From NCBI GenBank assembly GCA_905178155.1, contig CAJINV010000022.1, positions 725,044 to 789,043 of the forward strand: a DNA stretch of 64,000 nt. The letters run 5' to 3'. Shown here piece after piece: positions 1 to 64,000 of this stretch. The first letter of the stretch is position 1; each line of letters starts with the position of its first letter. Source of the stretch: Amoebophrya sp. A120. Taxonomy: Eukaryota; Protista; Dinoflagellata. A program made the position numbers and the translations under genes. The notes beneath the pieces were generated by a model. It saw only the letters and a program-made list of their open reading frames with translations. It had not been told where the DNA came from and did no database searches.

Positions 1-3000
1 GGCCGCCCGGAGAGAGTACGAGCTGAGCTGCGCCGCAGGCCCCCAGCTCGGAATGGCGCTCATGGCGATATCAAATGTAAAAGTGTCTGGGTCTGGAAGG
101 ATGTAACCTGTGATGCGCATTTCAGAACACACAAAAATCTCTCATGCATAGGTAGCAAAAGCTGCTCACTTTCTGTCACCAAAATGGGGGATTTGTCATG
201 CGGGTTCGGCATTGCGTAAGCTTCTCGAAACCTGTGATGCTAGCGCTCTCATGCCAGACCTTCTGTGTCATGCAGAAACAGCATGACTCTTCCAGACATA
301 GACATTTTTGCATTTGATAGACGAAGGAGGCCGACCAAAGTAAGAACCTTGCTTTCGCAACCGCGACGCACTTCGTCAGGCCGAAGCTCCATGTCACGAA
401 AACGGGCAAGATGATGCCCATCTTCGAGGACAAGAAGCACAATCCCGGCGCCCGCGCCGCTGAGGATGTGGACGACGAAGATGAGGATGAACAAGATGGA
501 GAACCGCGCGCGAAGAAACGAGACAGGAAGAAAACCCCCCAGGACAGCACACTCGCCACCAGCTCGAGTGCACCGATGGAAACCTCACCTGCGCCACCGT
601 CTTCTAGCCCAGAGATCGATGTCCATATGAATGTGCGATTTTGGGAGGAATTACACGACCCCGTTTTCCAGGTCAAAGCGCCACAAGCCTTTTTTGACAA
701 GCTGGAAGAGTTACTCCCCCAAGTAGTCGAGATCACGAAAGTCATGGACTACGATGATTCCGACCAGGAGGATCTGCCGATTTCATCTGGTACTTTTTAT
801 CTATCTAGGAAGGTACTTATAGGAAGGATGTTGATCCCCCCTGCCAATATTACTTGGAACCAAAATTTGTGATGCTAATTCGTGGCCGCAACTCAGCTGT
901 GTTTTGCAGACCGGGGAAAAAACTTCGGGTGCCATGTAGTGGTGTATTCTTCTAGGGCCGATCTGTCGTCATGCGTTTCCGCTGATGACAAAGGTGTTTG
1001 TCATGCTAAGTTGCTAGCCGGCTGCATCCCCAAATAGCTCTCGAGGATGCAGTAAAGACCTACCTTCTGGCTAGGACGGGAGTGGGGATCTTCTGTTTAT
1101 TCATTTTTATTCATTGTGTTGATGACATATGTTGCATGATGCTACTTGCAAATAGAAATACCCTGTATGTGATTCTTGTTCTTCTATGTTCCGCTGAGAA
1201 GGAAAAGTTAGCCCATAGAAAGCCATCATTTAGAATCGCTCCTAAAAAATTTGAAACAGATCATCTGATGAAAAACCCTTCCACGATCTTTGGTGCCTCG
1301 AAGCTATCTATGCATTGCAAATATGTCTGGGTCGAGAAATACACTGTGGACTTTGTCATGCTGTTCTGCATGACCCAAAAGGAGCTCCGGTATGCAAGCA
1401 ATCGCATCACTGATTTCGAGGAGCTCCCTCAATGCTCCTTAAGAATGCCTCTCCCGCATATAGATGAAATGCGAGACTTCTTTGATGACAAGAAATTGGC
1501 GACTTTTGCATTCCATGCATGACAGATTTTTGTCTGATCGAAAAGAAGCATCACACGTTTCAATCTCCCAGTCCCAGACATGCTTGTAATGCATCACCTC
1601 CACCACCACCAGGCAGAATCTTGGGAAGGACAAGAACGTCTTCAAATACGACGCCGGGAAGTTTGCCAAAGATCCGAGTGCGAGTGCGTCGTCACGGTCA
1701 CCCCCGAAGGACTATCAAATGCAAATATGTATGGGTCTGGAAGAACGAAACTTGTGATGCTGCATTTGGAATCCAAAAAAATCTGTATTGCATGAGAGGC
1801 AAATAACGGAAGGCAATTTTTGCCACGCAGAGAGGGAATTTGTCATGCGGAATAGGCATCAGGATGCTGCCCACAAATCTGTGATGCTAGGCCATGCATT
1901 ACAAGCGTCATAGATCATGCAAAATATGCATGACAAACCTGGCAGTCTTCCAGACCCAGACATATTTGCAATGCATAAGGGCTTAAAAGGTAAAAAAGTT
2001 CGGTCAACATCGGTAGCTGTTTGCAAAAAAGAGATAACAAGTACCCAGTACTGTAGAAGTGAAGATGCGAGGTATAAGATTATGTTTATGTCGCAAAAGC
2101 TGCCAACAAGCATGAAGTGGTTAGAATGATGCAATAAAATCCAGGTCTGGCGGATCAAGAGGCGAACGAGTTGGACGCCGATGGCAAACTCGGGTCTCGC
2201 ATGAAAGGAAACGTGATGCACAGCGATATTTTTTCCGGCGTATCATCCAGAATTTTCTTTCCCCTGATCCCAAATCGGACTGGAAGAGGCATGGTTCTTG
2301 TACATGCAGCATTCTCATCTTGTCGACGCTTTGGAACCGTGATAAGCCATGATGACTAGCACAGCATGGGGTCTTCAGCTGTACCGAAAGAAGCTGTCCG
2401 TGTTACCATGTACATAGGAATTATGCTAGTCAGGCAACAAACGAACCGTTGAAGCCCTGACGAAAAGTTGTAGGCGCTAAGCAAGACACACGCGCTTGCA
2501 GATGCGAAGGGGGAGGGAAAAATCCTTCACCATCGATATGCCGAAGATTTCTCGCCGAGCCAGGATGACAAGAAGATAGGTGTGAACAAGCCGTCGATTC
2601 TCTTCGGAAGGGGACCCAGCAAGACCATCAACATCACCGGCAGTATTTTTGGTGACGATCATGAGGTATTGAAAATATATACCTTGCTTGAGGATATGGG
2701 AGCGAAATTGAAGTCATTTCACACTTTTCGAACGAATCTTTTGTGTAGTTCAATTCTAGTTCGATAGTGGAGCAGCGACTTTGATTCGAATTCCTGAAGC
2801 GCTTACCGAACAACATACTTTTGGTTTTATGTAGCTCGTAGCACATACATCTTTTCATTCCAGCTCAACAACGCCAACATGGAGAGCAACGGTAACAAGC
2901 AGGACATCACTCCCAAAGGCAGTAAGAAGGAAGTTGCGCAGGACGAGAATGATGTCTCCAAGAGCGTCGATGTGAAGGGACATGCCAAGGGAGCTGTGGC

Positions 3001-5120
3001 CGGCAACGTCGGGTCCGGCTATGGGATTCTCAAACGCTACACTCTCAACTATTGCTGCATGAATTTGAATTTGTGATGCAAGATCAGCAGTGGTGAAACA
3101 GGGCGGAAACTTGCAACTCTCGCACCACAAAACTGGCACAGGTTTTGCCACTGCTTCGTCCTTCTTCGATTTGTCTTGCAAGGTAACTTGGTCGTATGGC
3201 GGCTTATGGTGATTTTGCATGACAAATCATGATGTGGTGCAGTCGGGTGCGCATGACAAATCATGACGTCACAGTTTAGAATGTAACGCTTGAGAGTCCC
3301 ATAGCGGCAAGAGCAATCTTATCGGATGTAAAAGCGCTGCACTGGCCATTGAAACGCACGCGGAGCGCAAAGTAGGGCATGGCTATGTAGCACAAAATGA
3401 AAACCAGGGCCAACTGCAGTCACTGCCATGAGCATGAGGCCTGCTGGTATGCATTGAGCGGCAGAAAATCTAGGAGTGATGAAGACACAAAACGTGGCCA
3501 TCTTTTCTGCAAAGCGGCATCCCGTGCGCCGTACTTTTACACCGGATAAGCACGGCGGAACAAGTGACTCTCCCCGCCGGTTCCATCCAGGGGCAGAAAG
3601 AGTGGGAGTCGGACTCGGGACTCGCGCCCAAGAACGATGAGCAGGAGCAGGCGCATACGAAGGGAAAATCTGCGGGGGCTGCGGAGGGCAGTGTACGTGC
3701 ATCAATTTTGAGGATGTAAATGATCCTATGCACTGTTGTGCAGAGTCCATTCGTTCATTACCTGCACCACTTCGCAAAACTTTCGTGACGTTTGATTTGA
3801 TGCTGTACGACGAATTTGTGGTTTCTAACTCGAATGCAGATAATAATTTGGTATTCCAGGTCAACAACGCCTCCATGAATAACAGCGGTCGCAGTAACAA
3901 GGAAGGTGTACGCACCGCAAATATGTCTGGGTCTGGGAGACGTGGAACCTGTGATGCTTGTTGTGCTGCATTTTTGTATTTCTCTTTGTAGTGCATGGCC
4001 AGCAAAATAAGTACAGCCTCCTTTGTCATGCAGAAATGCAGCATGTCAAGCCCACTCGGAATGAAAAAGCTTGGTGTCATGCTTGGTTGCACCCAGATCT
4101 CGTTCATCCGTCCAAAACCCAGCATCACAAGTTTTCCAGACCTAAACATCTTTGCATTGCATAAAGTGTGCCGAACAACAAAAATGATCTTTTCAAGGGC
4201 AAGGGCGACAAGGAAGCCCCTGTGCAGGATCAAAAGGGCGTGATCGAGGGCGACGAAACGAAGGGACATGCCGTGGTCCCTGTGGCCGGCAACGACGGAA
4301 GCGGCGGCGGCAAGAACGGTCTTATCGCATGTAAAAGTGTTGCATACGCAATCCGGATATGCATTGCAAATCTGTCTTGGTCTGGAAGATTGCAAGATTT
4401 GTAATGCGCATTGCACGTGACCCATGATGTCTGTGATGCAAGGGCAGGATCACAGAAGATCTTCTGAGCTGTGCTTAATGATGCATATCCCGCAAGAGAA
4501 ATGCCCTCTCCACCACGACACGTAGCAACTACAATTGGGCTGCTTTTGCATTTGCTGCTCAAGCGATACAGATTTTTTGAGAAGAATCAAATATCAGCAT
4601 CACAAATTGCACTCTTCGAGACCAAGCCGCATTTGCATTCCATACCAGATTAACTCGGACTGGGTGTGGGAGGTAAGTTATGGAACAAAAATGTATATAA
4701 TCTCTAGCCAGCAGTCACTACTATCTCTCCAGCGTCTGGTGACATGCATTCATTGGAAACAACCAACTTGATGAAATCAAGTCATCTTGCATTTGCGTGT
4801 TGCGCGACCTGCGCTTCGGTTCGGGGTCAGAATCCTTCCCCCGTGTCCAATGCTTTTACAGCGGATCAGCATGCCGGACGAAGGGGTTCCTCCAGTCGAT
4901 GAGAACATCCAGCGCAATCCTTGGACACCGAAGAAGGAAAAGGCGCCGAAGGACTATGATCATGCCGCGGCCCATACGCAAGGCAATCGTGTCACTGCCA
5001 GGGAAGGGACAGTTGCTCTTTTCATCTTCTTTTTGTTTGTCCTACATTGGATCGGCCGTGAGGAAAATGAGGCAAAGACTGTAGGCAGCCTCAACTCCCA
5101 CAGCAGCGCTTTAGGCGGAT
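1..5120 (+). CDS. Multi-exon hypothetical protein, 5' partial, low-complexity, with internal repeats
   Basis: Frame is restored across elements 69-319, 1309-1595, 1713-1977, 3020-3303, 3909-4163 and 4358-4644, and across introns 2240-2475 and 2666-2863 (e.g. GMALMA|KEADQSKNL, SRSPPKD|LKG, NKEG|VPNNKND). Some junctions and the 3' end are unresolved. Confidence 0.5.
69..319. mobile_element. Introner/MITE family A
   Basis: TIR TATCAAATGTAAAAGTGTCTGGGTCTGGAAG ... CTTCCAGACATAGACATTTTTGCATTTGATA; DR GGCGA/GACGA. Confidence 0.92.
1309..1595. mobile_element. Introner family A, diverged
   Basis: TATGCATTGCAAATATGTCTGGG ... CCCAGACATGCTTGTAATGCAT; removal is in frame. Confidence 0.75.
1713..1977. 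mobile_element. Introner family A
   Basis: TIR pair; DR AGGAC/AGGGC. Confidence 0.9.
3020..3303. mobile_element. Introner family C
   Basis: TIR TATGGGATTCTCAAACGCTACA ... TGTAACGCTTGAGAGTCCCATA; DR CCGGC/GCGGC. Confidence 0.88.
3909..4163. mobile_element. Introner family A
   Basis: TIR pair; DR AGGTG/AAGTG; in-frame removal. Confidence 0.85.
4358..4644. mobile_element. Introner family A
   Basis: TIR pair; DR CCGGA/CCAGA. Confidence 0.8.
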
Positions 5121-5143
5121 GATTGCAACGCATGATCGATCCA

Positions 5144-5403
5144 TATCAAGTTCAAATATGTCTGGGTCTGGATTAGTGTGAGGTTTGTCATGCTTGGCAA
5201 ACAAGATTCTCAAGTCTGTCATGCGCGTGACTCGACTGGCCCATTTTTCTGTCAGGCAGGAACGCAGTTTGTCATGCAGAATTGGCAACATCTAGGAGTT
5301 CCGAAATTGTCATGCTGAAGCTGAGCTACCTCTTGTGGACTCCTCATGTTGATGCGCCTCTCACCGTGCAAATTTCCAGACCGAGACATATTTGCAATGC
5401 ATA
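5144..5403. mobile_element. Introner family A
   Basis: TIR pair; DR ATCCA/ATCCG. Confidence 0.87.
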
Positions 5404-6306
5404 ATCCGAAAGCAAAAGCAACTTTCCGAGGGTTGTCCGGCTTCCGCGACAGTAACACGACTATTTGCCTGCTCCATAGTATCGCAAGAAAAAACTGTTT
5501 CACTGTATCTGTAAACTTGTGATGCATAGACATAGAATGCTTTCGCGACGCGTTTGTCTTGCTACATCACATGCATGCAACACAGACGCATTTGTTTGGG
5601 TTTATCAACGTGTTTTCCCTACTTAGCACGTACGCATGGCAAGTTTTTTTTGTTGGGTGTCACGAATTTGTAATGCAAAATTTGCAAAATCCTCACAGTG
5701 AAACACTTTTTTTCTCACGATACACAGCTTTGAAATACGGTAAGTGTTTGCTTTTGTGGACTTTGGTAAAAGCGCACCGCTCTCTGGCTCTCTGTCTTGT
5801 TGTGCAGCACTTTTCAAAAGTAGCATGCTAGTATGACTAGGGGTAGTAGCTACAGCACCACGCCAAGGAGAACATACGGCTTTAATAGCGGTAGTCCCAC
5901 GCCCAGTGAGGACGTTACGCTACGCAGTTATGCCGGCTCAGCATGAGAAGATTCACCCACATCGTGCATGAATGTCTCCTGACCCTTCGTCAGTCACCGC
6001 ATAACAAAAAAATTGTCTACCAGCCAAGACCGATTACCTGTACATATCCTGATGAGCATGACACTTCTCTCTCACCTCACCAATTTGACATGACAACGAC
6101 CCCAGCAGCCTGTGCCGAATTGTTTTTCGCGAGGACCGGTCGCTATCGCGAAGGGACAGACCAGGGTTTGCAGTTCGGGCCGAACTGCAAACCCTGGTCT
6201 GTCGGTGGACATGGTGTTGAAAAAAATGGTGTATAGGATGTACCAGTGCACAGTACTAATTGTGGGTTCTACGAGTAGTATTCGAACATTGCCTGGCACC
6301 ATAGAG

Positions 6307-6574
6307 TATCAAGGGCAAATATGTCTGGGTCTGGAAAAGTGCAAGATTTCTCGTCAAGTTCGACTAGCGAGGCGCTCAAGTCTGTCATGCACGTTAACGA
6401 AAAGTCCCACTTTTCTGTGATGCAGAAACGCAGTTTGTCATGCAGAACAGACAAGTACAAGACCTAAAACCTCAGAAACTTGTCATGCTGAGCCATCGCT
6501 TGTGGCGCTGTCATGCTACGCCACCCAGCATTACAAATTGAAACTTCCGGACCCACACACATTTGCAATCCATA
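6307..6574. mobile_element. Introner family A
   Basis: TIR pair; DR TAGAG/TCGAG. Confidence 0.87.
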
Positions 6575-7972
6575 TCGAGGTGGGAAGATGCTGTCTTTGA
6601 AGATGATACCAGGCTACCGACTACGCCACCCGGTGGACTTTATCAAGTCGCAAAAGGCCTGCATCTTTTACCTGCATTACAGAATGTGTATTTTTTTGCA
6701 GAGGCAAAAGTGGCAGCGAATGATTTGAGATTTCCACCATCATGTTGTTTGCATGATCAGAAAAACTGGACGACCTCAAAGACGCGATCGCATTTTTTGC
6801 ACGACGGTACCGGGCGACCATTCCCCGGTAATCATTTTCTGTTGTGCGCGTCCATGTCCTGCCGTTTCTACGTATCCAACTTTGCGTTCCTTAGCAGGAG
6901 AAAGCTGGTCCGTTTCGGCTTAATAAGCGAAGGCCCAGGTTTACGCCAAGTACCACTGACCACCTGGTTCTCGAGCTAGTTGCCCAGGCGGGAGCGAAAT
7001 CGCTAGCATGCACTATCAGTATTCGTTTCTGTGATATCTTTGGACCAGATGTTCCGGACACTGCCAGGTCGCGCGACCACGTATTGCATGATAATGCTTG
7101 ATTTTCTTAGCGCCTGGCGCCCATTGCTGTGCAGGGTGGTCAGTACAAAGAGCAGACCCAAATTATCGCACCACGAAACACATCTGTACTAATATGACCG
7201 ACTGTAGAAAACGAGGACACTTTCGGTCATCAACATGCATTTTTTAGGAAAGCTAGACCGAGAATCTGGTTCCTTCTTTGGATACGGCCCGGAACGAACT
7301 CGAGATCCACGATGACCAAGGCACCACCCCACGCCGGTCGAAGAAAAACGACGCCCGGAAGGTAATCGTCATCGCACAGAACGCCAGCGGGAAACCGCAC
7401 GAGCTATGCTCTGAAGAAATCACAACTACACACGTGCCAGAATGTTATGCATTCCTCATTTTTTTTCATGTGATGAACCAGGGACAGTTTTTAGCTTTTC
7501 GTGCACATTTACTGCCCATCACCGGTTTAATCGAGGGCTGCTTAGCGGGTGTGTTGGTTGTGATTGTTCTGAACTTCTATACGCCAAGGAATGTGACGAA
7601 CACAACAACACAAACGTGAAGATATGGAAGGAGGACCCGGACTTCAAAGACTGGTGCAAACAGGCAAAGTATCCAAGGGAGAAAGTACGTGCATGCGCGC
7701 ATAACAATCAGCATTGCAACAACAGCAGCGGCCATGCGACGACTCCCAGTAAACAGACTTTGCTGCGCTGCTGTTGCTGCAGAGTGGACCACGTTTATTT
7801 GAGCAGTATTTTTCCCTTGGATAGCGTGGCGTTCTACCGTCCCGCTGATGCTGCCGCGAAGAATCCGGAGAAAAGCTAAAGTATGATAGAATCGTAACGA
7901 GTGTCGATCAAAGTGAAATTGCAAAGATTACTAGTAGAATTTCAGTTTTTTGACCGCAGACTCAGAAAGATA

Positions 7973-8218
7973 TATCCTGTTAAATGACGTGCCCATCCAA
8001 GTTCTGTCATGCAAATCTTGACGCCTGAAGACAAAATGTTCCTCATGCGCAGCCCTAGCATGAGAGGAATTTTCTAAATGTTCTCTGCACTAGGCATCCG
8101 CAGACGACTATAGAGTAACCTAAAATTTGTCATGCGTAGCAGCGAAAAGCTGTTGCATGTGTAGCCCAACTTCCATGCTGGCGATAGGATGGGATCGTTA
8201 ACGTTTTTCTTCAGCATA
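7973..8218. mobile_element. Introner family G, diverged
   Basis: TATCCTGTTAAATGACGTGCCC ... ACGTTTTTCTTCAGCATA; resembles 25109-25418 and 25744-26024. Confidence 0.55.
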
Positions 8219-10212
8219 CTAATGACCTCACAGCTTGTGCCACACATAGATGGTGACATTTGATGAAAAGCAACAGGCCCGATTTTTCTTGTGCTAGATT
8301 TTGCTTAAGTATTGTTTCCTGTTCCTGATAACACGTATGATTTTTTCTTTCTTAACGACTTTTTTTTTCACTCACTGGGCACATTAGTGTAAATCTGACG
8401 TAGTAGGCTTCTTGATCTTACTGCGCAGGATTTCAAACTGCAAAACCCCTTTTTCTGTAGATTGATGGGAAATTCTTTTTTCTCCAGGACAATTTGTGTT
8501 TTCTTTTTTATAAAAGGGTTAGGTCCTGCTGTTATCGGCGCAAATTTTTTCAGACACTGTCGGGCATGCACATCACGCGAACGGGAAGAATGGTTTTGCC
8601 TGTGCACAGGAAAAGCTGTTCCCCCTTTTCCTAGTCGGAGTCGAAAGAAGCTGCTTTATTGACACTTCAAGACAGTGCAAGCCGACGCGACTCTAAGCTG
8701 CGGAGGTTGGTTGTAGGACGTATCAGAAGTATTGGAAGATAAAGCATTTCTCGAAAATGCGTTCGGCAATGATTTCTCTGGTAGGGTCCGAACCAATCTA
8801 GTTGTGCTGGATAAAAAACTGCCTCCGGAAGTGTCCACGAAGTTCACGTCAGTAGCTGATAAATGATGGCATCGTCGCTGGTCACCGGGCCTTTTGTTCT
8901 GTCTCTATAATATAGCAAAGAACTAGAACGCGCAGCCCAAATTACATGTACGAGGCCAGCATGCGGCGCATTACAAGATGCAGTAGGTCTTTGTCTTTAT
9001 TTAAAAGCTTGTAGCAGAAACAGCGCCACTTCAAACCTTGACACAGCAGGAAGTGGCAGCAACAAGAACACAAGATCAAGATGCTAGCGCCATTTACATT
9101 TTAGTGTTGGTTTTACGTAAATTGTATTTATTTTTTAAAACTGGTGACAGCCTACGATTTACAGAAAACCCTAACAACCAATGAGTCCCGGCGCCACGAT
9201 CTTAGCGGCCGCATCCGAGCATGCGAAGATGCACCGAATTTGTTGTCTTCTACTTTTCTAATGTAAAGGGTTTCTTGTATGTTATTCCTACGTAGAATTG
9301 AGAGACAGCTTCGCGGAAGTAGAATTAACGGCGCCATCGATGACAAACCGAGATTTTGCAAAAGGCTTTGCTGTTCGGCTTGAATGTAAGTGAGCACAGA
9401 GCTAAAGATCTTGTCCGCTGGAAGGACAACGAAGCAAAATGTGCCCTATTCTTTGATAGAATACGCGTTCAGCTTTGAGATGGTTCGCACAGTCGCAAAT
9501 ATACTGCTCGCAAGATGAAGTAAGACGTAGTTGATGGTAGACTTAATTTGGGTTTTTTGAAATGAGGCTGAAGAAAAGCGGTCCTCGTCGTCACGATCGT
9601 CCTCCGATTTACCGTGGCTCTGTGCTGCAAATTTACTTGTTCTCCATGTCGTCACCCACCTCCCGTGACGCAGGTAAGACGCCACGACTCGTGGCCACCC
9701 AAACAAACCAGGGACCGCACTTATAGATGCGTCGCAAACGCCTCTGAACTCATTTCGGTAACGTTTCCGCAAAGTCCCGTTTTCCTTGATTAGTTTTCAG
9801 AATACATCAGTACCTGGCTCGCGTTTCGGTACTAGCGGCCTGATGTAACAGTACTGCGAAGGGGAGGGAAAACTCGTCGTTTCGGTCACAAGACGACTTT
9901 TATTGCTGTCAATACGAGTCGAATTAATCTCCCCCGTGTGCCCACCTCTCTGTCTGTCTCCATCAGTCGAAAAGACCTCCCCCGTGTCGGTCCACCACGG
10001 TATTAGCCCTTTCGGTCGAAGTCAGTCGGTACGGGTTTTTTCTCCATAGCGCGCACACAATCTAGAGGATCGTCTGAAGAGGAGAAAGCGGGCTTTTTGG
10101 CGTTCCAGGTTTTTGCACATTGTGTGCCTTCCGGGCTATGTGCACATTGTGTGCCTTCCCGGCCTTTGGGCTATCAGGGTGCAGCACGTTTTTCATCAGC
10201 CCATCGCGATGA

Positions 10213-11772
10213 AGTTCTGGTGGCCGTGCATCACATTTTGCATCAGTTTCCCAGAAAGTGATGCAAAAAGTGATGTACTCCCGACAAAATTCTGGTGGCC
10301 GTGCATCACTTCTTGCATCACTTTCCCAGAAAGTGGTGCAAAAAGTGATGTACTCCCGACAAAATTCTGGTGGCCGTGCATCACTTTTTGCATCACTTTC
10401 CCAGAAAGTGATGCAGAAAGTGATGCATCCGCGACGGAATTCTGGTGGCCGTGCATCACTTTTTGCACAGGCCGGAAAAGTGATGCAAAAAGTGATGCAT
10501 CCACGACGGAATTCTGTTGGCCGTGCATCACTTCTTGCATCACTTTCCCAGAAAGTGATGCAAAAAGTGATGTACTCACGACAAAATTCTGGTGGCCGTG
10601 CATCACTTTTTGCATCACTTTCCCAGAAAGTGATGCAGAAAGTGATGCATCCGCGACGGAATTCTGGTGGCCGTGCATCACTTTTTGCACAGGCCGGAAA
10701 AGTGATGCAAAAAGTGATGCATCCGCGACGGAATTCTGTTGGCCGTGCATCACTTCTTGCATCACTTTCCCAGAAAGTGATGCAAAAAGTGATGTACTCA
10801 CGACAAAATTCTGGTGGCCGTGCATCACTTTTTGCATCACTTTCCCAGAAAGTGATGCAAAAAGTGATGCATCCGCGACGGAATTCTGGTGGCCGTGCAT
10901 CACTTTTTGCACAGGCCGGAAAAGTGATGCAAAAAGTGATGCATCCGCGACGGAATTCTGTTGGCCGTGCATCACTTCTTGCATCACTTTCCCAGAAAGT
11001 GATGCAAAAAGTGATGTACTCACGACAAAATTCTGGTGGCCGTGCATCACTTTTTGCATCACTTTCCCAGAAAGTGATGCAGAAAGTGATGCATCCGCGA
11101 CGGAATTCTGGTGGCCGTGCATCACTTTTTGCACAGGCCGGAAAAGTGATGCAAAAAGTGATGCATCCGCGACGGAATTCTGTTGGCCGTGCATCACTTC
11201 TTGCATCACTTTCCCAGAAAGTGATGCAAAAAGTGATGTACTCACGACAAAATTCTGGTGGCCGTGCATCACTTTTTGCATCACTTTCCCAGAAAGTGAT
11301 GCAAAAAGTGATGCATCCGCGACGGAATTCTGGTGGCCGTGCATCACTTTTTGCACAGGCCGGAAAAGTGATGCAAAAAGTGATGCATCCGCGACGGAAT
11401 TCTGTTGGCCGTGCATCACTTCTTGCATCACTTTCCCAGAAAGTGATGCAAAAAGTGATGTACTCACGACAAAATTCTGGTGGCCGTGCATCACTTTTTG
11501 CATCACTTTCCCAGAAAGTGATGCAGAAAGTGATGCATCCGCGACGGAATTCTGGTGGCCGTGCATCACTTTTTGCACCGGCCGGAAAAGTGATGCAAAA
11601 AGTGATGCATCCGCGACGGAATTCTGGTGTCCGTGCATCACTTTTTGCACCGGCCGGAAAAGTGATGCAAAAAGTGATGCATCCACGACGGAATTCTGTT
11701 GGCCGTGCATCACTTCTTGCATCACTTTCCCAGAAGGTGACGCAGAAAGTGACGCATCCACGACGGAATTCT
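10213..11772. repeat. Satellite of about 21 monomers (72-75 bp) in a 222-bp three-monomer higher-order repeat
   Basis: GCCGGAAAAG recurs at 10471, 10693 and onward (period 222); monomers contain the palindrome TGCATCACTTTTTGCATCACTTTC-CCA-GAAAGTGATGCAAAAAGTGATGCA. Confidence 0.97.
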
Positions 11773-11779
11773 AGTGGCC

Positions 11780-12260
11780 TCCTTGCAAAACTGTAAAACT
11801 TTGGGGGGTGGGACTTTGTGATGCAAATTCTTGCTGATTCTGGTTCGCCAGAATTTGCGCCACAGGCTTACCACTTCTTCTTGGCTAAAAACTTGCAGCG
11901 CTTCCACGTAGAAATGGGTGCGCTGTAAGATTTTGAAAGATGGGACGTTAGCATCACAGCTCTGCCACTTCTCCTTGGCCTCAAACTTGGCAACGCTCCC
12001 ACGTAGAAATGGGCGTGCTGTAAAATTTTGGACGGTGGCGCTTTATGATGCAAATTCTGAGAGAGATAGACCGTGGCTCGCCAGAATTGCATCACAGATT
12101 TGCCACCTCTTCTTGGCCCCAAAATTGGCGACGCTCCCACGTAGAACTGGGCACGCTGTAAAATTTTGTTGGGAGGGGCTCCCTGATCCAAATGCCGGCT
12201 GATTCTGGTTCGCCAGAATTTGCACCACAGGTTTGCCACTTCGGTCTTCTTGGCCCCAAA
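11780..12260. repeat. Diverged tandem repeat, about 4 units of roughly 100-135 bp
   Basis: Recurrent CCACGTAGAA(A/C)TGGG..CGCTGTAA and CGCCAGAATT..CAC..CTTCTTGGC blocks. Confidence 0.75.
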
Positions 12261-12269
12261 AAGGTCCGT

Positions 12270-13195
12270 TCTTCTGGATGGTGCCTACAAGGCTCGAAAC
12301 CGTTGCCCGGATTTTTTTGGGAATCAGTATGACAGGCATGGACGAAACCCGGGAGGGGCTTGGGTTTTTCTATTGGGGGCAGCCCCGGCGCGTGGGTTTC
12401 CGTGCTTCTGCTTCTGGGTGGTGCCTACAAGGCTGGCAACGGTTGCGCGGATTCTTTGGGGCATCAGCATGACAAGCATGGACGAAATCCGGGAGGGGCT
12501 TGGATATTTCTACCCGGGGCAGCCCCGCCCGATGGGCCTCCGTCCTTCTGGGTGGTGCCTACAAGGCTGGAAACGGTCTCCCGGATGTTTTTGGGAATCA
12601 GCACGATAGGCACGGACGAAATCCGGGAGGGGCTCGGGCTTTTCTACTCGGGGCAGCCCCGCCCGTTGGGCCCCCGTGCTTCTGGGCGGTGCCTACAAGG
12701 CTGGAAACGGTTGCCCGGATTTTTTTGGGAATCAGCATGACAAGCATGGACGAAATCGGGGAGGGGCTTGGATTTTTCTACTCGGGGCAGCCCCGCCCGG
12801 TGGGCTTCCGTGCTTATGGGTGGCGCCTGCAAGCCTGTAAACGGTTGCGCGGATTTTTTTGGGCGCCAGCGTGGCCAGCAGGGATGAAATTCGGGGGGGG
12901 CTTGGGCTTTTTTATTCGGGGCAGCCCCGCCCGGTGGGCTTCCGTGCTTCTGGGTGGAGCCCATAAGGCCGGAAACGGTTGCCAGGATTTTTTTGGGAAT
13001 CAGCATGGCAAGCATGGATAAGATTCGGGGGGGCGCGGGTTGTTCTACTCGGGGCAGCCCCGCCCGGTTGGCTTCCGTGCTTCTGGGTGCGTGGTGCCTA
13101 CAAGGCTGGAAGCGGTTGCCCGGATTTTTTTGGGAATCAGCACGACAGGCATGGGAGAAGTCCGGGAGGGGCGTGGATTTTTCTGCTCGGGGGGT
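12270..13195. repeat. Tandem repeat, about 134 bp x 7
   Basis: GGTGCCTACAAGGCTGGAAACGGTTGCCCGGATTTTTTTGGGAATCAGC..GGGGCAGCCCCGCCCG recurs near 12284, 12425, 12558, 12692, 12826, 12960, 13097. Confidence 0.92.
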
Positions 13196-13209
13196 GCCGC
13201 GCATGCAAA

Positions 13210-13503
13210 AGCGGCGCCGGTTTTGTTGCCAAATCTGGCGCCAGCGGTGCGAGTTTTGGTGCCAGTTCTGGTGCCAGTTTTGGTGCCCAATCTGGCGCCA
13301 GTTTTGGGGCCAGTTCTGGTACCAGCGGGGCCACTTCTGGTGCAAAATCTGGTAGCAGTTCTGGTGCCAGCGGTGCCAGTTTTGGTATCAGATCTGGTAT
13401 TAGTTCTGGTGCCAGTTCTGGTGCCAGTTCTGGTACCAGCGGCACCAAATCTGGTGCCAGTTCTGGTGCCAGCGGTGCCAAATCTGGTACCAGCTCTGGT
13501 ACC
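13210..13503. repeat. Degenerate 9-12-bp minisatellite (CTGGTGCCAGTT)n
   Basis: Directly visible; produces the low-complexity GASSGAS and VPVL ORFs. Confidence 0.9.
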
Positions 13504-13504
13504 T

Positions 13505-13808
13505 TTGACGGGGGCGGAGAATCAGAATTGCAACACGAACACGACGATGATCAGTGCGAGGAATTAGAATTCAAATACGACGATCAGCACAACGACGAAG
13601 ATAAGCACGTGAAATAAACGAAATTTAAATCGTTTTGCCCCGTTTTGTTGGGTAATACTACTACTACTAAATGCTGTAGATGCAAGCAGATTATAGTATA
13701 CACTTGCGCGCTTTCGCCGTGTTGGAAAATCTACGGAGCAACGCATTGAACTTCCCCGAACTCTCTCATACGGTTCCTGAAATTGCAAAATATTCTGTTG
13801 CTGTCGAC
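13505..13808 (+). repeat. Dispersed direct repeat, copy 1
   Basis: Matches 17124-17360 (ACGAACACGACGATGATCAG.GCGAGGAATTAGAATTCAAA..; GGAAAATCTACG..CAACGCATTGAACTTC..) with an indel. Confidence 0.85.
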
Positions 13809-13824
13809 GTCCTCCTGAAAAATC

Positions 13825-16800
13825 ATGGAGGGCGTCGAATCGGGTCTGGAAACAGAGGTTGCAAAACCTTCACTCAGTAGCTCTGCCTCTTCTTCATCGT
13901 CCGCGGCAAGCCTCACCTCGCTCGCCAAACACAAGCAGAATATCAATTACCGGCCGGCACTTCAAGCTGCTTCCGCATCTTCTTCCGCATCAATCAGAAA
14001 AACCAGCAGTGCCAGGTGGAATCCTGGAGTTGACATGCTTCCGCCAATACCGGAGGAAGAAGAAGAGGACCAAGAATGCTTTGCAGGCCGGATGGACCAA
14101 AACTTCCTCCGGGAGAAAGCCCACGGAGGGGAAGCGCAGGACGTGGAGATGGGGGGCTGCGAAGTGGAAGTGGATGAGGATGGCCAGGACGTTGAGCAGA
14201 ACATCTCGGCCCGCACCGACGGCGCGGAAAACAAGGGGCCATCGAAGGCCGGTGGTAGTGATGGCAACACAGCAAAAACGGACCCCGAAGCCATCCCGAA
14301 GCGCAAGCGGATATTTCAAGGGTGGAAGAGACTAGGGATGAGTTGCGGCGTTCGCAGCTCCAGGTATTTCCCGTCCGACAAGGACCACCGGCACGAGCTT
14401 TTGTTGCAGGCGGTCGATTATGCATATGCAAATATGCCCTCTGGGTCTGGAAGAGGAAGGATACAAGTTTGTCATGCGTGTCTCACGTGGACGTGGCATC
14501 CATGTGAAATCTGTAATGCGTGAGCAGGAGTAATAAAGTCTCCTTTCTGTCATGCAAAAACGAAGCTTCCCGCACAGAAACCTGTCAGGCGTGGCTGCGC
14601 ATTGCTCCCGCCCACTATTTACAAACTAGCATAAAAAAGTTTCCAGGCCCAGACGAATCTGTAATGTATATCGAGGACACCAAAAAGAACTACCGTGCGC
14701 CTGAGGAAGGCGAACAGATTACGGTCTTGGAAATTTCCGACGATGGCCCTGGCTGGGGTCTTTTCCCGGTTCGCTTTGTACAGCTGTGCGACGTGATGGT
14801 CCGCTTGGTGGCGCATTTCGTTTTCGGCTGCAAGTTCGCGGCCAATGATAGTCGACGAAGTCCTGTCGAGATGCTCTGGGCCGCTCTGTGGGCGCCGATT
14901 AACGGCGTGGCGCTTGGGGAGGTTAAGTTTTCCGACCTTCCGCCTCACGCCAACGAAACCCTTTGCCAGAAGAAAACCTCGATCGCCATGCACCAGCTAG
15001 TCGAGTATCAAATGCAAATGTGTCTGGATCTGGAAAAGTGCCAGGTTTGTCATGCATATTTTCGGGGACCCATGATGTCTGTGTGCCGTCGCAGATTCTG
15101 CGAGGGCTTTCTGATGCTCGTGCCGCATGAGAAATTCTCTTTCAGCGTAGCAGAAAATGGACTTCTTTTGCTGTTCATGCAGTGCAGTTTTTTATGTAGA
15201 GTGCAAAACTAGTGTCACAAATTGCAATCTTCCACCAGACCCAGACATTTATTTGCATTGGATATCGTTATCGAGGTCATGAATACAATGTGCGGGGGGC
15301 AGGTCAAGTGGAGGGCGACGGGCTACGGGGCAAACGGGAAAACAGTCGAGGGGAGCATTTCCATGGACCCAATTCCACACCCCACGCTTTCCATTCCTGG
15401 AGCTTTATCTGGTGCAAATATGTCTGCGTCCGGAAGGATCCGAACTTGTCATGCTAAATCTGGAATGCGCAAAAATGCAAATCTGTCTTGCGCGACCCGC
15501 AAAATTTCCTCACGTCTTGCAAAGCACGGACAAGTAGGTTTGTCATGCGGAGTATTAGCCTTGAAGAGCATGCTCTTGCGAAATGTGTGATGCCTCTGGC
15601 CTCACTTACGGCCACGTACCTTGTGTGATGCACGAGATGCATGACAAACTACGCTCTCGTCCAGACCCAGACATATTTGCAGTCGATAAACTTCCAACGG
15701 AGACGATATTGTTGCGGCGGATTCCCCTTCCAGCCGATCAGCGAAGCGAAGGCCGACGTCCCTGCGGAGGAGCAGCGCGCCGGGGCGGAGGATTCAGGGG
15801 CGCAGGCGCCGGGCCCCGGCGAGGATAAAGCGACGAAGCAGGACGGGCCCATCACCGAGGCTGAAATCGTTCAGTTCCTGACCAAGGCAAAAACGCGTGA
15901 CCCAAATTCGCGCGTGTTCCGGCTGGTCAAGAAGGCCCTCACGCACGGCACGAGCATACCGGGCTGCTTCGTGTTGATGTCGTGCGACAACCCCGAATGT
16001 TGTCCCCAGGGGCCGCCGCAGCGAAAGCCGAAGCTGCAGCACCCGCCCAACCTCGACGGCAAAATTGAGGCGGTGATGTTGCAGGAACCTGATGACCTTC
16101 TCCTCAATGATGACGAGGATTGGTTTTGCGAGCCGGCAAATGCTATCAAGTGCAAATATGTCTGGGCCTGGAAAAACTTGCGATGCTGTATTTGGATTCC
16201 AAAGAAATCTGTATTGCGTGAGAAGCAAAGGGAGCGTGACTTTTGCTACGCGGACGGGGCATTTTTTATGCGGAATAGGCATCAAGAAATCGATCCTCAA
16301 AAACTCTGTGGCGCTCCACACAGACGTCATGGCTCATGCAGAACGTGCATGACAAGTCTCAGAATCTCCAAGGCCATGACATATTTGCATTTGATAAACG
16401 ACGAGGACATCGACCTGGGCGACGAGATCGGCACCGAAGGCGTCGATATGCCGAAGCGCGCCGATACCGTGGAAAGCTTTGTGCGGTGGTATCAAGTGTA
16501 AAAATGTCTGGGTCTGGAAACTTGTAATGCTAAAAGTGAATGATGGACCTACTGCAATACGCAGCTATGCATAACAAATTTTTTGGCTGCCATGCCTTAC
16601 GTATTCCGCATGGCAAACTGCGTTTTTGCATGACAGGTAAGAGGGCCTTTCCGTGCCTATGCAACACAGATTCTCGACTCATGCCAGACAAGCATGACAA
16701 ACTTGCATTCTTTCAGACCCAGACACTTTTGCATTTGATAGGTGGGGGAACATCACTACAACGAACCGCACCCAGCTCGGAGTTTGTGTCGCCCTAGGCA

Positions 16801-17081
16801 AGTACTACGCCAGGGTGGCAAGGGCACAAGCGGCCGAGCGGCACCAGCTGGAAAAGGAGGAACAGCGGGAGCAGAAGACTAGGGCAAAAACCAAGGCCGC
16901 CGAGGCCAAGAAGCGGGCGAGAGAGCTACCGCAGGGCGCCTTTCGCGACGACTGGATAAACGGGTATGCCCCGCGCCAGTTTTGGTACCAGTGCTGGCAC
17001 GCCGCCACGTGTGTTGCCGGCCGTTGTAAAAAAAGAGTCATGAAACTAAATGTGGTAGACTACATGCTGGAACCAGTGTAA
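13825..17081 (+). CDS. Hypothetical protein split by 5 introners; one apparent frameshift near 15693-15881 (possible pseudogene or two genes)
   Basis: ATG at 13825; in-frame joins across 14419-14670, 15006-15264, 16144-16396 and 16490-16740; ends YMLEPV* at 17081. Confidence 0.6.
14419..14670. mobile_element. Introner family A
   Basis: TIR pair; DR TCGAT/TCGAG. Confidence 0.85.
15006..15264. mobile_element. Introner family A
   Basis: TIR pair; DR TCGAG/TCGTT. Confidence 0.88.
15406..15688. mobile_element. Introner family A
   Basis: TIR pair; DR AGCTT/AACTT. Confidence 0.88.
16144..16396. mobile_element. Introner family A
   Basis: TIR pair; DR AATGC/AACGA. Confidence 0.88.
16490..16740. 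mobile_element. Introner family A
   Basis: TIR pair; exact DR GGTGG. Confidence 0.93.
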
Positions 17082-17123
17082 GACTTTAGAGAAATGAACG
17101 CTACATCCTGGAGCTGCTTTCTC

Positions 17124-17360
17124 TTGACGGGTCAAGGAATTAGAATTAGAACACGACGAACACGACGATGATCAGCGCGAGGAATTAGAATTCAAACACA
17201 ACGATCGGCACGACGATGAAGATAAGCAGATGAAATAAAGGCAATTGACTTACGCTTGCGCCTTTTTGCCGTGTCGGAAAATCTACGAGACAACGCATTG
17301 AACTTCGCCGGGCTTTCTCATACGGCTCCTGAAGTTGCAAAAAATTCCGTTGCTGTCGTA
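17124..17360 (+). repeat. Dispersed direct repeat, copy 2
   Basis: Matches 13505-13808. Confidence 0.85.
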
Positions 17361-18038
17361 GTACACTGCCACAACAAGTGGATAGAAAAAGCTTGCCGGG
17401 ATAAATGTGCTCGGCCAAGGCCACAACTGCGACAGTCTTCTACTAGTGTTCACCTGAGCAATGAATCACGCCTCATCAAGTGGTTCCTTTTATTTGGACG
17501 CTTCGTCTTCTTAGCCCTTTTTCTTTGTCCACTGTGCGTGGTCGCAAATCTTATCGTCTCCGGATCACCTCAAGACACTAAACCGGGTGGCGTTGTCCTT
17601 GTGTGGATCCCTCGTCGTTTTGGTTTTCTTTTCGTGTCCGTAGCCTGCAAGCACAAAGCGTGATGCGTTCTGGCTAGATTAGTAGTTGAGGCTCGTTATT
17701 GAAATTGTCGTGCTGTGAGTCTAGTGCAACTGCAAGTGCAACGCCGATCTCGGCTGCAAACATGCAGCGGAATTTTAACCCGCCGCTGCGAGGGCGATCG
17801 GTCGGCGCAGCACTACCGCCCAACAATGCGCCGCGGCCGACTGGAGCAGTGATGATATGGCCTGGTCACGGGTCGCGCCCTCATCTTTTGCATAAAAATC
17901 CGCTCTGCATCTTCAAGGAATTCGCATGATTTTTGCCATGCAACGGTGCAGAGGCGGGAAAAATAAAAATCGAGGTCCGGCGAAATAGAGCCTTAGCACG
18001 CCAAAGGCTACAAGAGGATGAGTTTTCAGTCTCAGAAA

Positions 18039-19311
18039 TCTATATTCTTGCTCGCTCGAGCTTCGAGAAGCGTCTATGCTCATGCAGACCTAAATGTCAT
18101 GACGTCACAGGAGAGTTTGGGTGAATAAAAAACACTGCAGTGCAAAAGCATGAAAAGGTTGAGGGCGCGACCGCTGAGCAGCTCATAAGCACAACAACAC
18201 CGTGTAGATGCACACCAGATTGAGCAGGGGGTGCACATGCAGCACACCAGAGACGCGAATATTAGAGCGGGGCATGAACACGTCAGGCATCCGCGACAGC
18301 TGGGCGCGAAGTAGTGAATAAAAAAAGCACTTGGGCCTATTATCGTAGGGCGCATAAGCAGCTTACGGCGAGCTTTTAGTTTTATCCGCGCGTGCAGCGG
18401 CGCTAAACGGGCGCAGAAGGAGGGTAGAGGCAAAGAAGGCGCCAGCCACGTACTTAGTGGGTCCGGGGAGAGGGTGCAGAGGGTCCGAGGGGGTCCACAG
18501 TATAGCTGGGCCCTCTGTGGGACCATCTGTCGCGACCCTCTCCGGGAAGCTCTATGTGGTTTCTCGGAGGACCCTCCCATGACTTCTCCTGCCCCCCCCC
18601 GGCCCTCTTTCGGATCCTCTCCGGGCCCTGTCCCGGACCGTCTCCCAGACCCCCTCCTGGAGCCCCTCCCGGAGCGGCGCCTGTCTGCTGGCGGGCGGTC
18701 TTGCTTCAACGGGGGTCGGCAGTTCTGAAAAAAATTCAACTTCGGGTCAATTTGGCTGCCCAAAGTGGCCGCGCCGTTCTGCGCCCCGCGGAGGGGGTGG
18801 GTGCGGCGCAGTGCCTTACAGTGGGCGGCCGCTTGAGGGTGCCGCGCTCAACTTCCAACAACGCCCGCGCACGCGCGGGCAACAGGGGCGGGGACGTTTC
18901 TTTAAAAGGAACACGGCCAAACCTGCGTCCACATTCTGGTGGGCCCCCCCCAAGAAGCGACACCATGGCCCTTGCTCTTCTTGGGTGCGCATTCTTGTTC
19001 GTGCATCTGCAAAAAGCAGCCTCCTTCCTTTGGCGTGATGGCGGGGCCGCACTACAGGGCACCCTTCCCTTCGCGGCACCAGGCCGGCGGCCAAGCTAAT
19101 TGTCCGGGGCCCCCTTTCATGGAGAAGAAGGCCGGTGCGGCGGCTGTGCATCTGCGCGCGCCATCCGGGCGAAGGGCGCAGCAAAGAAGAATTTCTTCTT
19201 TTGCTGCGCCGGGGATTCGACGTAGCGAGTCGGTCGGTGGTGCCGCTTTCCCCACCGGAATCCTCCACCAAGCAGCCCACCCCCCGGCGGCCGCCGCCGG
19301 GGGGTGGCTGG
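18039..19311 (+). mobile_element. Putative non-autonomous Helitron-like element
   Basis: A|TCTATATTC 5' end; GC hairpin CCCCCGGCGG-CCG-CCGCCGGGGG followed by CTGG|T; no TSD; GC-rich interior resembles 30112-30941. Confidence 0.55.
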
Positions 19312-19325
19312 TGGAGTAAAATACC

Positions 19326-21481
19326 GTGGCGCAGAAGTTACTATCGAACACCGAACAGACTGTGGCTTCGGAGCTGACACTACGAAGCCACGCCACTGGT
19401 TCGTGGTCGAAGTGCAGTTTTTTTGTTCGCTATAATCGCCTCCAGCAGATAAATCGCCGAAACGGGTATGACAACGTCCAGACAATGGCCGACTTAAACG
19501 CCAGGCCGGTACCCCGCAACATACAGCCCCAAGAGATCCCGCGTAAGCGTAACGATCGTGTTATGCAATGCAAATATGTCCGGGTCTGGAACGGTGCAAC
19601 TTGTCATGCTGCAGTTGAATCTGGCAAAAATCTGTGTTGCGTGCGCGGCTAATTTTACATCCACCTCGCCCCGCGCAAAGTTCCCATTTCTCATGCGGAA
19701 TAGGCATTAACCAGCTTCTGCGCACTCTGTGATGCTTCTGGATGCATTCCAGAGGACCATCTTGGTCTCTGTGTTGCACGAGATGCAAGACAAATTTTGC
19801 GCTCTCCAAACGAACCCAGACATACTTGCACTGGATGCAGGATCATGATCGACAGCAACTACACCAGGCCTACCACGACGACGACGACCAGATCTATCAA
19901 ATGCAAATATGACAGGTCTGGAGGAATGAAAGCTTGTCATGCTAAGGCTCAATCGCGGAAAAATCTGTGTTGCACGAACGCCGGGAGTTGCCCGGTTCTT
20001 GTTGTCATGTGGAATAGACATGTCACAGGCGTCGCTAACTATGTGATGCTTTTCTGTGCATGCCAGGCTGCGGGTGCGTGTGTGGTCCGACGTGAGATGC
20101 ATGAGAAATCTCGCATCCTTCCAGACCCAGACATATTTGCAATGCATAACTTCGAAGGCCGAGGCCGGGCAATATCAAAGTGAAAAATCCCCCCCTCCCC
20201 ATTTTCGCAAGGAAGCTTCTGATGCTGGATTTGCGTACACGAATAAGCTCTGCCTTGGTTCCACAATCGGGCGACATCCTCTGAACTTTTCTTCTTGCAG
20301 GACGCGACAATCAATTATTTGTGGTCACAAATCAGCATCACAAATTTCCCTTTCGAGTATGGGCAGGGGGCCCCTTCTCACAGAATAGCCGCGAGAACAG
20401 CAACTAGCAGTCGCAGAACAGCAACGTCGAGCGCGAAAGCAATCGTGTCCCATGCGCATCCGGCTGATGATCGTATCAAATGCAAATATGTCTGGGCCTG
20501 CAAGAAAGCAATACTTGTCATGCAGAATTTCCATGCCTCCCGCGGTCTGGAATGCAGCACCTAGCATGGCAGGTTCTGCGAGGTCTCTAAACCCTATCAT
20601 GCCTATCCTGCACTTTCTCTCATTATGAGATGGTCTCAACGATTATGCTTTTAAAAATTCAAAAAAATCTTTATTAAGAAAGCAAATAGCAACAATTAGC
20701 CGCCGAAGCCGCCGCTGTTTTCGCGCCGTTTGTGACGTCGTTTGCCGCCGTCTTCACAAGCCGTCGTATGAGGTTGTTAAATAAGTAGTTCTAAATGAGA
20801 TCCCAATTTGAACTAGCTAGTTTAGGTAATAGACATTCTCATTGCCATGAGCAGCTTGAACCCACTCAGCTAAGGTGTTTGGCCGGCCAGATCGACACGG
20901 CTTCCAAGGTTGACGGGCCCGAACTTCGTCTGGGGCCCCGTCCGGGGCTCCGAGCAACATTCCGGTGGAGCATCCAAGGTAGTCGGCAGCTTCGGATCGC
21001 AGGAGAGGAGAGAGCTGGCGGCACCTCAATGCAAATCTTCAAATAGCTACTTTCTAAGATGCATATTAGCTAGTTCAAATTGGGATCTCAACATTTAGAA
21101 CTACTTATTTATCACATTCATAATCTGCCAAGTGGCGACGCGCGGAAGCTGTGGACAACGGAGCACCAAAACGGAGTCGATTCAGGATGGATATGTGCCT
21201 ATTTGCTGTCTTAAAAAAGATTTTTTTGAATTATTGAAATCATAATCGTTGAGACCATCTCATACTCATGTTGGTTGAAAAAAGCACAAGAACCTTCGGT
21301 GATTGCGCAAGACACATTTTTTGTGATCCACAAGACGCATGATCACAGGTTCCATCCTTCCGGACCCAGACATATTTGCAATGTATACGTCGACGAACTG
21401 CAGCCAAGTGCAGAAGAGCGGAGGATCGAAGCAGAACTGCAGAAACTGTACGACGAGCGTCGCCAGGCAGTATCTTACTGA
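19326..21481 (+). CDS. Hypothetical protein fragment with 4 introners, start unresolved
   Basis: Removal gives RKRNDR.HDRQQLHQAYHDDDDQI|EGRGRA|REQQLAVAEQQRRARKQ..MI|DELQPSAEERRIEAELQKLYDERRQAVSY*. Confidence 0.45.
19562..19837. mobile_element. Introner family A
   Basis: TIR pair; DR diverged. Confidence 0.78.
19895..20148. mobile_element. Introner family A
   Basis: TIR pair; DR AGATC/ACTTC. Confidence 0.85.
20173..20387. mobile_element. Introner family B
   Basis: TATCAAAGTGAAAAATCCCCCCTCCCCAT ... ATGGGCAGGGGGCCCCTTCTCACAGAATA. Confidence 0.8.
20474..21387. mobile_element. Introner family A carrying a nested element
   Basis: Family A TIRs 914 bp apart; DR GATCG/CGTCG. Confidence 0.85.
20624..21264. 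mobile_element. Long-TIR fold-back element (family E), nested
   Basis: TATGAGATGGTCTCAACGATTATG ... CATAATCGTTGAGACCATCTCATA; exact DR CTCAT; second internal inverted arm pair at about 20775-20822 and 21066-21113. Confidence 0.92.
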
Positions 21482-21533
21482 AAACGGTCCCTACCGCTTC
21501 GTCGCTGCGATAAGAGTGTCGGAGCCCAAAACG

Positions 21534-21836
21534 TATGGATTGCAAATATGTAGTAGTCCGGGTCTTGAAGTGGAGAATTTGTAATGCTGGTCTTCCATTG
21601 CCGCAAAAACAGCACCGTTGGGTTTACCCCTTTGCATCGGCAGAGCATGATGCGCACCCCCCCTAAAACAGCTAGCCTAGTTTACGTAGGTAAATTGCCA
21701 ATTATAGTCCGGCTCCCGGAGGTCAGGGCCATCTACGTACCTTTCATGATGCTTGGCTGTATCTATCCGGAAGTGGCTGTACACGTCGGCATCGCAACTT
21801 TCCAGACCCAGGCAGCTGCATTACTTCAATGCGATA
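21534..21836. mobile_element. Introner family A
   Basis: TIR pair; exact DR AAACG. Confidence 0.85.
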
Positions 21837-23639
21837 AAACGCCTCATCGTGAGGCGCGAGGAGTGAATCACTTCTTGGCAACTTTTGACTGCGAAGACCG
21901 AGATTGCAGAAAAACACGTACTCGGCGTTATCCTCGTGCGAAAAGAAAGAAATTTGTCTCAATTTTGCATCTACCGAAACACATACGTTTGGAAATTGGT
22001 TGTTTTCTGCCACTTCGTTGTGAGGCCACGACATTCGCTGCTAGGCACTGACTACAACACCAGGTCGTATGGACAATTTTCAGTGTGATCCAAATATTCG
22101 TACAAAAAAGCACACCCATCTAAGAAAAAAATAAATTTGTCACGCGTCAACAACGAGAAAAGCAATTCCCTTTCACACAGCACAACGCAGTTCGCAATTC
22201 GTTTTCGGCACCCGAGGCCCACCAAGAGGGATTGTCATGCATTTTCGGTTACGTTTTTTCCGGCAGTACATCCCCCCGCAACACAAATTTGTTTTCATTC
22301 TGGTTTGGGTACATTTTTCCGTAGAATACCGACACAGAAGCGCTGGCACAAAGGAAGAAAGATGCGGTGGCGCATACCGAAAAAGCGTCGGCGCATACCG
22401 AAAAAGCGTTGGATTCTTTGAAGCAGTATCCTAAGGAAAAACGTCCCCAACTACACACAAAACGTGGCCACGTAGGATATAAATGCATTACATACTTCTC
22501 TCCCGCCTTCATCGTCGTTTCGTGTTCCTTTGATTTTGAAAAGTTTGAAGCTTTTCTGCGCCAGTTTACAAAAATTTTCATTTGCATTTGGTTATTCCCA
22601 GTACACAATCAAAGCACTCCAAAAAAACCAAAAAGATGCTATGCTGGGTATTTTGCTATACAAGTCTCCAAATTTCGCGGCCACCTCCGTCACCACCACA
22701 AAAAAACGACCATAGAAATGCCACGCAGGCCCCCAGACTTCGCGCGCCACGCAGGACAGACTTGGCTTCGCAGGGTAGTCGTGCTCAGCAGGTGCAGCAC
22801 TACAAAAATTGCCCACCTGGCCTGCTGATCCTGGTTCCAGCATGACAAGTTCCAAACCACCAATACCAAGTATAGTCGCCGTGGCGGGGCTAGTGAGGTC
22901 GGTGGCGCTTTTCCCACCGCCCTGGCTGCGGCCCGATAGTGAGCCTGCTTTTTTTGGGCTCGCTCGTCGAACCGCTGTAAGCAACGTTACGCCGCACGGA
23001 ATTGCGGCCACGTGAAAAGCGTCACATTTTGGCACATTTGCAAAATGCCTCTCGGCAAGCCAGCCCCGGGGCTTTTCTGCCGATCCGGGCGCCGCGGGGG
23101 GCGGCTAAAAAGCGAAGAAAAGCCGGCCACATTGCATTTCTTTTTTTTTGCGCCTGCGCCTTTCGCAAAGCTTCCGCCGCTTAGAAACCGCCGAAAAGAC
23201 GGCCACCTTCGCGGCCGCCCAAAATGCTCTGAGTTCGAGGGCGTGCCAGGCGGCTTCGTTGTTTTGGCTTTGGGCGCGTTTTTTTTGGGCGCCCTTTTGG
23301 GCACCCGAAATCGCCAGAACACCACGGGGCGGGTGGCTAAGAAGGGCCCCCCTCCTGCTGGCTCCCCTGCGTCGTTTTATCAAGCGGCGACCGATATAGT
23401 CCGCCGGCAATTCGTTGCCAGAAAAGCGAAACAGGCTGGCGCGCTTTGGTTCTTTTCACGCAAAAAAACTCGCTACAGACTTGAAAACCGCCGGCCGTTT
23501 TTGGCGGTTATTGTCAAGAAAACTGCCAGGCGAAGGCGTTCTGCGGCCTTGCTACATATAGGCTAGCCCTCCTGATGTTGCGCACGGGAAGCGTTGTTCC
23601 TGTGCCAGTGATGACAAGCGTAGCACAGGGACGTTTTTC

Positions 23640-26359
23640 CACAGGATCCACAGCAAGACAACATCCTGGCATCGACTAGGGAAATAGATGTCGAAATAGA
23701 CAAGAAGACTATTATGCAAATGTGACTGTCAAGACAGTAGCATCGCTTACACACCACATCATGCAGAGTCATTTTTAGAGGACAGCTGTGTTGTGATCTT
23801 TGCAGAAGCAGAAACACCAGTGTTTCAACAGGCGTACTCGGTGCTACAAGTTGGATTTCTCTGCTTGTCATGCATAAGGAAGGAACACGACAGGGAAGTG
23901 CAGGTGCGCGAAGCAAAACGTGATAAAATTCTGCAGGACAAGGAGAAGGAAATCAACATGATGATACACGACCTGCAACTATCCATTGCAAATGCGTCTG
24001 GGTCTGGTACGTGCAAACTTGTCCTGCTGAGTCCGACTTTGCATAAATAGCAAATGTATACCCGGTTACTGCGACGCAAAGAGCGAAGTTCCCATCGGGA
24101 GTAGGCATTAAGAAGATCTTGCCGCGCAATCTGTAATGCTTCTGGGTGCATTCCAGACGATTGTTCGTTTTTGTGCTCCGCGACGGGATGCATGACAAAC
24201 CTGGCATCCTTTCAAGCCCAGATCGATACTTGCAATGCATAAAAACAACAGCGCGACACGTTAATGTACGACTCGTCCATCGCACCGACTATGGCGACGC
24301 AAACTATTTCAGCTCAAATCTAATATTTCAAATTTCGTTTCACAAACTCAAGTAGGTATTTCCAAACAATTGCTATTTCAGGCAGTTTCCAAACAATAGC
24401 TTATTTCATATAGACGTAGTTAACACTGGGGTAGCGAACTTTGGAACAGTTTTGAATTGAAATAGTTTGCGTCGCCATACTATCAAATGTAAAAGTGTCT
24501 GGGTCTGGAAGATTAAAAACTTGTCATGCTAAATCTGAATGATGCAAAAATCTGTGTTGCGTGAGTGCCCAAAGCTGTCCGCCTTTGACCAAGTTGAGAG
24601 GGAGTTTCTCATGCAGGAAAGGCATGATAGAGACCTCAAAGAATCTGTCATGCTGGGTCTCGCATTCCACACCTCATGCGTCATGGAAAACCTGCATCAC
24701 AAATCTTGCATTCTTCCAGACAAAGACATTTTTACAGTTGATACCTACCGACAGCCAGAGGCGTACTCGGCTACGTGTACATATCGCGAGGAAAAAAACC
24801 CCCTCCCCACATGAAAGGGAGGCTTCTGATGCTGGATTTGCGTACACAAATCAGACTTGTCGTGCAGAAGGTGCTGGGCGGCAGAAGTCAGATCGTGTCG
24901 AAAGCGCATGACAGACTCACTGTGGCATGCGCCACATGGATCCCAGTAACCTATACGCAAGACAAACGAGATTTTGGACCACAAATCAGCATCACAAATT
25001 TCCACTTTGACATTGGGAGGGGGGATTTATTTTCTTCTCGATATTACAACGAGGAAGTTTTCATGCCGGAATCCTCGCCATGGACGCCACATCTCCTTCA
25101 GTTTTTCGCACCCTGTTGAAGAACGTGCCCATCCCTAGACTGTCATGCGGGTTTGCAAAAATGACAGGAACATTTGTGATGCGCATTCCAATGACAGACA
25201 TGATTTTTCGTCGAGTTTTGGAATTTGTAATGCTGTAGACAGGTACTAAAAAGCTGAAGGATTCGGATATGCGGTTGTCCTTCTTCTCGCTAGCAGCACG
25301 CAGCATCTTCACAATGCAGAGAAACACTTGCTAGGCGTGACTCCCAAAAGTTCTTGGTTTGTTCTTGCAACATCTTCGTCCTAAATCTGGGCAGGTGGGG
25401 ACGTTTTTACATAGGATATTTCGGTTCACAACAAAAGGTCGTGCGTCCTGCGTTTCAAAACCTGGACATATCCAAGAAAAAAACTGTGTTAGTGGAGGTG
25501 TCTTCGGGTGACAGCATGAGAAATTTATTGTTCTGCATGACAGAAAAATCTGTCACGCACAGCTAGGAAGTGAAAACACGTATGAAAAGAGGGCATTGTG
25601 GATGGCCAGCATGACAAGCGTAACTGTAGTATGGTGTGCTTTGCATTACAGACTTCAGCTTACACATCTTTTTTCTCGCATAGGACACACAAACGATCCA
25701 CTATTACGAAGACGAACCGGTAATCGTGAAGGCGCCTACCTCGTATCCTGAATAAAAACGTCTCTGCCCCATATTCAAGTCGGAAAACCAGCTAGACAAG
25801 TCAAGCAGCTTTGGTTGTTTCGCATGACAAGTTTGTTCGCGTAGTGTACTCCTGTTTAGCTTGCTCAGCAGCAATTTCACAGACCTAGCATGTCATGCTG
25901 ATTGAAGTATCACAAACTCCAAAACACGACAAAAAATGCTTCGCATGGGGCTCCGCATGAGGAACTTTTCTGGCATGCGGATTTGCATGACAACTCTGGG
26001 GTGGGGACGTTTTTACTCAGAATAGCGAACTGACGGAGCGTATCAGAGAGGAAAAGAAAGAACGAGGATACTTTGTCACCCCTGCTGTGTTATCAAATGC
26101 AAAAATGTCTGGGTCTGGAAGATTCCGAGACGTGTCATGCAGATTTTCCATGATCCATGTTGTCTGGAATGCAGGGCCTAGCATGACAGATTCTGTGAGA
26201 TCCCTATCATGCCTATCCTGCATGAGAAACTTCCTCTCGACTAGTTCAAAAGTGCGCAACTTTTGGCAATCATGCAACACAGTTTTTTGCTTGATTCAGA
26301 TTTAGCATGACAAGTAGCATTCTTCCAGACCCAGACATTTTTGCATTTGATATGTGTAG
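23640..26359 (+). CDS. Hypothetical protein with small exons separated by about 8 introners; both ends uncertain
   Basis: Removal gives ..EHDREVQVREAKRDKILQDKEKEINMMIHDLQ|QQRDTLMYDSSIAPT|ARGVLGYVY|NEEVFMPESSPWTPHLLQFF|GSQQKVVRPAFQNLD|TQTIHYYEDEPVIVKAPTS|LTERIREEKKERGYFVTPAV*. Confidence 0.6.
23980..24241. mobile_element. Introner family A
   Basis: TIR pair; DR GCAAC/AAAAC. Confidence 0.83.
24290..24479. mobile_element. Introner family D
   Basis: Perfect TIR TATGGCGACGCAAACTATTTCA ... TGAAATAGTTTGCGTCGCCATA; DR CCGAC. Confidence 0.92.
24481..24743. mobile_element. Introner family A inserted at the end of family D
   Basis: TIR pair; DR CATAC/CCTAC. Confidence 0.9.
24782..25043. mobile_element. 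Introner family B
   Basis: TATCGCGAGGAAAAAAACCCCCTCCC ... GGGAGGGGGGATTTATTTTCTTCTCGATA; DR GTACA/TTACA. Confidence 0.88.
25109..25418. mobile_element. Introner family G
   Basis: Exact DR TTTCG; AACGTGCCC/GGGACGTT inverted arms. Confidence 0.82.
25469..25682. mobile_element. Introner, minor family
   Basis: TATCCAAGAAAAAAA ... TTTTTTCTCGCATA; exact DR GGACA. Confidence 0.85.
25744..26024. mobile_element. Introner family G
   Basis: TATCCTGAATAAAAACGTC ... GACGTTTTTACTCAGAATA; DR diverged. Confidence 0.82.
26091..26352. mobile_element. Introner family A
   Basis: Near-perfect TIR; exact DR TGTGT. Confidence 0.94.
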
Positions 26360-26552
26360 GAAGTTGGCAATTTTTCGTGCATACAACTCGTGTGCACAAC
26401 GAAAAGGGGGCGCCAGAGTGCGCCATGGGTTCCAGAGTGCGAACGCTGTTGCCCGCATTTCGTGTCATGCAAAAGTTTCAGGAGTCGCGCATCAGTAGCT
26501 GGCACGAAACAAACAATATCATGTAAGTGGCAAACAAACAATTTAGATTTAG

Positions 26553-29500
26553 ATGCGGTATTTTGAAGATTATCCGGCCTCTCTTTTCCGGATGATAAAC
26601 GAAAAGGAATACATCCAGAATTCGGGCATCAACATCACCAAGGAACTGCTGCATGACGTAAACTATCTACGCATTGTAAATATGTCTGGGCCTGGAAGAG
26701 TTGCAATTTGTGATGCAGCAAACTCTGGAACCTACAAACATGTGTGTTGCATGAGCAGCAAATAAAGCTGCTTTCATTTCTTGCAACGCATAAAAAAAAA
26801 GTAACGAGCTTCTATAGTATGTGGAACAGGCGTCTAGAGGCGTGCACAAAAAATGTAGGGCTTTTGCGAGCGTTAGGTACCATTGGAGTGCTCCTCCAAA
26901 AGAACCGTAGCGAACAACTGCATTCTTCCAGACCCAGACATGTTTGCAGTGTATAGTATCCTACCCTATGAAAAATTCTACCCACCCCAGAGCTGTGACA
27001 GATGATCTTGCCCATGCGCAGAAAAAGTGTCATGCGGTTCTCCACGGAGGGCACCATTTTGTACTGGTGCTCCACGTCATCACTTTGCCATAGTTTGATC
27101 AGAGTAGCGAAACTTTATTTGTCATGCGGCTGCAAGAAGATTGCAAACTTGTGAAGATACCGAAGTGGGTTAGTTTTTCTGCAGGATACGTTCGATAACA
27201 GATAAGGGCGAAATCAGCAGAAGTTCTACGACCGTTCCTCCAAGCACCATTCCAATGGACGTCGACGAAATGCCGACGTCGGTGCTCGGCACTCCAACGT
27301 ACGCGAGCGGGGGTGGCAGTTCTCCTGACAACATAGGTACTTCTTCGATTTTGCTGCTTTTCGTGTCGTGGTTTCCGTCTATTTAAAGGTTGTCTTAGTA
27401 GAATACCTTCGTGTAAAACAGTGCAATTTATGAAAGTGAAAAAAGCACCCTCCCCCTTTCGAAAGAGCATCACGAGGAAATTTGTGTTGCGTATTTGTGT
27501 AGGCAAAAGCCTCTGTATTGCATACTTGAGAAGCAAGCAGAGCGAAACGGCGCACTGAGCAGGCCATCTGTGATGCGTTTTAGTCTACAGCAGCAGCGTG
27601 TATCATGCAGAAAACCTACACTTTTAGAGGCCTAAACAGACGTAATGCGCCTCTGCTTTGTTCTTACGAAAAAAGAGCCGATGTGTGACCACAAATCTGC
27701 ATCACAGATTTCCGCTTTGATATGGGGAGGGGGGATTTTTCTCTTTGATACAACTGTCAAAATCAGGTGAAACACGACAGCAAGGCGGGTACGCGTTGGA
27801 AATAAGTATGTCTACAGGGTCTGGAAACTTGTGATGCGAGTTAGTGAATATGAAGCTCTCTGTAATGCACCGCCTAGTACAAAGACAGGCTTTTTCATCG
27901 CGCTGTGTATGTGTTGCGTGATCTGCATGAGAAACTGCGTTTTTGCATGACAGTCAAGAGGAACTTTTTGTAGCCACGTAACACAGAGGCCAGAGTCATG
28001 CCAGACATCCATGACAAAGCTAAAGATCTTCCCGACCCAGACATATTTGCATTTGATAACCCTGGCCACATACCAACCGCGGAGGAATTGAAGATTGTCC
28101 GCATGCTATGCCGTGCAAAAGTATCGCACTCATGCTTGTCTTCGCTTTGTAGCATGCTGGAAGAAACTTTTTCTATACCGGGATAAGCATTACAGATTTC
28201 ATTTTTCTTTCTGCAGAAACTCAAAAAAAAAAAATGTAATGCTTTTATAAGGTAGAGCGTGTCTTGCGCTTTTGCACTGCACATGTGCGCCGTCTGATCG
28301 ACACTATCACGTGCAACTACCTCTGGTTCTGGAACAGTACTCGTGTTTGCCATGCCAATTTTTTCCTTTGCCCCACGGATTCTGATTCATTGTCGAATGC
28401 ATTATGGCCGAGGATTACAAACTTGCAAAAAACCACGGGCTCCGAATGCCATTGCAAATTTGCGAAAACATAGGCGAAGTGGAACTGTGCGCCAAAAAAA
28501 TGTGCAGCTGCCTTCAATACACATGAAGAATCTTCCACCTACAGGGAGCATCGCAAATGCACTTTTCCAGACCCAGACATATTCCCGATGAATACTTAAT
28601 AGATTTTGGACTTTCAAGATCAATGGGCTTGGCAAATCCAAGGGGTTCTTCGTCGTGCTCAAGGGCATCCCGGGGCTACACCGTATCGATTACGAAACCA
28701 AGGACCGCGAACGGTTGTCCCTCTACGGGTGCTATCCACTGCAAATATGTCTGGGTCTGGAAGAATGCAAGGCTGTCATGCTTGTTTTGCCTGAGCTTCT
28801 ACATCTCCTTAACCCTCTGACGCATAAGGAGAAAAAGAGCCTTAGCTGTCATGCAAAAACGCAACTTGCAATGCAGAAAACGCAACGCGTAGGAACTCAG
28901 GAAGGTGTCATGCTTGGCTCCGTAGTGTAGCGCGCCTACAACCATTGCCAATTGAGACATGTTTGCGTTGCAGAGATGCACGTTTAGAAAGCAATGGAGC
29001 AAACAGTTGCACCAGCAGCGGCAGGAACAGAGGAAACGGAATGCAAAGATCAACAAGAACAACAGCAGCGGAACAATAACTACAAATAGCCCACCAGCTG
29101 ACGGGTGGGTAGATGGGTGGGATGAAGGCCAATCCGTAGGATACTGTATGTACAGCAGGTGCAAGCGAAATAGTCCGGTAAGCGAGATGGAACAGCGGGA
29201 CTTGACGAACCACATCTGCGACAAGAAGTGGGTTCCGGTCAAGGATTGCGAGTACGAGTATATGGACTCGCTCTACTTATTACAGTGAAAAATGCCCCCC
29301 ACCCCCGAAGTTGTAATAATTTGTGATGCGAAGTTTCCAAATGAACGGCCTTTGTCATGCATGAAAGGAGTGTGATTCTTTGTGATGCAGAGTCTAGGCG
29401 TATATAGCATTGATTGCATGACGCTCTTGCTGGGATCTTTTGCAATACAAATTTTCGCTATTCACGATTGGAATAAATCTGTGATGCTGATAGATGCAAG

Positions 29501-29634
29501 AGGGGGAGTGTATCACTCTGATAGGTTTGCAATACAAATGCCCCCAAGTTCGGGGGTGGGGGCATTTTTCATTGTAGTACCCCTATCTCGTGCAGCAGCC
29601 GGACCCGAAGTATGACTTCGTCACTAAGCGCTGA
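26553..29634 (+). CDS. Multi-exon hypothetical protein, may be continuous with the upstream model
   Basis: Exon-like segments MRYFEDYPASLF.., SITDKGEISRSS.., FWTFKINGLGKSKGFFVVLKG.., ..DKKWVPVKDCEYEYMDSLY|YLVQQPDPKYDFVTKR* between introners; not all joins resolved. Confidence 0.45.
26668..26955. mobile_element. Introner family A
   Basis: TIR pair; DR CTATC/GTATC. Confidence 0.8.
27429..27750. mobile_element. Introner family B
   Basis: TIR pair; DR CAATT/CAACT. Confidence 0.82.
28733..28980. mobile_element. Introner family A, right end diverged
   Basis: TATCCACTGCAAATATGTCTGGGTCTGGAAG ... AGACATGTTTGCG. Confidence 0.7.
29278..29579. mobile_element. Introner, family B-like
   Basis: About 30-bp TIR TATTACAGTGAAAAATGCCCCC..CCCCGAA / TTCGGGGGTGGGGGCATTTTTCATTGTAGTA. 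Confidence 0.9.
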
Positions 29635-29869
29635 GAAATCGTACTCCCCCCCCATAGTGTATACAAGCCAAGCATCTCGCAAGGCCACGCATGAGGAATC
29701 AATCTAGCTGAAAGTCCCATGGCACCACTTCGATTTCAGCATTACAAATTTGATAGAGTTTCGACAAGCCATATACAAAATGCGTGTGATGAAAAGCCGA
29801 CTGAGAAACCTCATGCACATGGCAGATTTGCATGACAAACCTGGAGTGGGTACGTTTTTACAAATGATA

Positions 29870-32800
29870 AGCGTATCCGTCAACTGTCCTCTCGAAGAAA
29901 ATATCAAATGTAAAAATGTCTGGGTCTGGAAGAATACAAGATTTGCGATGCAGGTTTTCCATGATCCTTGAGGTCTGGAATGCGAAACCCAGCATGACAG
30001 ATTCATGGAGGTCTCTATCATGCCTTTCCTGCATGAGAAACTCCCTCTCAACTTGGTCAAAAGCAGACAGCTTTTGGCACCCACGCAACACAGATTTTTG
30101 CATCATTCAGACCAGCCATGCCCCGGCTCACGCCGGGTGGAGCGGCTGTTGTGGTGGGGCAGGACGATTTGCGGATCGGGCCACAGTGCCAAAGCTTTGC
30201 GCCCGGCGTGATAGGTCGAAGGAAGTACTGGCGCCGGTTTGCGCCATTTCAACCCGCTAGGCCTCCTGCGCGCTTCCCGCGCATTGTTCAGGCGCTATGC
30301 GCAGGCAGCAGTTGCAGCGAAGCTTGGGGGCGAAGCGAAGCCGCCTCGGCGTAGGTGCCTGTCGAGGCAGAACGGGGGCCGCGATGCCCTTTTGTGATCA
30401 CACGCGAGAGGGTGGCCAGAGAGGGTGGCGCGACAGGGTGGCGCGAGAGGGTGCGTGAGAGGTTGGCGCGAGAGGGCGCGAGCCTACGTGACGAAAAAGG
30501 CCCAAAAAATCGACCCTGTGCCGGGCGGATTCGGGTTTTCTTAACCGCCTCGCAGACCCTCTTTTTCACCTCTGCCGAGGGGCGCGCCTAATAGTCCGGC
30601 TATACTCGCCGGTAGAGGTCTACAGAGGTGGCCGAGAGGTGGCCCAGAGGGTGCGCGAGAGGTTCGCCCTTATTCGCGCAACCTCTCGGCACCTCTGTCC
30701 CCCTCTCGCTTACCCTCTCCCGACCCTCTCGGCCACCTCCGTCCCCCTTAGGCGCGGTTGTAGGGCGACCGGTTCGGCTGGCTATACTCGCGCCACCTCT
30801 CGGCCACCCTCCCGAATGACCTCCCGCGCCACCTCTCCACCTCTGCGGACCTCTTTTTGATCTCTTTTCACCTCTTTTTGACCTCTCGGCCACCTCTCTT
30901 CTATCCTCTGTAGACCTCTTTTTTCGCATGAATATAATAGATAGTATTTTGACATGACAAGTTCTAATCTTCCAGACCCAGACATTTTTACATTCGATAG
31001 AAAAACGATACGGACAAATTTCGCGAGCGGAATACGACGCGGCGAAAAAACACGACGGAAACGGTGCGGCGAGTCTCGACGAGTGGTTCGTGTGCGATCA
31101 TCTGTGCCCTTTATCGTAGAAAAAAGAACACCACTCCAGTACCCAGTGACAGGACCATGATTTGCCATGCTATAGTTAGGGATCACAAGAAAAAAGAGAA
31201 CATGTCGTCTGCCCAGCAGCAGACATTCTACGCTTTCCATGGCAACAAAATGTCTTGGCATTGCCGAGTTTTTTGACGACACACTTGTAGCGAAACGAAA
31301 GGCAGTTGCAGGCCTTTTCTTCTGTGATTGGGTCTACTTTTTTCTGCGATACCGTGGAAGCGACTCGAAGGCGCACGTGTGGCGGAAGTACACCGGCTCG
31401 TCTCCACCAGTTGACGGACCTTATCCTGCTGAAAAGTACAATCACACCCAAAGAAAAAAGTTTCTGTTGCCAGTATTTTCAGTTCGCTCAAAAGCAACGC
31501 TGTATTTCGGTTGACAGATACTTAGGAGAAAACAAACTCCGAAAAAGTTTGTCTTGCACGATATGCAATGCACAGGTTTAGTAGTGGTGAACATAACTGC
31601 AACCAAAGCTAATCCTTGTATTTGTGTATGAGCGGTGTGCAGCTTTTCGCTGTGATGAACCAGCTTGGCTTTACAACTACATCTGGGACAACGACGGCTA
31701 CCTTGTCCAGCCACAGAACATGCCTGGAGCAGCACCGCAGACCCTTATCAGAAGGAAAAATCCCGCCTCCCCATATCGAAAAGAAAATTTGTGATGCTGC
31801 TTTGTGACCACGAATCAGCTTTGTCTTGCGTACAAGGCGATCGGCGGCCATGTGGCGCATTATGCAGCGAGTCTGTCATGCGGTTTCGCCTATGTCAGAC
31901 TTGTTTCGCATGCTCAGCTGCTAGCCGGATGTGTACCCGGGGGGGCTTAGAATATGCTGACAAGCTCTTGCCGCAATACAGAGCTCATTGGTGTACACAA
32001 ATCCAGCATCAACGCAAATTGTCTTCCAAATATGGGGTGGGGGCTTTTTTCACTTGGATAACGCTGCAGCAAATTTTTCGGCATCCGGAAAACCCCGAGA
32101 CCGAGAGCCTGTTCTTCCTGGGAATAAATAACAAGAGGTTCGAGAAAGTTGCCCCAATGTCGACGGAACAGAAATACTATATCGACGCGATGGCGCGGGA
32201 TTATCCGGCGGCTGATTTCTACTGGATTATGCATTGCAATATGTCTGGGTCTGGGAACTTGCAATGCTGGGATGTGAATACGATTGGTGAGCTCTTTGTA
32301 ATGCACACGCACAGCCAAGTATGACGAGAAATATAATTGGGCTTTCCGCACGACAAACTGCGTTTTTGCATGACAGGCGCCAGGATCTCTTCTTGGACAC
32401 GCATCACTAACTCTGCAGTCAGGGCAGACAAGCATGACAAACGTTGCCGGTTTCCAGACCCAGACACATGTGCCCTGGATATGTCTGGTAGTGGGTCATG
32501 GAGGGTTTGGGGACTCGTTTCTGGTGGCTTTCGCCCGGAATTATCAAACTGAAAAGTACAGCACCGCCAGTTTTCATCTTTGCCGCAGTTTGTATACACC
32601 ACTAGAGCAGAAGTCCGCTTCGATGCGGCATCCATCGTCACAAATTTTTGCGCCAGTTTTTTTCCCCATCTGCAGTTGCAGAGCTCATTTTGCGTTTCGC
32701 GACAGCAAAAACGCATTTTCTGCATGCCCACCGCGGAATGCGGCCCAGGTGTTTACTTTTCTGCTTGATATCGATGCGCCGACGACGGAGTGCGCGACCG

Positions 32801-33430
32801 CGATCGCACCGATAAAAGGCGGGTCTGTTGAGTATAAGAACTTTGATGTTTTGTTCTTATTCTACCCATGTCAAGCACTGAAAAAGCAAAATTACGTGTT
32901 CGCACTTCATTGCAGGTTTTGTTGCCGCGATCTATTTTTTTTATTTCTCTGATCATGAATACATCACTACAGGTACCAGCGAGAATTTGAAGACCTGGCC
33001 CGCAAAGGATACCGTACGTGCAAAATGTCTTCGCTTATGCAAGACAAATGTGTCTGGGTCTAGAAGACTGCAACGTGTCATGCTGATGCTATGTTGCATG
33101 CACGGCCGCAAGCGCTATTCACTCTCTGCCGCGCAAAGGGCGAGTTTTTCACGTGGAATAGGTATCAAAGAGCTGTTGCACAAATCGAGAATGTGATGCA
33201 GCTTCCGGTTGCATTTCGTCTAGATCATTTTACATTTGTGTGTTGCACCAGGTGCATGACAAATCTAAGCAACCTCCCAAATCCAGACACATTTGCAGGG
33301 CATATCGGAAGATCTGGATATGGTGAAAAACCTTATCGATAACAAGGTTTGGTTTCCGATCCCGGACGCCAAGTATCAACGTGGAAGGTTCTCCCAGTCT
33401 TACAATTTCGAAGTGCGTGCCTTGCCATGA
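29870..33430 (+). CDS. Multi-exon hypothetical protein (7 introners plus one GT-AG intron), start unresolved
   Basis: Continuous frame after removals: NCPLEE|KRYGQISRAEYDAAKKH..DHLC|PGSDSKAHVWRKY..DGP|AWLYNYIWDNDGYLVQP..QT|LQQIFRHPEN..DFYW|MVVGHGGFGDSFLVAFARN|APTTEC..SV|EYQREFEDLARKGYRTCKMSS|QDLDMVKNLIDNKVWFPIPDAKYQ..VRALP*. Confidence 0.7.
29902..30999. mobile_element. Introner family A carrying an 830-bp insertion
   Basis: Family A TIRs; exact DR GAAAA. Confidence 0.9.
30112..30941 (-). mobile_element. Putative non-autonomous Helitron-like element nested in an introner
   Basis: Minus strand: A|TCTATTATATTC ... hairpin CCCGGC-GTGA-GCCGGG, GCATGG, CTGG|T; no TSD. Confidence 0.7.
31112..31351. 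mobile_element. Introner, minor family
   Basis: TATCGTAGAAAAAAG ... CTTTTTTCTGCGATA; DR CCCTT/CCGTG. Confidence 0.82.
31746..32060. mobile_element. Introner family B
   Basis: Closely similar to 63094-63408; DR ACCCT/ACGCT. Confidence 0.9.
32228..32481. mobile_element. Introner family A
   Basis: TIR pair; DR TGGAT/TGTCT. Confidence 0.82.
33036..33304. mobile_element. Introner family A
   Basis: TIR pair; DR TCGCT/TCGGA. Confidence 0.82.
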
Positions 33431-34521
33431 ACGAACGCGGCGTGGAATAAAAAAATAAAGTGTTTTCACACGACAACCACAAAAGCTATTTCGAAGTAAG
33501 ACCCAGGGATACTTTCCACGATGATACAAAATTGCAAGCCGCTGGGAGAAAGACCCGAAGCGTTTTTTTCACGGTGTCGGGAGGTGATAGCGAAAAATAG
33601 TATCATGTGAAAAAAAAGCTGCTTCAACATCATGCGCAATCGTAGAATTTTGCACGGCGTTTTGTCCTTAGCGACAAGGACAACCCACAACAGCATCGCT
33701 TTGATGCAACAAAGAGCCGGCTTTTTCATTAGTGGAAGAAGGATTGAAATTCTACTTTCTTGCAGCCATTCCACGAAACAAACAAGCTCCATGTTTGTTC
33801 AAGCATCTGCATTTGAGAAACGGAAAGACGTATCTGCCAACGGTAAACCAGTTTGTTGCACCAATGCACCCCGCATTTTCATCGTGAAGCAGATGGTTTT
33901 TTTCACTTTGATAAACCCCAAATGATCTTTCGGATGATTATGGGACTATCCCACAGAAAAGTACACTCAGGCATTATTTGGAAAAATTTGTCGGCAGCCT
34001 TTAGCTTGACCTGACAAATCATCCCCTTCCCATCAAAAAAGAGATGACGTGACGTTTCGATCACCGAAAACAGAGAAAGCGCATGACAAGTTTGTAGATA
34101 TGCGAATTCGAATATCGAAAGCCTGTACTTTTCGGTGTGATACGTGTTGCCCACCCCCAACGGCCTCACAGCAACCGTCTGCGAAAAACTTATCAAATAG
34201 AAGTGCCCATCTACTTCTGAATACAACAAGGCATTTTCTGTTTTGTGGCTTTACCATAGTCACAAAACTTCAGCAATTTTGCGTCATGTGAAAGCATACG
34301 CTCTTTGTACTGCGGATAAGCACTTACGAAAGATATCTGACAAATCTGTCGCGCCTTTCGGCCAAAAAGCGCTGCTCCCTTGTGACACTAAGCACAACTT
34401 GAACTTCTGCAGCGAGAGATTTTGACCAATTGCATGAAATAGATGTGCCTTTCTCTTTGATACTGGAGTTTTTTTGTCCGAGGGGGGGCGACAGGTGGAG
34501 GTACGAGAAGGATCTCCAAAC

Positions 34522-34791
34522 TATGCATTGCAAATATGTCTGGATCTGGAAAGGATGGGATTTGTCATACTAATTTTTTCATGCTAGTACAAGAAATACA
34601 AAAGCCTGTATTGCATGAGCATCAAATAGCGCAAACCCGAAGGGGGTATTTGTCATGCAGGATAGAATGAGCAAGCCTTGGCGAGCGGCGTGAAGACGCT
34701 AGAGCACGCATTACGGGCAACGCGGTTCATGTACAATTACGCATGACAAACTTCCCCAATATTCCAGATCCAGACCTATTTGCTATGGATA
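34522..34791. mobile_element. Introner family A
   Basis: TIR pair; DR CAAAC/CCAAC. Confidence 0.85.
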
Positions 34792-35055
34792 CCAACTACA
34801 GTGAAGCACCCACAGTAGAGGCGGATCGATCGTAACCTTCACATCAGTACCAACAGGAAAATAATACACACAGTAATTGTAGCAACAAATCTTCAACATC
34901 AACATCTTCCCTTTCAACCATCGAATCTACTTCATTTCAAGCGTCTTCTGTGCCAACATGACGAGTTGCGGAATAAGTGAACGAAAAGTAAACTTTGTAA
35001 TGCCCATCATCATCCGTTCGCGGTTCCGGGTTCCGGAGAAGCAGTAAGCCGCAAC

Positions 35056-35321
35056 TATCAAATGCAAAAATATCTGGGTCTGGAAGGATGCGAACTTGTG
35101 ATGCGTGTCGCGGATCAACATACAAAAATCTGTGTTGCAGGACTTGCAGAAGGTTCCCATTTCTAGCCATGCCGAGGGGGCATTTCTCATGCAAAATAGG
35201 CATCACCAAGGGGCTGCAGAACCTGTGATGCTAGGCCCTGCATTCCAGACTTGGCGGAGCTTGGAAAAACTGCATGACAAATCTCAGAATCTTCCAGACC
35301 TAGACATTTTTACATTTGATA
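35056..35321. mobile_element. Introner family A
   Basis: TIR pair; exact DR GCAAC. Confidence 0.93.
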
Positions 35322-35653
35322 GCAACAGCTCGTGTACAACACGGTCTGAACAAGTTCGTCGGGCACAAGCGTCAAACACAATAGGAGTGCACCGAGCGGC
35401 GTGATACCGCTGTCCAAACCAGATGTGGTGAAGACGTGGTAAGATGATTATATATTCTTTTTTGTTTCAAGCGAAACAGTTCTCATGCACGCAATGGCAT
35501 GGATACTTTTACTTCACCGAAATCGCATGGCATGAATAATTTACGAAGGATTTGTTCTAACAGAACGAAAAATAAAAATCATCAGGTTCTTAGGTGGCGC
35601 GTCGTCGTCGATTCGTCGCTAGTCATCTGGAGGTCAAGCAGCTCCGCCGTCCA

Positions 35654-35926
35654 TATGCATTGCAAAAATGTCTGGGCCGGAAAGAGGTCGAGTTTGCCAT
35701 GCTAAGTCGGAGCGGTGACGCAAATGTGCAGGACGATGTTATTTCTCATGAAGGAGGATGGCATTTCTCATGCAAGATGGGTGTTACGAAGCCCTCGCAG
35801 AAGCTGTGAAATAAACGTTACACCTCCCATTCCAGACCTCGTGGGCCAGAGCTGTGCGGAACCTGCATGACAAACATTGCATCCTTACGACTTCAGATGA
35901 CTGCTCAGACATATCTGCAATGCATA
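35654..35926. mobile_element. Introner family A
   Basis: TIR pair; exact DR GTCCA. Confidence 0.87.
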
Positions 35927-38221
35927 GTCCACACTCTGGTGCTACTCAAACCTGTCTTCGCTTCTCGTAGGTGACGACTCTTTCAAATCCAGGTGCTTCA
36001 TGCTGTGTACGAGCAGGCCGTGAAAGCCGAACTTGTGCTCTGTAGCTCGCTTAAATGTGAGTCTGCAGCCGGCAGAGCAGGAAGCTTCGTGCTCGCTAAT
36101 GGTCGAAGATGATGAAGAAGTCAAAATGCTTTACTACTGAATCCTTTTCCAAGTTTCTTTTCATATTTGGCGGTTTTGTGGTTGCGCAAAACAAAGTCGT
36201 TGAGCTGATCAATGGTATAAGAAATCACGAGTACTAAAGACGGGACAAGAATCAAGAAACAAAAAGTAAATAATCCAGTGTCTTGGCTACATGTTCAGTA
36301 GTTTTAAAATTCTTCTTTACGGTTGTACTGTCTTGTTAGATTTTTTTACACGTTTTTTTATTGAAACAATGGCGATGGCCACCGCAACACTAGTAAAGTG
36401 ACTTCGAGTCAAGGACGATCCGGTGCGAAATGACGATATTTACAAATCAGAAAACTTTTCAACCTTTCCGAATCCGTGCAACTGGACTCACGGATGTAGA
36501 TTAGGCGAAAACTTCATTTATGAATTTGATTCACGAGGCGAACATTATTTTTTGATACAGCTGGTTTTCATGGAGCCCGCCCTTCAACACCAGTGGTTGT
36601 CGTTTGTCTTTTCACCAACAAAAAATAATCAACCAGTGCAAGATAATATATAGTACAGCACAAAGTCTTTACTGTGACGACAGATACGGGGATTTGTGAT
36701 GCAAAACCTTCACCAACATCACTCAGGTTTCGAAAAATAAAGGTACAAAAATTTTACACTTTTACGTTGCTTACACCGAGCATGAACAAACAAAAATAGA
36801 GTGCACGTGAAGAATTTGAATTCAGCTTCATTCAACCGTCAGTAAGCACACTACCGTCGTCCTCCTACTGAGGTCGACGGTGTATTTTTTTATACACACC
36901 TGTAGTGCGACGACAAAATCCAAAAATAATAAACACTTTTTTCGCTTTTACTTGTTTCGACTAGTAGTTCGAAAGTCGTGTCTACACCACACGACGTGCC
37001 CCCCTCTCGTGCAAGGATCAAAGCATCCAGTCGCGTTTGTTGGGCACCGTTGATTCACCTTTCAATTGCGAAGCTCGAATTTGACCTTTCTTTCTCGCGC
37101 ATCTACAGGAAAATACGGGGAGTCGAGTGCCGCTTTGCATATCAGTATCATGTGCTTCCTACGAATAATTGTTGTGGCGAACACCACGACCTTCACTAGG
37201 TGGCTGATTAAAAAAAATAGATGCTGCAAGGGCGGCACAGAAGCCATCTTGTCTATGGGTTGTACCTGTGAAAGCCAGTGCAACAACCATGTCAGTTGCA
37301 TCCTCGGTCTTCATCGATAAGTACTCCTAGCCACGGCTTTGCAAAAGTTTCTCTATCGTAGAACCATCCCCTCAACGAAGATTTGTTGTCTCCCACAACT
37401 ATAGTCTCAGCGCCGCCTGCAGGACGCGTTCTCGCCATCGCGAATGCAAGCACAGACACTAAAAATCCGCAGCTTCTACGCGCTCGTTTTGTAGGCCTAG
37501 TTTTGGTATAGATATCGGATATTGTTTGCAAATCGTATCAAGGCAATTCGTTTGTGAAACGTAAAAGGGAAAGTAAGTAGCTCATGTAGTAGATCCGATA
37601 TGGAGTCGCACCAGTTATTGTTATTCTCTTGAGAAAAATAAAACAGCCATGGCATAATCTACTCCTATGATGCGCACGAGGCTGTATTGTTGTACACCCT
37701 TCGTGCGTCGGCAGAATTAGAAGAAAAAATGCGTAGGGAAATGTTGATATATTGGCACGGAGTTCATGCTCAAAGAAAACGTCTTTTGGGGCTAAAACGC
37801 ATCTCCGCGGCACATGAAAAACATCATCATCTTCTCGTATCCAAAATGATCTAGCGAAGTATGTGTGTTGCCTCGTTGGAGCGTTGGTTGTTTTCAGTTT
37901 CCAGCGCCAACAGGAGGTGTAGGACTTTAAAAGAAGTCCCGATGTTCTTTTTTTTCTTCACTCTGTGTGTTTTTGTGGCTCTTAATGGGTTATCAAAGAT
38001 CCTTGTTTCCTCGTTCCGTCGTTCTTAATTTCCTGGCTTGTGTAAGTCTACATGCTATCCTTTAACGCAGCACCACGTACGAATTTGGTGAACAACATTA
38101 CTGACGATCACCCCCAGCAGTTGTACCGTGGATATTTATTTTTTGTGGTAAGTCCTAATCTGCAGCGAGTGAACGACCCACTTCCTTTGTTGTTTCCTTT
38201 TTTCACGCTCCAGGAGTGAAT

Positions 38222-41200
38222 ATGTCGTACAATAAGCAGAACGCCCCAAGAGGGCCGTCTATGGGCCCTGCTACTCAGACACGTCCGCGTGAACAGCGTG
38301 GGCGGGAAGAGGGCGGACCGCGCTCCTTAACCAGGGAACGACTATCAAATGGAAAAATCCCCCCTCCCCATATCGAAAACGAGATTTGTGATGCTGTATT
38401 TGAGTACACAAATCGAGTTGTAATGCTAGAAGGCCAAGAGACGCAGCTGTAGCCTCGTTTGCAGGCAATTTGTCATGCTGTTTCCCACTTCCAGCTGCCC
38501 CCTGTCATGCTGAAGATGCAAGGCTTTCCGACGCCAACCAGCACTACAGTCCGCATCTTTCCCCTTCTAGCATGACAAAGCTGATTTGTGACCACAAATC
38601 TGCATCACAAATTTCTAGTTTGAGTATGGAGTGGGGGGATTTTTCATTTTGATAACGACAACAGCAGATGGTGGCCAAGAGCAGATCCAACAGCGGCCCA
38701 GGGATCCGAGATAGAAGCCACGGCGGTGGAAGTGGTGCTGCTACTGCAGTCGATGCGCGAGTTGTGCTCCCGTCACTGCACTACTTGTACGCGAATGTCG
38801 ACGTCCAGGAATACGAACTCGCCACGCTGCTCGCATGGGACCAAGCACTATCAAGTGTAAAAATGTCTGGGTCTGGAAGATTCTGAGACTGGTCATGCAC
38901 ATTCTGCATGAGCCATGAGGTCTAGAATGCGAGACCTAGCATGACAGATTCTGTGAGATGATCCGTGTCATGCCTATCCTGCATTAGAAACTTCCTCTCA
39001 ACTTGGTCAAAAGTGGACAGCTTTTGGCATTCATGCAACACAGATTTTTGCACGATCCAGAATTAGCATTACAAGTTGCAATCTTCCAGACCCAGACATT
39101 TTTGCAATTCATAAGCAGGCCGATATCACAACATGCTACTTACGACGATGGATGTTTTTGCCTGCGCTCTGTCTGTCATGCCTTTGTGTTTGCCACGAGC
39201 GGGGCCGGTACAAACGAACCGCTGCATGACTGCCTCGGAGTGTTTGTATCAGAGTTTTTTGAAGATTTCCCGCCCCTTTCCGTGCTGATAAATTTCGTTT
39301 TTCCATGCGCAAATCCGCACCGGGATTGTTCGTTGGAAGCATGCCAGGCAGCGCAGTCGGACGTTTTTCTTCGCGAAACCCTGTCGGTGCATATCTCATG
39401 TCAAATCAGTGTCACAAACCCATTAGATACACGCAAGCGGCGCATTTATGTATCTTTCCTGCGAATCATGCGAAGCAACTGCGGTCGGACCACTGCGTGC
39501 TTTGCTTTCATACGCTGCGAATGTGATTTTGATTTTTCCGCGGTGCGTGCTCATGCATTACAAGTCGCCCTTTTAGACAGTGATTTGCCATGCGATACTT
39601 ACGAAAGCAATTGCTGCAGCTGAGGAAATATCAAATGCAAATATGTCTGGGTCCTCTGGAAGGATGCAACCTTATCGTAGTCATGCTAAGTCTCAATCAC
39701 AAAAACATCGTGTATTGCATGTGCGCCAAAAGTTGCCCAGCTCCTGCCAGGAGGTCTCGCTAAATCTCTGATGCTTTTGTGTGCATTCCAGACTGTGTCA
39801 TGTGCATTCCTGCATACTTCTAGAACCAGACATATTTGCAATGCATAGGGACATCTTGGATGACGTTCCGTACAAAGAAGAATACCCTCTAGCGGACCTG
39901 GACGCCAAGATACAGATCGTCAGGCACCTCGAGACACTATGGCTACACGAGACGGAACGGATCACTGATGCATTCAGACAAGGTAAAAGTCAATCCTCCA
40001 CTGATGGTTTTGTTTGGATCTAACATTGAATGAGGGGCTAGCTTTTTTCTGTTTGTCATTTTTAGCTGCCCCATGATCTCTTTCTACTTGCGTTGTATCC
40101 TCCCAGTCGACAATTTATAAACGCATGAAGTGTAACGAAGTAGTGGTAGATCATCGCAAAGACAATATAACGCACAGGTACACCCTGCTGCACCGAGACC
40201 GAGCACACAGGAGCTGCAGTTGCAGAAGAAAAAGGATATTACTTCGACGACAACCTCACCCTCGACACTCCGCTTTCCGCCGAGCGAAAACTGCAGGAGC
40301 AGGTTGAATTAATCCATGGCAAACCTCCTGTACTGCCCCAAGACCTGTTAGTAGAGAACACATGTTTATTCTTCTGGAGATTGTCATGCGATCGTCAGAG
40401 CGAAACTGGTTGACAAGTGTGCAAGATGTAGCCCATCGCGACTTTGTGATTAGGTTAAAGCACCACCAGCCGCGATGCTCTTCTTTCCCAAAGCTGTATC
40501 ACCATGTCTTGGGCTGGCAGGTTGCTTTGCGTTGCATAAAAATTCGCGCTTCCACAGCCCGGCGATTTCTTCCCTGTATTCATTGCACATATCTCTGGGT
40601 CTGGAAGAGCTCCAACTTGTCATGCTAGGTTTGGATCATGCAGAAATCTGTGTTGCATGCTTACCAAAAGTTGATGTCCACTCTTTCCCAACTTGCGAGG
40701 GGGCCGTTTCTCATGCAGGATGAGTATAATAGAGAGCTCACAGGATCTGTCATGCTACCTGCTGTATTCCAGACCGCATGGGCCATGGAAAATCTGGACG
40801 ACAAGTGCTACTCCCTTCCAGGCCCAGACATGTTTGCATCTGATAGGACTGGCCGATGCTGGGTAAGGAAACTGTGTACTTATCTTGTTGAATGACGATC
40901 CGCACCAGAACGATATTCTATTTTTTTCTCCAATGATAAGAAACAAATATTTTCTTTCTCAGCGACGATACCACACCGATTTTCGTGTGGTTTAACTGGA
41001 CGAAACAAATGAGATTTCCTCACCCCAACACAGGTGACCCAGTGTCGTATCTTGTCCTCTACATTAACAAGCTCGTTCTGGACACCGAGATAGCAATCGG
41101 GAACTGGATCTACACGCAGTTTTACAACCCCCTCGCAGCTACGAACCCAATAAGACGGCCTTCTCGCGGAGCAGAAGACGAGATGTGCACTATTGTCAGC

Positions 41201-44200
41201 AAAACTCTACTCCAACTCCATGCAACTTGAAAGGGTAGTTATTTGTGGTGCGCGTTTTGGGTACAGAAGTCAACTTGTGTCGCATGAATCGAGCACCAGA
41301 TGGACTTTCAGTCACATTCTTGCTTTGCGTATCTGACTTTTGGAGCTGTGCGGGTAGCTACAACAGGGGCGTCTGTCATGCCGAATAGGTTTGAATTCTA
41401 TTCCAGGTCCAGACAAGCGGAGCACTTGCATCAAATAAACCCATCTGCCGTCGGGCTGCAATGCAAATTGGATTGTGTACACAAATCTGCGGTGCCACAC
41501 TATGGGATTCTCGAACGTTACATTCTCAACTCTTACATGATTTGTCATGCAAAATTACCACTGCGCATGACAAATTCTGAGAGGGCTAAACAGCACTATA
41601 ATCCGCACCAAACCTTAATGCAAGACGCGCAAGGTTCTCCCTCCCACCTGTGCTAGTCTTGCATTGCAAATTCATGTAACAGTTGAGAATGTAACGTTTG
41701 AGAACGCCATACACACCCTTGCCATTTTGCAGTGGGCGATTTTTCATTTGCATAGCGCCGTTGGACATCGGATCTCGAATTAAAAAGGAAAAGGAGAGTA
41801 TCAACCTCAAATATGTCGGGGTCTGAAAGGTGCGACTTGTGATGCCGTCTCTGGGTTGTACAAAAATCTGTATTGCATTAGTAGCAACAAGAACGAAGTT
41901 TTTGCTGTGGGGAGAGGACAGTTCTCGTCATCCGGAATACTCAAGCATCAGCAAATCTGTGATGCTATGCCATGAATTACGGGCATCATGGGCCAAGGCC
42001 ATGCGAAATATGCATGACAAACCTGGCAATCTTCAAGCCCCAGACATATTTGCCGTTGATAGAGATGCTGAAAGAGCAACTGAACGACGCAAAGGAGAAG
42101 TTGCTAAATACGCTACCGAAAAGTTTACCCACACGACGAAAGAATATGAAGTTGTGCGCAGCTCCGCTTTAGTCACTCTGGGTAACAAAAATCTGTAATG
42201 CGGAGAGGATGGTGATGAGGCAGTATCATGCAGAACGCAGTTTATCATCGCTAATAGCAATGATAAAAGAGATAAATTACAAGAGTAAAGCTTGTCATGC
42301 AGAACAAACAAAAAAAACAACTAAAAACGCACACTCTTTTTCTTTGAAGGTATGGATATGCTTTGCTGCAGAATAAAAACGGGAACTTATCAAATGGAAT
42401 TCATGTGCCCTCACCGCAGGTAGCGCTGTGCAAATGTGTATTCTGAAAAAAATCAATTGTCAAGGAGGGAAATTGTGATGCCGAATTGCGAACACAAAGC
42501 AAGAAACTATGGTGTTGCTAGAAGGCATAGATAAGTACACAGCCGAGGCCTGGTAGGTAGGTTCCCAGCGTATACCGGCTTGATGCGGACTTTTATCGAC
42601 GAGGTATCGTCTCCGCCGACGGAACAAAGTGGTACGCTGGCAAAAATCTTCCAGTCTCTCAGCACAATGCAGCAAGAAAAAATTCCTCATGTTAACAGAT
42701 ACTTGTGCTGCTAGATGAAATGCGATGTAGTGCAATATTTGGTTGTTTGGACTGAAAGCTTTTTCAAGATCACGTCGACCACCATCGCACAATACGGGTT
42801 CAATCACACTTTGGGTACAGAGGTTTATATACTATATTTTTCTCGGTGCTAACTGTGCATGTTAGAAGGAAGAAGAACGTTGTAAAGTATTTATATCATG
42901 CGCGCAAAATCAACTACGTTTTGGTGTACTGCAAGAACAAAAATATAGATTCAAATTTGTCAAAAAACCGCAGATGAAGACGGCTCCCTGAAAGGATCTG
43001 CGGTCAAGCCGGGCGAAATAGGAATTGCCTATGGATTGCAAATATGTCTGGGTCTGGAATCTTGCCTGATTTCGTCACAAAGCTTTTGTTGGCTTCGTGA
43101 TGCCTACTTCGCATGAAACATGCCGTCTCCGCGTAAGTAGCACAACTTTGACTACTTGTCTTGCGGCTCATGCAATACAGGTTTTTTTAAGAATCCCAGT
43201 GCAGCATGACAAGTCACATCCTTCCAGACCCTCCAGACATATTTGTACTTCAGATTGCACATTTCGCGAAGATACCGGACTCGAACTTGTTGCTCAAGAG
43301 TACAGATGATACAGTCTTTTCTGTTTTTGAATGTGTATGCAATTAATATTAACTTTTCCGAGGTTTTGTGTGGAAATAAAGTTTGTCTCCTACGTACTGT
43401 ACACGCGCTTCCTCAACCACATCAACAAAAAAAAATAGCTGGAATGAAGTTGGTCCGAGAAGAAACTGCCGATCTACGAAGCGAGCTGTCAAAGTATCAA
43501 ATGTAAAAATGTCTGGGTCTGGAAGAATGCGCGATTTGTCATGCAGCTTTTCCATGACCCATGAAGCCTGGAATGCAGGACCTAGCATGACAGATTCTGT
43601 GCGGTCTCTCTCAATCTCATGCCTATCCTGCATGAGACACTCCCTCCCGGCTTGGTCAAAACTGGACGACTTTTGGTAATCATGCAACACAGATTTTTGC
43701 ACGCTTCGAATTTAGCATGACAAGTTGCATTCTTCCAGACCCGGACACTTTTACATTTGATACCAAGTCGGAGGCGACCAACCTAGATATGGCGGATATC
43801 ATCTTGAAAAGCGCAACATTCCTGTAAAACAAGACGAGTTGCGTCAGAGTCTTTCGATGCTGGTCTCCAGCAATTTCTAGTTGTCATGTGGCGTATAATC
43901 ATATGATGTGCATTTTTCAAGGTAAGTAGAAATAGACATGACATGACGGCTACACCATCCAGTGCGAAGAAGATCATAGCTTCGCTCCATTGTGTGATGA
44001 ACCAATAAATTCAATACAAAGCTGTACTCGACGCAGTTGCAACATGCTTGTGTGTTTCTCAGGAACTGCGCGTTTTCAGTACCATAGACCCGAAAGTCGC
44101 GTCGCTGAGCAGCACGATCGAAGAACTCAACGTATGAATTGCAAAAATGTTTGGGTCTGGGAGATTGCAACTTGTCATGGTAAATCTGATACATGCAAAA

Positions 44201-45029
44201 ATCTGTGTTGCATGAGTGCCAAAAGCTGTAAACTTTTGCCCAAGTTGGAAGGTAGTTTCTCATGCAGGATAGGCATGGCAGAGACCTCGCAGAGTCTGTC
44301 ATGCTAAGTCCCGCATGCCAGACCTCACGGGTCATGGAAAATCTGCAGGACAAGTCTACACTTTTCCAGACCCAGACATTTTTGCACTTGATACCACGCG
44401 AAGCAGATTAAAATGACGGCCGAGTACGAACAGGAGATGAACATGTTGCGATCCCAACTGCACGGTTTGCTACGCCAGAACCAGGAGTTGAAACTGGAGT
44501 TGGACCACAGCCAGAGCACAGGAGGCGGACACCCCGCCGCGTCCCCAACCTCGTCATCCTCGGGCAGCAAGGGAACGGTGTTTATGTCGCCACCAACGGA
44601 AAAGCATATGCATTCTGCAAACATGTCTCGGTCTGGAAATCTGTGATGCATGTGAGTGAATAATGAGCACACACACACACACGAACTGTGATGCGCCGTC
44701 AAGCATGACAAATTGCTTTGTGCTGTCTCTACATTGTGTAAATATTCCGCAGAAGGAGCTTTGTTTTTGCATGACAGAAAAGAGGAGCTCGCGTTCGTGG
44801 CCTCACATTACTTTTTTCCGAGGCTTCTCAGACTAGCATGACAAGCCTCGCAATCTTCGAGAGGACCCGGACATCTTTGTAATGCATACGACCGCAAGAG
44901 ACGGTACAACTGCCCCCGACGCCGATGCAAGAGAAGAACGTGCCCAATGCCTCGCCGTTGGAACACAAGGAAAGCAGGGTCGAAACGGGGGGGATCGGGA
45001 CGCCGCGAAAAACACCCACGCTCCAGTAG
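38222..45029 (+). CDS. Large multi-exon hypothetical protein with coiled-coil-like C-terminal exons (may be more than one gene)
   Basis: ATG at 38222; in-frame joins LTRER|QQQMVAK, LLQLR|NILDDVPYKEEY, TIEELN|AKQIKMTAEYEQEMNMLRSQL; last exon ..ETVQLPPTPMQ..TPTLQ*; middle joins not all resolved. Confidence 0.5.
38343..38654. mobile_element. Introner family B
   Basis: TIR pair; exact DR ACGAC; in-frame removal. Confidence 0.93.
38849..39113. mobile_element. Introner family A
   Basis: TIR pair; DR AGCAC/AGCAG. Confidence 0.9.
39629..39847. mobile_element. Introner family A
   Basis: TIR pair; in-frame removal. Confidence 0.8.
40576..40844. mobile_element. Introner family A
   Basis: TIR pair; DR diverged. 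Confidence 0.78.
41501..41711. mobile_element. Introner family C, probably nested in an older element
   Basis: TATGGGATTCTCGAACGTTACATTCTCAAC ... GTTGAGAATGTAACGTTTGAGAACGCCATA; exact DR CACAC. Confidence 0.9.
41799..42061. mobile_element. Introner family A
   Basis: TIR pair; DR GAGAG/GAGAT. Confidence 0.85.
43495..43762. mobile_element. Introner family A
   Basis: TIR pair; DR CAAAG/CCAAG. Confidence 0.92.
44133..44393. mobile_element. Introner family A
   Basis: TIR pair; DR CAACG/CCACG. Confidence 0.9.
44607..44888. mobile_element. Introner family A, diverged
   Basis: TATGCATTCTGCAAACATGTC ... GACATCTTTGTAATGCATA. Confidence 0.75.
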
Positions 45030-45939
45030 CAGCAAGAACCACGGACTGGTGCGCAATAGACGTTTGATGTTGACTGCAAAACTAAAAACTTTTTTATGTT
45101 CGCAAAACTCATCGATATCACACTTCAGATTAAAACAAGTAGTTGGACAATATTTCTACAGAAAACCATCCAAGGTAGATTTTGCTTCAGTCGAGCTCCT
45201 CCATTGCATAATGTAGTAAAAAAGTAGGATCAGTAAATAAGACAAGCTCCCGGTCTTGGAGCTGGTGGCGATTGTAAGAAGAATCAACAAGAGCTAGAGC
45301 TGCAGCTGGAATGATTTAATCGTCCGTATTAGAATCTTGAATTTTGCCTTCTGACGACGAATATGGGATTCCATAAAACACAAAGAAATATATTCAAGCA
45401 AATTTGCGCCGCGAGCTTGCTAAGTGTAGCATACTTTGTCTGCTGGCTCTACGCTGGTGTTCACCCTCAAGCAGCTCTTGAATGGATCACGCATTTCGAA
45501 GGCGTCTCTTGCGCTCCTTGCTGTTTTTCAATAATGACCCGCTGCAGTGCGTTTTTTTTTTTGTGAGATGAAGCCGAGGTTTTCAACATATTGTTCAGTA
45601 GTGCAAAACTATGAGGCAGGTAAGTTGCCCAAATTGAAGATCCACCAAAACCTGTTGTTCTTCCGTTTTCGTTATCGATTCGTTGTTCGAATCGGTGGAG
45701 GTGATTAGACGTCGATGTGGCTGAACGCAGAGAGGATCTGAATCCTTGTGTCCACCTATATCTTCCGTTACTTTCTCGTGTAAATTCAGGCAGAATAACG
45801 TGTTCTTCCACTCGCTACTACAGGCAGAGGCAAAGCTACTTTTGAAAAAGATGCGAGTCTTTTGCTATTAGGTTCTCTGTGCCGTCGTTTATCCTGCAGC
45901 CACCTCTCCCACACGCGCACCTCCACGACCGAATCCTAC

Positions 45940-46191
45940 TATCAAGTGTAAAAATGTCTGGGTCTGGAAGAATGCAAATTTGTCATGCTCGTCTGGCATG
46001 ACTCTTAAATCTGTCATGCACATTACCAAAGAGCCCCACTTTTCTGTCATGCAGAAACGTAGTTTGTCATGGAGAATAGGCAACACCTAGAAGCTCAGAA
46101 GCTTGTCATGCTGAGCCAGCAATTGTGGCCTCCTCATGATACGCCACACAGCATCACAAGTTTCCAGACCCAGACATTTTTGCATTCGATA
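45940..46191. mobile_element. Introner family A
   Basis: TIR pair; exact DR CCTAC. Confidence 0.93.
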
Positions 46192-46248
46192 CCTACTTTA
46201 CTCATACCAGTCTTCCTCGTCGGCATGGCGAAGTATCAACCGGAGCAT

Positions 46249-46519
46249 TATCAAATGCAAACGTGTCTGAGTCTAAAGAGGTGGAACTTGTGATGCTGCT
46301 TTTGAATTCCAAACAAATCTGTATTGCTTGAGCAGCCAGCGATACTAGAGGTCTGATTTTTTGTTACGTGGACAGGGCATTCCTCATGCGAAATAGGCAT
46401 CAAGAAGCGCCTAGAAAAAATGTGATGCTTGAGAAAGTGTACCACACATCACGGGTCATGTAAAATCTGCATGACAGGTTGCACCAGGGTTCTAGACCCA
46501 GACATATTTCCAGTGCATA
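46249..46519. mobile_element. Introner family A
   Basis: TIR pair; exact DR AGCAT. Confidence 0.9.
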
Positions 46520-46627
46520 AGCATATCCAGTCGACAACGTTTCCGCCCGCGTCGCACACCGAAAATGCTCAGCCTTCTTCCCTCTTAAATGGGCAGAAGA
46601 CGCTGACACCTTCGGTGTGCAGGTCGG

Positions 46628-49600
46628 GTGGCATCGTTTTTCATTTTGAGATATCACGTACCGCGTAGAGCACTCTCACGCGAGGAAGACGGACAACAAC
46701 GGTCCCTGTTTCGGGGTACGCGAGCCGGATCTTCGACTCCCAGAACGGGTCCCGGTTTACGGGCACGCGAGACGAGTAATTCCTCCGCCGGGAGCACGGG
46801 GTCGAGGAAGAGACCCGACGTCAACGAGCACCAGTACCAAAACCGAATAAATGCAGCGTCGTCGGTGCGGGTTCGCAATTTACAGGATCGTCTGCTGAAA
46901 GAGGCCACGGCGACTGCTGCCTCTCCACTGCTGCTCGCAGAGTTTTCGAGAAAAAGATGCGCTCTGGTGTCGCGAGTCCGAGACGAATACACGCAGCTAC
47001 GGAACTACATGCAGCAGATCCGGCACGGCGGTCAGTCGGGAGCTAAGGCTGCGGCATCCCTGAGGGATGTGACCGACTTGGAGAACCAGTGGGATGAAAA
47101 CCTGCAGCGGCTCCTCGATGTATGCTGCAGAAGAGCATGTCGATAGGAAAGCAGCTGCTCCCAAATTCGGCTTTGTCATGATTGTCATTGTGCAGCGCAG
47201 CCACGTCCTCGATAAATGGCGAAGTAGACCTCAGATATTTTGTCATGCCGCTACACGGCCTCGGCTTTTACACCCCCAGATCTTCCGTCGTCCCCTTCAA
47301 GACATGTTGTTGACATTTCATAGCACTGTATCGACGTGGAATCTGCTGGCGTACCGACCGCAGTGGCGGGAGCTCCTACTGCAGGTAAAGGTGATTGCGA
47401 AAGCAAATATGTTGCTTTAGATCTTCATATCAACTGCAAATTATGTTTCTGGGTCTAGTAGAAGATGGCAGTTTGTCATGCACATTTTCCATGCTTCATG
47501 ATGAATGACTGTGATGCATGCCCTAGCATCACAGATTTTTGAGCGCTCTCGCTTAGTTGTCGAGGCGCTCCCCGCATGACAAGTGCCTTCTTCCCGTAGC
47601 CAAGTTTAACTCCTCTTGCTCCTCATGCAATACAAATTTTTTTTAGCATCCAAATGCAGCATCACTGTGATGCCATCACAACCAGCATTCTTCTAGCCCC
47701 AGATACATTTGCGTGTGATACTTCTTATCGACAGAAGCAATTTCTGGTAAAAGTCTTTACTGAATGCGAACTGGACGCACTAATCTTTTCTTCGTGAAGA
47801 TCCCCGGCAAGATAACCCCGGATTTCTCTTGTTTACCGTGGAGAACAAAAATCCCTTTGCAGCTCCGATAAGTGCAATGAAAATTATACAGACCACTCAA
47901 GACCGAGCGGTGTGTATTTGAAAACTAGTTTTGAACGTTGTTTCTCATAGATCAAAATAAAGAAAATGAACAGGATGATAAGGACAAGGCAAGAAATCGA
48001 TCGAGCAAGAAAAGGAACGAAATACCAAGGAAAAGCAAGCAAATTCTTGCCACGATCGACAGAAAAAGGAAAAGGAAAAGAGAAGAGAAGAAAAGCAAAG
48101 AAATTAGGTCTGATTTACGCTGAGTTCGCATTACAAACTGCCTTTTCACTACTTTCAAGGAGCTGAGTCAAGGCTACGGGCACGATTAGAAATATGAAAA
48201 GACGCGAAATAGCATTAGAAACTGAGACAACTAGATTGGGGATATTGAATCTGTAATGCGTATTTGTGGAATTTGGAGGAGTTTTAGATGGTGTTCAAGT
48301 AAGACTTCGGTGTGTACGCGTCTGAAAAATTAACCTCTCCATTTCGAAACTAGATCCTACAGCGGCGATGAACGCGTCTTGACCATAGAGTCGCTCCAGG
48401 CCTTACAGGACCACTATCAAATGCAAAAATGTCTGGGTCTGGAACATTCTAAACTTGTGATGCTGTCTCTGGATTCTAAAAAAAATTGTATTGCATGATC
48501 AGCAAGAGGACTCCATGTTGTGCTACGCGGAGAGGGCATTTCTCATGCGGTAGAGGTATCACAAGGCCCTCTAAAAATCTGTGATGCTACGGCATGCATC
48601 ACAGACATGATGGCTCATGGAAAATATGCATGACAAATCTCGAAATCTTCCAGACCCAGACATTTTTGCATTTGATAACCACGTGCAGTCGACCATGCGC
48701 CAAGTTAACGCGGACATGGTGTTCAAAGGTGAGTGCTACATCATCGCCTTCGGTTTACATTTTTTGTAGGTCGTGATGATGTAATGATCGAAGCGTATGT
48801 GTGACGAGAAGAATATGATTTATCAATATGATTGGATTTGTTTTATTGGTGGATTGAAATGATATAGAAAACCACACTTATTTTCCTCTCAGGCGACGCG
48901 GTCCTGTATTTGTTATGCAAGGCAAATTGCATGAGCGGCAAGAGAATTTTATTTTTTGCTACGTGGGGTGGGCATTTCTCATGCTGGATAAGCATAAAGA
49001 CGCCGTCAGAAAAGCTGTGATGCTGCGGCGTCTTATATCGCAGACATCATCGGTCATGNNNNNNNNNNNNNNNNNNNNNNNNNNNNNNNNNNNNNNNNNN
49101 NNNNNNNNNNNNNNNNNNNNNNNNNNNNNNNNNNNNNNNNNNNNNNNNNNNNNNNNNNNNNNNNNNNNNNNNNNNNNNNNNNNNNNNNNNNNNNNNNNNN
49201 NNNNNNNNNNNNNNNNNNNNNNNNNNNNNNNNNNNNNNNNNNNNNNNNNNNNNNNNNNNNNNNNNNNNNNNNNNNNNNNNNNNNNNNNNNNNNNNNNNNN
49301 NNNNNNNNNNNNNNNNNNNNNNNNNNNNNNNNNNNNNNNNNNNNNNNNNNNNNNNNNNNNNNNNNNNNNNNNNNNNNNNNNNNNNNNNNNNNNNNNNNNN
49401 NNNNNNNNNNNNNNNNNNNNNNNNNNNNNNNNNNNNNNNNNNNNNNNNNNNNNNNNNNNNNNNNNNNNNNNNNNNNNNNNNNNNNNNNNNNNNNNNNNNN
49501 NNNNNNNNNNNNNNNNNNNNNNNNNNNNNNNNNNNNNNNNNNNNNNNNNNNNNNNNNNNNNNNNNNNNNNNNNNNNNNNNNNNNNNNNNNNNNNNNNNNN

Positions 49601-52600
49601 NNNNNNNNNNNNNNNNNNNNNNNNNNNNNNNNNNNNNNNNNNNNNNNNNNNNNNNNNNNNNNNNNNNNNNNNNNNNNNNNNNNNNNNNNNNNNNNNNNNN
49701 NNNNNNNNNNNNNNNNNNNNNNNNNNNNNNNNNNNNNNNNNNNNNNNNNNNNNNNNNNNNNNNNNNNNNNNNNNNNNNNNNNNNNNNNNNNNNNNNNNNN
49801 NNNNNNNNCCTGAGGGATGTGACCGACTTGGAGAACCAGTGGGATGAAAACCTGCAGCGGCTCCTCGATGTATGCTGCAGAAGAGCATGTCGATAGGAAA
49901 GCAGCTGCTCCCAAATTCGGCTTTGTCATGATTGTCATTGTGCAGCGCAGCCACGTCCTCGATAAATGGCGAAGTAGACCTCAGATATTTTGTCATGCCG
50001 CTACACGGCCTCGGCTTTTACACCCCCAGATCTTCCGTCGTCCCCTTCAAGACATGTTGTTGACATTTCATAGCACTGTATCGACGTGGAATCTGCTGGC
50101 GTACCGACCGCAGTGGCGGGAGCTCCTACTGCAGGTAAAGGTGATTGCGAAAGCAAATATGTTGCTTTAGATCTTCATATCAACTGCAAATTATGTTTCT
50201 GGGTCTAGTAGAAGATGGCAGTTTGTCATGCACATTTTCCATGCTTCATGATGAATGACTGTGATGCATGCCCTAGCATCACAGATTTTTGAGCGCTCTC
50301 GCTTAGTTGTCGAGGCGCTCCCCGCATGACAAGTGCCTTCTTCCCGTAGCCAAGTTTAACTCCTCTTGCTCCTCATGCAATACAAATTTTTTTTAGCATC
50401 CAAATGCAGCATCACTGTGATGCCATCACAACCAGCATTCTTCTAGCCCCAGATACATTTGCGTGTGATACTTCTTATCGACAGAAGCAATTTCTGGTAA
50501 AAGTCTTTACTGAATGCGAACTGGACGCACTAATCTTTTCTTCGTGAAGATCCCCGGCAAGATAACCCCGGATTTCTCTTGTTTACCGTGGAGAACAAAA
50601 ATCCCTTTGCAGCTCCGATAAGTGCAATGAAAATTATACAGACCACTCAAGACCGAGCGGTGTGTATTTGAAAACTAGTTTTGAACGTTGTTTCTCATAG
50701 ATCAAAATAAAGAAAATGAACAGGATGATAAGGACAAGGCAAGAAATCGATCGAGCAAGAAAAGGAACGAAATACCAAGGAAAAGCAAGCAAATTCTTGC
50801 CACGATCGACAGAAAAAGGAAAAGGAAAAGAGAAGAGAAGAAAAGCAAAGAAATTAGGTCTGATTTACGCTGAGTTCGCATTACAAACTGCCTTTTCACT
50901 ACTTTCAAGGAGCTGAGTCAAGGCTACGGGCACGATTAGAAATATGAAAAGACGCGAAATAGCATTAGAAACTGAGACAACTAGATTGGGGATATTGAAT
51001 CTGTAATGCGTATTTGTGGAATTTGGAGGAGTTTTAGATGGTGTTCAAGTAAGACTTCGGTGTGTACGCGTCTGAAAAATTAACCTCTCCATTTCGAAAC
51101 TAGATCCTACAGCGGCGATGAACGCGTCTTGACCATAGAGTCGCTCCAGGCCTTACAGGACCACTATCAAATGCAAAAATGTCTGGGTCTGGAACATTCT
51201 AAACTTGTGATGCTGTCTCTGGATTCTAAAAAAAATTGTATTGCATGATCAGCAAGAGGACTCCATGTTGTGCTACGCGGAGAGGGCATTTCTCATGCGG
51301 TAGAGGTATCACAAGGCCCTCTAAAAATCTGTGATGCTACGGCATGCATCACAGACATGATGGCTCATGGAAAATATGCATGACAAATCTCGAAATCTTC
51401 CAGACCCAGACATTTTTGCATTTGATAACCACGTGCAGTCGACCATGCGCCAAGTTAACGCGGACATGGTGTTCAAAGGTGAGTGCTACATCATCGCCTT
51501 CGGTTTACATTTTTTGTAGGTCGTGATGATGTAATGATCGAAGCGTATGTGTGACGAGAAGAATATGATTTATCAATATGATTGGATTTGTTTTATTGGT
51601 GGATTGAAATGATATAGAAAACCACACTTATTTTCCTCTCAGGCGACGCGGTCCTGTATTTGTTATGCAAGGCAAATTGCATGAGCGGCAAGAGAATTTT
51701 ATTTTTTGCTACGTGGGGTGGGCATTTCTCATGCTGGATAAGCATAAAGACGCCGTCAGAAAAGCTGTGATGCTGCGGCGTCTTATATCGCAGACATCAT
51801 CGGTCATGCTTGATGTGGATGCATGACAAAACACCCAGACCCAGACATAATTGCAACGCATGAACTTTGATGCTGACACATCATTTGCTGTGGATGCAAT
51901 TCCTTGCACGACGAGCTTGCACTCGTAAAGGGCGAGCTGCACTACCTCGGGGAGGCCAAGAAGATATGGGAAGAGCTCTCGTATCAAAAGGAAAAGTCCC
52001 CTCTCCCCATGTCAAAACGGAAATCTGTTATGCGGGATTTGTGTAAACAAATCAAATCTGTCATGCAGTAGAGGACTGCACGCACTTCGCAAGCCTAGGC
52101 ACGGGCCGCTTGGTGTAGGCGTCTAGCATGGTAAACGTCTGCAATGTAGGCCTCACAGCGTCACAAATCACCTGTGTATTAACGCGGCGGATTCTCTGCA
52201 TTTGCCTTCCTGCAAGACAGACAGGATTTGTGGTGACAAATCTGCAAAGCAAATTCTCAGAAGGATGCGCTTTCAACATGGGGAGGGGGGATTTTTCGTT
52301 GCGATATCTTGCAGCGGAAGGTCAGACGGCTATCGTGCGCAAAGTCGTCCCTATCAACAGGAGGTCGCACATTGAACAGTGATTCTGCTGTCAAAACCGC
52401 TTCGGTGCTACAACCGTTGATAAGGAAGGTGAATTTTACACAGGATAACGCAATAGTCGCGATTTAGACAAGGAGGTGGAGGACACCGATCCCGCGACGA
52501 CGGCTGAGGCCGCCATATCAAGACGGATCAAGGAACTGGAAGTCGAAAGAGACGTACTCGCGGTATCACCTGCTGGAGGGCTGTCATGGTCACAAGTTTT

Positions 52601-53393
52601 TGGTCAACGAAGAGTATGTACAGAAAGACTGTGCGACCAGCACTTAGCAAGTGCATCATGCAGAATTACAATTTGAATCGTAGGACCGATAAGAAAAAGA
52701 GAAAAAAATGACATGAGCAAGCCGTTTTTTTATGTTATACGCGGAGACGTTGGCGAAATACTTCGTCCTGCGCACGGCGAAGCCCGGCCGACCACCGCAG
52801 CCGAGTGGGAGCAAGGCGTCGACGCACGCTATCGCATGTTGATCGGACTGAATTCAAAGGCAGACGCGGCGTCTCCACTCAGTGCGAACGAGCAGGCTTT
52901 GCGCAAGAAGTAGACCGCTGCCGCGGATTTTTCTCGTGGGCGCGTGATTGCGTCACAAGTCAAGAATTTAAGTATAGCGCAGGAGGTTCCTGCAGCTTTT
53001 CACGCGACTCGTCTATTGCTGCAGTGCGTAGACGCCGTTGCCTTTGAACTCAAATAGTTTTTCGTCCCATACGCCCATCCTCCCCAGAGGACGCGCCGTC
53101 TTCGCCGGAGCTAGTGGCGTACCAAAAAGAAAAGCCCTCCCTTGAGAACTCAAAGCGAGCGCGTTGCTGCTTTCCTGTTTAGCAAACAGGAAACAAGCTG
53201 CTCCCTCACAGCGTGCATCTCGTCTTCCGCCTGCTACTTCGCCCTGGAGCAGGACAAAAAGCAGCTACGTCCACTTTCAGAACGCGGAAAGCAAGGGATG
53301 GAGGTTTTTCTTTCTGATATGATCGAAAATGAGGACACGATTTTTGGACTAAGCAAGATTTATGAGCAAAAAAAAGCGTCGCGCCACAGTTGA
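46628..53393 (+). CDS. Probable multi-exon hypothetical protein spanning the gap and duplication
   Basis: Exon-like helical segments (..RVRDEYTQLRNYMQQIR..; LTIESLQALQDH|VQSTMRQVNADMVFK; DELALVKGELHYLGEAKKIWEELS; AAISRRIKELEVERDVLA); connectivity not established. Confidence 0.35.
47428..47720. mobile_element. Introner family A (duplicate at 50178-50470)
   Basis: TIR pair; DR CTTCA/CTTCT. Confidence 0.83.
48415..48677. mobile_element. Introner family A (duplicate at 51165-51427)
   Basis: Perfect TIR; exact DR ACCAC. Confidence 0.95.
49059..49808. other. Assembly gap, 750 N
   Basis: Run of N. Confidence 1.
49809..51808 (+). repeat. Exact 2000-bp duplication, copy 2
   Basis: Matches 47059-49058. 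Confidence 0.95.
51982..52306. mobile_element. Introner family B
   Basis: TIR pair; DR TCTCG/TCTTG. Confidence 0.87.
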
Positions 53394-53698
53394 ATAAATG
53401 TGGCCTTTTGTTGCCTTGCAGCATGTCTGTCTCCTAGCATGACAAAAACATGAATCCTGTATTTCTGACACAGTACATTTGAGACGCAGAAAAGTTGCAG
53501 TGGCACGGCGCTTCTGCTCTCGAATAACCAAAAGGACTACATTACCACCGACTCGCTGGCACACGGTAAGCCTCTATCACTCTGAATGCGTATGATGTTA
53601 GTACTCAGTAACAACAGAATGTGTTCATTTATACTTTTCTGATAAGGTACTCATGCTATTCTTGTGGTACTTTTTTTAAATTGTTCACACTGCAGCGG

Positions 53699-53951
53699 TA
53701 TGCGTTGCAAATATGTCTGGGTCTGGAAAGATGGAGCGGGTAATGCACGTTCGACACTTTTCTGAAATCTGTATTGCATGACACGCGAAAGCCTCAGCCT
53801 CGTTTGTCGTGCAGAAACGCAGTTTCTGATGCGGGCTGCGTATGAAAGAGCATTTTGGAAACTTGTCATGTGCTTTGCTGCATGCGGGAGTGCTTCCATC
53901 ATCTACAGTCCAGCATCACAAGTTTCCAGACCTACATATTTGCACTGGATA
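53699..53951. mobile_element. Introner family A
   Basis: TIR pair; DR diverged. Confidence 0.8.
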
Positions 53952-54272
53952 AGAACGAATGAAGCTCCTGCGGTTATGACGCCGAAACGCAACCGCCCAC
54001 TATCCTAATTAAGTACGTGCGCGCCAGCGCGGAATTCTTTTTGTAAATACGACAGGGCGGCCCGTAATTTGGGCTGCTACAATGTAAACGTAGCAATGGG
54101 ATGAGATGATGCTGCACTTGCATTGAAGAAATTTAAATGCGGCAGAAAGTTTGATTTGCATTGCAACTATTGCGCTGGAGGGCCATATGGATCACATTTT
54201 TGTTGCAGCGCTCCCTTTTGAAGTTTTCAGGGCGTTCAGCATAGAGTGGATGAGGTTTTCGGCGTGATACGT

Positions 54273-54431
54273 TATGCTGTGCAAAAGTATCGTACCCGTA
54301 CTGGTTGCAAAACTGCATGACAGGTCTCGCTTTTTTAGGTAACATAGCACGATTTTGTCTAGTTTTGGAAAAAAGGAGGCATGCGATCGGGACTGTGTAC
54401 GAGTACGTGTACGACGCTTTTGCAGTGCATA
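54273..54431. mobile_element. Short introner, family K
   Basis: TATGCTGTGCAAAAGTATCGTA ... TACGACGCTTTTGCAGTGCATA; related to 61472-61620. Confidence 0.8.
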
Positions 54432-54513
54432 GACATGGACAGGATGCGACTCCTTCAAGGGGAGTTGAATAGCGCCGACACTAGGTACCGAGACCTAGAA
54501 ACCGCGCACGCCG

Positions 54514-54765
54514 TATCAGCTGCAAATATGTAATCTGGATCTGGAATGATACCACCGTGTAAATCTTGTTTCGTATGATCACTGTATATTCTGTGATGCA
54601 TACTTTTTGCGCACGAGACATGCCCGCTTGTGTTCTTGCCAAAAAAAGCAATTTCCCATGCGGAGAATGCAACACAGGATTCTATGAAAAAAGCCCCTTG
54701 CTCTGCTGCGTGCTGCACGATTTAGCATGACAACTTTCCAGACCCAAACATGTTTGCAATGGATA
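54514..54765. mobile_element. Introner family A
   Basis: TIR pair. Confidence 0.78.
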
Positions 54766-55316
54766 CGTAAGTGAGAAGGCGGACATGAAAAGGAGGTTCG
54801 ACGAGGAAAGGCAGGAGTTGCAACAAAAAATAGAACTATTCCACCGAAAAAATGTACCCGCACCGGGAAAAAAATATTTATTGTATTGCGGATTTCCCTC
54901 CTGTTTGCTCTGCTGCTCAGTATCAGAGAGTTACTCGCCACATCTCAGATCGCTTCACCGCAGTACACGCTGCGTGCCTCGTGGACACTACCAACATTTG
55001 ACCACGTGGCTTAGCGTTCTTGTGGACCCTCTGAACACGACCGGAATGATAGGTTGAGTACGTCTGGATGATGGTGATGATGATGATAGTTGGTGATATC
55101 ACAAAGTGAAAGTAACTGCCTCAGCTGCGGTCTCCGCATGAAAGAGTGGTCACGACGAGCAGGGACACCAATTTACTCGCAACACAAATTCACCTTGTTT
55201 ACGGTGCGGGTGTACTTTTCTGTGGGATACCATGGACTCAACTCGATGAACGAGCTGCTGGCTGAACAGCTGCGGAGCACGGGTTCCGGGAACTCGATGC
55301 ACTCGGGCGTGTTCGA

Positions 55317-55608
55317 TATCACTATGTAAAAACGTCGTAACCCCAGAGTTGTCATGCAGATTTGTAGTTACAGGGAGATTTGTGATGCGCACCCCCATGA
55401 GAGGAATGTGTATATTATCCAAACGTGTTTTGGAATATGTAATGCTGTAAGCAGGAGAAGAAGATGGATTTGTGATGCTGCTGTGCATGTATTTGCTAAA
55501 AAATGCAATACAGAACGGAACTCGTCATGCGTGGCTCCCAAAACTTCTGGGTTTGTGTTGCAGAGTTCCCAACTTGACTTAGGGGTAGGTTCGTTTTTGC
55601 GCAGAATA
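55317..55608. mobile_element. Introner family G
   Basis: Exact DR TTCGA; AAAAACG/CGTTTTT inverted arms. Confidence 0.82.
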
Positions 55609-56070
55609 TTCGACGAGATCTGTTCATCTTCCTCCCCGAGTACTTTATGTTTTCTTTATAGTTTGTTACGATGTAGTGAAGTTCGATGCCACTCTACCTG
55701 TAGTTTGTGCAACATTTTTTCCTTAACAAAACAGTTTTCCAAAATCTTTTCCTTTAACAAAACAGTTTTTCACTCTATATGCAGGAAGATACCCAGTTCC
55801 ACGCCGCCCTCAACCTCGAAGGATTCAGGTTGTATGTTCAGCAGGATGATACGTACACAAATGAAGAAATGAATATTGATTCTGATACGTCCGAGTTCCC
55901 CAATTGTTTGCTTATAGTATTTTTAACCAACGCGGTAGGCAGAAGCATACCCCGTCTCTTGCTTCTAGGATACAGTCAATCTGAATTCTGCTGCATGAGG
56001 GTCGTGGAAGTTTCTCTGATTCATAACGGCCACCGCCCGGGCCAAGTCCCACGGTGGACACCGTCAGCGA

Positions 56071-56332
56071 TATCAAATGCAAAAGTGTCTGGGTCTGGGA
56101 GGATTCGAATTTGTGATGCGAAATCTATGTCATGAGAAAATGTGTCATGCATGGCTAGCAAAAGGCCGCGCCTCTTGTTTCCGAGAGAGGGGATTTGTCA
56201 TGCGGATTAGGCATTTGGATACCTGCTCAAAATCTGTGGTGCTAGAGCTTGCATGCCAGACGATCTGGCTCATGCAAAAACTGCATGACAGATCTCGCAT
56301 TCTTCCAGACCCAGACATATTTGCATTTGATA
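56071..56332. mobile_element. Introner family A
   Basis: TIR pair; exact DR AGCGA. Confidence 0.94.
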
Positions 56333-58469
56333 AGCGAAGCGGACAAAGAACAAGAAGCGGACGGTCCAGTTCCGATGGGTCCGATGCGAATCAACGTATG
56401 AAAGTGAATACCCTTTTTCCCCATCCCGTCTAGTCGTTCGTGTTTGCATCCTAGCAAGCTAATCTTCTGCTCCCAGTAGAAGTAGTGTAAAATTTGCATT
56501 GCTGAAAAAGAGAAAGGGTGGTTTTTTCATCGTCATTATTTGCAGCGCCACCGCCAGAACCCATGAACATGCAAGGCGTGCCTGCTGCGTCACCAATCCG
56601 GAACAAGGAACCGCCCAAGAACTTATCGATGCGAAACCCTTCCTGCTCAACCATCCCCCGAGAGGTGTTCGTGTATGTGTTTTTTCCGTGCAGCCAGCTA
56701 ATCATTTTGCATGCCTCTAGATTTTAGCTTTACCTAAGCAGAGCCAGAAGGAGGCCCAAAATATGTTCTGTTTCTAATCTATCGCGTGCTTCACCATAAT
56801 TTCTCCCTTGTGGCACCTGGAAGGTTTTTGCATCGGTATTCTGTGACCATCAAAACGAAGTTATCAAAATGAAAATCCTCCGTATTCGAACGATGATTTT
56901 GTTCAGAATGCATCTGAGAAAGAGATGATGACCAACAGCCCAATTGTCCTGCATGTTCTGCTCTCTTGAAGTGGAATGCGGTGGTTTTGATTTTGATATG
57001 CCAGCCACGAAGAACACCAACGCTGCAAATATCAAGTGAAAATAGGTCTGGGTCTGGACGGAGACGAGAGTGAGATTTCTCATGCATCTTTTGCGTGACC
57101 AAGAACGACAGGTATACGGGCCAGAGTATCACAGCTGTTGTAAAGCATCACGATCTCCACTCACATTCCGGTCATATACGCATGACAAATTTGAACATCT
57201 TCTATGGCCGAAAAAAAAATACGCAACTTTTATTTTTGCGGCCCTGGCATGACAGATTTTTTTGCGAATTACATCGCGCATGACAAATTTCCAGTTTCGT
57301 GCCCCCCCAGGCGCAGGCGTATTTGCAGTTCATAGCAGTAAGGAGTTAATAACCAAATTCTGTAGTTCTGCAAAACGAAAATATTTTTTTTTGTTCGACA
57401 AATTTACAACCTACATTGCAAGATAAGAAGAAATAGCATCACGAGATTTAGACTTTTACAAGGTGTGATTGAAAATAGGTAGATTTTGCCGACAGAACTC
57501 GAGCTCTACAGCTTGACCATCGTTAGCTTATCGAAATTGCATGATGAACAATTAAAGCATATGAACAGAAATCAAAGTAGAAAAAGAAAATCGCCGATGC
57601 AAGCAATATCAATACTGCATCTCCATCAAAAATTTTGCCTCAAGTAGAAGTAGACACGACGAAGACTGCGCTGAGTATAAATTGTTCAAGTAGAATTTGG
57701 CTGTGACAGCTCGGAATGTTCTTTGCGCGGAGCAACAATAATGTCCCAGTATTTTGGACTACTCGCCTGTGCCTGCGTGTTCAAGCTCTTGACAGAGAAA
57801 CTCTTCGCTGTCCTGGCTCTTTTGCGATCGCAGCGTTTGTGCATTGAATGGATCCTCGAAGCACCTTTTTTTTTTTCTGCTATTAGTATTATCGATGTAT
57901 CTATGTTCTGGTGCGCAAAATAACACTATACTCTCAATTCGCTTTTTCACAACCAGTGACAATGTAGCCTTCGGTCAAATGCGTTTAGGCGTCCATAATG
58001 AGAAAATGCGTCTTCCTCGAGTTCTTTGTTGGTCTCTCACTCTGTAGTATGAGTGCACTGAAGGACCACCTGCCAGCAACCTATTGAGGCCTCACAGGAA
58101 AACGATTTTTGTTGCCGGAGCTCTTGTGCGAAAGTCGCAAGAAGTGGCACTGCCGTCTCCTTCTTCGGCCTGATTGGGACTCGAGCTGTGGCAGGCGGGA
58201 AACAAAGGATTCAAGATAATGGGCGCGTACTAGTCCTACTCCTAGCACTTCTTCGACGCGGTTGGAACTACATCCGGGCAGCTGCGCTTGATTCATTCTG
58301 CGCTGGTGGAGCGCCGCTCAAAACAACGAGGAAACGCGGCAGAGCAGAAGCGGCACTGGCTACAGGTACCATGCGGAATTAGAGGAGCCCGGCCTGTCCA
58401 GCACCCTCGGCAGCGTGATCCAGAGTTTTCCTGATTTGGGCGGGAACCTCCACTTTGTGCCACTGCCGG

Positions 58470-58701
58470 TATCAAGTACAAATATGTCTGGGTGGTGTGG
58501 AAGACTGCAAGATTTGTCATGCACCTTGCGGACCACACACATGATCTCGAATGCACGCAAAAGCCCCAGGAGAAGTCTGCCTTTGCCCTAGCAAGGATTG
58601 AGGAACTTTTTGCGGTCATGCAACGCAGATTTTTTTGCGTTTGAGATTTTGCATGACGAGTTATATCCTTCCAGACCCAGATGGCATATTTGCAAAGCAT
58701 A
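58470..58701. mobile_element. Introner family A
   Basis: TIR pair; DR GCCGG/GCTGG. Confidence 0.85.
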
Positions 58702-58760
58702 GCTGGGGTGGGCTGACGATGTCGGCAGCAACAGGGAGGCGACGAAAAACTGCAGAGTCG

Positions 58761-59031
58761 TATGCATTCCAAATATTTCTGGGTCTGGAAGGATGCAACT
58801 TGTGATGCTGTATCTCGATTCCATCAAAATCGGTATTGCATGACCAGCAAGAGGAGCTCCGTTTGTGCTGCGCGGAGAGGGCATTTCTCATGCGGAATAG
58901 GCGACATAAATAGGCCCTCTAAAAACCTGTGATGCTAGGCCATGCATTACGGGTACCAAGGGCCAGGGTCAAGCAAAATATGCATGACAAACCTGGCAAT
59001 CCTCCAGGCCTAGGCATATTTGCACCCGATA
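58761..59031. mobile_element. Introner family A
   Basis: TIR pair; DR AGTCG/GGTCG. Confidence 0.85.
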
Positions 59032-60585
59032 GGTCGCTTCTAAGGACGACTCCTAGCCGGCCTCTACGAGCGATGGCGAAGCGACTCGTGGTTCGGCAAA
59101 AGCAAAGTCCTTATTGGAGCAACCTATCCATAGTTGCGCTCCAGCTGTTGGAGCACCATGGAAGCCGTCCATGAAGATGACGGTGCGGAGATTCAAAGAG
59201 CACCTGTTGCGCTGGAGATTGACTTGGGCGCCGCTTTTTGGGATGCAGAAAAGCGTCTGTTGCAACGTGTTTGTTCGTGATGTAATGGAAAAGAATAAAA
59301 CTAGAACAACTACCTACGACGTGCTTGGTTCTTTCTATTCACGACCTAATTTTTTTACTGTTTCATTGCATTCGTGTTTAATTGCGAACGTGTCTGGGAG
59401 TTTATTTACAGCCTATTGCTGTTGCTGTTCCATTGCATTCGTGTTTTTTCCTGTATGCTTTCGTTAGTAGAATCGTGCTGGGTTCTACGGCGGCACTCTG
59501 TTGATTTTGCGATGTTTGCTGTATCAAATTCGTTTTATCATTCACGACGCTACTGCACGTTTTTTACACGATGATGCCAGCACCTTTCTACAAAGTAAAC
59601 ACGGTCTTACGCTAGAAAAATGCAAAAATCACCAAAAAATCACTGTGTTCGAATAATCGTCTTTGTGCCGGTATGTTTTCTTTGTCGAAATCGACTGCCA
59701 AGGATCCATCCCACGAATTCTTTCCTGCATGCTATGATGGCAAAATTGGTGCGCAGTATTTGCTTTGTTGTTAACTCGTCAAACCGTTAGAAACCGCTGG
59801 TGCGTAGCAGCCAAAATCTACTGAAGAAATCACATGTGTAGCTGTGGAAAAAGTTTGAATGCAAGAGGACAACGCCTTCCTCCTTTCCATACCTATTCCA
59901 AGGGGAGGCAATTTGAGAAGTCCGGAGAGGCAATTTGAGAAGTCCGACTCGTCTAGTTAAGGAGAATTAGCACCCTGTGTTCGAAAATAACAGAAAGCCA
60001 CTTGTGCTGTGCCTGTGTAAACGGAAGACAATTTAGAAATCACCAGTCTGAAACGCAGCGCTGAAGATGAAAACAACAAAAAAGATGATGTGGGAAGCTT
60101 CGTGTGCGTTGCGTACCTGCTTTATACTGGCCTCCTTGGAGAGAATAGAGCGCGGATGCTTATCACCGGTATCTCGCGGTCATTCTCTCAGCTGCAGTTC
60201 TACAGAAACGATATCAATGGAGCACATTAGAAATTTGCGCTCGCCATTTTTTATGCAGCTCGGTTTGAAAAGCTACTCTTTTAAAAACAATCTTCGCTTT
60301 TGCTTTTACGAGCGCGCATTGAATATTCCGGAGTAGAATACTCGATCGCTAGCCTGCAGGCGGGCTGCGATTCATGACGGCGGCAGGCGGCACAAACTGT
60401 GAAGGCTTATTGTCAGCGTGCCGCTGTTATTGTCGCAGGAGTTTTGCATACCCAAAATCACTAAACATGCCACCAACCACTCTAGCCCACCGTAGTGCCT
60501 TGTTACTCGTTGTAGTCGGAGCAAAAAACTGCAAAGTCGTAGGTTCAATGTCAAATTCAGTTTTTGTTTGAAAACAAAAGAAAAA

Positions 60586-63500
60586 ATGGCGGATGACCTT
60601 GCAGACCTGCTGGACACCTTTGAAGACGACGGGGAGGAGGAAGACTACGTGCCACCCGTATCAGAGCGGAATTTTGGGTCATCGCGAGGTGGATTTGTCA
60701 TGCGTTTTTCAATATATGAAATGACCAGATTGTGATTGCGCATTTTTGCCGAAGGGGCATGACAAAGTCCATTCTGTGGCTCAGAATTCTCTGTTCCATA
60801 ACCGCCGGACGAACCCCCGGATGAAGTTCCACCACTTGCAGCTGGACGAACCAGTATCTTCGAAGGAGACAGTGCACTTGTTCCCGGACAGAAAGAACAA
60901 GCTTCTATGCCAGAAGTAGATCTGCATCACAGATCGAACCAACTCGGCCCTCCGAGTCAACATGTGGCCGCTCTGGCACCTGCGGATCCGGATCCAGCCG
61001 CCCACTACAAGCCACCACAGTTACAACCTGATCATACCGCTGTTCTTTCACCAGGGCAGAAGGACGAAATTCCCCTGCCACCTCCCCCTGGCCAGCCCTC
61101 GCCGCCAGATGAGCGACCTGATGAGGAAGAAATTCTACATGGGGACTCAACGCAAGCAGCTGTGGGAAGTGGTGGATCATCCGCTGGAAGAACCACGGCA
61201 GATGAACAAACGGCTCCAGCACCACAAGTCCCGAACTTCTCGGACAGCACACTGCGTACAACGGAAACACCTACAACTGGAGGAATTTTTCCCATTGCGG
61301 CAACCGAAGGCGCGCAGAGCGCGATATCCGCTGCGGCTGTGACAGCAGGACAGGTCGCGACTACGGCGGTTGCGAAAAGCGATGGAGTGCAGGAGCCCGT
61401 GGCGGGAACAACAACGGGCAGCAGTACTACTACTGCAGCTGCTGCGACAAGCATTGCTGCGGGTCCCGCAGTATGAATTGCAAAAGTATCGTATTCGTAT
61501 AAATGCATGACAAATTTTCTCAGCATGAGATGAAATGAAATTTGTAATGCTGATTTACCTTAAGAAAAAGATTTGTATATGCATGATTGCAATACGCGCA
61601 CGATCCTTTTGCACAGGATACGCAGCGATGGGTGCCAGTTCCTCCTCGTCGAGCTCCAGCTCGACGGGTAATGACCCAGCAGGGAGCAATTCTACGACGG
61701 CTTCGTCCGCCACGAATGGCACTATGAACAACAAAAAATCCTACGCCTGGGAGACCCGGAATCAGTTCAACAAATTGAAGAACCGCGACAACCTGTCGTC
61801 CCAACTCTGCCGGATCCGGGAAAAGCAGGCGCAGAAACGACAGGAGGAAGCGCAGAATCGGGTGCGGCAGTTTGATATCAAGTGCGGAAGTGTCTGGGTC
61901 TGGAAGATTCCGGGACGTGTGATGCATATTTTCTATGATCCGTCACGCATGTAATGCATGATCTAGCATCACAGATTTTTAGAGGCCTTTCTGATGCCTA
62001 TTCCGCATGAGACACGCCCTCTCCGCGTAACACAAACTGGACTCGTGATGCTGGTCACGCAATACAGATTTTTTTGGAATCCAAAGACAGCATGACAGGT
62101 TGCAATCTTCCAGACCCAGACATTTTTGCAATCCATATTCGAGAAAAATTCGGGGTTTCACCTAACAGACAGGTGTTTGTCGCAAGACAAGTTTGACGCC
62201 TGCATGCGGAACAAGGTCAAGGTATACCAAGGAGTAGGTGTTGAATATTTTGCGGGTTTTTTGTGATGAAATTCATCTTGTTCACGCATGGCAAACTGGT
62301 AAAAGCGTACTACAGGATGTGACTCTGCATGACATCAAATTTTTGCCAAACAATTTTCCCTACTTTATCCAGGTCGAACTCCGCGACATAAAACGTCTCG
62401 TGACAAGCGGCACAGCCCAAAACGCAGAGTTTAAAGACAAGGACGTTGTGCTCATTGCGATCGGCATCGGGTATTTGCCATCTGTCACCTGTGGCAATAA
62501 CATGGTCTGTTCCGAGTGGAAAATTTGCGATCTGCCAACACCCGCACACCCGCAGGCGTTCGTGTGCACGCTGAGGTTGCACGACCAGGCGTATATCGGT
62601 ATTATACAGTTCTGCATGACAAATTGCTGCGTTTGAGGTACTAACTTGGGGTTCTGCATGACAAACTATGTTGCGTCTCCTGCGTCCGAAACTGCTTGCG
62701 GCGACGGTGCAAAGGTTTTTGATGTGGTGCAGTCGGGTATGCATGACAAACTATGTTGCCCTTCCAGTTTCCGCATGACAAAAAGATCTTTCTAATGCAA
62801 TTCTCGCAACTCAAACTCCAGGTTGGACGTCTAACCGCGAAGCTTCCGCGGAGCTGAAGAAAGGATATGCAATGCAAAAGGAAGCAGGGCGGTACTACGT
62901 GGAAATTGCATGACAAGATTTCTGAGCACGAAAATCCAATTTGTGATGCTGAGTAGCGTACAAGGTTATGGATCTGTCATGCCAAATTGCAATTTATCAC
63001 GAGAAGTGCGATCCTATCTGCAGTGGATAAGCGATCCGTGTTCGCGATTTTGAACCCAGTCGTCACCTGCCAGCAATCCTCGCACCGCTACTTTACTCTG
63101 AGGAAAAATCCCCCTTCTCTCTATTGAAAAGGAAATTTGTGATGCTGATTTGTGACCACCAATCAGCTTTGTCTTGCGTAAAAGGCAAACGGCACCCATG
63201 TGGCGCATGGAGCAGCGAGTCTGTCATGCGTTTTCGCCTATGTCAGACTTGTTTTTCATGCTCAGCTGCTAGCCGGACGATGCGTACCCAAATGGGGTTA
63301 GAATATGCCGACAAGCTCCTGCTGCAATACAAAGCTCATTCGTGTACACAAATCCAGCATCACAAATTGTCTTTTGAATATAGGGTGGGAGCTTTTTTCA
63401 CTTTGATATACTTCGTGCGGGTTCGACACGCGGCGCAAGTGGTTAAACTGGGGGAATGCGAGGACGTGGGCTACTGTAGTGCGAAGGTATCAAATGCAAA

Positions 63501-64000
63501 AATGTCTGGGTCTGGAAGGTTGGAACTTGTGATGCTAACTTTGGACTCTGACAAAATTTGCATTGCGTAACCAGCAAGAGGAGTGCAGTTTGTGCTACAC
63601 GGACACGGCATTTGTCATGCGGAGTAGGCACCATCAGGAACCCCTTTAAAAATCTGTGATGCTAGGTCGTGCATTGCAGACATCCTAGGTCATGCAAAAT
63701 ATCATGACAAACCCGGCAACATTCCAGACCCAGGCATTTTTGCATTTGATAGAAGAGCGGAAAGAACAAAAATGAAACCTGTGGCCAGCCGATCAACACG
63801 CGGAATTGCCCGAGTGGGATGTGCTTTTTCCACCAGGAGCTATCAAATATAAAAATGTCTGGGTCTGGAAGATTCTGACACTTGTCATGCACGTTTTGCA
63901 TGAGCCATGATGTCTGTGATGCGTACCCTAGCAATACAGATTTTCTGAGGGCTTCTTGATGCCTATTCCGCATGACAAATGCCTTCTCAGCGTAGCAAAA
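60586..64000 (+). CDS. MCM10: Minichromosome maintenance protein 10 (DNA replication factor), 3' partial
   Basis: Predicted exons 60586-60657, 60805-61470, 61625-61874, 62142-62221, 62373-62598, 62822-62864, 63034-63092, 63413-63486, 63756-63839 give one open frame: MADDLADLLDTF.., FEKNSGFHLTDRCLSQ.., DVVLIAIG..SEWKICDL..LRLHDQAYIGW..KKGSVFAILNP, VVKLGECEDVGYCSAK..ETCGQPINTRNCPSGMCFFH. These match the MCM10 EKFSG motif, OB-fold and CCCH zinc finger (recognised by eye). Confidence 0.88.
60659..60800. mobile_element. Short introner in MCM10
   Basis: TATCAGAGCGGAATT ... AATTCTCTGTTCCATA; DR ACCCG/ACCGC; in-frame removal. Confidence 0.78.
61472..61620. mobile_element. Short introner family K in MCM10
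   Basis: Exact DR CGCAG; removal joins GPA|AMGASSS. Confidence 0.9.
61876..62137. mobile_element. Introner family A in MCM10
   Basis: TIR pair; DR TTTGA/TTCGA. Confidence 0.92.
62222..62372 (+). other. GT-AG intron of MCM10
   Basis: AAG|GTATAC..TTATCCAG|GTC; in frame. Confidence 0.75.
62599..62821 (+). other. GT-AG intron of MCM10 containing family C-derived sequence
   Basis: G|GTATTA..CTCCAG|GT; in frame (AYIGW). Confidence 0.78.
62866..63029. mobile_element. Short introner in MCM10
   Basis: TATGCAATGCA ... TGCAGTGGATA; DR AAGGA/AGCGA. Confidence 0.85.
63094..63408. mobile_element. Introner family B in MCM10
   Basis: Exact DR TACTT. Confidence 0.92.
63488..63751. mobile_element. Introner family A within the MCM10 zinc finger
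   Basis: TIR pair; DR GAAGG/GAAGA. Confidence 0.93.
63841..64000. mobile_element. Introner family A, cut by the window edge
   Basis: Left TIR TATCAAATATAAAAATGTCTGGGTCTGGAAG. Confidence 0.85.

Follow-up and report, generated by a model that had tools for sequence, protein, structure and literature searches.

In two genes and one further transcript of Amoebophrya sp. A120, all on the + strand and seen in assembled contigs of one RNA sample, inverted-repeat elements are absent from the RNA and have been cut out at a fixed register. Wherever the cut can be pinned, it falls one base before the TAY start of the element and four bases after its ATA or ATT end. We lean toward the explanation that elements which duplicate 5 bp of their target and carry inverted repeats are removed from RNA at this register, likely by a relaxed spliceosome; that machinery is wholly our inference. 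The elements and their splicing have already been published (Farhat et al. 2021, PMC7789003, in the part accessible to us), and the fixed register is the new part. We found no fixed register for Amoebophrya in the freely accessible literature searched or in the accessible text, legends, and table of PMC7789003. Should it extend genome-wide, the register would probably amount to a second, previously undescribed code for splicing, N-TAY…ATW-NNNN, in which a machine counts from transposon ends.

The gene that provided the first register lies in the last few kilobases of the analyzed stretch of DNA (64,000 nt, here called the window). Excising six elements and two GT-AG introns (62222-62372 and 62599-62821) yields a stop-free protein of 518 aa with an OB-fold at about aa 329-470 and a CCCH zinc finger at about aa 487-516. 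The initial annotation had proposed this protein from excision of the elements and overlooked the two introns; the six elements alone leave 11 stops, the first at residue 371, and keeping any single one of the eight introduces a premature stop. Two homologues were found, P0005 from Amoebophrya sp. A25 (E 7e-97, 178/383 identical) and P0001 (E 3e-91), and the alignment to P0005 has no frame break at E3, C1, C2, E4, E5, or E6. P0005 matches MCM10_OB (E 8.5e-6, 26 bits versus a cut-off of 27) followed by zf-primase (E 1.2e-5, 25.4 bits versus a cut-off of 28.8), each just below the curated Pfam cut-off, and the reconstruction aligns across both domains. Because this ortholog matches both domains in order, and also a solved MCM10 domain (PDB 7y01_A, E 0.0033), the assignment of the window gene as MCM10, first made from sequence alone, is indirect but well supported. 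The three exons of the OB/zinc-finger region, each scanned alone, matched no Pfam family; the sole match among the five single exons scanned was a spurious SR-25. P0001 had no PDB match and gave the MCM10 OB-fold at 0.88 in an atlas comparison, which we treat as a lead only. Its gene model looks mis-joined, with an N-terminal part whose relatives are of ankyrin type, one of them named Amoebophrya sp. A120, and a truncated MCM10 that ends before the zinc finger. MCM10 is essential in other eukaryotes.

Table 1. Features of the MCM10 gene and of the upstream gene, in window coordinates
Feature	Position	Strand	Description
Upstream gene used to test the register	53076..57717	+	14 elements and 2 GT-AG introns; open frame after splicing
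2-nt exon	53696..53697	+	between GT-AG intron 53566-53695 and element intron 53698-53955
Nested pair	53975..54431		element X (53975-54269) with element Y (54273-54431) inserted in its 4-nt 3' spacer
MCM10 gene, 5' part	60586..63839	+	9 exons, 518 codons up to the window edge; named from its ortholog
E1 element	60659..60800		spliced intron 60658-60804, 147 nt, GT..CG; single possible cut; joint in 4/4 RNA-type runs
E2 element	61472..61620		154 nt removed; perfect 5-nt repeat; GT..CA in the rule's register; RNA joint
E3 element	61876..62137		267 nt removed; AT..CG; from RNA contig piece coordinates
C1 canonical GT-AG intron	62222..62372	+	151 nt; zero X3 depth in bin 62232-62358
C2 canonical GT-AG intron	62599..62821	+	223 nt; 1402-nt RNA contig consistent with C2 removed
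E4 element	62866..63029		169 nt removed; AT..CG; no predicted terminal stem; splicing shown indirectly
E5 element	63094..63408		starts TAC; 320 nt removed; TT..CT; second family; RNA joint
E6 element	63488..63751		269 nt removed; GT..AG in the rule's register; splits the zinc finger; RNA joint
E7 element, 5' part	63841..64000		E6 family, opposite orientation; truncated by the window edge

Six complete elements and a seventh at the window edge interrupt MCM10, as initially annotated, and each removed length is exactly that of the element plus 5 nt (Table 1). They come from several families: E3, E6, and E7 fall in one cluster that holds 34 of 81 window elements, E5 belongs to a second family, and E1 has no relative in the window. 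E3 and E6 lie in opposite orientations and match at 77% over 258 nt. The inverted repeats at the element ends, 8-20 nt or longer, are strong in E2, E3, E5, and E6, moderate in E1, and weak in E4. The TAT..ATA ends originally described hold in general (12 of 13 element ends start with TAT), with E5 departing from them, and AAA stands at positions 11-13 in 9 of 13 ends; window-wide, the frequency of A at these repeat positions is 0.90-0.97. C2 carries four same-strand copies of an 8-nt motif internal to the elements, and C1 carries one copy and a short terminal stem. This motif has 156 matches in 20 kb of elements versus 58 in 43 kb outside, and C1 and C2 may be decayed elements turned GT-AG introns.

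Each element was thought to leave with one copy of a 5-bp direct repeat. The 5-nt duplication is real: in a scan of 77 window elements, whose selection partly used the repeat, 64% of letters matched at k=5 versus 21-30% at k=2-4 and 6-9. In an independent set whose selection ignored the repeat (128 loci of another assembly; 300 elements, 236 of them orientable), the match was 0.88-0.94 at each of the five positions. What did not hold is a whole copy every time, as the repeat is perfect in two of the six MCM10 elements (E2 and E5) and imperfect in four, and at E1 the RNA keeps four letters of the left copy joined to one of the right. Most junctions were expected not to be GT-AG, and five of six are not; E6 is GT..AG in the rule's register and at cut +4 in the contig alignment too.

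We confirmed element-free transcripts in contigs assembled from four RNA-type runs of one sample (X3-X6), judged to be RNA from their spliced structure. In all four, contigs skip 147, 154, 320, and 269 nt at E1, E2, E5, and E6, and exit the window at 63840, the start of E7, into a further exon. Removal is thus direct for these four elements and indirect for E3, E4, and E7; that of E3, C1, and C2 is consistent with the RNA contig coordinates when compared with the predicted map. The E4 joint is not among the 15 joints listed. E4 appears to be partly spliced and partly retained, because RNA contigs are interrupted at each of its borders, and X3, X5, and X6 show a contig that still includes it (62837-63062, no mismatch). 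Raw RNA reads with the same species label (X9 and X10) did not cover the exons at 90% likeness and were uninformative on the locus. In X9, 134 reads match mainly the first 50 nt of E6 (63488-63538) at 90-95%, and no exon. A different strain under the same species label thus seems to carry an E6-related family, whereas introner families have been described as strain-specific.

The register could be read from E1 because its imperfect repeat allows a single cut. We wrote it down as a rule before the other nine pinned junctions, all in the upstream gene, were examined (in an alignment over 53000-64000). TAY stands at +2 to +4 and ATW at -7 to -5 in 10 of 10 single-register junctions among the joints listed (nine ATA and one ATT), giving the consensus N-TAY…ATW-NNNN, with a joint chance for both motifs of about 8e-4 per junction. 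This count stands for at least 10 junctions, and 4 of the 10 were resolved by hand from the letters between contig pieces. None of the 10 is GT-AG, which bears out the earlier proposal of precise removal outside standard GT-AG signals. The other eight element skips seen in RNA are compatible with the register, one of them only in two steps.

Two observations separate the register from features that it might have followed. Three of the ten pinned junctions have 0/5 repeat matches, so the repeat is not a splicing signal. U3 (53699-53951) and U12 (57030-57334), which belong to one family but are inserted in opposite orientations in this + strand gene, show the same cut, so its polarity is that of the transcript and not of the element. 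These junctions show the register to be independent of direct-repeat identity and element orientation. In the accessible part of PMC7789003, splice sites are variable relative to the hairpin and the border is given as unknown (Fig. 3 legend), unlike the -1/+4 found here wherever the cut is pinnable. A perfect 5-nt repeat lets the cut slide over six positions, and this may explain the published "unknown" border. The legend of Fig. S23 in that paper gives 1-5 nt, and its logos and histograms may already hint at the register.

In the upstream gene, the rule keeps the frame across exons of 2, 11, 16, and 18 nt, and removing element Y and then element X by the rule produces the observed 464-nt skip at the nested pair. 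An element at the stop codon of this gene (57030-57334) is retained in a low-depth X4 contig (57011-57247). A further transcript (57905-59893) has two elements spliced out and is 1476 nt long, exactly the predicted length. It has no ORF above 136 codons and is possibly non-coding, and thus the rule does not merely reflect selection for frame.

With a relaxed spliceosome, which we hold to be somewhat favored, the TA of the element would act as donor positions +2/+3, with N-UA replacing G-UA. The 3' arm ATW, brought close by the terminal hairpin, would set the acceptor by a count of 4 nt rather than by AG scanning, and would possibly supply the branch A. From the register itself, whatever the machinery, it follows that each cut lies between letters 4 and 5 of a copy of the target duplication, so that a fresh insertion at any target restores the mRNA exactly, with the intron-side copy then free to decay. 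Consistent with such a donor, all four canonical introns of the two genes start with GTA, and the elements share TA at +2/+3. In Table S4 of PMC7789003, as far as that source was available, 9/9 predominant A120 non-canonical pairs start with NT and 9/9 A25 pairs start with TT, the A25 repeats beginning TTA. The same source reports nearly all spliceosomal proteins in Amoebophrya and no U1 snRNA. Terminal pairing is not predicted for six of 19 elements, yet the register holds in all six (in five from RNA, in E4 indirectly), and at 56623-56844 the cut tracks the ATT motif, 2 nt past the best stem. Against the spliceosome stand the arbitrary 3' dinucleotides, targets with no AG|G preference, and the intron at 56396-56541, which starts with GT yet skips a canonical pyrimidine-CAG acceptor 4 nt downstream. 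A lean of position +1 toward G is not significant (7 versus 2 in the window and 7 versus 2 in oriented loci, each p 0.18; 12 versus 4 in the unoriented control). In addition, snRNAs would have no access to TAT and ATA while these are paired in a stem.

A separate nuclease-ligase system outside the spliceosome, counting 1 and 4 nt with the terminal hairpin's base as its reference, as suggested for the nonconventional introns of Euglena, is a possible alternative that we consider rather doubtful. The bypassed AG at 56396-56541 would suit it, as would the splicing of both element orientations. There is also the tested Euglena precedent of a paired motif with fixed spacers, N3-CDG…CH'G-N5-6 (PMC12501133, available in part). 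Position +3 pairs with -6 at a probability above 0.5 in 13/19 elements versus 0/4 canonical introns, and E4, the only stemless MCM10 element, is partly retained, which, as one case, favors a role for the hairpin. However, predicted terminal pairing is slight in the elements U2, U9, U10, E1, E4, and E5, the cut of U10 lies 6 nt beyond its best stem, and the conserved TA at +2/+3 equals the canonical donor. Nor is there a sense-strand bias toward G-U: G-U and A-C mismatches are equal in the window (13 versus 12 and 60 versus 50) and in the independent set (143 versus 166). The power of this test is low, because young copies inherit their mismatches and the strand call was clearly correct for about 6 of 8 calibration chunks. 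Folding z scores are -7.4 for E6 and -0.8 for E4, and for E1 they depend on the setting (-3.2 alone, -1.3 with flanks). The hairpin guidance first suggested for splicing therefore fits the 13 elements with paired termini and not the six without, and the absence of G-U excess over A-C speaks against it.

Removal at the RNA level, common to both of these readings, is very probably correct. The initial annotation had also allowed for excision from DNA before transcription, by programmed elimination or somatic excision, and this is now highly improbable. The element ends and 5-bp duplications do resemble those of DNA transposons, and the DNA-type run (X1) and RNA-type runs come from different samples, with rare variants dropped from contigs. 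However, one X1 contig runs unbroken from 60200 to 61500 across E1, other X1 contigs bridge element-exon borders at flank depth, and X1 contig depth is 43-51 over exons, E1, and intergenic DNA alike. The element-free contigs also lack the GT-AG introns, and X3-X6 have zero depth in an intergenic bin (59973-60339). These contigs therefore represent spliced RNA, and DNA excision is not supported. The mismatch-free contig retaining E4 in RNA-type runs and the asymmetric cut, identical for both element orientations, likewise argue against it. Least probable of all is that the junctions are reverse-transcriptase template-switch artifacts at direct repeats beside hairpins: strong hairpins flanked by short repeats are a classic setting for template switching and the RNA data are all cDNA-derived contigs, but the ten pinned junctions have no sliding homology at the cut (three have no repeat match at all), retention of any one element or intron gives premature stops, and the protein read across the joints runs colinearly with the A25 ortholog.

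The elements correspond to the introners described genome-wide in A120 with RNA-seq support (PMC7789003, accessible part). Both are non-canonical introns of about 240 nt in many families, with terminal repeats of TAT, seven variable letters, and AAA, and with direct repeats of 3-5 nt. The inverted repeats, the TAT-N7-AAA ends, the direct repeats, the non-GT-AG removal from RNA, and the families were all found here, and the link to Amoebophrya introners drawn at the outset stands. These introners are confined to part of the genus, according to the available portion of PMC12005148.

Other introns of transposon-like origin resemble these elements to different degrees, each compared here through the accessible parts of the sources. 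The nonconventional introns of Euglena (PMC12501133) likewise have a paired terminal motif, fixed spacers to both splice sites, and free dinucleotides, coexist with GT-AG introns, and have a proposed MITE-like origin. Their pattern differs, being N3-CDG…CH'G-N5-6 followed by a purine, whereas ours is N1-TAY…ATW-N4 with no exon preference seen; moreover, +2/+3 equal the canonical donor here, and the lineages are unrelated. Introns of Fritillaria borealis (PMC11282704, PMC13326754) are also transposon-derived, with inverted repeats, target duplications, and mostly non-GT-AG ends, and their splicing is believed to involve an altered U2 spliceosome. They have preferred ends (AG-AC and AG-AT) and a conserved U1, in contrast to the nearly free ends here. 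Micromonas and Aureococcus introners (PMC11282704, PMC7789003) are non-autonomous inverted-repeat elements whose removal with one duplication also restores the mRNA. In those, the element provides one canonical site and the duplication the other, while our elements show no AG|G target preference.

Target sites are near random in the 236 elements of the independent set, with no AG|G preference and GT-AG in 4 of 236. Based on the 5-nt duplication and near-random targets, which fit a 5-bp staggered cut, we infer that the elements originated as non-autonomous DNA transposons; A120 introners have been assigned to several transposon classes (PMC12130899, in the part available). No transposase was found among the long family members in the window and the 128 loci. 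There are four of these, a fifth row being the window's assembly duplicate. One is a 1098-bp member of the E6 family (29902-30999) with a perfect 5-nt repeat, near-perfect ends, and no transposase-like ORF seen. Another, at L032 476-2934, carries an insert of 2.2 kb close to the left end and has one ORF of 415 codons, the only long real ORF among the long members; neither Pfam nor the atlas matched this ORF. Twenty window ORFs scanned against Pfam showed repeat-driven matches only, and Rfam gave nothing in the window.

The window holds about 80 elements in its 64 kb, and the region 27400-34800 is rich in elements with poor repeats. Summed DNA depth over the elements is very high. Junction-spanning frames suggest that most window genes are on the + strand. 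One pair of elements occurs twice with its flanking repeats unchanged, at 47428-48677 and 50178-51427, 2750 nt apart with a 750-N gap (49059-49808) in between, and is probably an assembly duplicate.

If the register is as described, any insertion, in any exon and in either orientation, would be silent at the mRNA level, with nested copies spliced in order and exons as short as 2 nt left between introns. This would explain the spread of the elements, as any insertion would be repaired exactly, and would allow correct gene models. It would also provide a second, independent spacer-count splicing code beside that of Euglena. A fixed register would make the splicing of most Amoebophrya introns testable, by defining a precise substrate in which motifs, stem, and the spacers of 1 and 4 nt are separable and two candidate branch adenosines are named.

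Follow-up and report, generated by a model that had tools for sequence, protein, structure and literature searches.

Two plain GT-AG introns in the MCM10 gene of Amoebophrya sp. A120 appear, on balance, to have different histories. The intron at 62599–62821 reads as a former family A introner whose ends have been replaced by ordinary splice signals, and the intron at 62222–62372 reads as an old one at a position that is shared with an AT5-type relative. Both are located in a 64,000-nt stretch of DNA (GCA_905178155.1 CAJINV010000022.1:725044-789043; the window) that is packed with elements of 110–330 nt starting with TAT and ending with ATA. These elements match the introner elements of Amoebophrya sp. 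A120 described in the available text of PMC7789003. A preliminary description of the window had treated both introns, and two others at 2666–2863 and 32832–32972, as decayed introners. Its observations are confirmed in part and its interpretation is supported in part: one of the four introns is probably a decayed introner, one is probably an old intron, and two are without evidence for such an origin.

Splice joints were taken from transcript-like contig sets of four runs, which represent one sample and whose RNA status is a software guess. The joints cover 44–64 kb of the window, and introns in positions 1–44000 are predictions only. The register count uses 18 joints among those listed; three of 15 in one listing were dropped (an N gap, a joint between repeats and a micro-exon). 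Raw reads of RNA runs X9 and X10 map poorly (20 and 2 reads, mainly onto element ends). The gene finder, with MCM10 exons among its seeds, recovered 19 of 23 transcript-derived introns and one or two of the five canonical ones. Donor counts from ab initio canonical introns are rough, e.g., the predicted intron 4673–4861 sits within an old element. A larger element sample was obtained by a scan for the main terminus, which gave 166 metagenome loci (487 kb merged) with the same families, nearly all from one assembly. These loci represent a related or the same species and, having been picked by exact terminus, are biased to young elements. Positions 47061–49059 and 49810–51810 are exact copies of about 2 kb around an N run (49059–49808), the second of which is skipped by a transcript contig. 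The second copy is probably an assembly duplication, and the duplicate was masked in counts. A Pfam search on 40 exons gave no match above cut-off.

The gene that carries the two introns is an MCM10 orthologue (Table 1). The window protein is 58% identical over 228 columns to P0001 from Amoebophrya AT5.2. The A25 orthologue, P0002, has PF22379 (MCM10_OB) and PF09329, and the last exon in the window matches zf-primase (E 3e-4, below the curated cut-off). Contigs of all four runs of the one sample skip 62222–62372, 62599–62821 and six more introns. With the two plain GT-AG introns spliced out, the frame is open and is gapless at either site against two orthologues. The joints slide by 3–4 nt, so that GT-AG is the best reading of these introns and not a measured cut. 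Both start with GTAT as originally described, but they are not the only GT-AG introns of the gene, as there is a third at 63487–63755. The reported absence of terminal inverted repeats is borne out: 9 of 24 terminal bases are complementary in 62222–62372 and 8 of 24 in 62599–62821, with fold z values of -0.57 and +1.11, compared with 23 of 24 and -8.41 in the intact element at 63487–63755. The latter scores 191 bits to family A; it has the inverted and direct repeats and the TAT-N7-AAA terminus, belongs to a repeated family and is removed from the mRNA in the introner register described below. It was likely canonical from birth.

Table 1. Features of the window, with positions counted from its first nucleotide
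Feature	Positions	Strand	Evidence or remark
MCM10 orthologue, coding exons	60586–63839	+	joints; continues beyond the element at 63840 and past the window
Decayed non-canonical introner, GT..CG	60658–60804	+	joint, no sliding room
Non-canonical introner, GT..CA, 150-nt family	61471–61624	+	joint
Non-canonical family A introner, AT..CG	61875–62141	+	joint
GT-AG intron, phase 0, K356/V357	62222–62372	+	joint in 4/4 runs; P0003 enters intron-like sequence there
GT-AG intron, phase 1 (I431/G)	62599–62821	+	joint in 4/4 runs; family A homology; P0006 unbroken across site
Family A-derived core, profile positions 69–213 of an element of about 252–257 nt	62602–62782	+	four GCATGACA motifs
Module between identical 20-nt repeats (62655–62674, 62740–62759)	62655–62759	+	holds the 31-nt segment
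Branch-point-like CTAAT (presumed)	62792–62796	+	30 nt upstream of the 3' end
Non-canonical introner, AT..CG	62865–63033	+	joint
Non-canonical introner, TT..CT, T-TAC start	63093–63412	+	joint
Intact family A introner, GT-AG ends	63487–63755	+	repeat GAAGG/GAAGA; joint in 4/4 runs
Family C element, repeat CCGGC/GCGGC	3020–3303	+	extra 19-nt piece between 15-nt repeats (3217–3231, 3251–3265), absent from other copies
Predicted GT-AG intron, no element trace	2666–2863	+	3' part homologous to the intron ending at 3859, duplicated exon block
Predicted GT-AG intron, no element trace	32832–32972	+	alternative in-frame donor at 32823, preferred by the gene finder
Control: strongly decayed introner	47120–47326	+	still cut GT..AC exactly in register (transcript joint)
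Control: canonical intron (GTAAAG) that holds a nested, decayed family A element about 30 nt past the donor	47385–48353	+	transcript joint, family A profile

The intron at 62865–63033 is also seen in a retained form, in a 226-nt contig (62837–63062) present in all four runs beside the spliced form; no retained-intron contig for the two canonical introns was found among the matches listed. In metagenome contigs, 382 stretches matched the pattern for a genomic MCM10 orthologue and none was confirmed. A further homologue search for exon fragments found only P0005 and P0006. P0005, P0008 and P0009 read through both intron sites and were left out as possible transcripts.

The introners have a fixed splice register. 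Their ends read TAT[CG]...AAA: among 374 confident copies, drawn from the window and the metagenome loci, 96% of the 748 ends carry C or G as the fourth base, and the target duplication that flanks these copies is exactly 5 bp. Thirteen of the 18 joints fit N-TAT...ATA-NNNN (one of them as N-TAC), four are plain GT-AG and one is neither. The joints of 47120–47326 and 60658–60804 have no room to slide, which fixes the register. The register that the preliminary description had deduced therefore holds for 13 of the 14 joints other than plain GT-AG. An element cut in this way leaves the mRNA restored, and the first base and the last two bases of the intron come from the target. The termini outlast the duplication: 47 elements with decayed repeats keep a mean terminal identity of 16.3 of 24, with C or G at +5 in 42 of the 47. 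Nested elements are common in canonical introns here (47385–48353, 790–1259 and, in metagenome locus L030, 1107–1426). In A25, non-canonical introns mostly start with TT and the elements with TTA, according to the available text and Table S4 of PMC7789003; these ends and the N-TAT ends of the window would both preserve the U at +2 and the A at +3 of an ordinary donor.

Other arrangements of elements and exons were also seen. The compound introns 46246–46656 and 53973–54436, in which one element was inserted at the end of an older one, are cut outside the usual register. Micro-exons lie between adjacent introns at 53696–53697, 52311–52329, 55763–55778 and 56843–56860; the first, of 2 nt, is implied between the canonical intron 53566–53695 and an introner; the left repeat of this introner and the acceptor AG overlap. 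An element in metagenome locus L020 (229–455) is in a (T/C)AGGT target and has GT-AG ends if cut one base before the usual register. The family A elements at 20473–21391 and 29901–31003 are interrupted by inserts of 640 nt and 800 nt. The insert at 20624–21264 is bounded by perfect termini and a 5-bp repeat of its own; 30403–30944 recurs at 90% in locus L027. The inserts may be longer relatives that lead to an autonomous element. Positions 10050–13400 consist of tandem arrays with units of 72/75 nt and 134 nt.

The interior of intron 62599–62821 is related to family A. About 180 of its 223 nt align to the family A introner, with approximately 65% identity to the best member compared with 77–96% between members. 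The core scores 30.5 bits against the family A subfamily profile, and shuffles with the motifs kept give 9.6 ± 5.7, none of 200 being as high. The score against the family profile is 22.3 bits (0 of 100 shuffles), and the pairwise score is 103 vs 63.8 ± 5.4 (maximum 79 in 25 shuffles). The GCATGACA motifs are at 62614, 62656, 62741 and 62773, and the last is 41 nt from the 3' end, where 45–46 nt is expected for an intact element in register. The first 68 nt or so of the element are gone, and the last 39 nt contain CAG and the branch-point-like CTAAT. No terminus is present in register: there is a TAT, but none of the three A (no AAA), a T at +5 and no ATA. The direct repeat is 2/5 only (ATCGG/CCAGG), and the exon side reads ATCG and not NNAG. 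There is a weak likeness to the terminus 6 nt before the 3' end, which 70 of 2000 shuffles equal.

A comparison with P0006, which is 71% identical to the window protein as against 55–57% for AT5.2 and A25, bears on the age of this intron. P0006 begins with intron-like sequence and then reads unbroken, as one ORF represented by its protein only, over the 62599 site and two introner sites. It could come from partly spliced RNA or from a lineage that has lost the 62599 intron. The proposed derivation of 62599–62821 from an introner is probable on the grounds of its family A interior and its absence from one relative, but not of the family C segment that had been cited for it. We lean toward birth as an introner that has since decayed. 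That an element was nested in an older intron, or that modules were transferred into one, is a substantial possibility as well. If the intron was born as an introner, either the wobble base was altered later or the acceptor was gained by substitution.

The family C segment had been noted as shared between 62721 and the element at 3231, and the match itself is real. Positions 62720–62750 and 3230–3260 are identical at 29 of 31 nt (E 4e-8). A 17-mer of the shared segment is present exactly at two places, and with up to 3 mismatches there are three matches vs 0.19 expected. The segment is, however, not part of the family C core. In a family C BLAST search, 9 of 12 among the matches listed end just before it, and the second copy in the window is without it. 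A contig of run X6 carries 62681–62748 with different flanks (98% or more likeness), and the 31-nt piece is also found in an unrelated setting in metagenome locus L056 (1492–1539). The segment is a mobile module that moves between copies of the GCATGACA motif in unrelated elements, with 15–20-nt repeats flanking it. A search with the module pattern gave no matches in viral contigs. A reading of the 66-nt module of 62599–62821 as a target-specific retroposon with a long duplication was dropped, as the whole core aligned to family A. The motif GCATGACA / TGTCATGC is common to nine element families with different termini, and its density per kb is 9–10 in elements, compared with 0.3 in the remaining intergenic DNA and 0.08 in exons. 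It is possibly the binding site of one transposase or host factor.

Intron 62222–62372 is likely an old spliceosomal intron, to judge by protein comparison with an AT5-type relative. P0003 is encoded by an unbroken ORF on a contig of 2308 nt. It is near-identical to AT5.2 as far as the K/V junction, after which come 16 unrelated residues and a stop; these residues are not accounted for by a frameshift. The sole reading that starts with GT after K/V places an intron with the donor GTNCAY at this same phase-0 site, and the ORF is uninterrupted across the introner sites upstream. In AT5, 99.98% of introns are canonical according to the available text of PMC7789003. The preliminary description had named an ancient, shared position as evidence against its reading, and the phase-0 K/V site shared with P0003 is such a position, as represented by one sequence and its ORF protein only. 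With P0003 leaving frame at the same site, the position is probably not lineage-specific.

The flanks of this intron, CAAGG/CCAGG, form a 4/5 repeat with an NNAGG exon context. AG/G is the normal splice context. The residual direct repeat that had been reported is present but does not exceed chance, as 6 of 77 predicted canonical introns with GTA donors also have a 4/5 repeat, and it mostly follows from the usual AG/G context. The score against the family profile is 0.9 bits (47 of 100 shuffles as high), the pairwise score is 58 vs 49.9 ± 4.9, and the subfamily profile gives 6.5 bits (1 of 200 shuffles). With a 22-nt family A terminus profile the 3' end outscores all 51 predicted canonical introns and is equalled in 1 of 500 shuffles, but one base off register; among the four profile lengths used (18, 22, 26 and 30) the result is clear at 22 only and weaker otherwise. 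One element motif is present at 62327, 38 nt from the intron end; there is an A at +5 and no AAA. These weak element-like signals are compatible with chance, with an old insertion nested in the intron or with gain in parallel.

The introns at 2666–2863 and 32832–32972, both predicted only, do start with GTAT, but neither has an element motif or a profile match and their proposed origin as decayed introners is unsupported. The homology between the 3' part of 2666–2863 and the intron ending at 3859 (0 of 1000 shuffles) shows that 2666–2863 predates the duplication, and that elements entered each copy separately later. The duplicated exon block (2864–3552 and 3860–4871) has an old element that is shared (3319–3552, 4321–4871). 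A family C element at 3019 and family A elements at 3908 and 4357 are each in one block copy only, which provides empty sites and an insertion order.

Donor sequences were compared for traces of the element TAT. In 49 filtered predicted canonical introns the donors are GTAT in 19 (GTATAG in 8), GTAC in 11 and GTAA in 7. Transcript-supported GT-AG introns without inverted repeats in the 44–64 kb region have GTAT in two of five; the others are GTAAA, GTGAG and GTAAG, the GTAAG being read from micro-exon letters. The GTAT introns that had been highlighted were therefore selected out of a mixed set. C or G at +5 is found in 2 of 19 GTAT canonical introns vs 42 of 47 old elements (p 1.5e-9), and all four introns of the preliminary description have A or T there. 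When 24 GTAT[AT] introns were compared with 53 other GTA introns, they were not enriched in ATA, AAA or terminal pairing, nor in repeat bases at the two positions that lie outside AG/G. The element motif is found before filtering in 9 of the 24 vs 4 of the 53; after filtering it is in 7 of 19 GTAT introns vs 2 of 30 others (p=0.019), or vs 2 of 22 with GTA/GTGA donors (p=0.057). This favours some element contribution, in noisy ab initio sets. GTAT and an AG/G repeat are also present in the apparently old 62222–62372, so that a GTAT start is not a reliable fossil mark. According to the available text of PMC7789003, snRNP27 was not detected in A25 or A120, and in yeasts loss of SNRNP27K accompanies U at +4 in the available text of PMC10581693. 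By analogy, GTAT may be common because the host spliceosome prefers U at +4, and not as retained element TAT.

The fate of the free bases was followed in 306 intact elements, defined by termini within predicted coding sequence in the window and the metagenome loci. G is the first intron base in 100 of them and AG the last two bases in 26, and the exon-side copies give 99 and 28. There are 12 gains vs 11 losses of G, and 6 gains vs 8 losses of AG. Ten of the 306 (about 3%) have GT-AG ends where 8.5 are expected, and eight of these have a perfect NNAGG repeat; elements with GT-AG keep their termini (19.9 vs 19.7 of 24 identity). The balance of gains and losses, the near-expected count and the perfect NNAGG repeats indicate that GT-AG ends arise mainly at insertion. 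Among the 53 elements whose repeats have decayed most, G has 13 gains vs 3 losses (p=0.02, uncorrected and one of several splits) and AG has no signal; G occupies the free base in 36% of old vs 31% of young elements. The statement that free bases become G and AG thus retains a weak signal for G and none in direction for AG. A slow neutral leak would give no directional signal, so the balance does not speak against a slow route. Possible intermediates are two or three (L017, L020, L023) among 476 predicted GT-AG introns. Table S4 of PMC7789003, in its available form, has NT-AG ends among the commonest, but 8 of the 9 top A120 types read NT..AN on both strands and the table is for this reason not taken as AG enrichment.

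Possible, though doubtful, is a history in which both introns are old and canonical, and 62599–62821 took a family A insertion near its donor, after which deletions removed the left end and most of the original intron, or modules were copied between GCATGACA motifs. The three nested elements named above, whose termini inside an intron are free to decay, are consistent with this, as are the mobility of interior modules (62681–62748 with other flanks, and the 31-nt piece in one family C copy and in L056), the single motif of 62222–62372 at its old position and the lack of a terminus in register in 62599–62821. It is opposed by the absence of the 62599 intron from P0006 and by the extent of the element sequence, which begins at nt 4 of the intron and stops 39 nt short of its end, with the last motif near its in-register place; two of the three nested examples retain 200–600 nt of other sequence. 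As for 62222–62372, a family A element could have landed in CAAGG where the AT5 lineage independently has an intron. The NNAGG context, the 4/5 repeat, the terminus-like 3' score and the motif near the end would agree with such a parallel gain. It is nevertheless very improbable in that two events at one base are needed, and the family profile and pairwise scores, the A at +5 and the lack of AAA also argue against it.

The general route of the preliminary description, in which GTAT canonical introns including both of MCM10 are decayed introners whose free bases became G and AG, is improbable. It would account for GTAT as the commonest predicted donor and for GTAC, a rare alternative element end, as the second. 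The motif enrichment in GTAT introns above the intergenic density, the G gains in the oldest elements, the few candidate intermediates and the weak 3' remnant in 62222–62372 are also in its favour. Yet 62222–62372 has its position in common with an AT5-type lineage in which the donor has to be GTNCAY and not GTAT, AG shows no drift, the G share of old and young elements is similar, the +5 base differs, GTAT introns are without an excess of repeat, ATA or AAA, and 2666–2863 and 32832–32972 show nothing. In addition, the available text of PMC7789003 gives A25 more strain-specific canonical positions (32.6% vs 24.8%), yet 1% of its canonical introns have an inverted repeat plus a direct repeat and its elements start with TTA. 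The preferred reading is still that of two histories, one for each intron.

The elements of the window agree with the A120 introners of PMC7789003 in having inverted repeats of TAT, seven loose bases and AAA, direct repeats of 3–5 nt and a length of about 240–260 nt. In the available text of that paper, 15% of A120 canonical introns have an inverted repeat plus a direct repeat, and 98.6% of introns at conserved positions are canonical. Splice sites there are variable relative to the hairpin, whereas here the register is fixed at N-TAT...ATA-NNNN with a strict 5-bp duplication, and canonical introns that have lost their repeats do not appear in that text. The class 12 introner-like elements of Polarella glacialis (Roy et al., bioRxiv 10.1101/2020.10.14.339549, available text) share the 5-nt target duplication. 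Their geometry is that of 63487–63755, with the acceptor from NNAGG and the donor from the last G of the duplication plus the first base of the element. An NNAGG or NAGGH target is required there, whereas here it accounts for a 3% minority and elements in the other targets are spliced with non-canonical ends. Introner decay into ordinary introns has already been proposed, in the available texts, for fungi (Collemare et al. 2013, PMC3609843) and as type conversion in euglenids (Milanowski et al. 2016, PMC4770533). The fungal introner-like elements lose structure and length until they are indistinguishable from regular introns, but they are canonical from the start and there is no switch of splicing mode. 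The intermediate introns of euglenids are hairpin-bounded and transposon-like beside conventional ones, with one GC-AG example for the proposed conversion; the 5' GT is ascribed there to purine selection and not to kinship, and the terminal motifs and lineage differ. Fritillaria borealis (PMC11282704, available text) likewise has hairpin-bounded, transposon-like non-canonical introns beside conventional ones, and its GT-AG introns are mostly at conserved positions, but again with other terminal motifs and in another lineage. A fixed register or terminus-less, element-derived canonical introns were not found for Amoebophrya in the openly available literature searched.

Dependence on the non-canonical route would keep element termini conserved even once the duplication has decayed. 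In a copy with GT and AG, through birth or chance substitution, together with a usable branch point, this constraint would be lifted, and deletion and substitution could then erase the termini, as may have happened in 62599–62821. A broader and rather unlikely version is a neutral ratchet, in which the splicing mode recognises solely the paired termini and a U-A-U at +2 to +4, and leaves G at +1 and AG free. GT-AG copies would escape, lose their termini and acquire a donor of the GTATAG type and a branch point; short, motif-bearing GTAT introns (7 of 19 predicted) would then be fossils, with 62599–62821 one that was caught late.

These results bear on whether introns born from transposons end as ordinary ones, and on what share of ordinary introns has that origin. 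They provide a splice register that is fixed, a null rate of about 3% for elements that are GT-AG from birth and one good candidate, 62599–62821, together with the warning that GTAT starts and AG/G repeats also mark an apparently old intron. In genomes of this type both splicing modes are present in one gene and relatives have been sequenced, which makes the question testable on existing data.
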